Assembly: GCA_903851135.1 (NCBI GenBank) | Contig: CAINNK010000046.1 | Span: 1 to 51,408 of the forward strand | Direction of reading: 5' to 3' | From: an uncultured bacterium | Lineage (GTDB): Bacteria; Patescibacteriota; Minisyncoccia; Moranbacterales; GWC2-37-73 | Length of the DNA: 51,408 nt | In this document: in pieces, positions 1 to 51,408 of the stretch | How the letters are laid out: each line of letters begins with the position of its first letter | Position numbering within the stretch: position 1 is the stretch's first letter | Made by a program: the position numbers and the translations under genes | Notes under the pieces: generated by a model | The model's input: only the letters and a program-made list of their open reading frames with translations | The model's database searches: none | What the model was told of the DNA's origin: nothing

Positions 1-2
1 AA

Positions 3-95
3 TACAAGTTGAAATTATGGAATATGTATTACAACGACCTGGAACATTGTGGACTTGGTGGAAAAACACCAAATGAAGTGCTACAATTAGCCTAA
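3..95 (+). mobile_element. C-terminal end of an IS transposase (rve/DDE integrase core, IS481/IS3-like), truncated by window start
   Basis: Frame 3 reads YKLKLWNMYYNDLEHCGLGGKTPNEVLQLA*, matching the W..YN...H..L...TP.E tail of rve transposases. A probable right end (...aaatgtctgttcctaaaaca) finishes at about 139. Confidence 0.7.
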
Positions 96-165
96 TTTCT
101 TAACTTACATGGAACCGCCAAATGTCTGTTCCTAAAACATTAAAAACATCCCAAAAAACTTCAAA

Positions 166-1161
166 TTAGCCGAAAATTCCAATCAAGACTGCGCCGGCGA
201 CCATCAAGGCAGTGGCCACGAGTTTTCTTTTCACTTCTTTGCGCTCCTTTAAAATGAAATACGCAATCAAAAAAGCAAACATTGGATTCAGACGCTTGAG
301 TGCCATAACATACGATACACTTCCCCATTGCAAAGCCGTGTAGATGCTTCCATTGGCAACCGACATTGCAATTCCAGTCAAAAGCGCAATTCTCAAAAAA
401 TTCTTTTTTGCAATCAATTTTTTGAAACTATCAAGCAGCTCGGCAAAGCTAATCTTTTTCCTTCTGGCGGAGCTTTCATTTTTCAAAACACTATAAGATT
501 TTCTTGAAACAAACAAGACAAAAGGCATAATCAAAAACAAAATTGCCAAAATAAATTGCATAAAAACAACCACCAACATTGGTGAACTTTGCTGCACAGC
601 AATTTTTGTCCCAATTGGAGAAATGGAAAAAGCAATGCCGACAATAATCACATAAATAGTTGCCAAACGCATGTTTTTTCTTTGAAGCTGCTCACTTTCA
701 CTCAAAATTCTTTTTGATTTCTTTTTGAAAGAAATAAGCAACGCTCCGGCCACAATAAAAACCATTCCAACCAAACTTCCCCCGGTTGGAATTTCCCCAA
801 GTCCAACATACGCCGTGACGACTGTAAACAAAGTGGTCAAAGTGACCCATGGGGTGACAAAGCTGTATTCCGCCAATTGCATTGCGCGATAGCCGATCAC
901 AACCCCTAACGCATTAAAGGGCATCGCAATTGCAATGCCTTTCCAAAATTCAAAATGATCCTTGATTTCAAAGGAAAGTCCCTTTGTTAAAAATGCATAT
1001 AAGGTGATGACGATAGTTGCGGCAGCATAGTTAAAAAATCCAATAATAGCCTTGCCATTTTGGACATCTTTAATTTGATTCAGATTTTTGTAATTCATCG
1101 CCCAGGAAATCGCCTGCGCCAATGCTCCTGCGATTGAAAGCGAAACCCAAAGAATGGTCAT
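166..1161 (-). CDS. EamA/DMT family membrane transporter
   Basis: 331 aa with about 10 hydrophobic segments in two repeats. Typical DMT signatures: 'LGEIPTGGSLVGMVFIVAG' and 'FILKER..KRKLVATALMVAGAVLI'. Confidence 0.85.
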   Translation of the reverse strand: MTILWVSLSIAGALAQAISWAMNYKNLNQIKDVQNGKAIIGFFNYAAATIVITLYAFLTKGLSFEIKDHFEFWKGIAIAMPFNALGVVIGYRAMQLAEYSFVTPWVTLTTLFTVVTAYVGLGEIPTGGSLVGMVFIVAGALLISFKKKSKRILSESEQLQRKNMRLATIYVIIVGIAFSISPIGTKIAVQQSSPMLVVVFMQFILAILFLIMPFVLFVSRKSYSVLKNESSARRKKISFAELLDSFKKLIAKKNFLRIALLTGIAMSVANGSIYTALQWGSVSYVMALKRLNPMFAFLIAYFILKERKEVKRKLVATALMVAGAVLIGIFG

Positions 1162-1219
1162 AAAAGTTTTATTAAAAAAATAAAAATTGACCTTACAAAT
1201 ATAGCAAGTTTTTGAAAAT

Positions 1220-1257
1220 AAAAAAAGAAGCCAGATATTTTGTATAAAAATATCTGG
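1220..1257 (-). terminator. Intrinsic terminator
   Basis: Stem ccagatatttt/aaaatatctgg followed on the minus strand by a T run, directly after the stop of 1261..1686. Confidence 0.6.
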
Positions 1258-1260
1258 ACT

Positions 1261-1686
1261 TCAAAGTGCCATTAATATGGCTCCAGTAATTGCCAGAACG
1301 ATGCTGGTCGCATGAAAAGTGTTAAGCTTTCCCTCTTTCTTCCAATAGTAATAGGAAGCTGGCAAAACACGTTTCAGCATATAGACACCAGGAATGACGG
1401 CACCGAGCTGAAAAGAAAAGCTAGCCAACGCATTGGAAAATGCCATTGGAATGCTGACCATCAAGAAAATCAAAGCCAATTTTCGTCGACCTCCAACATT
1501 GTGGCTCAGGTTTTCCAAGCCTTTTCCTTTGTTAGTCAAAATTGCCGCTAGAAACAGAGCCACGGCAATCCCCAGATGAGCCATCCAAGATGTAAAAGTA
1601 GCTGAGGTCATCAAGACGCAGGCTTTGTTCGTCGCTGGAGTGATGAAATTGTAGATCACCAGCGAAGCAACAGATTGACCCAACAA
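1261..1686 (-). CDS. Single-domain or truncated EamA/DMT-like membrane protein (possible pseudogene)
   Basis: Resembles the C-terminal half of 166..1161 (PMAFSNALASFSFQLGAV..VYMLKR versus AMSVANGSIYTALQWGSVSYVMALKR). It has only a TTG start, and the upstream ATG near 1712 is out of frame. Confidence 0.55.
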   Translation of the reverse strand: MLGQSVASLVIYNFITPATNKACVLMTSATFTSWMAHLGIAVALFLAAILTNKGKGLENLSHNVGGRRKLALIFLMVSIPMAFSNALASFSFQLGAVIPGVYMLKRVLPASYYYWKKEGKLNTFHATSIVLAITGAILMAL

Positions 1687-1764
1687 AGACCACTATGCCA
1701 GTGTTTAGTCATAAATAGTTCTTATTACTTTTAAGCAACAAAACATACGAGGAGAAAGAAACTC

Positions 1765-2915
1765 ATGAAAAAAGCACAGATTTTAGGAAGGTTCAAGAAA
1801 GAGGGTGGCAACACCTATGGCATTGCTTTTGTCATGCGGAAGAGCTACACATACAAAAGGATGAAAAGTCCTGTAATCAGAGGGTTAGTATTTATGATTG
1901 CTGGCCAGAAAGGACCCCACATCGTCAAAACCTTCTCAGGAAGCGGAAGAGCTACACATACAAAAGGATGAAAAGTCCTGTAATCAGAGGGTTAGTATTT
2001 ATGATTGCTGGCCAGAAAGGACCCCACATCGTCAAAACCTTCTCAGGAACAGGAGCAGACAAAAAGTGGAACCACATCCTTCAGATTGCTATTCCAGATT
2101 ATGATTCATGCGTTCAAACCATGGGTTCCGGCATTGATGTTCGCAGAATCATTGACATCCACTTTCCGACAAATGCTGAACTGGAAGAAATCATTCCGAA
2201 GTCGGTTCTTTCGCAAATGCCAGAAGATCACAGCATGGTGGAGATGGAAGACGCCTGGATTTATGAAGTTATGATGGATCACCTGCGAGAAAAACATGAA
2301 ACGCAGAACAAAATTGAAATTTTCATGGGAAAAAAACGCTGGAACACCATGATGAGGCATTTCACTAATCCTTTTTCTGTTGCGTTCTGCTGTGTTTGTG
2401 GTTCGCCTTTCTATCCCAAAAATCAGACGCTAAAACGGACCGAAAAAGTCATTGATGATTTCTCGGGACACTGGGCAAGGATAATCCATCCTCAACAAAA
2501 TGCTGGCACAGCAGTTATGTATGCCACAAATCAACCTGACGTTGGATGGCTTGAAACCAATGATCTGGATGGTAAGATCGAACGTGGTTTCGTTATCATT
2601 CAATCATCTCCACACTTCTCTGATGAGCACATAAAATTGACCGAGTTCACATTAAAAGGAATCGACGGTAAATTCTATGGCCCTCCCAAGAAAGACCATG
2701 ATTCTCTGGAATTTTTTATTGTTTATGGAGACGCAAAAAATGTCTATCCAGGCAAAGGATTCTATCAAGAACATTCACTGGAAAATGACACTTTTATTGA
2801 AATTAAAGTCAGCAATCACCAAAAAGGTCTGGCACATATCCAAATCTTAAAAAGGCAAGAGAAAGGCGGGCTCAAACAAATTGATAGTGCCGTCATTTTC
2901 TTTCTGTATTGTTGA
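1765..2915 (+). pseudogene. Hypothetical protein split by an exact 107-bp tandem duplication (ORFs 1765..1971 and 1968..2915)
   Basis: SD-like gaggag precedes ATG 1765. Removing one repeat copy restores a single ORF of about 347 aa containing a CCVCG motif. Confidence 0.7.
1836..2049. repeat. Exact tandem direct repeat, 2 x 107 bp (1836-1942, 1943-2049)
   Basis: gcggaagagctacac...ccttctcaggaa occurs twice back to back. Confidence 0.95.
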
Positions 2916-2939
2916 TTATTTTAACAATCAGCCCTTAAC

Positions 2940-2968
2940 GCCCCGTGCAATCGCCGGGGCATTTTTTT
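2940..2968 (+). terminator. Intrinsic terminator
   Basis: gccccg-tgcaatcgc-cggggc followed by attttttt after the stop at 2915. Confidence 0.75.
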
Positions 2969-3080
2969 ATAATTTCTAGCGAGCCGCAAGGCGAAAGCTC
3001 ACTTTCATCTTTGGCGAGTGACGAGATTTCAAACAATGTCATCTTCCATGACATTGTTTATTTTAAAATATCTACATCCA

Positions 3081-3110
3081 TTGACCCCTTTCCCATAAAA
3101 GATATATAAT
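3081..3110 (+). promoter_or_regulatory. Sigma70-like promoter for the glycosylation operon
   Basis: TTGACC-18 nt-TATAAT, about 60 nt upstream of ATG 3170. Confidence 0.65.
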
Positions 3111-3169
3111 AACCCTAGTTGGTTGAGGACTCTTTTCCGTCGCCAATTTAATTTGTATAAAAATTTTCT

Positions 3170-4450
3170 ATGACTCAAACAAACAAACAGAAAGTTTGCG
3201 TAATCGGCATGGGCTATGTTGGACTTCCATTGGCAGCGGTTTGCGCAAAAGATGGCTACGATGTAACTGGTTATGACCTTGACAAAGGAAAGCTTGATAT
3301 TATCGCCCAAGGCAAGAGCCCTTTTTATGAAGAATTTTTGGATGATCTTCTGCCAAATGTAAAATTCAAAGTCACCAATGATCCTGAAGACATTAAACAT
3401 AATGACATCTATGTGATTTGTGTGCCAACTCCAGTTGATGAAAAACACAATCCGATTATCAAATATGTTGCCGATGCCTCTTTTACTGTTTCCAAAAACA
3501 TGGACAAAGGTGCCTTGGTCATTTTAGAGTCAACCGTCAACCCTGGCGTCAGTGAACAAGTTGTCAAACCGATTTTTGAACGGGCAGGTTTTACTATTGG
3601 AAAAGATGTTTTCATTTCACATTGTCCTGAACGAGTTGATCCAGGCAACAAAAAATGGAACGTCACCAATCTACCAAGAGTAGTCGGTTCTTTCGACGCA
3701 GAAGGCCTGAAAAGAACTGTTGAATTTTACAAAAACATCACTTCCGGAGAAATCGCTGAAATGGACAACATTCGTGAAGCAGAAGCAACTAAAATTTTGG
3801 AAAATTCCTTCCGTGACATAAACATCGCTTTCGTCAATGAGATGGCTATGTCTTTTGCTAAAATTGATATCGACATCACTAATGTCATTCGAGGCGCTTC
3901 TTCAAAATTCTCTTTCATGCCCCACTATCCCGGCTGCGGAGTCGGCGGACATTGCATTCCAGTCGATCCATATTATATGATTGAAAAAGGCAAAGAAAAT
4001 GATTTCGAGCACAAATTTCTTTCAGCCGCCAGAAAAATCAATGATGGCATGGCAGACTATACTGTCGAAATGCTACAAGACAAATTAAATGATGTTTCAA
4101 AGGCAGTCAAAGGCACAAAAATTGGCGTACTCGGAATTTCCTACAAAGCCAACATCGGAGACTTGCGAGAAAGTCCCTCCCTACGAATCATTGATAAAAT
4201 CAAAAAAATGGGTGCTGATTTGCTGACTTTTGATCCATACGTACCTCAACTTTCAACCGAAAAAACTCTCGCGGAAATTCTTAAAAAATCAGAGGCGCTC
4301 GTTATTGTTACTAACCACAATGAATTCAAGGATATTCCCGTGGAGGATTTTGTGAAAAATGGTATCAAAGTTATCATTGATGGACGCAATTGTTTGGACA
4401 AAAAGGCCATCCGCGCCGCTGGAATTGTCTACGCCGGCATTGGACGCTAG
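3170..4450 (+). CDS. Nucleotide-sugar dehydrogenase (UDP-HexNAc 6-dehydrogenase, WecC/WbpA/WbpO-like)
   Basis: Rossmann GMGYVGLP, ICVPTP, LESTVNPG, CPERVDPG, AEATKILENSFRDINIAFVNE, catalytic GGHCIPVDPYY, YKANIGDLRESP. Confidence 0.93.
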   Translation: MTQTNKQKVCVIGMGYVGLPLAAVCAKDGYDVTGYDLDKGKLDIIAQGKSPFYEEFLDDLLPNVKFKVTNDPEDIKHNDIYVICVPTPVDEKHNPIIKYVADASFTVSKNMDKGALVILESTVNPGVSEQVVKPIFERAGFTIGKDVFISHCPERVDPGNKKWNVTNLPRVVGSFDAEGLKRTVEFYKNITSGEIAEMDNIREAEATKILENSFRDINIAFVNEMAMSFAKIDIDITNVIRGASSKFSFMPHYPGCGVGGHCIPVDPYYMIEKGKENDFEHKFLSAARKINDGMADYTVEMLQDKLNDVSKAVKGTKIGVLGISYKANIGDLRESPSLRIIDKIKKMGADLLTFDPYVPQLSTEKTLAEILKKSEALVIVTNHNEFKDIPVEDFVKNGIKVIIDGRNCLDKKAIRAAGIVYAGIGR

Positions 4451-4543
4451 CATTGCCTTAAAAAAGAAAAGTAGTATACTTTATATAGAGCAGCCTGATT
4501 TGATATTTTGCATTAGCTATTAGAAATTAGGCATTTTAAAACC

Positions 4544-4774
4544 ATGTTTCATTTGTTAAAACTCATTGTTTGGTTTGCTGGCATCCTGGTGATTGCCTAT
4601 TTGGCGCTCCCCTTTTTCGGCTATCAACTGAATCTGAATTATTTCAATGAAAGCAAAGCGCTCTGTCAGCAGAAGTTGGATGTTTGTTCAAAAAACATTG
4701 TCAACTACGGCACCAAAGATGCCAAATGTGATTTCAGATGTGTTGATCCCAAATTAGTAATCAAAAAGAATTAA
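4544..4774 (+). CDS. Small membrane-anchored protein with four Cys
   Basis: N-terminal TM helix followed by C..C..C..C. Lies in the operon between two clear genes. Confidence 0.7.
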   Translation: MFHLLKLIVWFAGILVIAYLALPFFGYQLNLNYFNESKALCQQKLDVCSKNIVNYGTKDAKCDFRCVDPKLVIKKN

Positions 4775-4792
4775 TTTTATAATTAAAAAATT

Positions 4793-5743
4793 ATGAGACT
4801 GATTGTAAATCTTCCAGCTTTCAATGAGGAAGAAAAAATTGCCGAAACTATCAAAAGAATTCCTCGTCAAATTCCCGGCATCGATGAAGTGCTCGTGCAA
4901 GTTATTGATGATGGTTCAAAAGACAAAACGATTGAAGTTGCCAAAGCAGCTGGAGCTGACTTTGTCTACACCAATGGTCTTAATCGCGGAATTGGCATCA
5001 CCTTCAAACATGCCGTGGAAAGCGCTTTGGACAATGGCGCTGACATCATGTGCAACATGGATGCTGATGGACAATTTAATCCTCAAGATATCGTCAAAAT
5101 CATTGATCCTATCTTGAAAAAAGAAGCTGACATGGTTAGTGCAACGCGCTTTGGCAACAAAAAAGCCAAAGATATGCCAAAAGCGAAATACTATCTCAAT
5201 CTTATCGCCGCCAAAATCATCGGAAGTTTTATGAACTACGCAATCGATGATCTTACTTGCGGCTTTCGAGCCTACAGCCGAGAAACCATGATTCGTCTGA
5301 ACATCACCCCAGGCTTTACCTACACCCAAGAAACCATCATTGATGCTATTGGCAAACATTTGAAACTGAAATGGATTGCAGTTGAAGTCACCTATTTTGC
5401 TGGCCGAAAATCTAGAGTTGTGAAAAGTATTTTCAACTATATTAGCAACAGCGGCAAAATCATTCTTGAAGCTGTCCGCGATGTGCGCCCAATGAAATTC
5501 TTCGGTTGGCCAGCTTTCATTTTGCTTTTGACCTCCCTTGGATTTTTCATTCATTTTTTGGTTTTGTATTTCGGTGATTTCAAAATTACCCCGCATCGCA
5601 ACAGTCTTTTTGCAGGCATCACTTTGCTGATTGTTGGCATTCAATTTCTCATTTTCGCTTTCATCGCCGACATGATAAAATCTGCCCGAAAATTGATTGA
5701 GGATCAAGCCCACACCCTCAAAAAATGGCGCTACAAAAAGTAG
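4793..5743 (+). CDS. Glycosyltransferase family 2 (polyprenol-phosphate glycosyltransferase-like, two C-terminal TMs)
   Basis: LPAFNEE, IDDGSKD, MDADGQF, DLTCGFRAY and a C-terminal TM pair. Confidence 0.92.
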   Translation: MRLIVNLPAFNEEEKIAETIKRIPRQIPGIDEVLVQVIDDGSKDKTIEVAKAAGADFVYTNGLNRGIGITFKHAVESALDNGADIMCNMDADGQFNPQDIVKIIDPILKKEADMVSATRFGNKKAKDMPKAKYYLNLIAAKIIGSFMNYAIDDLTCGFRAYSRETMIRLNITPGFTYTQETIIDAIGKHLKLKWIAVEVTYFAGRKSRVVKSIFNYISNSGKIILEAVRDVRPMKFFGWPAFILLLTSLGFFIHFLVLYFGDFKITPHRNSLFAGITLLIVGIQFLIFAFIADMIKSARKLIEDQAHTLKKWRYKK

Positions 5744-5764
5744 CAACCACATTCTTACAACTCA

Positions 5765-5796
5765 GAAAAAATGCCAAAAAAAGATGGCATTTTTTC
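5765..5796. terminator. Bidirectional-type hairpin terminator
   Basis: gaaaaaatgcca...tggcatttttt after the GT2 stop. Confidence 0.6.
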
Positions 5797-5851
5797 TTGT
5801 CTAAAGTCGCAAAATAAGCTAAGATAAAGATATGATTTTTAAGCTTAATCT

Positions 5852-6961
5852 ATGAAAATACTATTCATTTCACACACCTATCCCCCAATCGTGGGCGGGA
5901 TCGAAGCTCAAAATTTCGAATTGGCAAAATGGCTAAGTAAAATTGCGCAAGTTAAGGTTATCGCCAACACCAAGGGCCGTTGGTTTCTGCCATTTTTTGC
6001 GCCGCTTGCTCTGCTAAAAGCTTTATGGCTGCTGCCAAAATATGATGTCGTAATTTTCGGCAGTGGCATTTTAGCTATTGATGGTTGGATCATCAAATTA
6101 TTTTCCAAAAAACCTGTCATTTCCGTCATTCATGGTCTAGATATTAACTACGGCTCGGCTTCGCTGGGAGTCCGGGGCGAAAAAATTCTTGTTACCATTT
6201 ATCAAAAACTATGGGTCGGAATTTTTCTCAAAAGCGCTGACAAACTTATTGCCGTTGGCAATGAGACTATCAAAGTTGCAATTGAAAGAGGAATTCCCAA
6301 AGAAAAAATCGTCTTCATTCCCAATGGCGTAGACACGGAAAAAAATTTGGTTGAAAAAACCAAAACAGATCTTGAAAAAATTCTTGGTATTTCCATTGCC
6401 GACAAAAAAATATTGCTAACCTCAGGACGACTAGCCAAAAGAAAAGGCGTTGCTTGGTTCATCCGCAATGTTTTTCCGAAATTACCAACAGAATATCTCT
6501 ATGTGATTGCAGGTGATGGCAAAGACAAAGAGAGTGTCCTCCAGGCAATAACCGAAAAGAAACTAGAGCAGCGAATTTTAGTGTTGGGCTATGTCACTGA
6601 TGAAGTTCGCAACACTCTCTGGGCCACTTGCGATTTGTTTGTTCAGCCTAACATCAAAATAGCCGGCGACATGGAAGGTTTTGGCATTTCCGTAATTGAA
6701 GCTGGGGCCTGTCGCTTGCCAGTTCTGGCTTCGGATCTTGAAGGTCTCAAGGATGCTATTAAAGATGGCAAAAATGGATTTTTAGTTGAATCGGAAAATT
6801 CGCAGGCTTTTGCCGAGAAAATCACACAGCTTTTTGCCAACGGTAGTCCACGCGAAATCTTTGGCCAAGCCGTCAGGGATTATGTTGTTGAAAATTATCA
6901 ATGGAAAAAAATCGCCGAGCAGTATATGCAAGAAATAATAAAAGTAACCAGCAATCAGTAA
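5852..6961 (+). CDS. Glycosyltransferase family 4
   Basis: YPPIVGGIE, IPNGVD, GRLAKRKG, EGFGISVIEAGA (EX7E). Confidence 0.93.
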   Translation: MKILFISHTYPPIVGGIEAQNFELAKWLSKIAQVKVIANTKGRWFLPFFAPLALLKALWLLPKYDVVIFGSGILAIDGWIIKLFSKKPVISVIHGLDINYGSASLGVRGEKILVTIYQKLWVGIFLKSADKLIAVGNETIKVAIERGIPKEKIVFIPNGVDTEKNLVEKTKTDLEKILGISIADKKILLTSGRLAKRKGVAWFIRNVFPKLPTEYLYVIAGDGKDKESVLQAITEKKLEQRILVLGYVTDEVRNTLWATCDLFVQPNIKIAGDMEGFGISVIEAGACRLPVLASDLEGLKDAIKDGKNGFLVESENSQAFAEKITQLFANGSPREIFGQAVRDYVVENYQWKKIAEQYMQEIIKVTSNQ

Positions 6962-6973
6962 TTTGATTTTGAA

Positions 6974-8899
6974 ATGCTATCATTTATCTCCTCACAATTT
7001 AGCTTTTTCTTAACCCTGGGATTAATTCTTTTTGTTCCAGGGCTATGTTTGATTGCAGCAACCGGATTGCAGCGGAATTTTTCTTCTTTGGAAAAATTCA
7101 TACTTTCATTTAGCCTTAGCATTATTGTTGTTGATTTCATCCTTATCCTGATTGGAAAAAGTGGATTTACAATCAATCACTTGAACATTCTTGGCGCGCT
7201 AACAATTTTTGGCGCTGTTTGTTTGGGCATTTATATGTATAGGAAAAACGCTGACACCAAAAAGTCCACCGAAAAAACATCAGACAATTTGCCGGCAAAA
7301 TCCAGCTTACTTGTCATTATCCTGATTTTCCTGACCATTTTCATCAAAACTATTTACTTGCAAGATGTGATTTTCCCAACTGCTACAGACATGGGTCATC
7401 ACATGTATTGGACAAAGACAATTGCAACCACCGGAGCGCTGCCAAAATATGAAAAAGCGGACATTCTTCAAGATAACACCGTCAGTAAACCAGCACCGAT
7501 TGCGGATTTTATTATCGGCGAACATCTCATCTTTGCAGCCATTGCCATAATCTCTGGAGCACAATTCATTTCCGCTTTTCCAATTTTGGTGCTTTTCTTG
7601 ATCAACGTCATGTCCGTGCTGGCTATTTTCATTTTAACCAAAGAGCTTTTCAAAGATTCTAAAAACGTAAACTTGATTTCAATTTTAGCGCTTTTCTTGG
7701 TTGGACCGCTTTATGCTTTGGCATCACCGCAAGCAAAATTTGTCAGTGGCGGCGTTATCGGCAACACAATTGGCAATCTTTTCATTCCGATGACCTTGCT
7801 ATTGTTTTTACGAGCTTTCAAAGAGAAGAAATCAACTTATTTTGCCCTGGCTGTTTTCATTGCTCTTGGCATGGCTTACACTCATCATCTCAGCACCTTT
7901 GTTTTCATTTTCATAGCGTTCTTTTCTTTGTTAATCTTCGGCGCCTTAAATTTCAAAGAATTAAAAACCTACTGCGCGCAATGGCTTAAACTGGTTTTCT
8001 CGCCTGCCGTACTGGCAATTTTTGCCTTGGCGATTGTTTTTGTTTTTTTCATCTACACGCCAACCTATCTCAACTCCAGCGCCATCAACACAGCCGTTGG
8101 AGCCCCCAGTAAAGCCAGTCGAGCAGGCCTTACCCTGACCCAACTCAAATCTACGGCCGGCGAAGCACGTTTTGCCCTGGCCGCGGTCGCCATTGTAATT
8201 CTTTTGCTAGCCAAAAAGATGGACAAATACCCTCGAGCATTTCTGCTAGGTTGGACAATTTCTCTTTCAATTATGTCGCTTCGCCCTGATTGGCTTTTTG
8301 TTGACATCCCTTCTGATCGCATTGCAAGTTACGTCATCTTTCCCAGTGCGATTGCAGCCGCCTATGGTTTTGTTTTCATTTTTTCCAAAATCAAAACTGC
8401 CAACCCGGAAAAAAATTATCTGAAACAGTCGCTGCTTTTTTATTGCTTTTTTGTTTTGATAACTTTTTTTGCAGTCAGTGGCTTTTATGAAAATTCAATG
8501 GCGCTCAACACTGGTAACAATGCCAAGGAAGCTATCCAGACCTACGCAGCTTCGACTTATTTAGCTGGAAAATTGAAAGCCAATGACTTTGTGCTCAAAG
8601 ATCACAACTACCTAACCGGTGATTCCTGGGTAAAGCTATTTTTCATGCGCGGCTATAATTTTCCATTTTCCAGAGGATATTTCAAACGCTATCAAGATGA
8701 CACAAAGACTCGCGAACAGTGCACCAATAATATGATTTCCCTGCCTAGCAGCCCAGAAGCGCAAAAATGTTTTGCTGGGACCAAAATAGATTTCGTGATG
8801 CTCAATCCTAACAATGACGCCGCCCAATTCAATCGCCTCAATGATTTCTGGCAAGTCTACACCGCAGACAATATAGCTGTTTTTTACAAAGCCAAATAA
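6974..8899 (+). CDS. Polytopic membrane protein, probable GT-C fold glycosyltransferase
   Basis: 641 aa with many TM helices, a first external loop carrying 'TDMGHH', 'YTHHLS', and a soluble C-terminal domain. Operon context supports it. Confidence 0.65.
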   Translation: MLSFISSQFSFFLTLGLILFVPGLCLIAATGLQRNFSSLEKFILSFSLSIIVVDFILILIGKSGFTINHLNILGALTIFGAVCLGIYMYRKNADTKKSTEKTSDNLPAKSSLLVIILIFLTIFIKTIYLQDVIFPTATDMGHHMYWTKTIATTGALPKYEKADILQDNTVSKPAPIADFIIGEHLIFAAIAIISGAQFISAFPILVLFLINVMSVLAIFILTKELFKDSKNVNLISILALFLVGPLYALASPQAKFVSGGVIGNTIGNLFIPMTLLLFLRAFKEKKSTYFALAVFIALGMAYTHHLSTFVFIFIAFFSLLIFGALNFKELKTYCAQWLKLVFSPAVLAIFALAIVFVFFIYTPTYLNSSAINTAVGAPSKASRAGLTLTQLKSTAGEARFALAAVAIVILLLAKKMDKYPRAFLLGWTISLSIMSLRPDWLFVDIPSDRIASYVIFPSAIAAAYGFVFIFSKIKTANPEKNYLKQSLLFYCFFVLITFFAVSGFYENSMALNTGNNAKEAIQTYAASTYLAGKLKANDFVLKDHNYLTGDSWVKLFFMRGYNFPFSRGYFKRYQDDTKTREQCTNNMISLPSSPEAQKCFAGTKIDFVMLNPNNDAAQFNRLNDFWQVYTADNIAVFYKAK

Positions 8900-8966
8900 G
8901 CAGTTTTTGGTTCAGAGTTCACGGTTCGCAGTTAAAGTTCTTAAGCAAGTAAAATTCAACAAAAAA

Positions 8967-9329
8967 ATGAACAATAAGACTATTATTTTTTCAACCATTT
9001 TTTTTCTCATGCTCAGTTTTGTTTTTCTGGCTATCGTCGAGAAAAAAGCCTCGGACCCAAACAACCAAAACATCTGGATGCTTTATTTTGAAAATCCGCA
9101 AAACCAAGCAATTGATTTCAAAATTGAAAATCATTCCAGCAACGTTTCCTTTCACTGGCAGTTTGCTGCCGACAAAACAATCATCAAAGAAGGCAACGCA
9201 ATTGTTTCCCTCGGAGAAACAAAAAATATTCCGGTTTCAATTTCAGTTCCCGAATTGGCAGGCAAGAAAATCACCATCTCAGTGACAAGTGATAGCAAAG
9301 TCAAAGAGATATATAAAAACTTTCCTTAA
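8967..9329 (+). CDS. Membrane-anchored hypothetical protein (beta-rich ectodomain)
   Basis: ATG 8967 (MNNKTIIF...) preferred over TTG 8907, which falls in a heptamer repeat. N-terminal TM helix. Confidence 0.7.
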   Translation: MNNKTIIFSTIFFLMLSFVFLAIVEKKASDPNNQNIWMLYFENPQNQAIDFKIENHSSNVSFHWQFAADKTIIKEGNAIVSLGETKNIPVSISVPELAGKKITISVTSDSKVKEIYKNFP

Positions 9330-9447
9330 AATCCTAATTTCAAAATCTAAATTCCCAATAAATGACTAAGCTCAAAAAAAATTAAAAAATGTAAAACATC
9401 AAAATAAATAGTCACCAATAAGAAACTTTTTGGATTTATGATTTTGG

Positions 9448-9517
9448 ATTTTATTATCTAGCGTAGTGAGCGAAATGAAAGTAATCCTTCATTTCGCAGC
9501 GAGCGACGATAACAAAG
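9448..9517 (+). repeat. Palindromic intergenic repeat family C (copy 1)
   Basis: ttttattatctagcgtagtgagcgaaatgaaagtaatccttcatttcgcagcgagcgacgataacaaag. An inverted homolog lies at 36655-36723 and a looser relative at about 2973-3028. Confidence 0.8.
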
Positions 9518-9617
9518 AATTTATTATTTATTTGACATTGGAAATTTAGATTTTGGATTTTTAAAACAGCTTAGAGAAAAAATAGACTGAATATTTTAAC
9601 TATAAATAATCAAAAAC

Positions 9618-10736
9618 ATGAAACGTATTTTATTAATCACCCGTCCGATTGCTCCACCGTGGGATGAAGCTTCAAAAAATTTCGCTTTTTATCTCGCTAA
9701 AAGCGTAGAAAATTTTGAATTTAGCGTACTGACTCCCGGCGTTGTCAATAGCCTGCCCCTGAAAATCAAGCAGCTTCCGATTTTTTCCAGCAATCATCCT
9801 AATTTGCGGTTAAATCAACAAGCCAAACTGTTAAAACTAATACCTTTGATTGGAAAATTTGATATCGCCCATTTCATGCTGACTCCCAACAAACTTAATG
9901 CTTTTGGTTTTAAGACATTCCTAACAAGACGCCAGACAAAATCCGTCCAGACCGTGGCAACTTTGCGTGAAGATCTTTTCTCTGACAAAGATTTCAAAAA
10001 AATTATTTTCGCCGACCTGGTTATTACCTATTCCGATTACGCCAAAAATAAACTCACAAAACTTGGTTTCAAAAACGTCCAAAGAATCTATCCCGGCATT
10101 GATGTCCAACTATATAGCCCTGCCCCGAAAAATCTTTCAACTTTAGCCCTCTTCAAAATCAAACAGGACGATTTTGTAGTTTCCTATCAAGGTGAATACA
10201 CTCGCCTAGGCGCCACCGATACCATCGTGGCAAGTTTGCCGCAGCTTTTCAAGGAAATTCCCAACGCCAAATTCATTTTTGCCAACCGCATTAAAAACGA
10301 AAAAGACGCCGTCAAAAAAGCTCAAGTTATTGAAACCCTTAAGGCAGCTGAAATTTTAGACAAAGTTATTTTCACCGACACTTTTTCCGACATGCCAAAA
10401 ATATATAATCTTTCCGATGTAGTCATTTTTCCTGCCCAAAATATGTATGGAAAATTTGATGTTCCCTTGGTTGTCATTGAAGCGATGGCATGTGCCAAGC
10501 CGGTTGTCATTTCAAATTTGCCAATTTTGCAAGAATTTTCTTCCAATAAAAATTCAATCTCTATTGATCCAACCAGCCAGACCCAATTAGTCAAAGCGAT
10601 TGTTGATTTGTCTCAAGACAAAGAAAAATGCACCAAACTCGGCAAAGCTGCTCGACAATATGTAACAGAAAATTTTGACATCAAGACAGTTGCCAAACAA
10701 TATGAAAGGGCTTACAGGGATTTATTGTCAATCTAA
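9618..10736 (+). CDS. Glycosyltransferase family 4
   Basis: IYPGID, DVVIFP, PLVVIEAMACAKPVV. The first Glu of EX7E appears replaced (GKFDVPLVVIE). Confidence 0.88.
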   Translation: MKRILLITRPIAPPWDEASKNFAFYLAKSVENFEFSVLTPGVVNSLPLKIKQLPIFSSNHPNLRLNQQAKLLKLIPLIGKFDIAHFMLTPNKLNAFGFKTFLTRRQTKSVQTVATLREDLFSDKDFKKIIFADLVITYSDYAKNKLTKLGFKNVQRIYPGIDVQLYSPAPKNLSTLALFKIKQDDFVVSYQGEYTRLGATDTIVASLPQLFKEIPNAKFIFANRIKNEKDAVKKAQVIETLKAAEILDKVIFTDTFSDMPKIYNLSDVVIFPAQNMYGKFDVPLVVIEAMACAKPVVISNLPILQEFSSNKNSISIDPTSQTQLVKAIVDLSQDKEKCTKLGKAARQYVTENFDIKTVAKQYERAYRDLLSI

Positions 10737-10763
10737 ATTGGATTTTTAAAAAAGCAACTCGAA

Positions 10764-10876
10764 ATTTTTACGAACTTATATTCTTTTTTGGCCATACGAG
10801 CGACAGTGAGTCAGAGCGCTTAGCCATAGTCTTGAGCTAAGCGCGTGCTCAAAAAAGGATATGAGTTCGTAAAAAT
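10764..10876 (+). repeat. Palindromic element family B (full copy, forward)
   Basis: 27-bp terminal inverted arms atttttacgaacttatattcttttttg / caaaaaaggatatgagttcgtaaaaat around a core containing gagcgacagtgag..gagcg. Confidence 0.85.
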
Positions 10877-10959
10877 GTTTCCAAGAAATAGGCAAAATTT
10901 TCAAAAATACAAATGACGCATAAGTCCTAACAATAACAATTAAAATTTATTCAACCAAT

Positions 10960-12456
10960 ATGTCCTATCAAATAAATTCGCTTTCTCAAAACAAAAAAGA
11001 ACTTAAGACGGAAAAAATGAAAGTTCCGACGATTTTGCATGGCAGCGACGAACTTTTGCCAAACGAAGAAACCCTCGCTAAACTAGAAGACATTGCCAGC
11101 GACGAAAGACTTTTCCATCACGTGGCTTCCATGAGCGACGTGCATTCCAAAAAAGGTCGCAAAACTCCGACCGGCAGCGTCATTGCCACCCGCAATGATT
11201 TTCTGCCCCAAGTCAACGACACCGCTCCCAATTGCGGCATGCGACTGATTAAAACTGATTTAAACCAGGAAAATGCTAGTCCGGAGCAATTGGAAAAACT
11301 TTTTCAAGAGCTGGTTGAAGTGATTCCGACCAAAAAATATATCGGCACCGCCATCCCCTTCCGCTTGGCACTCGACGTTTGCAAACAAGGTATTGCCCCG
11401 CTGCGAAAACATCTTGACTCCCGTACTGAAAACGAAATTTCCAATGCTTTTGCCGAGGGGAATTTTTTCCGCGACGAAAAAGTCAGCGACCAAGACATTC
11501 TCAATGCCGTGCCGCGTCTATTTTTTCACATTGGCAAATATCGCCTGGGAATTCTCGGTGCCGCTGGCAATCACTTTTTGGATTTGATGAAAATCACCGA
11601 CATCAAAAATTCTCCTATCGCTGAAAAATTTGGTCTCAAGGAAGGCCAATATGTTTTCCTGATGCACACCGGTTCGGGCCTGTTTGGCCAATATGCCTCG
11701 TATATGTATACACCCAAGAAAAAAGAACATCTAAGTCAACAAATTATCTTGAAACTCGGCACCACTTTTTTTTCAAGTCATCTTAAAAATGTTTACGCCA
11801 AGATTGCCAAGGAAATTGAGAAATATAAAAACAGCAACGACTTTATTGGCTACAAAACTGACAGCGCTGAAGGCCAAATGTTTTTCACGGCGCACAAAGC
11901 CAGTGCCAATTTTGGTTTTGCCAATCGAACAGTGCTCAACCATCATCTTGATCAAGCCTTGGAAAAAACTTTTGGTCGCCAAGTGAAACTGGAAATGCTC
12001 TATGATACCACCCATATCTCCATCGAACAGGAAAATCATTATGGAAGTGACGTCTGGGTGCACAGAAACGGCTCTGTGCGTGCCAATGGGCCTGAGCGGA
12101 TGTCAGAGCACCCCCTCTTTTCCCAGACCGGGGAGCCCGTTTTTATCCCTTCTTCCATGAGCACCCCGGCCTACATCGCCGTGGGCACCAATGAAAACCA
12201 ATCTTCTTTCTTCTCTGCCCCGCACGGGACTGGACGCCGTGCCAAAATCTCCGAGGAAACTGCCAAAGACAAAGATCAGCTTTTCAAAAAGATGGATGCA
12301 AGCCATGTCAAATTATACAACGCCAAATCTGAAGGCGTCATCATGCAAGACAGCGCTTACTACAAAGATATCGACGAAGTGATTTCCGGCATGGAAGAAA
12401 ACAAGATGGTCAACGTGGTGGCCAAGATGCAGCCAGTGGCAGTGCTGATGTACTAA
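10960..12456 (+). CDS. rtcB: Divergent RtcB-family (RNA ligase-like) protein
   Basis: Ordered RtcB motifs: SDVH, NCGMRL, LG..GNHFLD, MHTGS, YDTTH, VHRNGSVRA, IPSSMS, SAPHGTGR, YKDIDEV. Several canonical residues are substituted. Confidence 0.88.
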   Translation: MSYQINSLSQNKKELKTEKMKVPTILHGSDELLPNEETLAKLEDIASDERLFHHVASMSDVHSKKGRKTPTGSVIATRNDFLPQVNDTAPNCGMRLIKTDLNQENASPEQLEKLFQELVEVIPTKKYIGTAIPFRLALDVCKQGIAPLRKHLDSRTENEISNAFAEGNFFRDEKVSDQDILNAVPRLFFHIGKYRLGILGAAGNHFLDLMKITDIKNSPIAEKFGLKEGQYVFLMHTGSGLFGQYASYMYTPKKKEHLSQQIILKLGTTFFSSHLKNVYAKIAKEIEKYKNSNDFIGYKTDSAEGQMFFTAHKASANFGFANRTVLNHHLDQALEKTFGRQVKLEMLYDTTHISIEQENHYGSDVWVHRNGSVRANGPERMSEHPLFSQTGEPVFIPSSMSTPAYIAVGTNENQSSFFSAPHGTGRRAKISEETAKDKDQLFKKMDASHVKLYNAKSEGVIMQDSAYYKDIDEVISGMEENKMVNVVAKMQPVAVLMY

Positions 12457-12474
12457 GAAAAAATTTTAAAGGCT

Positions 12475-12577
12475 AAATTTAAAATTTTAAATAAATGTTT
12501 AAATTTAAATTACTAAATGTTTTAAAATTTAGTCATTTCGATTTCATTTCAAATTTAAAATTAAAAAATTAAAATTA
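12475..12577. repeat. AT-rich imperfect palindromic heptamer element (family D)
   Basis: aaatttaaaattttaaat...ttcaaatttaaaattaaaaaattaaaatt. A near-identical right arm occurs at 47232-47266. Confidence 0.65.
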
Positions 12578-13192
12578 ATGCGCATCATCTCAATCTCCGG
12601 CCTTGATGGCTCCGGAAAATCAACTCAAATAAAATTATTGCAGCAGCATTTGGAAGCTCAAGGGGGGAAAGTTTTTTATTTTCACGCTGGTCAATTTAGC
12701 ATCAGCAAGACCTATAATATCCTGCGGCCTCACAAAGTCATCACAAAAACACACAAAGAAAGTGTCACCAAGGCAAACTGGCTGCAAATTCAGCTTCGCA
12801 AAATCGCCTTATTTATTGACCTTCTGCGATTCAAAAAATTACTAAGAAAATTAGAAAAGTCAGGTTATGACTGTTTATTATCCGACCGCTATTTTTATGA
12901 CAGTTTAATAAATATCAATTATCTTGAATCAAAAAATCATCAACCTAAAAGCTATCAGCTAAAAGCTAAAAGCTGCGCAAGCATTCCCTCTCCCGATTTC
13001 GCCTTCTTCCTCAACGCCAACCCTGCCAAAATCATGCAGCGCCCTCGCCCAGCCGATCAAGGCCGCGACTATCTTATGTCCAAACAAAAAATCCTGGTTG
13101 AGTTTGCAAAAAATAATGATTTGCTTGAAATTGACGGAAACAAAACTGAGCAAGAAGTGTTTGGGGAAATTCTCAAAGTAATCAGTAACTAG
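12578..13192 (+). CDS. Thymidylate kinase-like P-loop kinase
   Basis: SGLDGSGKSTQ P-loop, SDRYFYD, PSPDFAFFL. Lacks the canonical TREPG motif of housekeeping Tmk. Confidence 0.82.
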   Translation: MRIISISGLDGSGKSTQIKLLQQHLEAQGGKVFYFHAGQFSISKTYNILRPHKVITKTHKESVTKANWLQIQLRKIALFIDLLRFKKLLRKLEKSGYDCLLSDRYFYDSLININYLESKNHQPKSYQLKAKSCASIPSPDFAFFLNANPAKIMQRPRPADQGRDYLMSKQKILVEFAKNNDLLEIDGNKTEQEVFGEILKVISN

Positions 13193-13220
13193 TAATCAGT
13201 AACTAGTTACTAGTGAAGAC

Positions 13221-13245
13221 TTTCCGAAGGTTGAACCTTCGGAAA
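13221..13245. repeat. Perfect short palindrome (REP-like)
   Basis: tttccgaaggtt-g-aaccttcggaaa, a 12-bp perfect inverted repeat. Confidence 0.85.
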
Positions 13246-13321
13246 TCGGAAACATTAAAGTCGGCCCACACCCATAAATTAATATATGGGTCTAAGAAAA
13301 TAACAAGTAGCGAAAAAGCAT

Positions 13322-14791
13322 ATGAGTATGGAAGACAATTTTTTGAAATCGCAGACGCAGGCTGCAAATATCCCGAAGAAAAAACCGGTGGAAGAATTGC
13401 CAATGGAAAAGTCGCAAGAGGAAGTGGAGCAATCCCCTGCTGAAAATTCAGGGCCGAAGATTGAACCTGTCAAAAATCGCCTGGCTCAAGAGCGCAGAAA
13501 GCAAACAATTGAAATTGAATTTGATGGCATCAAAATTCCCCTCGAGACTGAGTCATATGATTTTGAATATCCTAAACACATTCAAGAAGAAACGGGGATT
13601 TTGGGATATGAGAGGACGAAGATTTCAAATGATGCAATTTTTGATGCACTCAAAGCCTCCAAAAAGAAAACTCGCAGTATAGATTTTACAATAAGTAACA
13701 ATATTGAAAAGATTAAAAAGAAAAAAAGGGTGCGAATAGATTATAAAACCGAAAATGCACGGGTTATTGGTGGTAGCATACTTATGGAATTGTCGAATGG
13801 TGAATATCCGAGATTTTGTTACAATCATAAAATGAACGCGTCCATACATAGCAGTAAACAGGAAAGCGCTCAGTCAAATGCATTCATGGAAGATAAATTT
13901 TTTGTGCAAAGAATGTATGGTCTTAATAGAACAGAAAAGCATCTTGAAAACTTTCAAAAAAAAGAGATCTATAATAATCCAGCATATGCGGAGGAGAGGG
14001 ACAGAAAAAAGATATTCTGCGCATTTGATAAAAAAACAGGGGCAATCTTGGAAGATGAACTTTACCCTGGTGACATTCCCGAGGTGCTACAGAAAAATCC
14101 TGAGGCGTTCATTGCGCCACAACGGGATGGAATAAATCTATTGGTCTCAAATTTCTTCAATGGCCTGAAAATAGATTCAACCTCATTCGGATTTCCAATG
14201 AAGCTTGAGTCGCACATGAAAGATTATATGGGACAATGCCTCCATTTCTATTCAAATAAAAAGAATGGTATTAAGCCAGAGATTGCATCCACTATATTTG
14301 GAGGGCATTTAGAGAACTCTCTTCTTATGCTGTCTCTTGATGAGATACTACGAGATGAAGAGTTGCTTGCTAAAATGTTAGCCATGATAAATAAATATCC
14401 CGAATCTCCTGATCCTGATAAGGCTAAGACGGCACTTATTTGTAAGATTTTTGAAAAAATATGCATAAAATACGAATTGAAAATTGATTCGCTAGTAAGT
14501 GAATATACATGGAGAGATAAATTTGTGAGCCGAGATAGAAATATTCAAGAATCTTTGATAGCTCATGTAGCACTTGCATTGGATATTATTGGTGATCCTG
14601 AATCTTACTCGATTCAAGGGGATGGGGATCATGCGTATCTTCCAGTTTTTATCAATCACGACGAAATTCCGCAACTCGCTTGGGGTCATGCGAAATACGC
14701 ACATTATTCCAACGAAAAAAGTTTCAATTTTTTCAAATTCAAACACGCGGAGCATTTACCAGAGCCACAAAAAGTGAAACACGAAGAATGA
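13322..14791 (+). CDS. Hypothetical protein, 489 aa
   Basis: Long ORF with a charged low-complexity N-terminus and no recognisable family motif. Codon style looks different from its neighbours. Confidence 0.75.
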   Translation: MSMEDNFLKSQTQAANIPKKKPVEELPMEKSQEEVEQSPAENSGPKIEPVKNRLAQERRKQTIEIEFDGIKIPLETESYDFEYPKHIQEETGILGYERTKISNDAIFDALKASKKKTRSIDFTISNNIEKIKKKKRVRIDYKTENARVIGGSILMELSNGEYPRFCYNHKMNASIHSSKQESAQSNAFMEDKFFVQRMYGLNRTEKHLENFQKKEIYNNPAYAEERDRKKIFCAFDKKTGAILEDELYPGDIPEVLQKNPEAFIAPQRDGINLLVSNFFNGLKIDSTSFGFPMKLESHMKDYMGQCLHFYSNKKNGIKPEIASTIFGGHLENSLLMLSLDEILRDEELLAKMLAMINKYPESPDPDKAKTALICKIFEKICIKYELKIDSLVSEYTWRDKFVSRDRNIQESLIAHVALALDIIGDPESYSIQGDGDHAYLPVFINHDEIPQLAWGHAKYAHYSNEKSFNFFKFKHAEHLPEPQKVKHEE

Positions 14792-14816
14792 AATTTAATA
14801 ATCATTAATATTTGAT

Positions 14817-14920
14817 TTTCCTCCTTTAGAAAAGGAGGATTAAGGTGGATTTGAAAAACTTAATAAACAAAGAAAGTTTTCCAATCCCTCCCAACCTCCC
14901 TTTTCCAAAGGGAGGAGAAA
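14817..14920. repeat. Inverted pair of REP-like hairpins
   Basis: cctcctttagaaaaggaggattaaggtggatt ... aatccctcccaacctcccttttccaaagggagg. Each half is a hairpin and the halves are mutually inverted. Confidence 0.75.
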
Positions 14921-14939
14921 AATCTTTTTTAAAATATTT

Positions 14940-16484
14940 ATGTCCTCCAATAATCTTGCAAAATCAACTGTCTGGCTCATTGTCTCGGAATTGATTTTTA
15001 ACCTTTCGGGTTATTTCATTCATTCTTTCGTTGGCCGCATCCTTGGGCCGGCTGATTATGGCCGCTACGGTTTGGTCGTGACGCTCACCACGATGGTCAT
15101 CATCTTGATTGGCAACGGCATCCCGACCGCCATGAGCAAATACATGAGCGAAGTGTTTGAAACCAATCCGAGCCTTATTCCTGTCATCAAACGCCAAGCT
15201 ATCATCATGCAAGGCATTTTAATTGCCGGCGTAACAGTAATTTTCTATTTCTGCGCACCATTGATCGCCAATGTTTTAGGTGATCCTTCCTTAACCTATC
15301 TTTTCAAAATTTCCGCCTGGATTATTCCTTCTTTTGCTTTGGCTTCATTTTATTTTTCCTACTACACGGGTCTGCATCAATTCAATTTGCAGTCCATCAT
15401 GAAAACCGTGCGTTCTGTTTTCAAGGTTGTCATCATTGTGGGCATGGCCTGGAAATGGGGTGTGCCTGGCTCAGTGCTGGGCTATGCTTTTTCAACCTTT
15501 GCCGTTTATTTCATTGCCGTGACCATTGATAAGTTGAAATTTTCTCGAGATTTGAAAAAACAAATCGCTCTTCAACAACAAGCATCCACCAAACCGATTG
15601 ACGTTTCATTTGATTACAAAAAACTTCTCAACTATGCTTGGCAAGTCATCATTTTCTTTTTGGCCTATGAACTCCTCATTAGTATCGACCTTTATCTCGT
15701 CAAAGGCATTTTGCATGATGATTATCTAACCGGAATCTATAACGCCGCCCTGACAGTTGGGCGCATTCCCTACTATATTTTCTACGCGCTAACCATCATG
15801 TTGCTGCCAGTCATTTCCAAAACCACCGCCGAAAAAGATCACAAACAGACCAATGCGGTCATCAGTCAATCACTGCGCCTCATGACAATCCTGCTGATTC
15901 CTGCCGTAATTTTGATGTCACAATTTTCGCGTCCCATCATTAAACTTTTTTACAGCGCTAAATACTTAGATGCTGCCTATCCAATGTCAATCTTAGCCTA
16001 TGGCGTGGGCTTTTTGACCATCTTTTATGTCATGAGTTTTGTGCTTAATGGCGCTGGCAAAACCAAAATCCCAATGTGGATTTCAATTTTCGGAGTGATT
16101 GTCAATTCAATTCTAAATTATGTTTTCATCAAACGCTATGGCCTAGCTGGCAGCGCCATCGCCACCACCATCACCTCTTTTGCCACGATGCTGGCAATTC
16201 TCTATTATATTCAACGTGATTTCGGCGTGATGATTCATTTGAAAAGTCTGGTCAAAATGTTTTTTGCCGGAGTTTTGATGTATCTGGCTTCATTCTTTTT
16301 TAGTCAAGGCACTTTCATTTTTCTTGCTTGGTCAATCCTCCTTTTTGCAGGATATCTAGCAGTCCTTTATTTGCTAGGTGAAATCAATAAAGCCGATTTG
16401 ATTTATCTAAAACAAATCACTGCTAAAAAATCTAAGAAAGTCCAAATGCAAGAAGAACTTTCCGGCAACGAACCAGTCGCCTAA
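14940..16484 (+). CDS. Polysaccharide/oligosaccharide flippase (MOP superfamily, Wzx-like)
   Basis: GRILGPADYGRYG, about 14 TMs, GIYNAA, GAGKTKIPM, YGLAGSAIAT. Confidence 0.9.
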   Translation: MSSNNLAKSTVWLIVSELIFNLSGYFIHSFVGRILGPADYGRYGLVVTLTTMVIILIGNGIPTAMSKYMSEVFETNPSLIPVIKRQAIIMQGILIAGVTVIFYFCAPLIANVLGDPSLTYLFKISAWIIPSFALASFYFSYYTGLHQFNLQSIMKTVRSVFKVVIIVGMAWKWGVPGSVLGYAFSTFAVYFIAVTIDKLKFSRDLKKQIALQQQASTKPIDVSFDYKKLLNYAWQVIIFFLAYELLISIDLYLVKGILHDDYLTGIYNAALTVGRIPYYIFYALTIMLLPVISKTTAEKDHKQTNAVISQSLRLMTILLIPAVILMSQFSRPIIKLFYSAKYLDAAYPMSILAYGVGFLTIFYVMSFVLNGAGKTKIPMWISIFGVIVNSILNYVFIKRYGLAGSAIATTITSFATMLAILYYIQRDFGVMIHLKSLVKMFFAGVLMYLASFFFSQGTFIFLAWSILLFAGYLAVLYLLGEINKADLIYLKQITAKKSKKVQMQEELSGNEPVA

Positions 16485-16489
16485 ATAAA

Positions 16490-17743
16490 TCATTTTGCAT
16501 AAAGATAAAAGAAATCTTTTTCATAACCATTGAGATATTGCTTCGAACCATCAGCCAAATCCTTTGTCAGGGTTGTGGAATTATATTTACCGTTGCCGAC
16601 ATAGTCGAACAAATTAAACCTTACCCAAATAGGATTGATATCCAATTGAATGGCACTAACCGCGCCGGCTGTTTTCAGGGCTGAGGCCAAAGTCACTGGG
16701 GTCAGATTATTGCCAACCGCAAAAAGTAGATTGCCCTCCTTGGTTAGGCCAATGCCAGATCGCCAAGTGTAAATATCCACCGTGCCGGCCGCAAGTCGTC
16801 CCCAAAGTTTTTTATTGCGTTGATCACCAACGGCCAAATCGCCATTATCAATCAAGATCGGACAATTTTGCCGAACAAATTCAACATTATCCCCCAACTG
16901 CTGACCAGTATAATTTACTATCCTCAAAGACCCATCTTTATAGCCAACCAAGGTTCCTAAATCATTTTTAAGTGGCAAATACGTGTTATCGCCCACAATC
17001 ATACCGTAGGCACCATCTTTATATTGAAAACCACCATCGAAAGCAGCGATCAATTTTCCACCGCTAATAATATCCTTAGGTACAACGCCAGGTCCAGGTT
17101 TTCCAACCGGACCACCAGGTTGTTTAGTGCCAGCCACGCTGCCCAGCCTCATCACGCTTTTATCAATTTGCACGATAGTTGTAATAGCATAAGACCTGGC
17201 CGGATCAGGACGAACAAAAGTATGTGCCATAACCTCCCTATTTGGGAAGGCTCCAATAGGCAAATTTTTCCACTCACCTTCGCCAGCAAGTGGCTGAGGA
17301 TCTCCAACTGTTGAAAGTGAATTCAAGTTAAGTTTACCACCCATGATATTGGTTCCGAGACCGTTATCATTGAAGACTGGGGCCTTGTCGGAGTTACTAT
17401 TATGGGTCACGCGCTGGGCCAAATCAGAAGCGTTAAAGAATATTTTCTCCAAATAAACAATTCGATTGTCTCCAATCAATGGACGCAAAACATTATCAGT
17501 CAAATAAGCTGCCCCAGCAGTATCCAACTTAATGAAAAGTATTATGCCGAGCAAAAAAAGACCACAGAAAAAAAATACGAGCTTAAAATTGCCATAAACT
17601 CTGGATTTTTTGGGAACTTTAATTTCTTTAAAGCTTATTGGCTGCTTATCAGTATCTACTTGTTTCAAAGCTCTAAGTTTCTCATTATGCTCTTGAATAT
17701 GCTTTATTTTTGGCGATTTTATTTTTTGTCTAATAATGTCCAT
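16490..17743 (-). CDS. Phosphodiester glycosidase family protein (NAGPA/DUF2233-like), membrane anchored
   Basis: N-terminal TM, AAFDGGF, TWRSGIGLT, and GAVSAIQLDIN (NAGPA-like AxNLDGG variant). Confidence 0.7.
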   Translation of the reverse strand: MDIIRQKIKSPKIKHIQEHNEKLRALKQVDTDKQPISFKEIKVPKKSRVYGNFKLVFFFCGLFLLGIILFIKLDTAGAAYLTDNVLRPLIGDNRIVYLEKIFFNASDLAQRVTHNSNSDKAPVFNDNGLGTNIMGGKLNLNSLSTVGDPQPLAGEGEWKNLPIGAFPNREVMAHTFVRPDPARSYAITTIVQIDKSVMRLGSVAGTKQPGGPVGKPGPGVVPKDIISGGKLIAAFDGGFQYKDGAYGMIVGDNTYLPLKNDLGTLVGYKDGSLRIVNYTGQQLGDNVEFVRQNCPILIDNGDLAVGDQRNKKLWGRLAAGTVDIYTWRSGIGLTKEGNLLFAVGNNLTPVTLASALKTAGAVSAIQLDINPIWVRFNLFDYVGNGKYNSTTLTKDLADGSKQYLNGYEKDFFYLYAK

Positions 17744-17749
17744 ATGCTT

Positions 17750-19384
17750 TTATTTTTTAATAAGTTCTTCAATTGTGAATCGTCCATGTGACTTGATGTC
17801 TTGAGCCACATAAATTTCAGCAAATGATTTTGTGAGCTTACCTTTGTTTTTCGCATTACTGATTGAAAAAATCAGATCACTTGGACTCGGCTCCGTTTTT
17901 TTTGAGAAAGCTTTGAGCTGAACACTATGCTTACTGGTAAAATATTCAATTGATTTGAGATATTTGAAAAGATAAGTCTGTTTACCTTGCAAGAAAACAG
18001 TGCTACCAGGCTGAGCATGTTGAACAACATAGTTAGCCAGAAATTCAGCTTCCCCCAGCATTATTTCAGTTTCAGTTGAAGTGCTGATCTGTTTCTTGTT
18101 GGCGTGATCTGCAAAAGAAGTTTTGACCGCCAAAATATTGGTGCCTAAAATAATTACAACAATAATTCCAACCAAAGTCATGGCATATTTTGAATATTTT
18201 TCCCCCCATTGCAAAAGAGCTTCCAGCCAAAGACTCAAAAGTACAAATGGCACAAAAATCAAAGCCAAATAAAACCGCAACGAAATTTCCTTGGCTAAGG
18301 GAATCAACAAGATAAATCCAACCAAAGCATAGATGCCAGCTAGTTGCAGAAAAAGTTTTTTCTTTGGTTCAGTTGTTTTGCGAAGACTTTGAAGCCAAAG
18401 CCACACTCCACCAAAAGAAAAAACGAGACTCAAAAATGTTCCAAACACAAAAAAGGCTTTATTGAAAATTCCGTGCGTCTTGTTGTAAATGCTTTTCAGT
18501 AAACCTGCGCCGCATTGATCATCATTGCCAAGGCCAGAAATTATAAAAACATCTGCTTGCAGTTGGCATGCCACGTCATCAGCCAGATTGTTGAGCAATG
18601 AACTTCCCTTGGCAGTTTTCGTAGAAGCCCCACCAAAAAAAGCTTTGACATTCGCGCCATTGGTTTGAAATTCACTAACAATTTGGCCGGTGTTTAAAAA
18701 GGCAGCCAACAGAAAAACAATTGCAGCTTGTTTCCAAATGAGTGGATTTTTCCTACTCACCCAAACAAAAAAGATTACCGCCGTGATTGGCATGATAATC
18801 AAAAGCAAAGTGTGCAATTGCACGCCAACGCCAAGCGCCACGCCGCCGGCCAACGCGACCCAAAATTTTCTCACGGTTTTATTTTCACCCAAAACAAGCA
18901 AGGCATAAAGGAATAGCAAACAATAAAAAGGCGCTGAATTTGGATTCCAAGCAAACCGCGCATATTTGATGGCAAAAATACTCACGCTCAAAACGCCTGT
19001 CAAAACCAAGGCGATGTTTTCATTGAAAGCTCTTTTCAAAAACAAAAACAGCAGTGGAATCGCCAAAATAGAAGCCAGCAAATCAGGATACGCCATTTTG
19101 TCTGGCGCATCGCCGAAAATTTTGGCCGAGGTTATTTGTAAATAGTAAAAAGCACCGCCGAGTTTAAATTCAGTTCCGCCAGCTTTCGGTCCAAGCAATG
19201 GCAGACCGCTCTTGCCTTCGACAAAATCACTGACCACGCCAGCGTCGCGCGATTGATCAGCATTAAAACGCAGCCAGTCATGAAAATGATAGGTTCGCAG
19301 AAAAATGCCAAGCAAAATTATTCCCGTTAAAATCAAAACGTAATTAGGAATTCTTTTAATTTGTTCTTTTAAATATTTATACAT
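17750..19384 (-). CDS. ArnT/PMT-like GT-C glycosyltransferase (paralog 1)
   Basis: DWLRFNADQSRDA, PLLGP, AYPDL, YARFAWNPN, VQLH; polytopic. Confidence 0.82.
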   Translation of the reverse strand: MYKYLKEQIKRIPNYVLILTGIILLGIFLRTYHFHDWLRFNADQSRDAGVVSDFVEGKSGLPLLGPKAGGTEFKLGGAFYYLQITSAKIFGDAPDKMAYPDLLASILAIPLLFLFLKRAFNENIALVLTGVLSVSIFAIKYARFAWNPNSAPFYCLLFLYALLVLGENKTVRKFWVALAGGVALGVGVQLHTLLLIIMPITAVIFFVWVSRKNPLIWKQAAIVFLLAAFLNTGQIVSEFQTNGANVKAFFGGASTKTAKGSSLLNNLADDVACQLQADVFIISGLGNDDQCGAGLLKSIYNKTHGIFNKAFFVFGTFLSLVFSFGGVWLWLQSLRKTTEPKKKLFLQLAGIYALVGFILLIPLAKEISLRFYLALIFVPFVLLSLWLEALLQWGEKYSKYAMTLVGIIVVIILGTNILAVKTSFADHANKKQISTSTETEIMLGEAEFLANYVVQHAQPGSTVFLQGKQTYLFKYLKSIEYFTSKHSVQLKAFSKKTEPSPSDLIFSISNAKNKGKLTKSFAEIYVAQDIKSHGRFTIEELIKK

Positions 19385-19387
19385 ATT

Positions 19388-21007
19388 TTATTGAAGTTGA
19401 TATATGCCGATTTGTCCGACATCTAAATGATTTATAAATTTCATCCCGCCAATTTCCTGCTGCGAACTTTTTCCAAGACCAGAACCTACATAAAAAGCCG
19501 GCGTGCCAACAGGAACAACTTCAAGATTAACACCACGCTGCAAAGTCAAACCTTTTTTTGCTGTCAAATAAATCAAAGTTTTGTTATATGGCGAATAATA
19601 TCTTGTGCCCCCAAACAAATAGGCGGTTTTTTGGCCAACCGACTTGGAAACCATGAAATCCACCAAAGGCTGCGCCTCATCCAAAACAAGATATCCTGAA
19701 TCTGCGCGCATTTTGTTTTCCAGTGCCAACCCTTCATTATAAATAGAGAATAAATTAGTAAAAGCAAAGAAAATAAAAATTAAGATTACCCCCAAAAGAT
19801 ATTTTTGCGGATATTTATGCCTCAGGTATTTGACTATCAAACCAACCAAAACAAACGGCAAAAAGGTCGTGTGGATAAAATAGCGCATTGGAGCAAGATC
19901 AATAATTGGCAGCATCACTCCAAAAGAAACTGCGGCATACAAAAGAATAATGCCCGTGAAATATTTTCGTTTTTTGTCTGTTTCTTTCCAGGTTTGATAG
20001 CCAAGTAATCCATATCCCAAAGCTGAAAAAAGCAAGCTCAAAAAGATTCCCAGCAATGAAAACGGGCGGTTCGGCAATTGCAACTTGCTGCCCGATTTCA
20101 TGTTTCGTGCCTTCGAATAAAGGAAATCGCAATTTTCCTTGTTGCCCAAAGCAGCTGAAATTAACGTATTGGCTTGAGCATTGCAAGCGACATTCAATTG
20201 CAAATTTCGAAAAAATCTCTTACTGCCACCATTGTCTGATTTATCGTTAAAGGAGGCCAAAAAAACTTTCGAATTTGCATAATTAGTCTGCTGCTCGTGA
20301 ATGATTTGCCCAGTGTTTGCCACAACTGCAATCAAAAAAATCACCACCCACCGACTCCAAGTTCTCCAACTTTTTTTCATCAAAAAAACAAAAGTCACAC
20401 CCAAGACGCCCAACATAGTCAACAACAAAATTGCGTGCAATTGAGAACCAACTCCAAAAGCAATACCCAAGAAAAAAATCCATTTCCAAGCGGTTTTTTC
20501 CTTAGCAATTAAAAATTCCCAAAGCGACAACAAAAAAAGCATCACGAAAAACGGGATTGGATTTGGGTTCCAAGCAAAACGCGAATATTCGATCGTGTAA
20601 TAAGAAATACTATAAAGCCCGGCTAGCAACAAGGCTAAATTTTTACCAAAAAACCTTTTGAGAAAAAAATAAAGCAGTGGAATAGACAAAAGATTGAAAA
20701 AAAGATCCGGATATGCCAGTTTGTCAGGTCCAATCCCAAAAATTTTCACCGAAATTATTTGGAAATAATAATACATCGGACCCAACAGAAAACCGGTGTT
20801 TCCCATTGAAGAACCCAACAGTGGCCAAGGCGCATTATTTTTCACCACATCCTCAACCAAAAAAGCATCTCTCGCTTGGTCATTGCCAAAATGAAGCCAG
20901 TCATGAAATTTATAAACCCGAAAGAAAATTCCCAAGCCAAACAACAAAATTACTATCGACATTAAAAACTTCTTGGACTTCAAAAATTGCTGGATTTTTT
21001 CTTGCAT
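19388..21007 (-). CDS. ArnT/PMT-like GT-C glycosyltransferase (paralog 2)
   Basis: DWLHFGNDQARDA, PLLG, AYPDL, YSRFAWNPN, SQLH. Confidence 0.82.
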   Translation of the reverse strand: MQEKIQQFLKSKKFLMSIVILLFGLGIFFRVYKFHDWLHFGNDQARDAFLVEDVVKNNAPWPLLGSSMGNTGFLLGPMYYYFQIISVKIFGIGPDKLAYPDLFFNLLSIPLLYFFLKRFFGKNLALLLAGLYSISYYTIEYSRFAWNPNPIPFFVMLFLLSLWEFLIAKEKTAWKWIFFLGIAFGVGSQLHAILLLTMLGVLGVTFVFLMKKSWRTWSRWVVIFLIAVVANTGQIIHEQQTNYANSKVFLASFNDKSDNGGSKRFFRNLQLNVACNAQANTLISAALGNKENCDFLYSKARNMKSGSKLQLPNRPFSLLGIFLSLLFSALGYGLLGYQTWKETDKKRKYFTGIILLYAAVSFGVMLPIIDLAPMRYFIHTTFLPFVLVGLIVKYLRHKYPQKYLLGVILIFIFFAFTNLFSIYNEGLALENKMRADSGYLVLDEAQPLVDFMVSKSVGQKTAYLFGGTRYYSPYNKTLIYLTAKKGLTLQRGVNLEVVPVGTPAFYVGSGLGKSSQQEIGGMKFINHLDVGQIGIYQLQ

Positions 21008-22644
21008 TATTTTTTAATTAAAGTGTAAATTATGATATTACTAAATTTCTGATAACCCAAAACCAAATCACTATTCAAAGTCTTGCCTATTTCAGTTGGT
21101 TTTGCTTTGCTGCCATCAATGAAAAAGAATTTGGTGCCGCTAGCAAAAGGTTGCTTGTTGCCAGGACGAACCATTGTCGCGCCTGATTGTTGAGCCAGAT
21201 AATCAAACGGCTTGAGAAATCTCTTCAAATAAAATGTTTGCCCGTCAATATAGACCAGCTTTTGCTGATCAGCATTAGCCATTAAATAAGCCAGCATGTT
21301 TTGGGTTTCACCTAGAATACTGTTATTAACATCACTAGCGCGTTGTTCCAAATAAGGCCTTGCTAGTGCCAACAGCATCCAGACATTTGCAACCAAAAAG
21401 AAAATCGCCAACCCAAGAAAAATGTTTTTTTCAGCTTGCTTTTTTTTCTCAAACAGAAAATTGAGCCACAAACCCAGCAGGACAAAAGGGACAAAAAACA
21501 AAATGCTGAAATAGCGCACTTCAATTTGAGAAGCCACTGGTAATAGTACAGCCCAAGAAACCAGGCTGTAAAAGACAAACAACCCCAAAAAATTGCGTTT
21601 TTGCTCATCTTTTTCTTTTCGAAGATAACGCCAGAGCAACGCATACCCACCAAACGAAAAAATGAGCGTGACAATCATTTCCAAAATAAACAGACCGCCA
21701 TTGACTTTGGGTCCGGCTGGAACCAATTTATTGCTCTTGAAACTCTTGGCCACATTGAAAATTGCCCCACACTTCTCCATATCAATCGGCGAAAAAACAA
21801 TATTAATGTTGGCTTGTGCTTGGCAAGAAGCAACCAACGAAACATTGCGTAGCAAAGCACTGCCGCCCACATTCGACTCACTACTCGCCCCTTTGAACAA
21901 TTGCCCAACATTTGCACCACCACTTTTAAATTCATAGGCAAGCTGTCCGTAATTTGCAAGCAGAAAGAAAAATACCACCAAAAAAAAACTTTTCCAACTC
22001 AAATTTTTCTTGGCAATCAAATATCCGCAAACTCCCAAGGCCACTACCGGCATAATCAAAAAAAGCAGCGCGTGCAATTGGATCCCAACGCCCATCCCAA
22101 TCCCAACCAAACTGGCCCAAAAATATTTCTTGTTGTTTTCCTTTTCCAACAAACCCAATAAGCCCAACAAAAAAATCAGCGCAAAAAACGGAATCGAATT
22201 TGGATTAGAAGCAAAGCGAGAAATTTTAATCGCAAAATAGGAAACGCTCAGCAGCGCGCTCAAGAAAAGCGCCATTCTCGTCGAAAAATATTTTCGCAAG
22301 AAAACAAACAACAGCGGAATAGCTAAAATAGAAAAAAACAAGTCAAAATAGGCGATTTTATCAGGTGAATTTCCAAAAAGTAGCGCCGCGACATATTCAC
22401 CTTGATAATAAAACGGTCCGAGATAAAATTGAGTGTTGCCAGCTTGCGGCCCAAGTGCTGGCAAAGCAGCTTTCCCCTCAATGGCAGCTCCAATCAAAGT
22501 CGCATCTCGAGCTTCATCCGGACTAAACTGCAACCAATCGCGAAAATGATAGGTGCGCAAAAAAATACCCACCACAATAATAGCCAACAAAATCCAAAAA
22601 TATTTTGGCACCGCTTTGAAATAATTTTTCATTTGATTTTTCAT
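21007..22644 (-). CDS. ArnT/PMT-like GT-C glycosyltransferase (paralog 3)
   Basis: DWLQFSPDEARDA, PALGP, AYFDL, ISRFASNPN, IQLH. TAATG overlap with the next gene at 21007. Confidence 0.82.
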   Translation of the reverse strand: MKNQMKNYFKAVPKYFWILLAIIVVGIFLRTYHFRDWLQFSPDEARDATLIGAAIEGKAALPALGPQAGNTQFYLGPFYYQGEYVAALLFGNSPDKIAYFDLFFSILAIPLLFVFLRKYFSTRMALFLSALLSVSYFAIKISRFASNPNSIPFFALIFLLGLLGLLEKENNKKYFWASLVGIGMGVGIQLHALLFLIMPVVALGVCGYLIAKKNLSWKSFFLVVFFFLLANYGQLAYEFKSGGANVGQLFKGASSESNVGGSALLRNVSLVASCQAQANINIVFSPIDMEKCGAIFNVAKSFKSNKLVPAGPKVNGGLFILEMIVTLIFSFGGYALLWRYLRKEKDEQKRNFLGLFVFYSLVSWAVLLPVASQIEVRYFSILFFVPFVLLGLWLNFLFEKKKQAEKNIFLGLAIFFLVANVWMLLALARPYLEQRASDVNNSILGETQNMLAYLMANADQQKLVYIDGQTFYLKRFLKPFDYLAQQSGATMVRPGNKQPFASGTKFFFIDGSKAKPTEIGKTLNSDLVLGYQKFSNIIIYTLIKK

Positions 22645-22674
22645 ACAATATAATAAACGAGGCTACATCAACTT

Positions 22675-22718
22675 AAAATTTTACAAACTTATTTCCTTTT
22701 TGGGCCATATGAGCGACA
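22675..22718 (+). repeat. Family B left arm and partial core (truncated)
   Basis: aaaattttacaaacttatttcctttttgggccatatgagcgaca matches the start of the 10764 copy. Confidence 0.7.
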
Positions 22719-22735
22719 ACGATAAGGTATTGACA

Positions 22736-22871
22736 TTAGGACTTACGCGCTTGATCGAAAAATTACTTACAACCAGTTTTTTAGCAAGAGAGACTTGAAG
22801 TAGACCAGGGGAGATTTTCTTAGCAAAGAAATTACGCTCTAGGAATTTGAGAGCAAGCGCGTAAGTCCTAA
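22736..22871 (+). repeat. Palindromic element family A (MITE or structured-RNA-like), copy 1
   Basis: Perfect 18-bp terminal inverted repeat ttaggacttacgcgcttg/caagcgcgtaagtcctaa. The core is conserved in the copies at 29358 and 36740. Confidence 0.9.
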
Positions 22872-22891
22872 ATAATTTAAATTAAACCACT

Positions 22892-25051
22892 TTACAACGG
22901 CGTAACTTTGATGCTCGAAACCAACGCGCCTTGACGCAATTTCTTAGTATTGACCATTTCAACCGCTTTTCCTTGAGCGTCAGTAACTACAAAATTGACC
23001 GCATTTTCACCAGGCACAAGCACAGTTTCAAAAATATATGTCTTCGAAACATCCGCCAATTTTTCCATCAACCCACTGTGTCCATTGCTTGCAGCCGCAA
23101 GCTGCAATTGCAAGCCGCTGTTTTTCGCAGCCACTGTCACTCTCACCTTTTGATTTATTTTGGAAACATTCACAATCCTAAGCTTTGCGCCATTACCCAT
23201 AACTCGCGAAAGCAAACCATCACTTTCATTGACAAACGATTTTGAAAATTGCTCGCCACTGCCAAAATCAACGTAGAAACTTTTTTGCTCGACCTGACGC
23301 ACTTCATAGGCAATCAAATATTCATCTTCGAAACGATTGGTATATGCAATGTGTGCTTTGATGAAATTTTCTGCTAATTTCACAACTTCCGGCTTGGCGT
23401 ATTTTTTGCTGATAGTTATATATCTCACGTTGTAAAAACTAAGCACTTCATTCGATTTACTGAAATCAAAACTATCAATAATGTCCAACATGTCTTTCTG
23501 ATCTGGGTCATTGCCCTTAGGAATCGTATACAAAAGCTGTTTAACAACCGGGGTTCCCTGTTGCATGTCAAACTGTCCGCTGATTTTGCGCGCCAACGGC
23601 ATACCATTAAGCACCGGCTTTTTTGCCACCGTGTTCAAGAAAAGATCATAACTGGCAAATTCATAACTTGTGCTGCCGGGAATTTCAATCAAAGTATACT
23701 GCTGATTGTCTTGAGCCAGCTTGTCATAAAAAGATGAATAACCTACCAACATAGTAGGAATTGGCGCTACCCAAAACTCAAGCAAAATAACTGCCGCAAA
23801 AATACTCGTCAGTAGCATCTGTTTGTGCGCATTTTTTTTCAGCAGCCAGGTAAAAGCAAAAGCAAGCAGCACAGAAATTCCCATGATCGCAAAAACAAAC
23901 AATCGACCGGTCGTCCGGATATTTTCATAAAAGGGCAAAAACTTATAAATCAAAAAATATGGCAGATAAATGTCATGCTTGCCAATTGAAAAAGAATTGC
24001 CGAGTGAAAAAAGATAAAACAACAAAGTTGACGAACCCCAAAAAATAAGGTTACGACGATAGCTCTTATCCTCCAGCTCAGTCACCTTCTTTTTCAAAAT
24101 TGCGTTTGCAAAATACACCAACATTGCCAACACCGAAAATCCAACGAAATATGAACCACGATCGGTTCCGCCTAGCATAATTTTTTGCAAAAACTCGCTA
24201 GCCCCTGGCCACAAGGCGTGAAAAATCGGCGGAGCCAAGGGATCAAGCGCCAACATAGCATATTTGTTTGCAGCATTGGCTCCGGCATCCAAAAAGTTGT
24301 TGTCCGAAGTTGCCACTTTCAACATCGCTCCAAACATAACAAAAGCCACAATTGCCAGCAGCCCTAACAGGCAGGAAACATAAATCCAAAACTTTTTGTT
24401 TTTCAGAATACTTTTGTTCACTGAGATTTTGTAAACCGCCACTGCAACCACAAACAACAAACTGAAAGCCAGCATTTGATGTTCATTCATGGCAATCAAA
24501 AAAGCCGCACCCGAAAAAGCCAGAAAATATTTAAACCTAAACTCTTCAAAAAACTTAAACAAAAACAGCGCCAAAAAAGGCAGCCATTCCTGATGCATCG
24601 TTCCCAAATTCACAACCGTGGCTTGATAAAAATGAAAAGGCGAAAAAGCAAAAATAATTCCCGCCAAGAAGGCCGCATATTTGTCTTTGACAAAATATAA
24701 AGCCAGCAAATATGCCCCAAAGCCGCTCAAAACAAAACTCAACAAAAACAAGACATTATAGGCGACATATTTGTTGACGAACAAGTTCAAAAAAACATAC
24801 GGGAGATAAACATCAAGGTGCTTGACGAGAAAAATCGCTTTACCAGAAAAGTTTAAAGCGGAAACACTAGCAACTCGACTATCAATGTTTGCGATAGCTT
24901 GGAAAGTGTCACCTCTGCCCTGCGGAAGTTGGCTTCCGATTCTGCTAATGAGCGGAAAAGTGAAAACAATTGCAATCAACGCATACAAAACCACTGCAAT
25001 GATTGTAGGATGTTTTTCACAAAAATTTTTTATTTTTTGTTTGAGGTTCAT
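22892..25051 (-). CDS. Polytopic membrane protein, probable GT-C (YfhO-like) with a large C-terminal ectodomain
   Basis: 719 aa. 'RGDTFQ' loop, AYNVLFLLSFVLSGFGAYLL, GIIFAFSPFH, NIRTTGR. Confidence 0.7.
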   Translation of the reverse strand: MNLKQKIKNFCEKHPTIIAVVLYALIAIVFTFPLISRIGSQLPQGRGDTFQAIANIDSRVASVSALNFSGKAIFLVKHLDVYLPYVFLNLFVNKYVAYNVLFLLSFVLSGFGAYLLALYFVKDKYAAFLAGIIFAFSPFHFYQATVVNLGTMHQEWLPFLALFLFKFFEEFRFKYFLAFSGAAFLIAMNEHQMLAFSLLFVVAVAVYKISVNKSILKNKKFWIYVSCLLGLLAIVAFVMFGAMLKVATSDNNFLDAGANAANKYAMLALDPLAPPIFHALWPGASEFLQKIMLGGTDRGSYFVGFSVLAMLVYFANAILKKKVTELEDKSYRRNLIFWGSSTLLFYLFSLGNSFSIGKHDIYLPYFLIYKFLPFYENIRTTGRLFVFAIMGISVLLAFAFTWLLKKNAHKQMLLTSIFAAVILLEFWVAPIPTMLVGYSSFYDKLAQDNQQYTLIEIPGSTSYEFASYDLFLNTVAKKPVLNGMPLARKISGQFDMQQGTPVVKQLLYTIPKGNDPDQKDMLDIIDSFDFSKSNEVLSFYNVRYITISKKYAKPEVVKLAENFIKAHIAYTNRFEDEYLIAYEVRQVEQKSFYVDFGSGEQFSKSFVNESDGLLSRVMGNGAKLRIVNVSKINQKVRVTVAAKNSGLQLQLAAASNGHSGLMEKLADVSKTYIFETVLVPGENAVNFVVTDAQGKAVEMVNTKKLRQGALVSSIKVTPL

Positions 25052-26802
25052 TGTTTATTGCTAGTATGAAAAGTAAAAACGTCTTTCCAAAAAACCCGGT
25101 CTTCTCCTCCGCCTGATTTTTTTAATTTAAACGAGCTTGAAACAACCCGCTTTGGAAAATTGATTTCATAGACAGTTATTTGGCCGAATTTTTGAGAAGT
25201 CACAATTTCAATGTCATTTCCAAATTTTTTAGTTACTGGATCTAGTCCATTCTTGGTTGGCGTAACAGCAAAAAATTGGGCATTGGGATCACCATTTAAT
25301 TTCAAAGTGGCAAAATTCAATTTCTTGTCCCGTTTGTTGGTCAGCAAAAATTCCAACGGGCGCACGTGTTCCGGTTTGACATAATAATACAAAGTTGAGC
25401 CAACTTGATGACGAGCATACATCCAATCCGTGACTCCTTGCAATTGACCCAATGTCACGCCATCCTTGGCTTTCAAAATCAGCGTACGCTTGACAATAAA
25501 CGCACTTTTCTGCGACTTGGCTTGCTCTTTAAACCAAGCATAAGTTCCATGCGTATTCCAAGCAATGATTCCGGCAGTTAGCAGCAAGGCAATCGCAATA
25601 GCCCATTGCTTGTTGATTTTTTCTTCCAGATATTCAAACAACAAACCCAAACAAATAAAAGGCAGTGCAAAAACCACGATGAAAAAACGCGGACGCAATT
25701 GAAAAGAAACCGGCACCGTCAAAATCGTAAAGACCGCCACCCAAGCGATCAATAAGATCAAAAAATCTCGCTGCGCAATGCTGATTTTCTTTTCACGCAA
25801 TTTTCGGAACGTTAGGATTGCCCCAAAAAGCAAAATCAAACCGGTCACAGAAATTGCCGGCAGTTCATTTTTCAGGCTGGAGCCATAGCACTGCGAAGTG
25901 GTGACCAAGCAATAATATTTGAGATTCTCCGTCACAGTTTTTGAAATTTTTGCTGTCAAAGGTTTATTAGCTGGTTTTGAGCCAATTGCTTCAAAGAAAT
26001 TTCTGGTATTTTGACCATTTTTTCTGACCTCACTGATGAAAACCGGCGTATAGAAAATTGCAAAAACCAAAACTCCGATTCCAACATAGGTCGCAATTTT
26101 TTTGAGTGCTTCTTTTTTCAAACTGGCCAACAAACGCTCCTTTTTCCACAATTGAAAATGAAAAACAATCAACAAACCGGAAATACCCACCAAACTGAAG
26201 AAACCAAAAAAATGCAGCTGACTGCCAATCGTCATCCCGATTGCCCAAACGGCCAACCACCACCTTTTGCGTTTTTCACTGGTTTCATTTAAAAATTTCA
26301 ACAGCCCATAAAAACTAAGTAGCAAAAAAAACTGCAAAGAATTCGGATTCCAGGCAAACCGCGAATATTGAATGATAATGAAGGAAAAAGCATACATAGC
26401 CGTGATCAGCAGCGAATTTCGCTTGGAAAAATAAAGTCGCAGCAAAAGATACAGCAATGGGATAGCCAAGATTGAAAAAAACAAATCCGGATAAGCATAA
26501 ACATAGGGCTGGGTCGAATGAAAAATCACCCCGGCGGCATATTGAAAATAATAAAAAATCGGTCCCAGCCGCAAAAAGCCATGTTTGAGTTTCACTGCTC
26601 CAGCTCTGGCACCTAATAGAGGCAAATTTTGCGGACCATTTTCAACTGCGTTACTGATCAAGAGCGCGTCCCGAGATTGGTCCATTTTGAAATATAGCCA
26701 GTTGTCAAATTCATACGTCCGCACAAAAATAGCCACCACCAAAATGACCAACAGCGTCAGCCACACATAATTTTTCGCCAAATAGTTTTTCAATTTTTGC
26801 AT
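25048..26802 (-). CDS. ArnT/PMT-like GT-C glycosyltransferase (paralog 4)
   Basis: NWLYFKMDQSRDA, LPLLG, AYPDL, YSRFAWNPN, SQLH. Confidence 0.82.
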   Translation of the reverse strand: MQKLKNYLAKNYVWLTLLVILVVAIFVRTYEFDNWLYFKMDQSRDALLISNAVENGPQNLPLLGARAGAVKLKHGFLRLGPIFYYFQYAAGVIFHSTQPYVYAYPDLFFSILAIPLLYLLLRLYFSKRNSLLITAMYAFSFIIIQYSRFAWNPNSLQFFLLLSFYGLLKFLNETSEKRKRWWLAVWAIGMTIGSQLHFFGFFSLVGISGLLIVFHFQLWKKERLLASLKKEALKKIATYVGIGVLVFAIFYTPVFISEVRKNGQNTRNFFEAIGSKPANKPLTAKISKTVTENLKYYCLVTTSQCYGSSLKNELPAISVTGLILLFGAILTFRKLREKKISIAQRDFLILLIAWVAVFTILTVPVSFQLRPRFFIVVFALPFICLGLLFEYLEEKINKQWAIAIALLLTAGIIAWNTHGTYAWFKEQAKSQKSAFIVKRTLILKAKDGVTLGQLQGVTDWMYARHQVGSTLYYYVKPEHVRPLEFLLTNKRDKKLNFATLKLNGDPNAQFFAVTPTKNGLDPVTKKFGNDIEIVTSQKFGQITVYEINFPKRVVSSSFKLKKSGGGEDRVFWKDVFTFHTSNKQ

Positions 26803-26857
26803 ATTTTAAAATTATTATTATCTAGCAAATTCAGTGTAAGAAAGAATTTTTTCTTTT

Positions 26858-27757
26858 TTACTTTGCAAACAAATACTCCACTTGATCACTTTTCAAATCA
26901 ATGACTCCATATGAGCCCGCATAACCTTCTCGAGTCAAAGCTGCCTGACCATAATAAGCTATCCCATCATATTGTTTCTGCCAAGGAACATGCCAATGAC
27001 CGGATAACACCATTTTCACGTTGCCACTCTCATGCAGAACCTTTTCAAACTCAACATAGGAAGCCAAAATGTTTCCCATATTGGTGAAATTCCCGCTTTG
27101 CAAAACATGATTGGAATTAAGCGCATCTCCTCCGTCAAAAATTGGGATATGCATCGCCACAATCACTTGTTTGTCTGTTTTTAAAACGCCCCTAAGCCAA
27201 GCAAGCTGTTCTGAATCAATGAATCCTTGATAACCACCCCCGACTTCAACATCATCAATTGCCACAATCCTAGTTTTGCCATAATCGACATAATAATATC
27301 TGGCTTTTTTGCCATCCAACACATTCATCACCTTATCATTATCATGATTTCCTCTCACCCAAATCACATGCATGCTTTTTTCTTGAGCGATTTTTGAAAG
27401 CTCCCGAGCATAATTGTCATCACCGGAATTTGTGTTATCCCCGGTGGCAACAACCGTGTCGATTCCTTTACTACGCAAATCATCAAAAACTTTTGGCAAA
27501 TAATCTTGATATTGACGCGGATATATCGTGCCACTGTCGACGGTTCTGCGCTTGAAACGATCAGCGTGAATGTCGCTCACCCAACCGATCTTTGCATTTT
27601 TCTGAGCAAAATCGGGATTTTTCAAAACGGTTCGCTGAAAAAAATTTCTTCCCGCAATCACCAAAGATGAGTCCCTTGGCCCGCCAAGTTCCAAGCTCGT
27701 CTTCCCCGCGATGTGATAAACCCTGACAAAAAACACCCAAAACAACAACACACTCAA
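26858..27757 (-). CDS. Calcineurin-like metallophosphoesterase, likely membrane anchored (start uncertain)
   Basis: SDIH, ATGD, RGNHD, AMHIP and SGHWH motifs. The frame stays open upstream of the TTG through a hydrophobic segment. Confidence 0.88.
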   Translation of the reverse strand: MSVLLFWVFFVRVYHIAGKTSLELGGPRDSSLVIAGRNFFQRTVLKNPDFAQKNAKIGWVSDIHADRFKRRTVDSGTIYPRQYQDYLPKVFDDLRSKGIDTVVATGDNTNSGDDNYARELSKIAQEKSMHVIWVRGNHDNDKVMNVLDGKKARYYYVDYGKTRIVAIDDVEVGGGYQGFIDSEQLAWLRGVLKTDKQVIVAMHIPIFDGGDALNSNHVLQSGNFTNMGNILASYVEFEKVLHESGNVKMVLSGHWHVPWQKQYDGIAYYGQAALTREGYAGSYGVIDLKSDQVEYLFAK

Positions 27758-27865
27758 AACAAAAAAAGCAGCAATCCATTTCCAGGTTTTTCGCTTTATC
27801 TTGGATAATTTTAGCTTTATATACTGATAGATATGATTGTTGAAATAAGTTTGTTAGCTACCACT

Positions 27866-27895
27866 ATTATAGCTCAAAACAGCCACTTTGCACAA
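27866..27895 (-). promoter_or_regulatory. Sigma70-like promoter for the minus-strand GT-C operon
   Basis: Minus strand TTGTGC-18 nt-TATAAT. Confidence 0.5.
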
Positions 27896-28049
27896 GACAG
27901 CTGCCTTCCAAAAAATCCCACCACTGGGGACTTTTGCGTCAAAATAAGTATAGCATTTTATCCATCATAATCAACATCAAAAACTCAAATTAAAAGTATT
28001 CCCACTAAGCCACAAAACACACATCATCTCTCCTCAAGAAAGTGACAAA

Positions 28050-28592
28050 TTATGCAACTTCAAATTCTGCTTTCTTGATTTCCATTTCAAGTGTGCCACT
28101 CAAAACCCATTTTCCGTTGTGAAAAATGGTCCGATCATTTGAGATGATTTTTGATTTTCTGAATCCGATTTTTTCATACAGTCTGATAGCGCCTTGGTGA
28201 AACTCACTGGTTGAAAGAACGACTTTTTCCATTGCCAAATCTTCAAAAGCATATTTCAAAACAAGCCTTGAAATTTCAAGTCCGAAACCCTTGCCCCAAA
28301 AATCCTTGTCCAAAATGAAAATCGCAAACTCGCATTCCGCCGGCTGCTTAAAATATGCCAGCGAGGCATAGCCAATAAATTTGTTATCAATAGTATAAAT
28401 TCCGAAGATGATGCCATCTTCCAATTCAATAATGAAGCTTTTCAACTCCTCAACATTTTTCAGCGCCAAACCCTTTTTGACCCAGCCAACATATTTCATC
28501 ACTTCCAAATCGCCAAACCACCTCAAAAGCAGAGGAAAGTTTTCTTCCACTAGATCTTTTCGCAAATAGACTTTCTCATCTTTTAAGATCAT
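28050..28592 (-). CDS. GNAT family N-acetyltransferase (RimJ/RimL-like)
   Basis: FWGKGFG acetyl-CoA motif and AIRLYEKIGF. Confidence 0.9.
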   Translation of the reverse strand: MILKDEKVYLRKDLVEENFPLLLRWFGDLEVMKYVGWVKKGLALKNVEELKSFIIELEDGIIFGIYTIDNKFIGYASLAYFKQPAECEFAIFILDKDFWGKGFGLEISRLVLKYAFEDLAMEKVVLSTSEFHQGAIRLYEKIGFRKSKIISNDRTIFHNGKWVLSGTLEMEIKKAEFEVA

Positions 28593-28763
28593 GGCGCAAT
28601 AAATTTCAGATTATGCAGTTTGGACTCCGTTATATACTGAAATATTGTAACGGGAATAAGAATCTCTCCAGAGGACAATCTTTCCGGAGGACGGTTCTCC
28701 GGAAAGTTTCACATCCCCATTCTACTCCCATTTTTGCTGTTTGAAAAGAGAACAACACTAACA

Positions 28764-29258
28764 CTTACTTCACACTAGTAGCATGTGCAAATTTTGCACA
28801 TGCTACTTTTTCGCTCAATTCAGCATCGCAAATTTAGGGTTAACCTTTCTTTTCCCTGCTTACCGACAGATAGGCATAAGTTCGGCTGCGTTGGAGTTGA
28901 GTGGAAAATCTTCGGCGGTGTGCTGGCGCAAAACTACGGTGGCCCATTTGCGAAATTCGATGGCTTGCTGCGAGTTGATTCAATAGCCGACCGCCAAGAC
29001 AATGTCCAAACTATAAAAGACCACTGGCTTGTCAGAATTTGCGATCCGCATTTTCTGCAAGTTACTTTCCTTGTCGATTTCACCATCCTTAAAAATGCCC
29101 TTCAGATGTCGCGAGACAACAGACTGATCTCTTTCATACAAATTCACAATGTCGGCTTGCGATGCCCAAAGCGTGTTGGCATAAAAATCCCTTCTGATTT
29201 CAACAGCTCCCTTGCTCGTCTGAAAAATCACAATTTCATTTTTCTTTTTTTGCTGCAT
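28764..29258 (-). pseudogene. RhuM-family (virulence RhuM-like) pseudogene
   Basis: TLWASQADIVNLYERDQSVVSRHLKGIF...YSLDIVLAVGY, then TGA, then in-frame INSQQAIEFRKWAT; the family normally reads VGYRVNS. A second RhuM-like fragment (ELSEKVACAKFAHAT) lies near 28775-28825. Confidence 0.8.
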
Positions 29259-29307
29259 AGCTTTTAGAATTAGATACGATTCATGGTTCCAGTCAAAACT
29301 TAAATCT

Positions 29308-29337
29308 AAAATTTTTACGAGCTTGTTTGCTTTTTAG
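29308..29337 (+). repeat. Family B left arm
   Basis: aatttttacgagcttgtttgctttttag, 28 bp identical to 35440-35467. Confidence 0.85.
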
Positions 29338-29357
29338 TCTGCACTTCTTAAATATAG

Positions 29358-29499
29358 ACTTAGGGCTTGCGCGTTTGATCGAAAATTACTTACAACCAGT
29401 TTTCTTAGCAAGTGAGACACTTGAAGTAGACCAGGGGCAATTTGCTTAGCAAAGAAATTACGCTCTAGGAATTTGAGAGCAAGGGCGCAAGCTCTAAGT
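29358..29499 (+). repeat. Palindromic element family A, copy 2
   Basis: acttagggcttgcgc...gcgcaagctctaagt arms with a compensatory change relative to copy 1, and the same core. Confidence 0.9.
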
Positions 29500-29537
29500 A
29501 AGGTCTGACTAAGTCATAAGCAAAGCCTAACAATGAT

Positions 29538-29566
29538 ATTATATCACCACCAAAGCAGGTCGTCAA
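29538..29566 (-). promoter_or_regulatory. Sigma70-like promoter reading leftward through the family A element toward the rhuM remnant
   Basis: Minus strand TTGACG-17 nt-TATAAT. Confidence 0.65.
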
Positions 29567-29655
29567 AGATTTTAATTTTAAGCCTGCTGCTGGCTAGACT
29601 TCCTAGCCTTTTTGAGCTAGAATAGAAACAACTTAAACTTAAAACTTTTCATTTT

Positions 29656-31494
29656 ATGCTAAAAAAATACGCCGTACCTTTCATCCTAACCCTCGTAATC
29701 GCCCTGAATCTTTTTTTGGGATTTTCCAGAATCGGAACTTATTCCGCCGTCGATGAACCCTATTGGACCTATGGACGCACTTCCAAATTTTGGACTGCCA
29801 TTGCCCAACACAAATGGCGCTCAACCAACATCAACGACAAACCCGGCATCACCGTGGCGATTTTGTCAGGCGCCGGACTACTGAAATATGATCCGATGCA
29901 ATATGAATCAATCCGAGGAGACGTGAAAACCGATCAGCAAATCAAAGACATCGACGGCATCAACTTTTATTTCCGAATGCCGATTTTTCTGTTTTGCACT
30001 TTCTCTTTGTTGGCTTTTTATTTCTTACTGAAAAAACTTTTTGGTCAAACCACCGCCCTGCTGGGTTTTGTTTTCATCGGCCTATCTCCAATTTTGCTGG
30101 GTATTTCCCTGATTATTAATCCGGATTCCTTGCTTTGGATCTTCCTGCCACTTTCCTTGCTGAGTTATTTTGCTTTTCAAAAACAGGCCGAGAAAAAATA
30201 TCTAGTGGCCAGTGGAATTTTCCTGGGACTTTCCCTGCTGACCAAATACGTAGCCAACATCCTTTACATTTTCTTTTTCATTTTGCCATTCTTGGAATAC
30301 ATCCTGACTGAAGAAAAACCGCCGCTGAAAAATTTTCTCAAAGCAGCGCTCAAAAATTATTTCATCCTCGCCGCCATTTCCATGGCAACTTTTTATGTTT
30401 TGTTTCCCGCCACCTGGGCGCATCCAAAAGTTTTGCTAGAAGGAACTTTCCTCAGCAAAGCGTTTGCCAAAACCTGGCCGATTTTCGCCGGCCTGGTCTT
30501 CCTCATCCTGGCTGACACCGTGCTGCTCAGCAACAAAATCACCCAGCCAATTTTGAACTTTTTTTCCAAACATAAAAAAATCTTCATCAACATTTTGATC
30601 TTTGCTTTTCTTGGAATTGTGCTATTGGTTTTCGTGGACACCTACTTGGGCATGAAACCTTTCAACTTGGAAGGCATCCTTTCTTCTCCCAAAGGCATTG
30701 GCATTAATGAAAAAGGTTTTGCCGTTGCCACCGCCGGCGCCATGTTGGCCAATGTGTATAGCTTGATTTTTGGCATGAATCCTGTCATCTTGTTGTTTTT
30801 CATCATTGGACTACTGACAACCACTAAGCAAAAAGTCGCAATCGATCAAGAAAAGAAAACTATCATTTATTTTGCGCTTTTCATTTTGCTTTACTATCTG
30901 GCCTCAACCGTCAACGACGTGGCTGCCACTGTGCGCTATCAAATCATCCTTTATCCTTTGGCTTTCATCATCGCTGCCATTGGCGCAAACCACGTTTTTT
31001 CGCAAAAGAAAATTCAGCAATTCAAATATATCACGCCTTTTGCAGTGACCATCGCGTTTTTCGCCATCCTGGCAATTTCCCTGCTGGCGCTCAAACCTTT
31101 TTATTTCACCTACGCCTCTTCCTTACTGCCGGAAAAATATTTGCTCAACACCAAAGATATGGGCGATGGCAGTTTCGAAGCCGCCGCTTATCTCAATGCA
31201 TTGCCTAATGCTCGCAACCTGATTGTCTGGTCAGACAAAGGCGCAGTTTGCACTGAATTTGTCGGAACTTGCAACATTGGTTTTTCCAAAAAAGATTTGC
31301 TGGGAAAAAATTATGACTATTTCGTCATTTCCGCCGGTCGAGTCAGCCGTTCAATGAAACTGTCAGGCAGCGCCAATGACATCGTTGATTTCAAAAAAAT
31401 CTATGCGACTGAAAAAGTTGAAAAAAACATCACTGTCGGCGGACGCTCGAATAATTTTGTGAAAATTATTTCCGCCCAAGCACTGAAAAATTAA
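29656..31494 (+). CDS. ArnT/PMT-like GT-C glycosyltransferase (distinct subfamily)
   Basis: AVDEPYW (DE motif), NDKPG, INPDS, GLSLLTKY, VRYQ; polytopic. Confidence 0.8.
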   Translation: MLKKYAVPFILTLVIALNLFLGFSRIGTYSAVDEPYWTYGRTSKFWTAIAQHKWRSTNINDKPGITVAILSGAGLLKYDPMQYESIRGDVKTDQQIKDIDGINFYFRMPIFLFCTFSLLAFYFLLKKLFGQTTALLGFVFIGLSPILLGISLIINPDSLLWIFLPLSLLSYFAFQKQAEKKYLVASGIFLGLSLLTKYVANILYIFFFILPFLEYILTEEKPPLKNFLKAALKNYFILAAISMATFYVLFPATWAHPKVLLEGTFLSKAFAKTWPIFAGLVFLILADTVLLSNKITQPILNFFSKHKKIFINILIFAFLGIVLLVFVDTYLGMKPFNLEGILSSPKGIGINEKGFAVATAGAMLANVYSLIFGMNPVILLFFIIGLLTTTKQKVAIDQEKKTIIYFALFILLYYLASTVNDVAATVRYQIILYPLAFIIAAIGANHVFSQKKIQQFKYITPFAVTIAFFAILAISLLALKPFYFTYASSLLPEKYLLNTKDMGDGSFEAAAYLNALPNARNLIVWSDKGAVCTEFVGTCNIGFSKKDLLGKNYDYFVISAGRVSRSMKLSGSANDIVDFKKIYATEKVEKNITVGGRSNNFVKIISAQALKN

Positions 31495-31532
31495 CAAGCC
31501 ATGAGTAAATAATAACTTTCGGAAAATAAGTT

Positions 31533-31659
31533 AGAAATTTTTACCTCACTTGTTTACTTTTTAGGGCGCGCTCCTTTGGTCAGGAGTTATGACCAATCGC
31601 TCAGTACTCACTGTCGCTCGCAGTGGTCTAAAAAAGCAAACAAGCTCGTAAAAATTTCT
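31533..31659 (-). repeat. Palindromic element family B (full copy, reverse)
   Basis: Arms agaaatttttacctcacttgtttactttttag / ctaaaaaagcaaacaagctcgtaaaaatttct. The core is the reverse complement of the 10764/35440 core. Confidence 0.85.
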
Positions 31660-31714
31660 GAGTAAGTTTTAATTAAAGCCAGTACTTGAGTTTAACCAAA
31701 ATTAACAAACTACC

Positions 31715-33448
31715 ATGTCGCCAGAAAACCAAAAAGAAAAATTGCTCAAAAAAATTAAAGCCAACAAGCTCGAAATCATTTTCATCATCGCAGTCATCTC
31801 ACTCGGAATTTTCCTGAGAACTTTTCACTTTTCCAGCTGGCTGCATTTCGAAATAGATCAAGCTTTCGATTTCGATTTGGTCTTGCCAGCTGTCAGCGAT
31901 GGTCCGCAAAACTTGCCTTTGCTTGGTCCCAACGTCGGCGGCGGGCTGCTGCGACTTGGTCCAGCCTTTTACTATTTGCAATACGCAAGCGCCCTTGTCT
32001 TTGGCAACACCCCAACCGGCCACGCCATGAACGTGCTTATTTTGTCCATCTTGGCGTTGCCGCTCTTTTATGTTTTCTGCCGCAAATATTTTTCCAAAAT
32101 TGAAGCCTTGGGCTTGCTGACAATCTTTACCACTTCGCTTTACTGCGTGCTTTATGCCCGTTTTTCCTGGAGTCCCAACGTGTTGCCATTTTTGATTTTG
32201 TTTTCTTTCTTTGCGCTGCTGCAAGCTTTTGCAGCCAAAGAAAAACATCCGGCTCGCTGGTTTTTGCTGTCTGTTGCGGCTATCACCGTCACCTCTCAAA
32301 TCCACTTTAATTCCTTTTTTGTTGCGCCGCTCATCGCCGTGACTTTCACCGCCATCAAACGTCCTCGCTTTGCTTGGAAAGTCTGGTTGGCCGCCCTGGG
32401 AATTGTTGCCGTGCTCTATCTCCCGGTTGTTCTTAATGACGTCAAAAACAGCAAAGAAAATTATCATTATTTGAAAGAAAAATTTGCCAAGACCAAGCCG
32501 GGAGACATTTTTGCGGCCAACACCATCTTCCAAACAGTTCAGTATAGCGCCTATGAATATTTTTTCATCAACACTGCCAACGACCAAATCAACGGAACCA
32601 AACTGACTGGCAATGGCTTTGACTGCAAAAACTGCCAGGAAAATCTTGGCTTGAAGATTTTGGCAATTGTGCTTTTTTTGCTCAGCTTAGTGGTTTTGAT
32701 GGTAAAATTTCTAAAGGAAAAAAACAGCGACCGCAAAAATTTTCTGCTCTTGGCGGCTTTGTGGTTTTTGTTTTCTTTTTATTTGATTTACTCTATCGCC
32801 GACGGCTATCGCATGTATCCAAGATTTTTCCTGATGATTTGCCCACTGGCCATCATCTTTTATGGCTTTCTTTTGCAGCTGCTCAGACCCGAGCAAAACA
32901 AAAAGCGACTCGCCATTTTTTGCGCCGCTATTTTGGTGCTGGCTGGTCTTAATTTGCAAAGAATAATTCCAGTTTTTCAGCAATTGCAAAGCGCGCCAGT
33001 CAGTCAAAATGATGACATCGAAACAGGCGACATTTTTCCAAACACCAACCGTCTTACTCTTGGACAACAAGTCGCAATTGTCGACTACATCCAATCCAAA
33101 GCAAAAACCAATAACTATCCAGTTTATCTGAGCGCCAAATCAGAATATGAACCGGCCTTCTGGGCACTACTTGAACAACGCAACATTCACTATTACAGCG
33201 AGATCAACACCAAGCAACTCTACGTGCAAGGAAATTATTTTGACATTCGTTTGGCTGGCGCTTCTGACAAAGTTGATTCTAAATTCGCTGCCTTGGAAAG
33301 CAAAAATTTTGGCACCCTGACTGTTTATTTCATGCAGCCCTTGCCGCAAGCCGCAACCGCCCAAAGACAAGCTGATTCGCAAAGAGAAAAAACTGAGGAA
33401 ATCAGCATTGTTTCAAAGTTGCTCACGTGGGAGAAACTTTTTAAGTGA
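31715..33448 (+). CDS. ArnT/PMT-like GT-C glycosyltransferase (paralog 5)
   Basis: SWLHFEIDQAFD, GPQNLPLLGP, LRLGPAFYY, YARFSWSPN, SQIH. Confidence 0.82.
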   Translation: MSPENQKEKLLKKIKANKLEIIFIIAVISLGIFLRTFHFSSWLHFEIDQAFDFDLVLPAVSDGPQNLPLLGPNVGGGLLRLGPAFYYLQYASALVFGNTPTGHAMNVLILSILALPLFYVFCRKYFSKIEALGLLTIFTTSLYCVLYARFSWSPNVLPFLILFSFFALLQAFAAKEKHPARWFLLSVAAITVTSQIHFNSFFVAPLIAVTFTAIKRPRFAWKVWLAALGIVAVLYLPVVLNDVKNSKENYHYLKEKFAKTKPGDIFAANTIFQTVQYSAYEYFFINTANDQINGTKLTGNGFDCKNCQENLGLKILAIVLFLLSLVVLMVKFLKEKNSDRKNFLLLAALWFLFSFYLIYSIADGYRMYPRFFLMICPLAIIFYGFLLQLLRPEQNKKRLAIFCAAILVLAGLNLQRIIPVFQQLQSAPVSQNDDIETGDIFPNTNRLTLGQQVAIVDYIQSKAKTNNYPVYLSAKSEYEPAFWALLEQRNIHYYSEINTKQLYVQGNYFDIRLAGASDKVDSKFAALESKNFGTLTVYFMQPLPQAATAQRQADSQREKTEEISIVSKLLTWEKLFK

Positions 33449-33505
33449 GTTTAAGAAAAGTTTTTTTACAGATGATTCTAAATAAGTCTAGTTATTTCGC
33501 AGCGT

Positions 33506-33620
33506 ATTTTTACGAGCTTGTTTCCTTTTTAGAGCACGCTCCTTGGCTAGGAACTATAGCCAAGGGCTCTGGCTTCCTGTCGGGCGCTAAGGCCTAAAAA
33601 GAAAACAAGCTCGTAAAAAT
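33506..33620 (-). repeat. Palindromic element family B (full copy, reverse)
   Basis: Arms atttttacgagcttgtttcctttttag / ctaaaaagaaaacaagctcgtaaaaat, with internal hairpin cttggctag..tatagccaag. Confidence 0.85.
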
Positions 33621-33704
33621 TTTGAAACATTTCATGTTCCTGAAGCCATGCATTTCGCATGCTTCATATTTAAATCTATCTTGTTTGTTAAATTATTATT
33701 CACT

Positions 33705-35372
33705 ATGCCAAAAAACAAAACCGTAGCCAAACAAAAACCCAAAAAAAATAAACTCCTGTTGCCAAACTATCTCATCTATCTTTTCATCGGCATCTTGATC
33801 TTGCTGGGAATTTCACTTAACCGTGAAAATTTGATTTCCATCAAAAAAACCCTCGTCCCGCAACCAATAGTCGCCCCACTACCCACATACGAAACAATCA
33901 ACATCAATCCTTTTCAAAATGAAAGCAACTTCACCTTGCCCTTTGCCATGCCAGACATTGTTCAACCAATTTTTCCTGAACGCGCTTGCAACATCGCCGA
34001 CTATGGAGCCGTAGCAGACGCCACTACCAAAAATACTCAAGCCATTGCCAATGCCATCGCCGACTGCGCGAAAAATGGCGGCGGTCACGTGCTGATTCCA
34101 AAGGGAGCTTGGCTGACCGGAGCCGTGCATCTGGAAAGCAACATTGATCTACATTTAAACCAAGGCGCAGTTTTGATTTTCAGCGCTGATCCAAATGATT
34201 ATCTGCCGGTTGTGCTCTCCCGCTATGAAGGCATCGATGTTTACAATTATTCTCCCCTCATTTACGCCAACGGCAAACAAAACATTGCAGTCACCGGCAA
34301 TGGCAGAATTTTGGGCAACGGCCAAGCTTGGCTGGATTTTAACGACGTGGCTATCACTCATACTCTCTATGACATGGGCGACAAAAATGTGCCAATCAAA
34401 AATCGCGTCTTCGGCAGTGCTGAAAAAATGCTGCGACCGGCTTTCATTGAATTCATCAACAGCAATTCTATTCTGCTTGAAGATTTTTCCATTGAAAACG
34501 GCCCAATGTGGACCATTCATCCAACCTACAGTCAAAACATCATCATTCGCAATATTTCCATTTTGACAACTGGCAAAAACAACGACGGCATTGATGTTGA
34601 CTCGTCGAAAAATGTGCTCATCGAAGATTCACGCCTGAACACCAACGATGATTCCATTGCTCTCAAATCTGGCAAAGCCCGTGACGGCTTGAAAGTCAAC
34701 CGGGCCACCGAAAACATCATCATTCGCAACAACGTCATCAGCAACGGTCATGGAGGCATTGCCATTGGCAGTGAGATTGCCGGCGGAGTTCAAAATGTTT
34801 TCATGTATAATTGCAGTATCATTGGCAATCAATATGGCATTCGTTTGAAAGGCTTGGAAAATGAAAGCATTTGGGCAAACAATTTGTGGTTTCAAAACAT
34901 TAAAATGGATAAAATTCTTTTTAATGCAATTCAAATGACCATGCACTATGGTTCCGACCAAGCTTCCGGCAACACCGGCGTGCCTGTTTTTCAAAATATT
35001 CATTTTTCAAACATTGTTAGTCCTCATTCCCACGAGTCGATTGAAATAGATGCCTTGGAAAACAGCCCTGTGGAAGACGTGACGATTGAAAATAGCAGAC
35101 TTGCCGCTGGGGCAGGTGTCGATCTGCAAAACGTCAACAATTTTTCACTCAAGACCACCACTATCCAATCCAAAGAAGCTCCAATTTTCACCATCACCAA
35201 TAGCCGCAACGTGCTACTTGAAAATCCAAGTTGCCCACTGGCCACAAAAATATGCGCCGCGGTCAACGGCGCTGCAACACAAAACATTCAATTGCCTTCA
35301 AAAAATCCAACTACCCTTCAAAAGAAAGTCCAACTTAGTCCGGAAGTTTCCAGCGATCAAGTTTCTTTTTGA
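33705..35372 (+). CDS. Glycoside hydrolase family 28 (polygalacturonase-like), membrane anchored
   Basis: All four GH28 motifs: NNDGID, NDDSIALKSG, GHGGIAIGSE, GIRLK. Basic N-terminus plus TM. ATG 33705 preferred over 33648. Confidence 0.92.
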   Translation: MPKNKTVAKQKPKKNKLLLPNYLIYLFIGILILLGISLNRENLISIKKTLVPQPIVAPLPTYETININPFQNESNFTLPFAMPDIVQPIFPERACNIADYGAVADATTKNTQAIANAIADCAKNGGGHVLIPKGAWLTGAVHLESNIDLHLNQGAVLIFSADPNDYLPVVLSRYEGIDVYNYSPLIYANGKQNIAVTGNGRILGNGQAWLDFNDVAITHTLYDMGDKNVPIKNRVFGSAEKMLRPAFIEFINSNSILLEDFSIENGPMWTIHPTYSQNIIIRNISILTTGKNNDGIDVDSSKNVLIEDSRLNTNDDSIALKSGKARDGLKVNRATENIIIRNNVISNGHGGIAIGSEIAGGVQNVFMYNCSIIGNQYGIRLKGLENESIWANNLWFQNIKMDKILFNAIQMTMHYGSDQASGNTGVPVFQNIHFSNIVSPHSHESIEIDALENSPVEDVTIENSRLAAGAGVDLQNVNNFSLKTTTIQSKEAPIFTITNSRNVLLENPSCPLATKICAAVNGAATQNIQLPSKNPTTLQKKVQLSPEVSSDQVSF

Positions 35373-35439
35373 AAGAAAAGTCAGCATTTAAGCTGAGAAG
35401 TGATTATATATAAATCATGCTTTTCTAAAACTAAGTTAG

Positions 35440-35557
35440 AATTTTTACGAGCTTGTTTGCTTTTTAGACCACTGCGACCGACAGCGAATTCTGAGCGATT
35501 GGCTATAGTTCCTAGCCAAGAGCGTGTCCTAAAAAGTAAACAAGGGAAGTAAAAATT
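35440..35557 (+). repeat. Palindromic element family B (full copy, forward)
   Basis: Arms aatttttacgagcttgtttgctttttag / ctaaaaagtaaacaagggaagtaaaaatt, with core cactgcgaccgacagcg..gagcgattggcta..tagccaa. Confidence 0.85.
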
Positions 35558-35621
35558 TTAAGGAGTCAATTCAAAATTTTTAAAACCCTATATTTTGTAT
35601 GATGCACGCTACACATAATAC

Positions 35622-36563
35622 CTAAACAGCTTTGCGATTTTTCAAATAAAGCGGCAAAGCCGTGAAGCTGACAATCATTTGCAAAATCCTAATAATAATG
35701 GAAACTGCAATGACCGCCGAAGAACTCACCCCGAAAAAGCCAAAAAAAGTGACATACGCCCATTCTTGCACGCCAATGTTCCCCACACTGATTGGCACGG
35801 CTGAAACAATGCTAATCAAAAAGATTACCGAAAGATAATTCAGGAGGCCAACTTGAATTCCCAACGCCCAAAAAATCACAAAATTCAAAACCGCCAAACC
35901 CACCAAACCAAAAACAACAGACAGAGTCATCGCACCCAAAAAGATTTTTTTGTGAGCATAATATTCATGCAGCGCCCCCAGAAATTCCAAAACTTTTTTC
36001 GGAATAAATTTGGCAAGATGTTTCCAAAATGGAAGTTTCATGATCAGTCCCAAACTTAGAACCCCAAACAAACACAGCAAAATCAAACTCGCAATTGATA
36101 GGAGAACCTTGTGTTCAAAAATAACTTGCCAATTGAGAGCTGCGAAAAAAACTGACAGCAGCATAGCTCCAAGCAATCCCGTCAATCTATCCATCACCAC
36201 ACTGGCAGCGGCCGCCGCAAATCTTTTGTCTTTTTTGCCAATTTGATAAGCGCGATAAGTGTCGCCGCCAATAAAAGACGGTAAAAAATTGTTAATAAAA
36301 GTTCCTGTTAAATATAGTTGAAAACACTGCTGGACCGAAACATCCAGACCTTTGAACTTGGCCAACATTTGCCATTTGAAAGAAGAAATTACCATCCCAA
36401 CAAGAAGCACCGCGACATACAGAACAATTTGCCAAACAGAAATTCTTTTCAGATAGAACAACACTTCCGCCCATTCTATTTTCAAAATCAACAAATACAC
36501 CAGCACCGCGCTGGCAGCCAATTTCAAAACAAACTGAGCAATTCTTTTTTGATTGATTTGCAT
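35622..36563 (-). CDS. Lysylphosphatidylglycerol synthase TM-domain / flippase-like protein (UPF0104)
   Basis: FINNFLPSFIGGDTYR, SVVMDRLTG, PISVGNIGVQE. Confidence 0.88.
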   Translation of the reverse strand: MQINQKRIAQFVLKLAASAVLVYLLILKIEWAEVLFYLKRISVWQIVLYVAVLLVGMVISSFKWQMLAKFKGLDVSVQQCFQLYLTGTFINNFLPSFIGGDTYRAYQIGKKDKRFAAAAASVVMDRLTGLLGAMLLSVFFAALNWQVIFEHKVLLSIASLILLCLFGVLSLGLIMKLPFWKHLAKFIPKKVLEFLGALHEYYAHKKIFLGAMTLSVVFGLVGLAVLNFVIFWALGIQVGLLNYLSVIFLISIVSAVPISVGNIGVQEWAYVTFFGFFGVSSSAVIAVSIIIRILQMIVSFTALPLYLKNRKAV

Positions 36564-36586
36564 ATTTTTTGCTAAATAAAAGGGTA

Positions 36587-36650
36587 TTAATACCCCAGGG
36601 CAAGCCCTGGACCCTTCAGGCTCACACCGATAAAATCGGTGAGGTATTAA
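36587..36650. repeat. Branched palindromic REP-like element
   Basis: Outer ttaatacc/ggtattaa enclosing hairpins ccaggg-caag-ccctgg and caccgat-aaa-atcggtg. Confidence 0.7.
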
Positions 36651-36654
36651 ACCT

Positions 36655-36723
36655 TTTGTTATCGTCGCTCGCTCGGAAATGAAAGAGTACTTTCATTCCT
36701 CTCGCTTCGCTAGATAATAAAAT
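36655..36723 (-). repeat. Family C repeat (copy 2, inverted)
   Basis: Its reverse complement aligns with 9448-9517. Confidence 0.8.
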
Positions 36724-36739
36724 TTTACTACTTCTTTAA

Positions 36740-36877
36740 GCTAGGGCTTACGCGTTTGCTCGAAAATTACTTACAACCAGTTTTATTAGCGAGAAAAACT
36801 TGAAGTAGACCAGGGGCAGCTTTCTTAGCAAAGAAAATACGCTCTAGGAATTTACGAGCAGGCGCGTAAGCCCTAGC
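36740..36877 (+). repeat. Palindromic element family A, copy 3
   Basis: gctagggcttacgcgtttgctcg / cgagcaggcgcgtaagccctagc arms and the same core. Confidence 0.9.
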
Positions 36878-36884
36878 AATAATA

Positions 36885-38003
36885 TCAAACTTTTCTGATA
36901 AAATCGAGCGTCTCACGGGCGCTTTTTTCCCAAGAAAAATTCTGCAACTGCGTCAAACCCTTTTCAATCATTTGCTTGCGCAAATTTTCGTCATTCAAAA
37001 CTTTTTCCAAACAAGTTATCAATGCTTCAACTTTATTAGCGTCAAAATAAAGCGCCGCCCCACCACCAACCTCTGGCAGGCTAGAATTGCCAGCTAGCAC
37101 CGTTGGAACGCCGCACGCCATCGCTTCCAGCACCGGAATGCCAAAACCCTCGTACAGCGACGGAAACACGAAAACTGAAGCACTGCGATACAAAATCGGC
37201 AACTCAGCAAAAAGCACCTTACCAGTGATCACAATATCCTCAGCAAAAACACTACTTTTTGTGCGCTGCAAAATTTCTTCAAAACTCCAAGCCGGCGCGC
37301 CAGCAAAAACCAATTTCATTTCTGGATAGCTACTCTTGATTTTTTCAAAAGCCTCAAGCAACACCAGCAAATTTTTGCGCGGTTGAATCGCTCCAACATA
37401 CAACAAATAGCTTTTAGCTTTTAGCTTATAGCTTGCTAGAATTTTTTCTGTTTGACTCTCAGAAACATTCTGGTTAAAAAGTTGACAGTCAAAACCATGA
37501 TAAACGACTTTAATTTTGTTTTCTTTAATGACTGGATAAAATTTCAAAATATCACGCTTGGTCGCTTGCGAAACCGCCACCAGACCATCGGCACTTTGGA
37601 TTGCATAGTCACTAAGACTGTTGAGCCTGACTAATTCTTTTTCAGGAAAATACTGCGGAAAAAGTTTAAACGCCAAATCATGAATCGTCACCACGGTTTT
37701 CATTTTTTTGCGCCGAAACTTCGGCAGATTGTGAACCGGCATCCACAGCACCTGCGGCTTGTCGAAAAAAAGTTGCCAAGCAAAACGAGTCTGCGTCCAA
37801 AATCTCGGAAAAGGAATCTGTTTGAAAAAATAGTTCGCAAACGTTGGCGGCGTCAACTGAGGATTAAAATTATTCTGATGATAGATTTCAAAAGAATCTT
37901 CCCGATCCAAGTTGCCGAAATTCTTCAACATATTTAAAATATAAACCCTGGTTCCATCAACCCGCTGATGATCCAAATCTGCGGCATGAATTGCGATTTT
38001 CAT
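36885..38003 (-). CDS. Glycosyltransferase family 4 (mannosyltransferase-like)
   Basis: VTIHDLAF, VGAIQPRKN, FPSLYEGFGIPVLEAMACG, SSLPEVGG. Confidence 0.93.
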   Translation of the reverse strand: MKIAIHAADLDHQRVDGTRVYILNMLKNFGNLDREDSFEIYHQNNFNPQLTPPTFANYFFKQIPFPRFWTQTRFAWQLFFDKPQVLWMPVHNLPKFRRKKMKTVVTIHDLAFKLFPQYFPEKELVRLNSLSDYAIQSADGLVAVSQATKRDILKFYPVIKENKIKVVYHGFDCQLFNQNVSESQTEKILASYKLKAKSYLLYVGAIQPRKNLLVLLEAFEKIKSSYPEMKLVFAGAPAWSFEEILQRTKSSVFAEDIVITGKVLFAELPILYRSASVFVFPSLYEGFGIPVLEAMACGVPTVLAGNSSLPEVGGGAALYFDANKVEALITCLEKVLNDENLRKQMIEKGLTQLQNFSWEKSARETLDFIRKV

Positions 38004-38269
38004 ATGACTACAAATTAAGAATGATTACTGCAAATATAACAATATCAATGAGATAGACTCATTGTACCATTCTTAAGTCGAAAATGAAACGTAAGTCCCT
38101 GGGGATTTGAAAGAAAAATTAGTTTCAGGTGTAGTAAGTGTCGGGTTCACGAACTATTCAAAAAATTGAACAAATAGCAAGTGAGCAATATAAACAAAAA
38201 AACAATCTCTAAAAAGAAAGTTTTTTGTCTATATAAGGGTATCGTGGCTGAATCAAAGGAGGATAAAGC

Positions 38270-38761
38270 TTGAAGCCGAGATCTATCAAAAGAATGTGCA
38301 TTATATTTACAATGCTAATGTTTTGCACATTTTTTAACTCGACCAGAGCGTACACCGCCCAGTACGTTCAACCACCAACGGAAGACAAAGAGCTCCTGCC
38401 CGGAGTAATTTCTAAAACTAAACAAGTAACCGTAACAGGCTACTTTGGTCCCGTAAAAGAAGACTACACAAAAACAGCACAGTACCTAAAAGCTATTGCA
38501 ATGAACGGCGCTGGCAAAAAAACAGCATCGGGAAAAGTACCAAGCATTGGGACTGTTGCTGCAGATACACGTTATTATCCGTTCGGTACAAAAATCTATA
38601 TTCCAGAACTAAAATTCTCGGGAACAGTCAGGGATACTGGATCAGGAATTAAGGGATCAGGACGTATGGACATTTTTTGCGGACATGGCAAAAAAGCCGA
38701 GCAGATTGCCAAAGCGTTAGGGAGAAAAAAAGTCACCCTAATGATAGTAGAAGCAAGTTAG
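38270..38761 (+). CDS. Secreted 3D-domain protein (peptidoglycan remodelling)
   Basis: Signal peptide, then TASG, VAADTRYYPFGTKIYI, VRDTGSGIKG..RMDIF. SD aggagg before the TTG. Confidence 0.88.
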   Translation: MKPRSIKRMCIIFTMLMFCTFFNSTRAYTAQYVQPPTEDKELLPGVISKTKQVTVTGYFGPVKEDYTKTAQYLKAIAMNGAGKKTASGKVPSIGTVAADTRYYPFGTKIYIPELKFSGTVRDTGSGIKGSGRMDIFCGHGKKAEQIAKALGRKKVTLMIVEAS

Positions 38762-38799
38762 TTATTTTTTCAATTTAAACGGGCACGATACCAACAACA

Positions 38800-38841
38800 A
38801 ATAAAGGCAGAGAATATAAACAAATATTCCCTGCCTTTATT
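38800..38841. terminator. Bidirectional terminator hairpin between convergent genes
   Basis: aataaaggcagagaatat...atattccctgcctttatt. Confidence 0.65.
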
Positions 38842-38858
38842 CTTTTCCAAAAAGGATT

Positions 38859-39575
38859 TTACAAGCCTAGACTTGTCAGCAAAGTTTTGACTTCTTCTTC
38901 CCCCAATGCTCGCAATTGACCAACCTTCAAGTGGCCAAGTTTGACGTTCATGACTCGGATTCTTTGCAAATCAACCACTTCCCAACCAAGCGCCGCACAC
39001 ATGCGACGAATTTGATGTTTTTTGCCTTCAGTCAAAGTGATGTGAAAAGTCAATTCATCTTTTTTCTCCACAATCGCACTGCGAGTTTTAAAGTCCTCAA
39101 GTTGCACGCCCTGACGCATGACCTTGAGAAAAATATTTGTGATTGGTTTGTTTACACCAACCACATATTCCTTTTCATGCTCTCGGTCAGGATTGAGCAA
39201 TTTGTCAGTGATTCTTCCATCGTTACTGAGAATAATAAGTCCGCGTGAATTTTTGTCCAAGCGACCAATCGGAAAAACATCTTCCGCCACTTTAACCACG
39301 TTGGCGATACTTTTTTGTCCGTCTTTCGGCGAATGCGTCACGATGCCACGTGCTTTGTTGTAAGCATAGTAAACATATTTTTTCAAAACGCCTTTTTCTT
39401 TAACATTAAGCTCAACTTTGTCTTTTTCAAAAACTTTGTCACCAATTTGAGCTTTTTTACCATTGACAAGAACCAGGCCTTTGACAATATACTCGTCAGC
39501 CTCCCGCCGGCTGCAATAATTGTGCAGCGCCAAATAGCGATTGATTCGGATTGGATAAACTATTTTTTCTTCCAT
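38859..39575 (-). CDS. rRNA pseudouridine synthase (RsuA/RluB/RluF family)
   Basis: S4-like N-terminus (SRREAD), catalytic PIGRLD, HEKEY, EGKKHQIRRM. ATG 39575 preferred. Confidence 0.93.
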   Translation of the reverse strand: MEEKIVYPIRINRYLALHNYCSRREADEYIVKGLVLVNGKKAQIGDKVFEKDKVELNVKEKGVLKKYVYYAYNKARGIVTHSPKDGQKSIANVVKVAEDVFPIGRLDKNSRGLIILSNDGRITDKLLNPDREHEKEYVVGVNKPITNIFLKVMRQGVQLEDFKTRSAIVEKKDELTFHITLTEGKKHQIRRMCAALGWEVVDLQRIRVMNVKLGHLKVGQLRALGEEEVKTLLTSLGL

Positions 39576-39631
39576 AATTATTGCATTTTTGATTATATTC
39601 AACTCAACACCTATTTCTTAATCTAAAAACC

Positions 39632-39774
39632 TGAGAATAAATTTTTGAAAAATATATTGCTTGAGCAAGCCTTTCTTTTTTCTAAACTTTTCCATTGGTT
39701 GCCGTCGATTGAGGGAAAATTTTAGTTAAAAAAGAAAGAGCGGTGAGGATATTTTGAGAAAAATTTCATTCTCA
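39632..39774. repeat. Long imperfect palindrome (about 140 bp)
   Basis: tgagaataaattttt...ctttcttttttctaaacttttcc / ggaaaattttagttaaaaaagaaag...aaaaatttcattctca. Confidence 0.7.
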
Positions 39775-39808
39775 AATTTTGATAAGTAAAATATCCAAAG
39801 CTCAAAAC

Positions 39809-41392
39809 CTATTCTGCAAAATCAACTTTGATAGTCTTGATGACTTTTTTCGACAATTTGTAGCCCATGCGTTGCAGGATAATTTTCAAACCTTCACAAT
39901 AGTCATCAGGTTTTTCAACAATGTTATCAATCAATTCTTCAATGCTAATCCACTTTGTCTCTTGAACCTCGGCGACATTAGCCAGAACCTCACCGCCAAA
40001 TTTGCCAAGCAAAACTGTGGCATATTCATTCTCAATCAAACCATTACCAGTTTCAAACTTGTACGTAAAGCTGAATTTCTTTTGAAGCTTGCTTTCAATT
40101 CCCAATTCTTCCTGGAGCCTTCGCTGCGCTGTGACAATCAATTTTTCACCAGAAACACTGTGACTTGAACAAGAGTTTGACCAAAGACCAGCTGAATGCA
40201 TTTTGCCATCGGCTCTTTTTTGAATCAAATGCTGACCCTGCTCGTTGTAGATAAAAATTGAAAAAGCTTTGTGTAATTTGCCTTCACGGTGAGCTCTCAA
40301 TTTGTCTTGGGTGCCCTTTTCCTTGCCACGCACATCGCAAAGCACCACCCGATTTCGCAACACCGGACTTTCCTGGAAAACAATCTTCTGATCAAAATAT
40401 TTGTTGTTGATCAACATCCCAAAAACCCGCATCAACATCGGATTAGGTTCTTCCAAATGCGTCTGGAAAAAATTCCGATGAGCGTCAAAGCTCTGCGCGG
40501 CAATCTTGATCGCTTCTTTGTTTATTTCTCTCTCAGCAATAAGTCCGAGCACTTTCTTCTGCCAAGAAGAGCTCTTCGTTTCCTTTGGATTAGTAAGGGC
40601 TTTCTGAATAATTTTTTCTTCAATCAGACTATGCACTGGAAAAGTAACCACCCCATTTTTGATGTCTGAAAAAATGTCCTGACTCGCCTTGCTGACCTTG
40701 TCGATGTTTTGTCCAAAATCACCAAAATCACTGATCAGTTGACTGGCATTTGAAAAACGCAAATTGCCAGGCACCTCAAAAACATAGTTCTCAATAATGT
40801 CGAAATTGCCGCAAGACAAGGAAAAACCAATCAAGGGCGTGTAGTCATAAACCAGATTAAGACTTGTGTTTCGCTCAATATAATTTTCTTGCCATTTTGC
40901 ATTTATTTCTTCCAAAGTAGAAAAATTCACATTCAATTTTTCTCGCTCTAACCAAAAACCATAGGAAAGTTTGCCCATGAGTTCATCAACCAAACTACGG
41001 ATTTTGTCGATATGTTTTAAATCTTTTTTCAAACATTGTCCAAACAAATCATTAATGCAAGACAAAACCAAATCATGCTGCAAAACCGTTTCCATCACAA
41101 CCTTCTCACTTTCCCAAACATCCTGCTTGCGATCCAAAATCCATTTTGTTTTGTAGGCCCAAATCATGACCAACTCAATGATGATGGCTACTTCAACGTA
41201 TTGCTCCCAATTGCTGTCAGGACCACTGATAAAGCCAGCCTGAAATTGAATACCATTAAGATGCACGTTTTTCTTGACGTAGTCATTTTTCAAAAAAGCG
41301 TATTGCGGATACTGCTGACAAAAATCACCAAAGTGAGTGTTTAGCTTTTTTGAAGTTTCTTTGATTGTCTGATGATATGTTTTTGAATTCAT
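39809..41392 (-). CDS. Fusion of a degenerate trans-prenyltransferase-like domain with a type 1 isopentenyl-diphosphate isomerase (Nudix) domain
   Basis: C-terminal HREGKLHKAFSIFIYN..LIQKRA..K...GLWSNSCSSH, AQRRLQEELGI, GLIENE. N-terminal SQLISDFGD...K..QDIFSDIKNGVVTFP resembles the SARM region. Confidence 0.75.
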   Translation of the reverse strand: MNSKTYHQTIKETSKKLNTHFGDFCQQYPQYAFLKNDYVKKNVHLNGIQFQAGFISGPDSNWEQYVEVAIIIELVMIWAYKTKWILDRKQDVWESEKVVMETVLQHDLVLSCINDLFGQCLKKDLKHIDKIRSLVDELMGKLSYGFWLEREKLNVNFSTLEEINAKWQENYIERNTSLNLVYDYTPLIGFSLSCGNFDIIENYVFEVPGNLRFSNASQLISDFGDFGQNIDKVSKASQDIFSDIKNGVVTFPVHSLIEEKIIQKALTNPKETKSSSWQKKVLGLIAEREINKEAIKIAAQSFDAHRNFFQTHLEEPNPMLMRVFGMLINNKYFDQKIVFQESPVLRNRVVLCDVRGKEKGTQDKLRAHREGKLHKAFSIFIYNEQGQHLIQKRADGKMHSAGLWSNSCSSHSVSGEKLIVTAQRRLQEELGIESKLQKKFSFTYKFETGNGLIENEYATVLLGKFGGEVLANVAEVQETKWISIEELIDNIVEKPDDYCEGLKIILQRMGYKLSKKVIKTIKVDFAE

Positions 41393-41441
41393 AGTTTTGT
41401 CTCCTGTTTATTTGCGGATTTTCAACCTAATCTTTATTATA

Positions 41442-41528
41442 TGTCATCCTGAATTTATTTCAGGCTCCCTATTACAGAAAACTACGAGATATAAAGGAAG
41501 TAGATGCTGAAACAAGTTCAGCATGACA
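41442..41528. repeat. REP-like double-hairpin element (gtcat...atgac type)
   Basis: tgtcatcctgaatttatttcagg ... gatgctgaaacaagttcagcatgaca. A relative lies at 45076-45176. Confidence 0.75.
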
Positions 41529-41559
41529 CGCTATTTTTATTTGAGTTAATTCAATATTT

Positions 41560-41635
41560 GTAGCGGTGGATAGGATTCGAACCTTCAATTCAGCCAAATG
41601 AACGACTGCGTTTTAACCGATTAGACTACACCGCC
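41560..41635 (-). tRNA. Atypical or pseudo tRNA (8-nt anticodon loop GTTCATTT; identity unresolved)
   Basis: Minus strand GGCGGTG acceptor / CACCGCT, D-loop with GG, CAGTC/GGCTG anticodon stem, GGTTCGAATCC T-loop with a bulged T-stem. Confidence 0.65.
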
Positions 41636-41722
41636 TCTTTTTTTGAATGTTTTTTACAACTACTTTATCATAGCAACTATTTGAAAAATAAGCCAGGGTT
41701 GAGAGAATTTGGGGTTTTTGAG

Positions 41723-41764
41723 AAAAAAATAGAGCCACCCTGCATCATGTGCTTGGTGACTCTA
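41723..41764 (-). terminator. Intrinsic terminator of the small-ORF cluster
   Basis: tagagccacc...ggtgactcta stem with a T7 run on the minus strand. Confidence 0.6.
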
Positions 41765-41784
41765 AAATACTGAAATGTAAAAAC

Positions 41785-42027
41785 CTAACAACGTACCAGC
41801 TGACCCAGCTTCTGACGATGCCACCAAGAATCTTTACAACTGCAACCTCGGCAGTGCTTCTTGGCGTTAAATCTCAGGTCTGGCCCAACTAAAAAAACAA
41901 CACTTACCACTAGTTCTTTTGGGCATTCATCTACCACTGGAACTTCGGCGGAGTTTCCCTTGTTCTTTTTTTCTCCTTCATCAGCTTTTTCTGCGTCCTT
42001 GTTTACCTTCGTTGTTTTCTTTGCCAT
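41785..42027 (-). CDS. Small Cys-containing hypothetical protein, 80 aa
   Basis: SD-like aaggga before ATG, charged N-terminus, CRGCSC motif. Confidence 0.6.
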   Translation of the reverse strand: MAKKTTKVNKDAEKADEGEKKNKGNSAEVPVVDECPKELVVSVVFLVGPDLRFNAKKHCRGCSCKDSWWHRQKLGQLVRC

Positions 42028-42060
42028 GAGAAAATCCCTTTTAGTAGTTGATGAAAAGAA

Positions 42061-42318
42061 TCAAAGTTCACTGTCGCCACGATACCAGTTGATAACACGC
42101 ATCGCGTTCTCGTTTTCAAGAAGGTCTTCAAGCCTATTTTCTGACGCAGTATGTTCTTTGTCAAAACCGCACTGGGACTTATTACCACAACCGCAACAAA
42201 AGTCGCCATGCCTCAAGCCGTTGGCTAATTCTGGATTCTCTTCTACGATTTTAAGTCCTGCGGTTAGTATTTTTTTAACTTCAGCCCCAATTACTTCTGA
42301 CGTGCTTTCTAAAGTCAT
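42061..42318 (-). CDS. Small hypothetical protein with CCGC..C..H motif, 85 aa
   Basis: SD ggag before ATG, and HGDFCCGCGNKSQCGFDKEH. Confidence 0.6.
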   Translation of the reverse strand: MTLESTSEVIGAEVKKILTAGLKIVEENPELANGLRHGDFCCGCGNKSQCGFDKEHTASENRLEDLLENENAMRVINWYRGDSEL

Positions 42319-42387
42319 AGTGACTCCGTTTAAGGGTTAGTAAAGAAATTTATTCTACTCTTTTAGTAAAACTCTTTGAAAAATTAT

Positions 42388-42600
42388 TTACGAGAAAGGC
42401 TCTCTTATCCCCCTCTCCTTTCTCAATTTTTCAACCGCATCTTCCAAGCTGGGAGGAAGGTTGGGAGCTGGATAAGCTTCTTTCACTATTATAGGAGAAT
42501 TAACTTTTTTATTTTCTCCCCTTAATCCCACTGGCCTTGGGTCAACATTAGGTCCACCACAAAGCATATCAGGACGACCACTTGAGGTTCCTCCACTCAT
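42388..42600 (-). CDS. Small hypothetical protein, 70 aa
   Basis: Strong SD aaggag before ATG. Confidence 0.55.
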   Translation of the reverse strand: MSGGTSSGRPDMLCGGPNVDPRPVGLRGENKKVNSPIIVKEAYPAPNLPPSLEDAVEKLRKERGIREPFS

Positions 42601-42684
42601 AATTCACTCCTTCTCAAATCAAAAGATTAAAAAAATTAACAACCATTAAGTAAATTCATGACATTTTTCTACAAAAACCAGGAG

Positions 42685-42882
42685 TTAGACAATGCAAAGT
42701 TTTAGACATGATGTTACCAGCTCAATAGCTGCTATCAAAACGTCTTCAAATGTAACCCTTTTTTCAGAATAAAAATGCTCTTCCAATGAAGACTTTGCCA
42801 CTTCGATGTACATTTCAAATTCTTTCTCATTGAAAGGCAAATGATTTTTCCGTTTTTTCTGCTTGTAAAATACTCCAGACAT
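42685..42882 (-). CDS. Small hypothetical protein, 65 aa
   Basis: SD agggag before ATG. First gene after the promoter at 42967-42995. Confidence 0.55.
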   Translation of the reverse strand: MSGVFYKQKKRKNHLPFNEKEFEMYIEVAKSSLEEHFYSEKRVTFEDVLIAAIELVTSCLKLCIV

Positions 42883-42966
42883 AACGCTCCCTATAATTTA
42901 AGATGAACGAAAACTATTTTATTTGTAAAGAAAAATTTTCGAGCAAGGTTTCCTGCTCAATGAAAA

Positions 42967-42995
42967 ATGATAGCACTTTTTTGAACTGCCGTCAA
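42967..42995 (-). promoter_or_regulatory. Sigma70-like promoter
   Basis: Minus strand TTGACG-17 nt-TATCAT. Confidence 0.55.
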
Positions 42996-43173
42996 TAGTT
43001 TAAATATAGCTTTATGAAGCCATAATTTCAGAGTGTTAGGTCGATAGGATTTCCGCGTCACTCACTCGTCGACACTCGTTCGCTCCTTGCACACAGTGGC
43101 GCTAAATGCTCGCACACTCTCATTCATCGGCGTTCACTGCGAATGAAAAAATGTTCCTGTTTTCTTTTCTATG

Positions 43174-43244
43174 TTGGGAAGGAGGGATTCGAACCCCCGG
43201 TGACGGGACCAGAACCCGCTGCCTTACCGCTTGGCTACTTCCCA
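43174..43244 (-). tRNA. tRNA-Gln(CTG)
   Basis: TGGGAAG/CTTCCCA acceptor, AGCCAAGCGGTAAGGC D-arm, GCGGG-TTCTGGT-CCCGT anticodon arm, GGTTCGAATCC. Confidence 0.95.
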
Positions 43245-43337
43245 GAAAATGCATTGTATATTCAAAATAATATATTTTATACACAGACGCAAAACACATC
43301 AAACAAAATCCAGTATAACAGATTTGGAGAATAAATC

Positions 43338-43360
43338 AACCCGCCTCATCGGCGGGTTTT
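43338..43360. terminator. Terminator hairpin downstream of ftsX
   Basis: aacccgcc-tcatc-ggcgggtt. Confidence 0.6.
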
Positions 43361-43407
43361 ATGCATTACACATTATATACATTATACATCATACAAAATA
43401 CTTTATA

Positions 43408-44325
43408 CTAAATTTTCAGGTATCTTCTAATTGCAATTGAGGCACTGACTGTCCCTAGAATTATTCCCGAAACAAGCAGCAATCCAAAGATGACAAAAAA
43501 ATGGCTAAGATAGAAATCCAAAATATCACCCCCGGCAATACTGCCCCGCGTGATTGGCACCAAGAATTTGGAAGTGACAAAAAGCGCCAGCATCACACTG
43601 AAAGCTGAAGAAATTCCGTAAAATATTCCTTCAAAAATAAAAGGCATTTTAATGTAAATATTCGAAGCTCCCACCAGGCGCATAATTTCAAATTCCTGCC
43701 TGTGAGCATACATCGTCAGCCTGATTGCATTAAAGGTGATTAAAATTCCAATGAAAACAAAAACGACTCCAAGTGTCAAACCAACTTGTTCGACAATTTT
43801 GATGATAGTGATGAGACGCTGGATAGCTGATTTGTTTTCCTCATAATCAATATGACTGACATCTTCTGCAAAAGAGGAGGTGTTGATAGCCTTTACGATA
43901 ACATCATATTGATCAGAGCTCCTTGCTTTGATCACCAACGCTGAAAGCAAAGGATTGTCCCCAATTTCATCCAAGGCTTGAGAAATGGAAGGATTGTTAT
44001 TGCCAAACTTTTTGAACTGCTCCAAGGCTTGTTCTTTGGAAACAAAATCAATGGATTTTATTTCTTGATAACTCACCAATTTGCTCTTAATCTCCTGGAT
44101 TTTACTATCCTGGACGTCTGGATTGAAATAAACGCTAACATTGATTTTATCTTGGACGTTTTTCAATACGATGTTTGAAGCAACACCAATAATCAAAGTC
44201 ACGCTAATGATATAAAGCGAAATAGCCAACACGCTGACAGTTGCAAAGCTCAGCCAACCGTTGCGATAAAAATTGCTGAGTCCTTCCTTGAAGGTTCTTT
44301 GAAGTTTTGTGATTTTCATTCCCAT
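43408..44325 (-). CDS. ftsX: Cell division permease FtsX
   Basis: NFYRNGWLSFAT, FVSKEQAL, NPL, EFEIMRLVGAS..YIKMPFIFEG. Follows ftsE. Confidence 0.95.
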   Translation of the reverse strand: MGMKITKLQRTFKEGLSNFYRNGWLSFATVSVLAISLYIISVTLIIGVASNIVLKNVQDKINVSVYFNPDVQDSKIQEIKSKLVSYQEIKSIDFVSKEQALEQFKKFGNNNPSISQALDEIGDNPLLSALVIKARSSDQYDVIVKAINTSSFAEDVSHIDYEENKSAIQRLITIIKIVEQVGLTLGVVFVFIGILITFNAIRLTMYAHRQEFEIMRLVGASNIYIKMPFIFEGIFYGISSAFSVMLALFVTSKFLVPITRGSIAGGDILDFYLSHFFVIFGLLLVSGIILGTVSASIAIRRYLKI

Positions 44326-44342
44326 AAGCTTATGTTTTTGTT

Positions 44343-45038
44343 TTAAGCGTTAACTTTTGTTCCTGAATATTTGCCTTTTTCATTGTCACGAATAATTTTA
44401 CCGTCATCAATTTCCACCACACGCCTGCTTAGCTTGTCGACAATCACTTTGTTATGAGTGGCCAGCAAAATCGTGGTCCCGAGACTGTTTATTTTCACCA
44501 ACAATTGAATAATTTCCCAAGTTGAAATTGGATCAAGATTCCCGGTCGGTTCATCCGCAATAATAATCAAAGGATGATGGACCAAAGCTCGCGCCATGCA
44601 AACTCGCTGTTGCTCACCACCAGACAACTGCCGCGGGTATTTACCCATTTTGCTACTCATACCGACAATGTCCAAGATCTCCGGAACTCTTTGGGCAATT
44701 TCCTCATCAGGTTCACCTGCCACTTCAAGCGCATAGGCCACATTCTCATAGGCGGTTTTTTGCGGCAACAATTTAAAATCCTGAAAAACCGTTCCGACAT
44801 TACGACGATAAAACGGCAAATGTTTTCGCTTAATAGCATCCAATGAACGTTCATTGAAATATACTGCGCCCGAGGTCGGTTGCTCTTCAGCATAGAGCAA
44901 CTTGAGCAAAGTTGATTTGCCAGCTCCACTGTGTCCCACAATTGAAACGAATTCACCTTGTTGAATTGTCAAATTAATGTCTTCCAGAGCCACAAAATCA
45001 CCGGGATAAATTTTCGAAACATTTTCAAACTTGAGCAT
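44343..45038 (-). CDS. ftsE: Cell division ATP-binding protein FtsE
   Basis: GHSGAGKST, VFQDFKLL, LSGGEQQR, ADEPTGNLDP. Confidence 0.96.
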   Translation of the reverse strand: MLKFENVSKIYPGDFVALEDINLTIQQGEFVSIVGHSGAGKSTLLKLLYAEEQPTSGAVYFNERSLDAIKRKHLPFYRRNVGTVFQDFKLLPQKTAYENVAYALEVAGEPDEEIAQRVPEILDIVGMSSKMGKYPRQLSGGEQQRVCMARALVHHPLIIIADEPTGNLDPISTWEIIQLLVKINSLGTTILLATHNKVIVDKLSRRVVEIDDGKIIRDNEKGKYSGTKVNA

Positions 45039-45075
45039 TTTTTTATTTTAAACTTAAGAAATATTTTGCCAAGTT

Positions 45076-45176
45076 TATCATCTTGAGCGTAACATATTGA
45101 AGTCGAAAGACCTGAGCCCAGCTTTCTCGACTTTGCTAATTCTCATAAAATCGAATTAGCTCCGCTCGAAATGACA
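45076..45176. repeat. REP-like element (tcatcttgagcg...cgctcgaaatgaca) with nested hairpins
   Basis: Outer arms are inverted; inner aagtcgaaaga/tctcgactt and gctaattc/gaattagc stems. Confidence 0.65.
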
Positions 45177-45205
45177 AATTATTTTGATGACTTTTTTATT
45201 ATACA

Positions 45206-46304
45206 CTATTTTTCATTTGCATGGAAGCGCAAATAAGCCTGCATAAATTCTTCCAGCTCTCCCTCCAAAACTTTTTCCGCATCACTCGTTTCAAATTTCG
45301 TGCGATGATCCTTGACCATCTTGTAAGGATGAACCACATAGGATCTGATCTGACTGCCCCACTCGGCGCTTTTCTGCTCTCCACGCAATTTTTGCTTTTC
45401 AATTTCTTGTTGCTCGAGAAACTTTTTGTGAATTCTGGCTTTCAAAACTTTCATGGCCTGCTGCCTGTTTTGAAGTTGGCTGCGTTCACTTTGACAAGTC
45501 ACCACAATGCCGGTCGGAAGATGCGTAATGCGTACCGCACTGTCCGTGGTGTTGACGTGTTGGCCGCCAGCCCCCGATGCTCGATAAGTGTCAATCACCA
45601 AATCCTGAGGATTAATGACCACTTCAGCGATATCTTCAATAATCGGCAAAACTTCCACAATTGCAAAAGAAGTTTGACGCAAGTTGTCAGAATTAAAGGG
45701 CGAGAGCCGCACCAAACGATGCACGCCAGCTTCACTTTGCAAATATCCATAAGCCCAAGCGCCATCAATTTCTAGTGTCGCGCTTTTGATGCCAGCTTCA
45801 GCGCCTTTTGTTTGTTCCACAATCACAGCCTTGAAACCATTTTTTTCTGCCCACTTGAGATACATGCGCAGCAACATTTCCGCCCAATCTTGCGCATCTA
45901 CACCACCAGCTCCGCTGCGAATGGCCAAAATAACATCATTGCAATCATATTGTCCGCTGAGCAAAGTCTTAAACTCCAAGGTCTCGAATTCTTTTTGAAT
46001 TTCCAACATTTGTTTTTCAACTTCCGTGCGTTCTTGATTTTCAGGTGTTTCAAAAAGCTCTAACAATTCAATCAAATCAGCAACTTTTTTTTCAAGCTTT
46101 TCAAAATCCTCTACTTCGCTTTTGAGCGTTTCCAATTCTTTGGAAATTTGCGCGGCCTGCTTCGGATCATTCCAAAAACCTTCCTCAGTGGTTTGCAATT
46201 CCAATTGACCAATCTTTTTGGTTTTTTCTGCCAAGTCAAAGATAGTCCCGCAACAGCGGGAGCTTAGTTTTTATCGCATTAAGATTGTCTAGAATTTCTT
46301 TCAT
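45206..46304 (-). CDS. prfB: Peptide chain release factor 2 with programmed +1 frameshift
   Basis: SPF and GGQ motifs. Upstream 22-codon ORF MKEILDNLNAIKTKLPLLRDYL ends in CTT TGA C (46241-46235). Confidence 0.96.
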
Positions 46305-46311
46305 ATAAACT

Positions 46312-46420
46312 AACAGATTAAAACGGATTAATTACGGATCTGACGCTAATCACGAATAAAAAAATTTCCATTCACAATCCGTGATTTGTGAATATCTGTT
46401 AAAAATCCGTGAAAATCAGT
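46312..46420. repeat. Imperfect palindrome of short acggat/atccgt repeats
   Basis: aacagat, acggat, acggat on the left arm; atccgtg, atctgtt, atccgtg, atcagtt on the right arm. Confidence 0.6.
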
Positions 46421-46423
46421 TTC

Positions 46424-47167
46424 TCATTCGAGAATGAGCAATCCATACATCACACCTATTCCTGCAATAATAAAAACTAGTTGCAGCAACGAATGTAAAA
46501 CCTTGGTTGATTTGTGCAGTTCCGGAATAATGTCAGCGCTGGCAACATAGATAAAGCCACCCGCCGCAAAAGGAATCAGATAATAAGTTGTGTTGGAAAA
46601 ACTTTCGCCGATAATAAGCACAAGCAACGCTCCGAAAATCGCTACAATGCCAGCCAGAAAATTATACAGCAAAGCTTTGCGCTTGGAAAAACCGCCATAC
46701 AGCATTGAAGCAAAATCGCCAATTTCATGGGGAATTTCATGAAAAATCACCGCCAAAGTCGTGGCAATTCCAATTGGCACACTCACCAAGAAACTTGCCG
46801 CTATAATCATTCCATCGATGAAATTATGCGCCCCATCTCCAATCATAATCACATAGGAGAAAGTCTCATTATGCTCGCGGCAACTGATGTCGTGGCAATG
46901 GTGCCAATGAATGAATTTTTCCAAAACGAAAAAGGCTAGCATCCCAGCCAGAATGGAAAAGGCAATCCCAACTCCCGAGCCACTTTTGTACGCCTGCGGA
47001 ATCAAATGCAAAAAAGCGTCGCCCAAAAGCGTCCCCCCGGCAAACGCCACCGCCCAAATCAAAAACTTCTTGATTTTTTGCTCCCCAAACGGAAAAGCAA
47101 CCAAACCCAGCAAGGAAAGCAGGCTGACGATGAAAACAGATATTAAAGTGTAAAGCCAAACGTACAT
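46424..47167 (-). CDS. ZIP family metal transporter
   Basis: HLIP, HWHHCH loop, GDGAHNFIDG, HEIPHEIGD. Confidence 0.93.
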   Translation of the reverse strand: MYVWLYTLISVFIVSLLSLLGLVAFPFGEQKIKKFLIWAVAFAGGTLLGDAFLHLIPQAYKSGSGVGIAFSILAGMLAFFVLEKFIHWHHCHDISCREHNETFSYVIMIGDGAHNFIDGMIIAASFLVSVPIGIATTLAVIFHEIPHEIGDFASMLYGGFSKRKALLYNFLAGIVAIFGALLVLIIGESFSNTTYYLIPFAAGGFIYVASADIIPELHKSTKVLHSLLQLVFIIAGIGVMYGLLILE

Positions 47168-47168
47168 C

Positions 47169-47267
47169 AATTTGAAATTTGAAATTTGAAATTTTAGGTG
47201 AAATCTAAATTTTAAAATTTAGAAATTAAAAATTCAATTCAAATTTAAAATTAAAAATTTAAAATTC
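47169..47267. repeat. AT-rich heptamer palindromic element (family D, copy 2)
   Basis: aatttga x3 ... ttcaaatttaaaattaaaaatttaaaatt. Confidence 0.65.
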
Positions 47268-47277
47268 TTGTTAAAAA

Positions 47278-47799
47278 TTACGCTAAGTAATTTTTAATCA
47301 AGGTGATATGATCCAACTCAACTTGATTCAGTGCCGTAAACATAATCTTCACATGCCTTTCAATCGCCTCTTTCGCAAACTGGCCGTACAGCGTGGCGGC
47401 GTGGTCTTCAAGCTCGAGCGTCTTTTGAAAATTTTCCAAAACTGCGTCGCTGCAAAGTTCAGGCTTGACTTCTGGCATTGGAATTTGCAAAATCTTGGTG
47501 CAAATGACTGCATGTTCAAGTTCAACTTTCGCCAAGCGTTTATACATTTTCATCACTTCATACGAATCAGTCTTGCCCGCCATACAAAGATAAATTGCAT
47601 TAGCCTCAATCTCCAATTGCAAAGTTTCTTGCAAATTTTTTTTGGTTAGCTCCGACAAATCTTCTTTGACTTCCACCACCGGTTTGGCATCTTTGCCTTC
47701 TTTGATAAAAGCTTGCCTTGCCCCACAAAAAGGACAACTGGTTGGTTTTCCTTCGCCCAAATATGCATCCCCACAAATTTCACAGATATAAGTTTTCAT
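47278..47799 (-). CDS. Reverse rubrerythrin-like protein (N-terminal rubredoxin plus ferritin-like domain)
   Basis: CEICG...CPFCG, then E...ELEH...E...ELDH di-iron motifs. Confidence 0.88.
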   Translation of the reverse strand: MKTYICEICGDAYLGEGKPTSCPFCGARQAFIKEGKDAKPVVEVKEDLSELTKKNLQETLQLEIEANAIYLCMAGKTDSYEVMKMYKRLAKVELEHAVICTKILQIPMPEVKPELCSDAVLENFQKTLELEDHAATLYGQFAKEAIERHVKIMFTALNQVELDHITLIKNYLA

Positions 47800-47875
47800 A
47801 TGATTTGATAATTTTAATTTTTATCTATAATAAAAAATGCAAACAAACTCCAAAAATATTTTTCAAATTCTATAA

Positions 47876-49699
47876 CTACTTATAAAGATCCTTTATAAAA
47901 ATCGCGCCATTCGGAGTTTCAAAAAGAATGTTCGCTCTCTGCTCATCACTGAGTTCTTCTTTACTTTTATAATCAATGACAACCATACCCTCATTATAAC
48001 AAACCCTCTCAAGATGAGCATTGTTCGCAAACGCGCCAAGAATTTTATCAGGCGAGATACTTCCTTCCACGAAAGACTCCCCATCATAAGCCGATTGAAT
48101 AAATGTCCTATCCATGGAAGGATTAAGTAAGAAGGTTGGGTTTTTCGCTCTTGTAATCCACATAACCTGCCGCTCGAAAGAATCAAGATTTCCTTTCTTA
48201 TTTTCTTCTTCCTGATTGCTTTCAGTGTATGCATCCCTCATTAATTCTTTGATGGATTCTATCAATTCCTTTTTGGCCTCATTCCAATCTTTAAAGAATC
48301 TCCCGTCAAAAAGCAACTCGCCATCGCCATGAATAAAAGTTTCATAAACTTTATTATCAGTCCGTGATATTGTCGCACGATGATAACTCCCGTCTTTATT
48401 CACTTCATTCGGATTTATATAAGACTCGCTGGTATCAGAAACCGTTACAAGCTCCGTATATTGATCTCTGATAATCTGCTCGATGTTTCCACCCAAAGTC
48501 CATGTTTGCACCAGCTGAGAACCGGCTAATACTTCAAATATGCAGGCGGGATTTATCTGACCATAATTTTCTTCTAAATACCGGCTCATGAGCAAGCGTA
48601 TCTTCCGTTTCATTTCACGATAGATTTGCGAATCTTTTTCGCCTTTGTTTGAACCTTTATAGACATCGTACACTGACACGCAATCAAGGCGGCCAGTAAT
48701 TGCCTGGAGGTCATTCCCTTGGCCAGAGTTACTCTTTCCAAAATGTTCGCTTTGATCAAGATTCGAAAGGATGCCGTTTTTCAATATGGATCCAAGATAT
48801 GGAGTACCTGTGAAATGAAGGAGAAAGTCTTTGTTTTTTACGCCCGCTTCTATGATCTTACAATTTTCAGTGAATTTTTCTTTTACTTTTGCTGATAACA
48901 GATCTCTTTGTTCTACAGCAGCAGGATCAACATTGCCTTCGCCTAAAATCTCGATAATTTTCGAAACATCAAAAAGCGACTTTTTTTCTATGGCATTTTG
49001 AAGAGCTATATTTATTTCATCTTGCGAAAAACTGACCGGAAATTCTTCCGAAAATTTTCGCAAAACGTTAGCGTTACCAGCCTCCAAAAGGACAGCTTTT
49101 AGCTCGTTCATAAGCTCCCCCGATAAACCGGCCACAGCAAGAAATTCAAGGGAGCGAAACGTGTCATGGGGTATTAGGGAATTATTCTCCAAATCATTTT
49201 TAATGCGTCCCACAAATCCTGCTTTCCTTGCTTCTAAAAAAATTCCTAACTTTTCATAGACACGTTTATTTTTACTGAGAATCTCGCGCTTTCGAGAGAA
49301 TTCATCAGTATAGTCGGTTCCATGATTTTGAGCATAATCACGCGCAAAGTACTCTCCTTTAAGAACATCAGCTCCCAAGTTAGATAATTCTGATCTATAC
49401 CCTTTCGATTTTTTTCGGAGCAGATCAAACTTTTCAAAGTCTTCATCAACGGAAAAATATCTACGATCTGCCGTCTCGCTATTTACTTCCTCAATAGCGT
49501 CTTTGTATTCCTCAAAAAAAAGTTGTGCCTCTTTATCCAATTCCTTCAATTTCATAAACCTACTTTCCGCACTTTTGTATGCTTCGGTTTTTTTCGCTTC
49601 ACCTAAAATTTCCCTTGCCTTTTCAGGATCGTCTTGGCGAACTTCTTTAAGTTCCTTGGCTAGATCGTCACGATAGAATTGTTGATTAAATTTTTCCAT
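47876..49699 (-). CDS. Hypothetical 607-aa protein with putative C-terminal ADP-ribosyltransferase-like domain
   Basis: Helical charged N-terminus, then LLHFT...LGSILKNGILS, CVSVY, and DGESFVEGSISPDKILG. Confidence 0.6.
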   Translation of the reverse strand: MEKFNQQFYRDDLAKELKEVRQDDPEKAREILGEAKKTEAYKSAESRFMKLKELDKEAQLFFEEYKDAIEEVNSETADRRYFSVDEDFEKFDLLRKKSKGYRSELSNLGADVLKGEYFARDYAQNHGTDYTDEFSRKREILSKNKRVYEKLGIFLEARKAGFVGRIKNDLENNSLIPHDTFRSLEFLAVAGLSGELMNELKAVLLEAGNANVLRKFSEEFPVSFSQDEINIALQNAIEKKSLFDVSKIIEILGEGNVDPAAVEQRDLLSAKVKEKFTENCKIIEAGVKNKDFLLHFTGTPYLGSILKNGILSNLDQSEHFGKSNSGQGNDLQAITGRLDCVSVYDVYKGSNKGEKDSQIYREMKRKIRLLMSRYLEENYGQINPACIFEVLAGSQLVQTWTLGGNIEQIIRDQYTELVTVSDTSESYINPNEVNKDGSYHRATISRTDNKVYETFIHGDGELLFDGRFFKDWNEAKKELIESIKELMRDAYTESNQEEENKKGNLDSFERQVMWITRAKNPTFLLNPSMDRTFIQSAYDGESFVEGSISPDKILGAFANNAHLERVCYNEGMVVIDYKSKEELSDEQRANILFETPNGAIFIKDLYK

Positions 49700-49726
49700 A
49701 TTTTATTTTTTAAAAATATATATTCA

Positions 49727-49765
49727 TTGAGCCGTCCATCAGAATCGAACTGATGACCTACGCGT
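49727..49765 (-). repeat. 39-bp exact duplicate of the tRNA-Thr 3' half (att-like)
   Basis: ttgagccgtccatcagaatcgaactgatgacctacgcgt is identical to 49863-49901. Confidence 0.92.
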
Positions 49766-49865
49766 GGAGCCTGTCCGCCTTGGGCGGAAGTGCGCATGGA
49801 GCCGATGGCCGGAATCGTCAGCCCTAGGCTGATCCGCCTTGGGCGGAAACCGCTCCTCAATTTTG

Positions 49866-49938
49866 AGCCGTCCATCAGAATCGAACTGATGACCTACGCG
49901 TTACGAGTGCGTCGCTCTGCCAACTGAGCTAGGACGGC
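49866..49938 (-). tRNA. tRNA-Thr(CGT)
   Basis: GCCGTCC/GGACGGC acceptor, AGCTCAGTTGGCAGAGC D-arm, ACGCA-CTCGTAA-CGCGT anticodon arm, ATCAG-TTCGATT-CTGAT T-arm. Confidence 0.93.
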
Positions 49939-50006
49939 TTTTGCCTTAACTCAAATTTTAGCTAATTTGAGCCCTTTTGGCAAGCATGAAAAAAGCTCGA
50001 AAAAAG

Positions 50007-51176
50007 TTAGAAAAAATTATCAGCTGTGATCAATCTTGTTTTAGCCGTTGGGTATCTATTTTTAAAAGCCTTATTGACAGATCTTCTTTTGTATTTCACT
50101 TCCACGCCAATGATTTCTCCTTTTTTTTCCAAAACTACATCAATTTCAGAGCCTTGTTTTGTTCGCCAATAATAAAACTTCAAATTTGCATCACAATAAC
50201 TATCTTGCTTTATCAATTCACTAATAATGAAGTTTTCGAACAAAGCCCCCTTGTCAGTCCGCGAATCCAAATCAGAGAAATCACCAATCAGGGCATTTCT
50301 GATGCCCGTATCATAGAAAAATATCTTTGCTGCTTTTGAAATTTCATCCCGCTTTTTCTTTGAATATGGATACAGCCGAAACAAAATAAAACTCTGCTCG
50401 AAAATTTCAATATAGCGTTTAATTGTCCGCTGATCAGCCTTTAAGCTACTGGCTAGCTCTGAATAATTTATAAGATTTCCAATTTGAAAAGCCAGCAACC
50501 TCAGCAAATCCTTGGCTAATTTCTTGTCCTCAATCAAATCCAATTCCAAAATATCCTTGAAAATTAAACTGTCCACGAAATTCAAAAGATATTTCCCATC
50601 ACTTGGATTGTCTATCAAATGTGGATACTGTCCATAAACCAACACGCCATCAAGAACACTTTTCAAATCAAACCTGTAAAGCTGATCCCTGGGCTTGTAT
50701 TTTTTATCATCTATTATTTTTTCAAGAATATTGAAATTTAACTCTTTTTCAATTCCTTTTTGATTCAAATATTCAGAAAAAGTGAGCGGATAAATATTGT
50801 AGTCTATCTTTCTGCCAGCCAAACTCTCCCCTGTTTTATTTTTTATGTGAAAAGAAGATGAGCCCGTAATTATGATTTTTACCCCCTCCAATTGATCATA
50901 GATTATTTTCACTGCCCTACCAGGATTGCTCAAGAGATGAATTTCATCAATAATAATTTCTTTGGATTTTTTATTGATGAGCGTTTTATAGGTTTCAATA
51001 TCGTATGATTCAAGAATTTTTCTGATAGGCTCGTTATCCACCAAGAAATAGGATCCTGTTGGAAAAATCTTTTTAACCAAGGTTGTTTTTCCAACTTGCC
51101 TTGAACCAAGCAAGATAAGCACTTGCTTGTATTTTTCAAAATGTAGTTTAAGCTTAGAATCAAGATGTCTTTGCAT
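50007..51176 (-). CDS. AAA+ ATPase (AAA_14 plus DUF4143-type C-terminal nuclease-like domain)
   Basis: GSRQVGKTT, IIIDEIH, TGSS, ESLAGR, KIFFYDTGIRN, GALFEN, YYWRT..EID...EVKY. Confidence 0.9.
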   Translation of the reverse strand: MQRHLDSKLKLHFEKYKQVLILLGSRQVGKTTLVKKIFPTGSYFLVDNEPIRKILESYDIETYKTLINKKSKEIIIDEIHLLSNPGRAVKIIYDQLEGVKIIITGSSSFHIKNKTGESLAGRKIDYNIYPLTFSEYLNQKGIEKELNFNILEKIIDDKKYKPRDQLYRFDLKSVLDGVLVYGQYPHLIDNPSDGKYLLNFVDSLIFKDILELDLIEDKKLAKDLLRLLAFQIGNLINYSELASSLKADQRTIKRYIEIFEQSFILFRLYPYSKKKRDEISKAAKIFFYDTGIRNALIGDFSDLDSRTDKGALFENFIISELIKQDSYCDANLKFYYWRTKQGSEIDVVLEKKGEIIGVEVKYKRRSVNKAFKNRYPTAKTRLITADNFF

Positions 51177-51259
51177 ATAAATATATTACTTTTTAATCAT
51201 CTGATGTAACAAAAGATATATCTAATTATACACACACCACTTTTTTTGTCAAGCCATTA

Positions 51260-51408
51260 TGTCAAATGCAACATTCAAACATGAAAGCCCCTTTTTCTGC
51301 TAAACTAGAGCGTTAACTTTTAAAACGCTATGGATATGCCAAAAGGAAGGCCGTTAACCCTCTTTGAAAGGGAAAAGATTGAAACCTGGCTAAGGATGAA
51401 AAAGAAAA
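51260..51408 (+). mobile_element. 5' end of a probable IS30-family element, truncated by window end (ORF from 51330)
   Basis: MDMPKGRPLTLFEREKIETWLRMKKK matches the LT..ER..IE..L N-terminal helix of IS30 transposases. A candidate left end tgtcaaatgcaac lies near 51260. Confidence 0.6.

Follow-up and report, generated by a model that had tools for sequence, protein, structure and literature searches.

Three neighbouring genes in a 1.28-Mb genome of the Moranbacteria (CPR), encoding a GT4 glycosyltransferase (GT4b), an RtcB-fold protein and a Tmk-like kinase, form a single cassette and are genetically coupled. In these ultra-small Moranbacteria the cassette lies within an operon for cell-surface sugars, a position which suggests that the RtcB family probably has a putative function outside RNA, and we place the probability that the RtcB-like protein is a glycan-pathway enzyme, and not an RNA ligase, at roughly 0.7. 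If this is true, RtcB chemistry might serve a phosphate-linked feature of a surface glycan.

Organization of the locus

The window, meaning the whole stretch of 51,408 nucleotides that was analysed, carries the order GT4b - RtcB-fold - Tmk-like kinase - insert ORF - MOP flippase on the + strand within a larger operon, whose features and surroundings are as follows.

3170..4450, +, NDP-sugar dehydrogenase, at the head of the conserved operon (three UDPG_MGDP_dh Pfam domains)
4793..5743, +, GT2, polyprenyl-phosphate sugar synthase-like (Pfam Glycos_transf_2; position conserved across related loci)
5852..6961, +, GT4a glycosyltransferase (Pfam Glycos_transf_1, 120.9 bits)
6974..8899, +, large membrane protein with a DUF1616-like N-terminus, within the variable region of the locus (Pfam DUF1616, 32.1 bits)
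8907..9329, +, small conserved protein (no family in Pfam or NCBIfam; orthologue in most loci)
9618..10736, +, GT4b glycosyltransferase, cassette gene 1 (Pfam Glycos_transf_1, 69 bits)
10960..12456, +, RtcB-fold protein P0001, from a non-canonical clade, cassette gene 2 (Pfam RtcB, 241.9 bits; cut-off 27)
12578..13192, +, Tmk-like P-loop kinase P0002, cassette gene 3 (Pfam Thymidylate_kin, 40.6 bits; cut-off 27)
13322..14791, +, insert ORF P0003, lineage-specific and outside the conserved module (without a family in Pfam or NCBIfam)
14940..16484, +, MOP-family (Wzx/MurJ-like) flippase, closing the + strand operon (Pfam Polysacc_synt 85.5 and MurJ 66.2 bits)
16490..17743, -, NAGPA-domain protein, convergent (Pfam NAGPA, 33.7 bits; cut-off 25)
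17750..26802, -, array of GT-C (PMT/PMT_2) membrane glycosyltransferase paralogues, with one 719-aa protein without a family (Pfam)
26858..27757, -, metallophosphoesterase (Pfam Metallophos, 65.3 bits)

The co-oriented order from GT4 to flippase given in a preliminary description of this DNA is borne out, with the five ORFs on the + strand at the coordinates above and Pfam support for all but the insert. The NDP-sugar dehydrogenase (407.8 bits in NCBIfam NDP-sugDHase, cut-off 189.8) has an orthologue at the matching place in related loci and is preceded by a promoter-like site at 3081-3110 (11/12 matches), while the GT2 matches AglJ, PpgS and Dol-P hexose transferase in NCBIfam only weakly, each below its own cut-off. 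The small protein has orthologues of about 117-125 aa, so its true start may be further downstream. The insert is single-copy in the genome and has a counterpart in only 1 of 20 related loci, that of the genus-mate G005 (99% amino-acid identity). Among the array ORFs that were scanned, 17750-19384, 19388-21007 and 25048-26802 carry PMT_2/PMT domains and 22892-25051 has no family; related loci, too, have such paralogues on the flanks of the operon.

A phosphodiester glycosidase and a metallophosphoesterase had also been offered in support of a glycan role. Both genes are present, but neither is conserved at the locus, which leaves the argument weak: the 20 related loci contain no ORF whose best match is the NAGPA-domain protein, and the metallophosphoesterase, which lies 9 kb away, has a distant homologue (24% identity) between the RtcB-like and kinase genes in L028, L060 and L061.

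Conservation of the three-gene cassette

GT4b lies upstream of the RtcB-like gene, on the same strand, in 20/20 related genome loci, which belong to the same taxonomic order, and in 60 of the 62 assessable metagenome loci (55 of these at 400 nt or less), with the kinase downstream in 55/65 assessable metagenome loci, although the genomes and contigs are kin and partly identical, so that these counts overstate independence. This recurrence in genome and metagenome loci means that the linkage of the RtcB-like gene with GT4b and the kinase is not chance. No GT4b or kinase neighbour occurs at any of 6 other RtcB loci used as a control. It had been asked whether close homologues sit in unrelated neighbourhoods; they do not, with two exceptions among the 62. 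L120 has the RtcB and kinase genes beside mraW/ftsI/mur-ligase and dnaX genes without GT4b, and L070 reads priA-GT4b-x-RtcB with the kinase absent.

The coupling goes as far as a single reading frame, since GT4b and the RtcB-like protein make up one 886-aa ORF in G017 and single ORFs also in three distinct sequences (886, 876 and 886 aa) of cluster P0155, from different sources. It is also clear that the three genes are gained or lost as a unit. In G002 and G006, of the same genus, the locus reads Ugd-GT2-GT4a-DUF1616-small-flippase, so that exactly GT4b, RtcB and kinase are absent and the flippase, in most loci found after the kinase, comes straight after the small protein; G001 and G010 likewise have none of the three. 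GT4a is common to loci with and without the cassette, and between G006 and the window its identity is 96%, followed by 37-45% for the DUF1616-like protein, the small protein and the flippase. The DUF1616-like protein is 76-79% identical in cassette-bearing genus-mates versus 40-41% in those without the cassette. The kinase was found in 5/5 RtcB-bearing genomes tested, also where it is not adjacent, and in 0/5 RtcB-less genomes; of the 5 RtcB-less genomes searched for GT4b, 4 gave no match. A more remote instance occurs in G309, from another order of the phylum, with the order GT2-GT4a-...-GT4b (29% identity)-RtcB-like (31%)-Tmk-like (27%)-membrane protein-PMT and a second RtcB elsewhere in the genome. 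We found no account in the literature of an RtcB-like/GT4b/kinase module.

P0001 is the only RtcB match in the window genome (G000), and its counterpart is the sole RtcB in most relatives too. Archease and rtcA, said earlier to be missing from the window, were not found anywhere in the whole genome. The question of a second, canonical rtcB has a divided answer: there is none in G000, and in all three sister genomes examined a separate second RtcB of canonical type adjoins archease, so the RtcB-like protein is distinct from the archease-linked RtcB. Four relatives with 95-99% completeness have no RtcB at all. Taken with the adjacency, the GT4-RtcB ORF and the joint gain and loss, the separate RtcB-archease pair in the sisters and the loss of RNA- and guanine-contact residues support the view that the gene belongs functionally with the glycan operon and not with RNA repair.

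Fold and residues of the RtcB-like protein

P0001 is about 25% identical to canonical RtcB, and its AF2 model (pLDDT 95) matches PhoRtcB (4dwq) in Foldseek with TM 0.82/0.85. All the motifs described as kept are present, namely NCG (91-93), GNH (203-205), MHTGS (235-239), TTH (350-352) and PHGTGR (421-426), and so are the changes that had been listed: DINC to APNC, NHFLE to NHFLD, GSRG to GSGL, HN to HI, HRKGA to HRNGS, PGSMG to PSSMS and, at the C-terminus, KG to LMY. In a residue table built over 88 unique clade sequences the metal ligands C92, H205, H236 and H352, the nucleophile H422 and N204 are invariant. Replacement affects K480 (to M, 87/88), E206 (to D, 88/88), R238 (to G, 88/88), N330 (to I/V/L, 88/88) and D95 (to A, 74/88), together with R190, which like R238 is one of the arginines for the RNA 5'-OH strand. 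An arginine (Arg195) is fixed at the Gln194 position, and Asn204 corresponds to the residue by which the attacking 5'-OH is held. In canonical RtcB, according to two sources (PMC9745838, PMC8051266), K480 and E206 contact guanine, Asp95 and Asn330 contact the beta and gamma phosphates of the leaving group, and R238 and R190 hold the 5'-OH strand for step 3. The listed changes are real within the Moranbacteria clade but are not common to every glycan-linked RtcB. In the G309 protein E206 and R238 are retained, as is the KG at the C-terminus, so glycan-linked forms are not marked in general by a loss of the contacts to RNA and guanine.

The Tmk-like kinase and GT4b

The kinase scores 36.5 bits against TIGR00041, where the cut-off is 83.25, and its AF2 model (pLDDT 90.7) has Tmks as best Foldseek matches (TM 0.62-0.70). 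It carries a P-loop (GxDGSGKST), a DRY-type motif (SDRYFYDS) and a lid with a conserved Arg, while the segment following the P-loop helix is variable, with insertions. Because the Tmk P-loop and DRY motifs are retained, homology would favour a phosphate acceptor that resembles a nucleotide over the hydroxyl of a sugar. As to whether this is the genome's only dTMP kinase, the genome has a further Tmk-like gene that is a better candidate; it sits in a thyA-folA-dut cluster and matches the P. falciparum Tmk with 65 bits versus 28.8 for the cassette kinase. The nearest solved or curated relatives of GT4b are BshA/MshA-type GT4s, all below cut-off (63 bits vs 274-460).

A proposed mechanism and its alternatives

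With this in mind, a lipid-linked surface glycan would receive a serotype-like feature from the cassette while still on the cytoplasmic side and would then be exported by the MOP flippase, and the RtcB-like protein would be a paralogue that has departed from RNA repair. The kinase would phosphorylate a sugar, polyol or glycan intermediate made or used by GT4b. The RtcB-like enzyme would then self-nucleotidylate His422 using its two-metal site, with a nucleotide that it probably does not read as guanine through the canonical contacts, and would transfer the NMP to the phosphomonoester to give an X-P-P-nucleoside anhydride, which a hydroxyl of the growing glycan or a substituent would attack to leave a phosphodiester link and free NMP. 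Overall this would be the three-step chemistry of RtcB on a non-RNA substrate; that a phosphate is activated and ligated in this way on a glycan is a tentative proposal from sequence, to which we give somewhat less than an even chance. Against the glycan reading, a non-RNA substrate is suggested by nothing more than gene position and residue pattern, and we know of no RtcB-family enzyme that acts outside nucleic acids. The accessible portion of a 2023 RtcB review (PMC10630183) mentions RNA and DNA substrates only.

The catalytic core is complete and the fold is that of RtcB, so RNA or DNA end-joining or capping would still be chemically feasible, and the gene could encode an RNA (or DNA) 3'-phosphate ligase or capping enzyme in a conserved operon, which we consider unlikely. 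In a version that we likewise doubt, the kinase would perhaps be an end-healing or nucleotide-salvage partner, and the glycan neighbours would reflect frozen gene order in a streamlined genome. The Tmk-like sequence and fold of the kinase, the status of P0001 as sole RtcB in G000 and most relatives, and the L120 pair away from glycan genes would all fit an ordinary nucleic-acid enzyme. Against such an enzyme, however, stand the single ORF shared with a glycosyltransferase, the loss alongside GT4b from an otherwise retained operon, and G309, where a second RtcB is present and the triad nonetheless persists at about 30% identity. The separate RtcB-archease pair of the sister genomes, the whole-genome lack of archease and RtcA in G000, the four nearly complete relatives without RtcB, the fixed replacements at the 5'-OH-strand arginines and guanine contacts, and the better Tmk candidate in the thyA-folA-dut cluster argue in the same direction.

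The cassette might instead synthesise a donor, with the kinase making X-phosphate, the RtcB-like protein stopping after step 2 and releasing NDP-X, and GT4b using it; in the corresponding variant the RtcB-like protein would be a nucleotidylyltransferase working through a covalent His-NMP, resembling the logic of LicA/LicC/LicD or GalK/GalT. We hold the scheme to be improbable and the variant doubtful. GT4 enzymes require nucleotide-activated donors, the three genes appear and disappear together, and the GT4b-RtcB ORF would permit product channelling; the step-3 side chains R238 and R190 are lost in the clade, and the changed Asp95 and Asn330 fit another nucleotidyl donor or leaving group. Yet 4 conventional NTP_transferase genes are already present in the genome, the invariant Asn204 and fixed Arg195 imply that a site for step 3 may have been kept, no Tmk-fold kinase is known to us as an anomeric sugar kinase, and the G309 form retains R238. 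BshA/MshA-type GT4s glycosylate small acceptors, and with these as the best GT4b matches, a nucleotide-kinase-like kinase and parts of the triad outside a glycan operon in L070 and L120, the product of the three proteins could be soluble, either a glycosylated phospho-compound or a nucleotide derivative, and not a polymer feature. This we regard as very improbable, as the GT4b matches fall far under the family cut-offs and the cassette sits in nearly all cases between membrane proteins and flippase, where the locus is variable.

Comparison with known systems

The operon resembles archaeal Agl-type and bacterial three-component lipid-phosphate-linked glycosylation in its AglJ/PpgS-like GT2, GT4s, MOP flippase and many PMT-type GT-C proteins; we found no literature description of such a system with an RtcB-fold enzyme or Tmk-like kinase. 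In the LicA/LicC/LicD phosphocholine pathway and in GalK/GalT the phosphomonoester produced by a kinase is activated by nucleotidyl transfer and then put in place by a transferase, with GalT using a covalent His-UMP intermediate. The kinase, nucleotidylyltransferase and transferase logic proposed for the cassette would be analogous, but the folds are unrelated and the cassette has no members of those families.

Canonical RtcB (P. horikoshii PH1602, human RTCB) shares with P0001 the fold, the M1 ligands (Cys, His, His), His203, the nucleotidylated His and the Asn202 counterpart, and differs at Asp95, Glu206, Lys480, Asn330, Arg238 and Arg190, all replaced in the P0001 clade; where canonical RtcB goes with archease, the P0001 gene is embedded among glycan genes and in places forms one ORF with GT4b. 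RtcB1-3 of Myxococcus xanthus (DNA/RNA capping), compared here by description only, offer a precedent for paralogues that diverge in the favoured step, ligation or NMP capping (in part after PMC10630183), but they still act on nucleic-acid ends and are not known to be linked to glycosyltransferases. Finally, the cassette kinase shares with dTMP kinase (Tmk, PF02223/TIGR00041) the P-loop, the DRY-type motif and the lid Arg, with Tmks as its nearest structures, but it falls below the equivalog cut-off and co-occurs with the RtcB-like gene rather than with the genome core.

The surface-glycan operon

Genome G000, of which the window is contig C46, comprises 1.28 Mb in 46 contigs and is scored 100% complete with 1.31% contamination. 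On its contig C8 tRNA-Ile(GAT) adjoins tRNA-Ala(TGC), as in the bacterial rRNA spacer, which suggests that G000 is bacterial. The genes considered here begin with a series of plus-strand ORFs spanning 3170-16484.

Features of the glycan locus, in order along the window
first ORF of the 3170-16484 series, + strand, NDP-sugar dehydrogenase
second in the series, + strand, AglJ/PpgS-like GT2
5852-6961, + strand, GT4a (family 4 glycosyltransferase)
after GT4a, + strand, membrane protein of 641 aa with a DUF1616-like N-terminus
between the DUF1616-like gene and GT4b, + strand, small protein
9618-10736, + strand, GT4b (the other GT4)
10960-12456, + strand, RtcB-family protein P0001
12578-13192, + strand, Tmk-like kinase P0002
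13322-14791, + strand, P0003, 489-aa ORF of no family
14940-16484, + strand, MOP flippase, end of the plus-strand series
after the flippase, - strand, NAGPA-domain protein, then an array of PMT-type GT-C paralogues
9 kb distant, - strand, metallophosphoesterase

A donor synthase, cytoplasmic glycosyltransferases, a flippase and periplasmic-face GT-C enzymes are found together, as expected of a lipid-linked surface-glycan locus, and the gene order of the glycan operon recurs across 20 genome loci and most of 80 metagenome loci. A promoter and terminator scan of the operon returned no internal terminator above background, and an Rfam scan of the operon returned no RNA element, the two tRNA genes of the window lying elsewhere (43174-43244 and 49866-49938 (-)). 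The PMT-type GT-C paralogues form two arrays (17750-26802 and 29656-35372), with at least four ORFs matching PMT/PMT_2 among those scanned, and a 719-aa ORF without a family is situated among them.

GT4b, the RtcB-like gene and the kinase form a unit

It is clear from related loci that GT4b, the RtcB-like gene and the kinase constitute a three-gene unit within the variable region of an operon for a lipid-linked glycan, distinct from the RtcB of RNA repair. Full or near-full matches to the RtcB-like protein (E ≤ 1e-95) occur in 54 of 61 genomes searched in the order, G000 among them; one genome (G019) has weak, canonical-like RtcB matches only and six others have none. The linkage to GT4 and kinase genes, which the preliminary description had seen in the window alone, proved to be conserved: each of 20 loci from 20 genomes has GT4b upstream and co-oriented, joined to RtcB in a single ORF in one case, and ORF-BLAST places the kinase downstream in 17 of the 20. 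The kinase is present in the other three as well: G003 has it on a separate contig, and in G052 and G037 it lies 3.2 kb and 9.2 kb downstream. The 80 metagenome loci, some of which are the same contigs as the genomes, are all at least 51% identical and belong to one clade, and thus add no distant lineages; of the 62 loci in which GT4b could be assessed, 60 have it upstream (55 within 400 nt), and the kinase is downstream in 55 of 65 assessable ones (42 within 400 nt). A contig search with a single protein as query returned five loci.

In each of two exceptions among the metagenome loci, two members of the triad are still together. In L120 the RtcB and kinase genes (7001-9110) are located between mraW/ftsI/mur-ligase and dnaX, with neither GT4b nor a glycan operon, and L070 has the order priA-GT4b-x-RtcB without the kinase. 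The 202-aa ORF between GT4b and RtcB in L070 was considered as a kinase and rejected, as it is not one. In a small control, none of six other RtcB loci had GT4b or the kinase as a neighbor.

The association of GT4b and RtcB extends to fusion. In G017 a single reading frame of 886 aa encodes both Pfam domains, and the 90% cluster P0155 contains, from different sources, three long forms of 886, 876 and 886 aa, along with two calls of 498 aa; such a natural single-ORF GT4b-RtcB protein is a ready construct for biochemistry. A search among longer proteins for kinase fusions, weak evidence in itself, returned none.

Three other neighbors named in the preliminary description are not conserved parts of the module. 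Among the ORFs of the 20 related loci none takes the NAGPA-domain protein, considered as support for phosphodiester chemistry, as its best match, and since it has no counterpart there we reject it as evidence. The metallophosphoesterase, cited to the same end, is remote here and only an occasional member of the cassette (L028, L060, L061): in one lineage, the one to which the single-ORF GT4b-RtcB protein belongs, the RtcB-like and kinase genes flank a gene for a CpdA/SpdA-like metallophosphoesterase (L028 6971-8062, minus strand; L060 8501-9649; L061), making it an occasional fourth gene. The insert P0003 is an unconserved ORF. It is 99% identical to its counterpart in the genus-mate G005, to which the kinase is 76% and the RtcB-like protein 92% identical, and nucleotide identity to G005 is 93.7% over the segment of insert plus flippase and 67–86% over the remaining operon. 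In L030, L063, L059, L074 and L105 other and unrelated ORFs occupy the site between kinase and flippase, which thus appears to be an insertion hot spot.

Strain-level variation of the cassette

Four relatives that are 95–99% complete (G001, G002, G006, G010) have no RtcB match, are also without GT4b and the kinase, and retain the DUF1616-like gene. The locus of G002 and G006 reads Ugd-GT2-GT4a-DUF1616-small-flippase, so that precisely the three triad genes are absent; the contigs of G001 and G010 stop beside the small gene, which leaves the triad-less junction visible only in the other two. Between G006 and the window, identity falls from 96% in GT4a to 41% in the DUF1616-like protein, 37% in the small protein and 45% in the flippase; the counterparts of the last three proteins in triad-bearing genus-mates (for the flippase, in G005) are 65–92% identical to those of the window. 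The locus has the mosaic make-up of a glycan locus that varies between strains, and the triad falls within the variable portion. The kinase accompanies RtcB in 5 of 5 RtcB-bearing relatives tested and is found in 0 of 5 RtcB-less ones, among which G011 probably has RtcB in an assembly gap since its GT4b is cut by the contig end. The cassette marks a strain-variable surface feature of Moranbacteria, which are episymbiotic, ultra-small bacteria and whose envelopes are, to our knowledge, nearly uncharacterized.

An RtcB-family protein with a remodeled active site

P0001 belongs to the RtcB family by both sequence and predicted fold, scoring 241.9 bits against Pfam RtcB (PF01139; cut-off 27), with an AF2 model (pLDDT 95) that Foldseek aligns to P. 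horikoshii RtcB (PhoRtcB, 4dwq) at TM 0.82/0.85 and 25% identity. It falls short of the narrower models, with 115.2 bits against the PRK09588 equivalog (cut-off 407) and 80.8 bits against release_rtcB (cut-off 271.8), and its sequence alignment to PhoRtcB is in two pieces only (126.6 bits). An ESM Atlas search returned generic RtcB clusters only. Every motif that the preliminary description listed is present in P0001 as stated. Its remark that RNA-repair partners are missing extends, for archease and RtcA, from the window to the whole genome: neither was found in the 100%-complete G000. As to a second, canonical rtcB, P0001 is the sole RtcB match in G000, and three sister genomes of the order (G046, G042, G045) do carry a canonical-like second RtcB adjoining archease, with a PD-(D/E)XK nuclease also near the pair in at least one of them.

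In canonical RtcB, according to PMC9745838, metal M1 is held by Cys98, His234 and His329 and metal M2 by Cys98, Asp95 and His203, the nucleophile is His404, guanine is contacted at O6 by Lys480 and at N1/N2 by Glu206, Asn330 touches the gamma phosphate and Asn202 touches the alpha-beta bridge. According to PMC8051266, the 5'-OH is held by Asn202 and the first phosphates of the 5'-OH strand by Arg238, Arg190 and Gln194. We tabulated these positions for 88 unique sequences of the clade. The counterparts of Cys98, His203, His234, His329, His404, Asn202, Asp65 and Tyr451 are invariant (88/88), the clade thereby keeping the M1 ligands, the M2 ligand His203 and the nucleophile that the RtcB family requires; C92, H205, H236, H352 and H422 of P0001 are invariant also in a 54-row alignment that includes canonical forms.

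Other contacts have changed, most of them to fixed replacements. The Lys480 position is Met in 87 of 88 sequences and the Glu206 position is Asp in all of them, so that the guanine-specific contacts are gone. The Arg238 position is Gly in 88/88, none of the displayed clade rows has Arg at the Arg190 position, and the Gln194 position is fixed as Arg195, which removes the canonical contacts to the 5'-OH strand. Asn330 is replaced by Ile, Val or Leu (88/88), and the Lys of HRKG has a fixed replacement by Asn or Ser. At the position of the M2 ligand Asp95 the clade has Ala (74/88), Asp (13) or Ser (1), a departure from the canonical site; Asp87, two residues upstream and invariant in the clade as R195 is, might stand in for it. 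The active site is thus conserved and remodeled, with no decay: the nucleotidylation core is retained, and the base-reading, leaving-group and 5'-OH-strand contacts are altered. The clade has long been fixed in evolution and is without the residues that hold RNA and read guanine.

In a sample of 401 genomes of the phylum, strong matches to the RtcB-like protein are confined to the order of the window, the next being G309 at 33% identity. The locus of G309 (L057) runs GT2, GT4a, methyltransferase, B12 radical-SAM enzyme, GT4b (29%), RtcB-like (31%), Tmk-like (27%), LPG_synthase_TM-type membrane protein and PMT; the methyltransferase and B12-binding radical-SAM enzyme lie at 4729-6866 between GT4a and GT4b, and the LPG_synthase_TM-type protein takes the place of the MOP flippase. 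G309 is the sole carrier of the glycan-linked RtcB type among 16 genomes of its order and has a second RtcB too. In the RtcB tree (FastTree, midpoint root, no support values shown), which serves for grouping only and gives no order of events, its RtcB-like protein falls, alongside an Omnitrophota record, into another non-canonical group; this protein retains E206, R238 and the terminal KG. Outside CPR, one RtcB of the non-canonical clades is P0024 (Omnitrophota record). In a neighboring non-canonical group (P0008-P0011, P0013, P0014), HE(I/L)GK replaces HGxGR behind the nucleophile His, and the Tyr-Lys pair has been lost. In P0075 and its cluster, from Chloroflexota records, an 885-aa protein joins 430 N-terminal residues that match no known family to a divergent RtcB domain; the N-terminal part was considered as GT4b-like and rejected, having no likeness to GT4b.

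The kinase and a second Tmk candidate

P0002 scores 40.6 bits in Pfam (cut-off 27) and 36.5 bits against the NCBIfam Tmk equivalog (cut-off 83.25), and its top Foldseek matches are Tmks (TM 0.62–0.70). Across 46 sequences G8, D10, G11, S12, G13, K14, T16, D103 and R104 are invariant and R155 and R157 nearly so; P-loop, DRY-type motif, lid arginines and Tmk fold are all present, and the segment past the P-loop helix is variable. This kinase, previously proposed to act on a sugar, polyol or glycan, is not the only Tmk-like gene of the genome: a better candidate sits in a thyA-folA-x-tmk-x-dut cluster on C8, with 51.1 vs. 37.8 bits in Pfam and 65.4 vs. 28.8 bits to solved Tmks. Given that candidate, and the absence of the window kinase from 5/5 RtcB-less relatives, it is unlikely to be the housekeeping Tmk of G000. 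The C8 cluster (L002, ~66150-69500) comprises thyA, folA, a 121-aa ORF, the Tmk-like gene (198 aa), a 273-aa ORF and dut; the C8 candidate has EDY for DRY and is itself below the NCBI equivalog cut-off.

At E ≤ 1e-10 the kinase has 1283 relatives, and among the best 120 listed the named ones are called thymidylate kinase, dTMP kinase or hypothetical protein; one cluster member is labeled RtcB family protein, and cluster members are labeled Candidatus Moranbacteria. Automatic annotation may have mislabeled hundreds of such database entries.

Proposed function

The GT4b-RtcB-kinase set is a real, conserved and unusual module, for which we infer a function. It is probable that the RtcB-like protein is a glycan-pathway enzyme and not an RNA ligase. 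In the mechanism that we propose, the kinase would provide a phosphomonoester, the RtcB-like enzyme would nucleotidylate His422 and then pass the NMP to the kinase-made phosphate, and a hydroxyl would resolve the anhydride to yield a phosphodiester. This ligation chemistry is a tentative suggestion, to which we would give somewhat less than even odds. The fullest form of the reading is that the RtcB fold has a second, non-nucleic-acid role, as a His-NMP ligase joining a kinase-made phosphomonoester on a sugar or lipid-linked glycan to a hydroxyl, encoded by the GT4, RtcB and kinase genes as a portable cassette that varies among strains as a serotype determinant does; we put its probability at roughly 0.35.

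The main mechanistic rival shares the His-NMP step and has the enzyme halt at NDP-X, which would supply GT4b; we consider a halt at NDP-X unlikely. The main biological rival is an ordinary nucleic-acid enzyme carried in a frozen operon. Two points speak against a glycan role, namely that the RtcB-like protein of G309 is more canonical and that the kinase appears nucleotide-directed. Set beside the altered guanine and 5'-OH-strand contacts and the lack of archease and RtcA in G000, such an enzyme seems improbable to us, and a glycan-pathway role remains the reading that we favor.

Our search of the published literature on RtcB in CPR/Patescibacteria, or with glycan, GT or thymidylate-kinase genes, found nothing on the module. 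The excerpts consulted of a 2023 review (PMC10630183), and likewise those of PMC9745838 and PMC8051266, discuss RNA and DNA substrates only. If the proposed role is correct, glycan biosynthesis would gain a new type of reaction from an RtcB clade genetically tied to a glycosyltransferase and a kinase, and with it a route to phosphodiester-linked surface glycans that uses neither CDP-alcohol nor NDP-sugar-phosphate transferases. RtcB is considered a nucleic-acid ligase in each of the three domains of life, and the cassette would then show that RNA-repair chemistry can be recruited elsewhere.

Follow-up and report, generated by a model that had tools for sequence, protein, structure and literature searches.

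A palindromic repeat family in a Moranbacteria-type genome is the core of a miniature transposable element with ISL3-type ends

Several repeat families, which we take to be miniature inverted-repeat transposable elements (MITEs) derived from insertion sequences (IS), serve as bacterial examples: Correia/NEMIS in Neisseria, RUP in Streptococcus pneumoniae and ERIC/IRU in enterobacteria. Other palindromes have other hallmarks: integron attC sites are not known to carry target duplications or IS-type termini, and Y1 transposases are not known to create a target duplication. Palindromes can also stay paired through template-switch correction, without selection. Elements of the ISL3 family have been reported to generate 8-bp repeats, perhaps with a preference for AT-rich targets (PMC3469429). 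In our literature search we found no paper on MITEs in the Moranbacteria-type group of the CPR.

A first-pass annotation of the window, by which we mean the whole 51,408-nt stretch of DNA analysed, had described a row of single glycan-related genes separated by palindromic repeats, termed family B, and had suggested that these might be attC-analogous recombination sites or structured RNAs through which surface-glycosylation genes are shuffled. We find that family B is the ~115-nt core of a ~200-nt MITE and that the row in the glycan block is not a gene-moving device. The MITE family itself is new here; its kind, the IS-derived bacterial MITE, is already known. The host genome is a 1.28-Mb CPR genome of the Moranbacteria type.

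The family B copies, the two GT-C genes, the GH28 gene and the 28-nt repeat lie where the annotation had placed them (Table 1), and the block is indeed oriented opposite to both flanks, with its three genes on the plus strand and the flanks on the minus strand. The 28-mers that bound it, at 29310-29337 and 35440-35467, are identical. There are four full cores in the window. Two further copies had been reported: that at 10764 has a full core, but the site at 22675 proved to be a diverged partial copy only. An arm listed at 29308 does exist as a lone arm (29311-29337), although it is part of a truncated copy that retains its left half. Between GT-C gene 1 and GT-C gene 2, the spacer would have measured 9 nt before insertion; no clear target duplication was seen at the window copies with cores starting at 33506 and 35441. 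Of the 81 copies whose outer arms could be recognised, that at 35400..35607 is the only one with a core inverted relative to those arms. The MITE also yields false start codons, as at the GH28 gene, whose called ATG falls within a MITE outer arm and whose true start is probably 33705.

Table 1. Family B copies and neighbouring genes in the window
Feature	Position	Strand	Details
Complete MITE copy, 203 nt	31496..31698	-	Core 31538-31655; ISL3-type termini at the ends of the outer arms have diverged
Upstream target-site duplication AAATTAAC	31488..31495	.	Includes TAA stop (31492-31494) of GT-C gene 1
Downstream target-site duplication AAATTAAC	31699..31706	.	8 nt 5' of ATG (31715) of GT-C gene 2
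MITE copy	33465..33663 (approximate bounds)	-	Core 33506-33620; perfect 27-nt inner arms, diverged outer arms
MITE copy	35400..35607 (approximate bounds)	+	Core 35441-35557
MITE core, diverged subfamily (TTTTTTG/CAAAAAA arms)	10764..10876	+	Between GT4 gene and rtcB
Truncated MITE	29271..29337	+	Left outer arm and 27-nt inner arm only; family A repeat next
Diverged truncated MITE	22679..22765	+	5' arm and part of interior; E 4.6e-6, model positions 3-97; family A repeat next
GT-C (PMT_2/PMT) glycosyltransferase gene 1	29656..31494	+	PF13231, 2.6e-11
GT-C-like gene 2	31715..33448	+	Weak PMT_2, 1.2e-4, 22.8 bits vs Pfam cut-off 26.1; paralogue of other GT-C genes
GH28 glycoside hydrolase gene	33648..35372	+	PF00295, 8e-33
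LPG_synthase_TM domain protein gene	35622..36563	-	1.4e-38; convergent with GH28

The MITE is built in layers. On the outside it has imperfect terminal inverted repeats of ~25 nt (GGGTCATACGCAATTTATGGTTC...), internal to which lie outer arms of ~42 nt; these enclose the 115-nt core, made up of 27-bp inner arms, a small hairpin with a GACA loop and a longer hairpin (TTGGCTA...TAGCCAA). The unit runs from GGGTCATACGCAAT to ATTGCGTATGACCC, is flanked by 8-bp target duplications, and has no ORF of at least 100 aa within its ~200 nt. Of 111 copies, 81 have recognisable outer-arm motifs and 38 have both termini recognisable. Among 38 testable copies the flanking octamers agree perfectly in 12, at 7/8 bases in nine and at 6/8 in six, where shuffled flanks would give 0.06, 0.52 and 2.2, respectively; in 17 of the 38 the match is at six or fewer of the eight bases. 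Mean identity to the consensus is 0.60 and 0.70 for the termini and 0.85 for the core (104 copies), a comparison biased by the fact that the copies were located through the core.

A candidate parent element occurs in a sister genome (G003, contig C1), where an IS of 1422 nt directly adjoins a MITE copy. It matches PF01610 (DDE_Tnp_ISL3) at 1.1e-49, its ends are GGGGTCATACGCAATATAGGGTTCTAG and the inverse of this sequence, and its flanking repeat is CAAAAAAG; its transposase gene carries one in-frame TAG. A second IS of ISL3 type with the same ends was found on a public contig of 1521 nt (PF01610, 7.7e-50; contig L144). Sequence shared between MITE and IS is limited to the terminal ~25 nt. Because the window's own genome (G000) has no match to an ISL3 transposase and the gene in G003 has the TAG, current mobility of the MITE is no more than a possibility.

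The observation that family B has no copy outside the glycan locus did not survive a wider search: the window's genome has 25 full copies and three fragments, spread over 14 of its 46 contigs; contigs C13, C19, C35 (twice) and C37 also carry the 27-nt arm in exact form. All 25 full copies are intergenic. Their neighbours are mixed (ArgRS (argS), TsaE, AcrB, RNR, GyrB (gyrB), RNase III, HU, RsgA, NADH dehydrogenase subunits, GT4, GT2, GH130), most copies adjoining housekeeping genes and 15 of the 25 being without a glycan-related neighbour (GT or GH). GT genes are enriched all the same: of the 50 slots for a neighbour they fill nine, whereas the genome has roughly 48 of them in about 1200 ORFs. 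Matches are present in all seven genomes of the genus, with 12-27 in each of the six sister genomes, and in two of three genomes of a second genus, whose core homologues lack the ISL3-type outer arms; the other 31 relatives searched gave none.

Orthologous sites without the element are found in the sister species G004 (contig C27), which has GT-C2, GH28 and the LPG synthase in unchanged order and without any family B match. Its spacer orthologous to the 33465-33663 site measures 10 nt, and its genes flanking the 35400-35607 site overlap by 11 nt. The homologue of GT-C gene 1 in G004 has a different downstream neighbour, and it too is without a MITE copy. Public contigs either end at the arms or span the copies unchanged; in contigs of four public runs from three studies, which can miss rare variants, we found no inversion or excision joints at the arms.

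We conclude, with a probability of about 0.88, that family B is the palindromic core of a ~200-bp non-autonomous transposon, which a DDE transposase of the ISL3 family would move in trans. Each insertion duplicates 8 bp of AT-rich target. On this reading the MITEs entered the very short spacers of packed operons, often at or beside a stop codon, expanding spacers of ~10 nt to 200-250 nt, and the row in the glycan block is a local cluster of independent insertions in a variable, insertion-tolerant locus.

The reading first put forward, that attC-like single-strand sites bound mobile single-glycan-gene cassettes which are excised, inverted and reordered as in an integron, has become extremely improbable, although three single genes, in a block that runs counter to its flanks, are each followed by one element, and although pairing is retained as sequence varies, with more wobbles on one strand. 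The copies bear marks typical of a DDE transposon, namely terminal inverted repeats of IS type and 8-bp target duplications, and they are not confined to an array in a single orientation, being distributed over 14 contigs and, within the window, mixed in orientation relative to the genes. Enrichment of GT neighbours would suit cassettes, but the copies that adjoin neither GT nor GH would not. The changed neighbour of the GT-C gene 1 homologue in G004 would suit them too, but no copy accompanies that rearrangement, and the gene order expected to vary between copies is held in the same genome where the elements are absent. Nor were the inversion or circular excision junctions sought at the arms found in the public contigs. 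That the window contains no recombinase, as the annotation stated, we can confirm; the linked tyrosine recombinase or HUH/RAYT gene that it proposed to look for is missing from the window's contig. The genome's sole tyrosine recombinase match (PF00589) is on contig C18, unlinked, and the two Y1 genes are also on other contigs. Terminal inverted repeats, 8-bp duplications, ISL3 ends, genome-wide copies and the empty sites in G004 together largely refute cassette shuffling. These Y1_Tnp matches bear on another mechanism, by which REP-like palindromes are spread by a RAYT/IS200-type Y1 (HUH) transposase working on single-stranded hairpins. The hairpins of family B and their strand asymmetry would be in keeping with it, but the Y1 genes (C37:105 kb and C45:52 kb) adjoin no family B copy, the copies have 8-bp duplications and the termini match an ISL3 element; we regard it as very improbable.

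A different matter is the fold of the core. As first noticed, the inner hairpin varies while its pairing is retained, and the single arm mismatches in the four window copies read G.T or T.G on the strand starting ATTTTTACGAG. Over 109 copies, both partners change in 23 of 30 pairs, with 236 cells so changed against 71.5 +/- 16 in shuffles (0/500 reach the observed value), a significance that the shuffle control overstates since the copies are related; sliding the pairing partners lowers pairing from 90% to 31-49%. G.T cells exceed A.C cells modestly, 177 to 96; scored against the nearest copy, the differences number 81 and 49, and with the inherited pair 19-106 left out they number 71 and 48. 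The strand starting ATTTTTACGAG is the better folder in 18 of 23 copies. Shuffled sequences fold far less well than the window copies (z of the copies -4.2 to -8.9). Selection on a single-stranded fold, as the annotation proposed, draws partial support from the covariation and the wobble excess; at copy 33506 both strands fold equally well (-57.0 vs -57.3 kcal/mol). The annotation had also held that evenly spread genome-wide copies with conserved synteny and no significant covariation would mark an ordinary repeat; the copies are genome-wide, yet the covariation is significant. Copies between same-direction genes show an orientation bias of 63:17, and in most copies the strand that folds better runs antisense to the genes on either side, so that read-through mRNA has the weaker fold. 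We stress that transposition alone does not predict strong covariation, strand-biased wobbles or the 63:17 orientation, and that two observations count against a plain MITE reading: conservation is lower in the termini, on which the transposase depends, than in the core, and the core, to judge from the second genus, may predate the transposon ends or be independent of them. As a layer added to the MITE reading and compatible with it, the core could be a functional structured RNA, transcribed with its neighbours or antisense to them, that rides on or was captured by ISL3 ends and influences how operon messages are processed, stabilised or uncoupled. We consider this rather doubtful. The covariation, the strand preferences, the orientation bias, the conserved core and the second-genus homologues speak for it, but the antisense position of the better-folding strand does not, and the copies are both related and located via the core; pairing could, moreover, persist by template-switch correction. 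No Rfam family matches the element at the gathering score, which yields only two tRNAs in the window, and relaxing the threshold to E 5 adds only a plant miRNA hairpin model (29.6 bits vs a gathering score of 100). Promoter-like and terminator-like sites between 29200 and 35700 are not above shuffles (12 vs 10.0 and 12 vs 8.4). Still more doubtful is a version in which the 115-nt core is a module of its own, a three-way-junction hairpin that is selected on one strand and predates the ISL3 ends. It would have been captured in the window's genus and spread into operon spacers, where, as RNA or single-stranded DNA, it could for instance uncouple neighbouring genes by an antisense effect or by processing. 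The kept pairing may reflect selection on a hairpin, either in transcribed RNA or in DNA that joins the two ends, or else palindrome correction during replication.

With the MITE reading, an integron-like glycan cassette system, tempting but wrong, is removed from a CPR genome, and an active-looking IS/MITE pair is documented in ultra-small bacteria of the Moranbacteria type. These genomes are thought to be streamlined, yet operon spacers of ~10 nt have been enlarged to 200-250 nt. Family B repeats also break assemblies, as seen from public contigs that stop at the arms. With its kept core, its biased orientation and its stand-alone relatives, the family is a concrete test case for hairpin selection in MITEs.

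Compared with known systems, family B shares with bacterial MITEs a length of 100-250 bp, a non-coding sequence that is nearly palindromic throughout, copies that number in the tens per genome, every one intergenic and often just 3' of a gene, terminal inverted repeats with target duplications, ends common to a transposase-bearing IS, and presence or absence that varies between relatives. It differs in that the 115-nt core does not come from an IS, surpasses the termini in conservation and is found without ISL3-type termini in another genus, and in that its host is a CPR bacterium of the Moranbacteria type. With the ISL3 family (IS31831, IS1411, ISL3; PF01610) it has in common termini that match those of an ISL3-type element found within its genus and, as reported for that family (PMC3469429), 8-bp duplications at AT-rich targets; unlike an ISL3 IS the elements encode nothing and have only the ~25 terminal nt in common with it, and the window's genome has no ISL3 transposase match. 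Integron attC sites are likewise imperfect palindromes behind single genes, keep structure over sequence and have one strand that folds better, but the window elements have target duplications and IS termini, lie genome-wide beside housekeeping genes, have no linked integrase, and are absent from a relative in which the gene order is retained.

Contig C46, complete in the window at 51,408 nt, belongs to a genome (G000) of 1.28 Mb in 46 contigs, with 38.5% G+C. Its glycan block comprises two GT-C genes and a GH28 gene, all on the plus strand between flanks on the minus strand, and is interspersed with copies of the family B palindrome, which has a core of about 115 nt. The first-pass annotation placed the B copies, a lone arm, the glycan genes and the identical 28-mers at 29310-29337 and 35440-35467 correctly, and proposed that the copies are attC-analogous recombination sites or structured RNAs that let surface-glycosylation genes be shuffled. 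We read the array instead, with a probability of about 0.88, as a cluster of ISL3-type MITE insertions.

Features of contig C46
Feature	Position	Strand	Remark
Full B copy	10764-10876		27-nt arms, ATTTTTACGAGCTTGTTTGCTTTTTAG and its complement
Full B copy	31538-31655		arms as above
Full B copy	33506-33620		arms as above
Full B copy	35441-35557		arms as above
Lone B arm	29311-29337		
Partial B copy	begins 22679		diverged
GT-C gene 1	29656-31494	+	PMT_2/PMT
GT-C gene 2	31715-33448	+	paralogue; PMT_2 match below threshold
GH28 hydrolase gene	33648-35372	+	
LPG_synthase_TM gene	35622-36563	-	
Family A repeat	22737-22870		
Family A repeat	29361-29496		
Family A repeat	36740-36877		
Family C repeat	36574-36725		
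Family C repeat	9448-9516		
Tandem duplication	1836-2049		107 nt, perfect
39-nt direct repeat	49727-49765		
39-nt direct repeat	49863-49901		identical to the preceding; inside tRNA-Thr
tRNA-Thr	49865-49938	-	
ARAGORN tRNA-???	41560-41635		

Flank alignment revealed that the palindrome runs about 42 nt beyond the core on each side, so that the full unit measures about 200 nt, with the ends GGGTCATACGCAAT... and ...ATTGCGTATGACCC. Both termini were recognisable in 38 of the 111 copies collected, and the 8-mers flanking these 38 were compared with a null in which flanks were shuffled among copies. The two flanks agreed at all eight positions in 12 copies (0.06 expected), at seven in 9 (0.52 expected) and at six in 6 (2.2 expected); a prior 9-mer version of the comparison gave the same picture. 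The window copy at 31496-31698 carries AAATTAAC on both sides, at 31488 and 31699. Given that the upstream repeat includes the TAA stop codon of GT-C gene 1 and that the downstream repeat lies 8 nt ahead of the ATG of GT-C gene 2, the spacer before insertion comes to about 9 nt. Across copies, the nearest stop codon is most often 45-49 nt away from the core, which puts the outer end of the element at or beside the stop codon. An 18-nt outer-end motif has 19 matches in G000 at up to 4 mismatches, within the range of 15-27 seen in shuffles, and we therefore find no additional family with those ends in that genome. The ATG called for GH28 (33648) falls within a MITE outer arm; because the N-terminus of its orthologue in the sister genome G004 (MQKNKK) aligns with residue 20 of the window ORF (MPKNK), the true start is probably 33705. 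In the copy at 35400-35607 (core at 35441) the core is inverted relative to the outer arms, the sole such case among 81 copies whose outer arms are recognisable.

The gene order GT-C gene 2, GH28, LPG_synthase_TM of the window recurs in G004, with no B match. The GT-C2/GH28 spacer is 10 nt there versus 199 nt in the window, and the convergent GH28 and LPG_synthase_TM ends overlap by 11 nt versus a separation of 249 nt. For GT-C gene 1, the homologue in G004 is on a separate short contig, with another downstream neighbour and again no B copy; thus the gene content of the region does differ between species, though not at B copies, and the variable gene order between copies that the shuffling proposal had envisaged was not seen in this comparison. 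Nor were the inversion or circular excision junctions it had envisaged at the arms: Logan contigs from four runs of three studies, which may miss rare variants, either stop at the arms or span the 31538 and 33506 copies unchanged, with no skip, inversion or circle joint. One unrelated diverged stretch, 32595-32717, was present in the run contigs.

The statement that no copy lies outside the glycan locus is contradicted by a core profile search, which recovered 25 full copies, together with 3 fragments, across 14 of the 46 contigs of G000. All 25 full copies are intergenic. Their neighbours include housekeeping genes, namely those for ArgRS, TsaE, a DHH protein, HlyD/AcrB, RibD_C, asparagine synthase, HU, TrmB, RsgA, ribonucleotide reductase, KhpA, Hsp20, VanW, SpoU, GyrB, RNase III, PrmC and three NADH-dehydrogenase-type subunits, as well as the glycan genes GT4, GT2 and GH130. 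Glycosyltransferases are enriched beside the copies (9 of 50 neighbour slots versus about 48 GT1/GT2/PMT_2 genes in about 1200 ORFs), and the copies cluster, with four in the window block and three at 84-87 kb of contig C14; 15 of the 25 nevertheless lie next to no glycan-related gene (GT or GH). Spread by duplication of the GT-C genes is ruled out, since outside the window a profile built from the window's GT-C genes matches just three more ORFs, on C4 and C14, none of which adjoins a B copy. All seven genomes of the genus match the element, each sister genome 12-27 times, and two of three genomes of a second genus match it weakly; none of the other 31 relatives searched has a match. Public loci with the core carry record titles of Candidatus Moranbacteria/Moraniibacteriota or the Parcubacteria group.

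Neither a cassette of attC-like sites nor a RAYT-type repeat fits, defining features of each being contradicted by the 8-bp duplications, the genome-wide copies and the want of a linked recombinase. At the level of sequence the B elements behaved as MITEs in every test, and they would work like MITEs and be mobilised as such. Full-text searches outside subscription journals, for MITEs with ISL3 and for MITEs in Patescibacteria or the candidate phyla radiation, gave no paper that by its title describes MITEs in this group.

Insertion as MITEs leaves the fold of the core to be considered, and here we denote as F the strand starting ATTTTTACGAGC. The folds of the four window cores are much stronger than those of shuffles (z -4.2 to -8.9), and their single arm mismatches are indeed, as first annotated, G.T or T.G on F. 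On 109 aligned cores we imposed a three-way junction made of a long stem, a two-pair GACA-loop hairpin and a long hairpin with either tandem G.A or Watson-Crick pairs at its base. Paired cells amounted to 90.2%, versus 84.6% in shuffles and 31-49% with partners slid; changes on both sides occur in 23 of 30 pairs, and both-sided cells number 236 versus 71.5 +/- 16, the observed measures being reached by none of 500 shuffles, a control that overstates the significance of covariation because the sequences are related. Wobbles favour F (177 G.T versus 96 A.C cells). Differences from the nearest copy include 81 to G.T, 49 to A.C and 67 double compensations, and excluding the inherited pair 19-106 leaves 71 versus 48 (p about 0.03, normal approximation). 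F is the better-folding strand in 18 of 23 G000 copies, though not at 33506. The proposal of a selected single-stranded fold thus survives in part, as regards the covarying pairs and a modest wobble excess on F.

Between same-direction genes F is antisense in 63 copies and sense in 17; the rest of the 111 lie between convergent (11) or divergent (12) genes or miss a neighbour on one side (8). Identity is 0.85 in the core versus 0.60 and 0.70 in the termini (104 copies), a comparison that is biased, since the core served to find the copies. In the second genus (G024, G015), core homologues have no recognisable ISL3-type outer arms, and keep the fold by compensated changes (GCAGTC/GACTGC for TTGGTC/GACCAA); one locus of that genus has two core copies back to back. 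An apparent covariation of a direct repeat within the core (CTGCGAGCGA twice) was rejected, as all four combinations occur. Rfam gave no relevant match at the gathering score or at E up to 5, and promoter and terminator scans showed no excess over shuffles. Pairing, strand and orientation of the core may have been kept by selection on the hairpin, either as RNA or as DNA bringing the ends together; by selection against the orientation that places the stronger hairpin in mRNA; or by neutral palindrome correction.

Other repeats share the window. Family A, a palindromic repeat of about 136 nt with ends TAGGGCTTGCGCG..., occupies 11 places on nine contigs of G000, with many matches in sister genomes, and two of its copies immediately follow truncated B copies. 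Family C, about 150 nt and hairpin-rich, occupies nine places on eight contigs, with up to 95% identity to sister-genome copies. The 39-nt repeat looks like a duplicated part of the tRNA, and the ARAGORN tRNA-??? has an odd two-base anticodon loop reading and no Rfam report at the gathering score.

A degenerate end-pattern scan of public genomes, loose at 16 fixed bases, returned 120 loci, most of which are chance hits in unrelated taxa; the B core is present in only 17 of 119 loci examined. In one public contig of 1521 nt, the end motif stands inverted at both ends around a DDE_Tnp_ISL3 gene (PF01610, 7.7e-50). A PF01610 search of the genus found no ISL3 gene in G000 itself; in the sister genome G003 it found a 1422-nt element (E 1.1e-49, one in-frame TAG) with the ends GGGGTCATACGCAATATAGGGTTCTAG and their inverse and the flanking repeat CAAAAAAG, directly adjoining a MITE copy. 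What MITE and IS have in common is limited to roughly the terminal 25 nt. As parents we rejected other IS types of the genus, IS4/IS5 (PF01609) and IS256 (PF00872), whose ends are unlike the MITE termini, as well as the ISL3 fragments with which five contigs of the sister genome G005 begin and whose terminus differs. Over their first 140 nt or so, those contigs (C27, C30, C32, C44 and C52) share the 3' end of another ISL3 transposase, which suggests a multi-copy, assembly-breaking IS in G005. For ISL3 elements, 8-bp repeats and perhaps a preference for AT-rich DNA have been reported (PMC3469429). The B elements have termini that match those of an ISL3-type element of their own genus, and 8-bp duplications like those of the ISL3 family.
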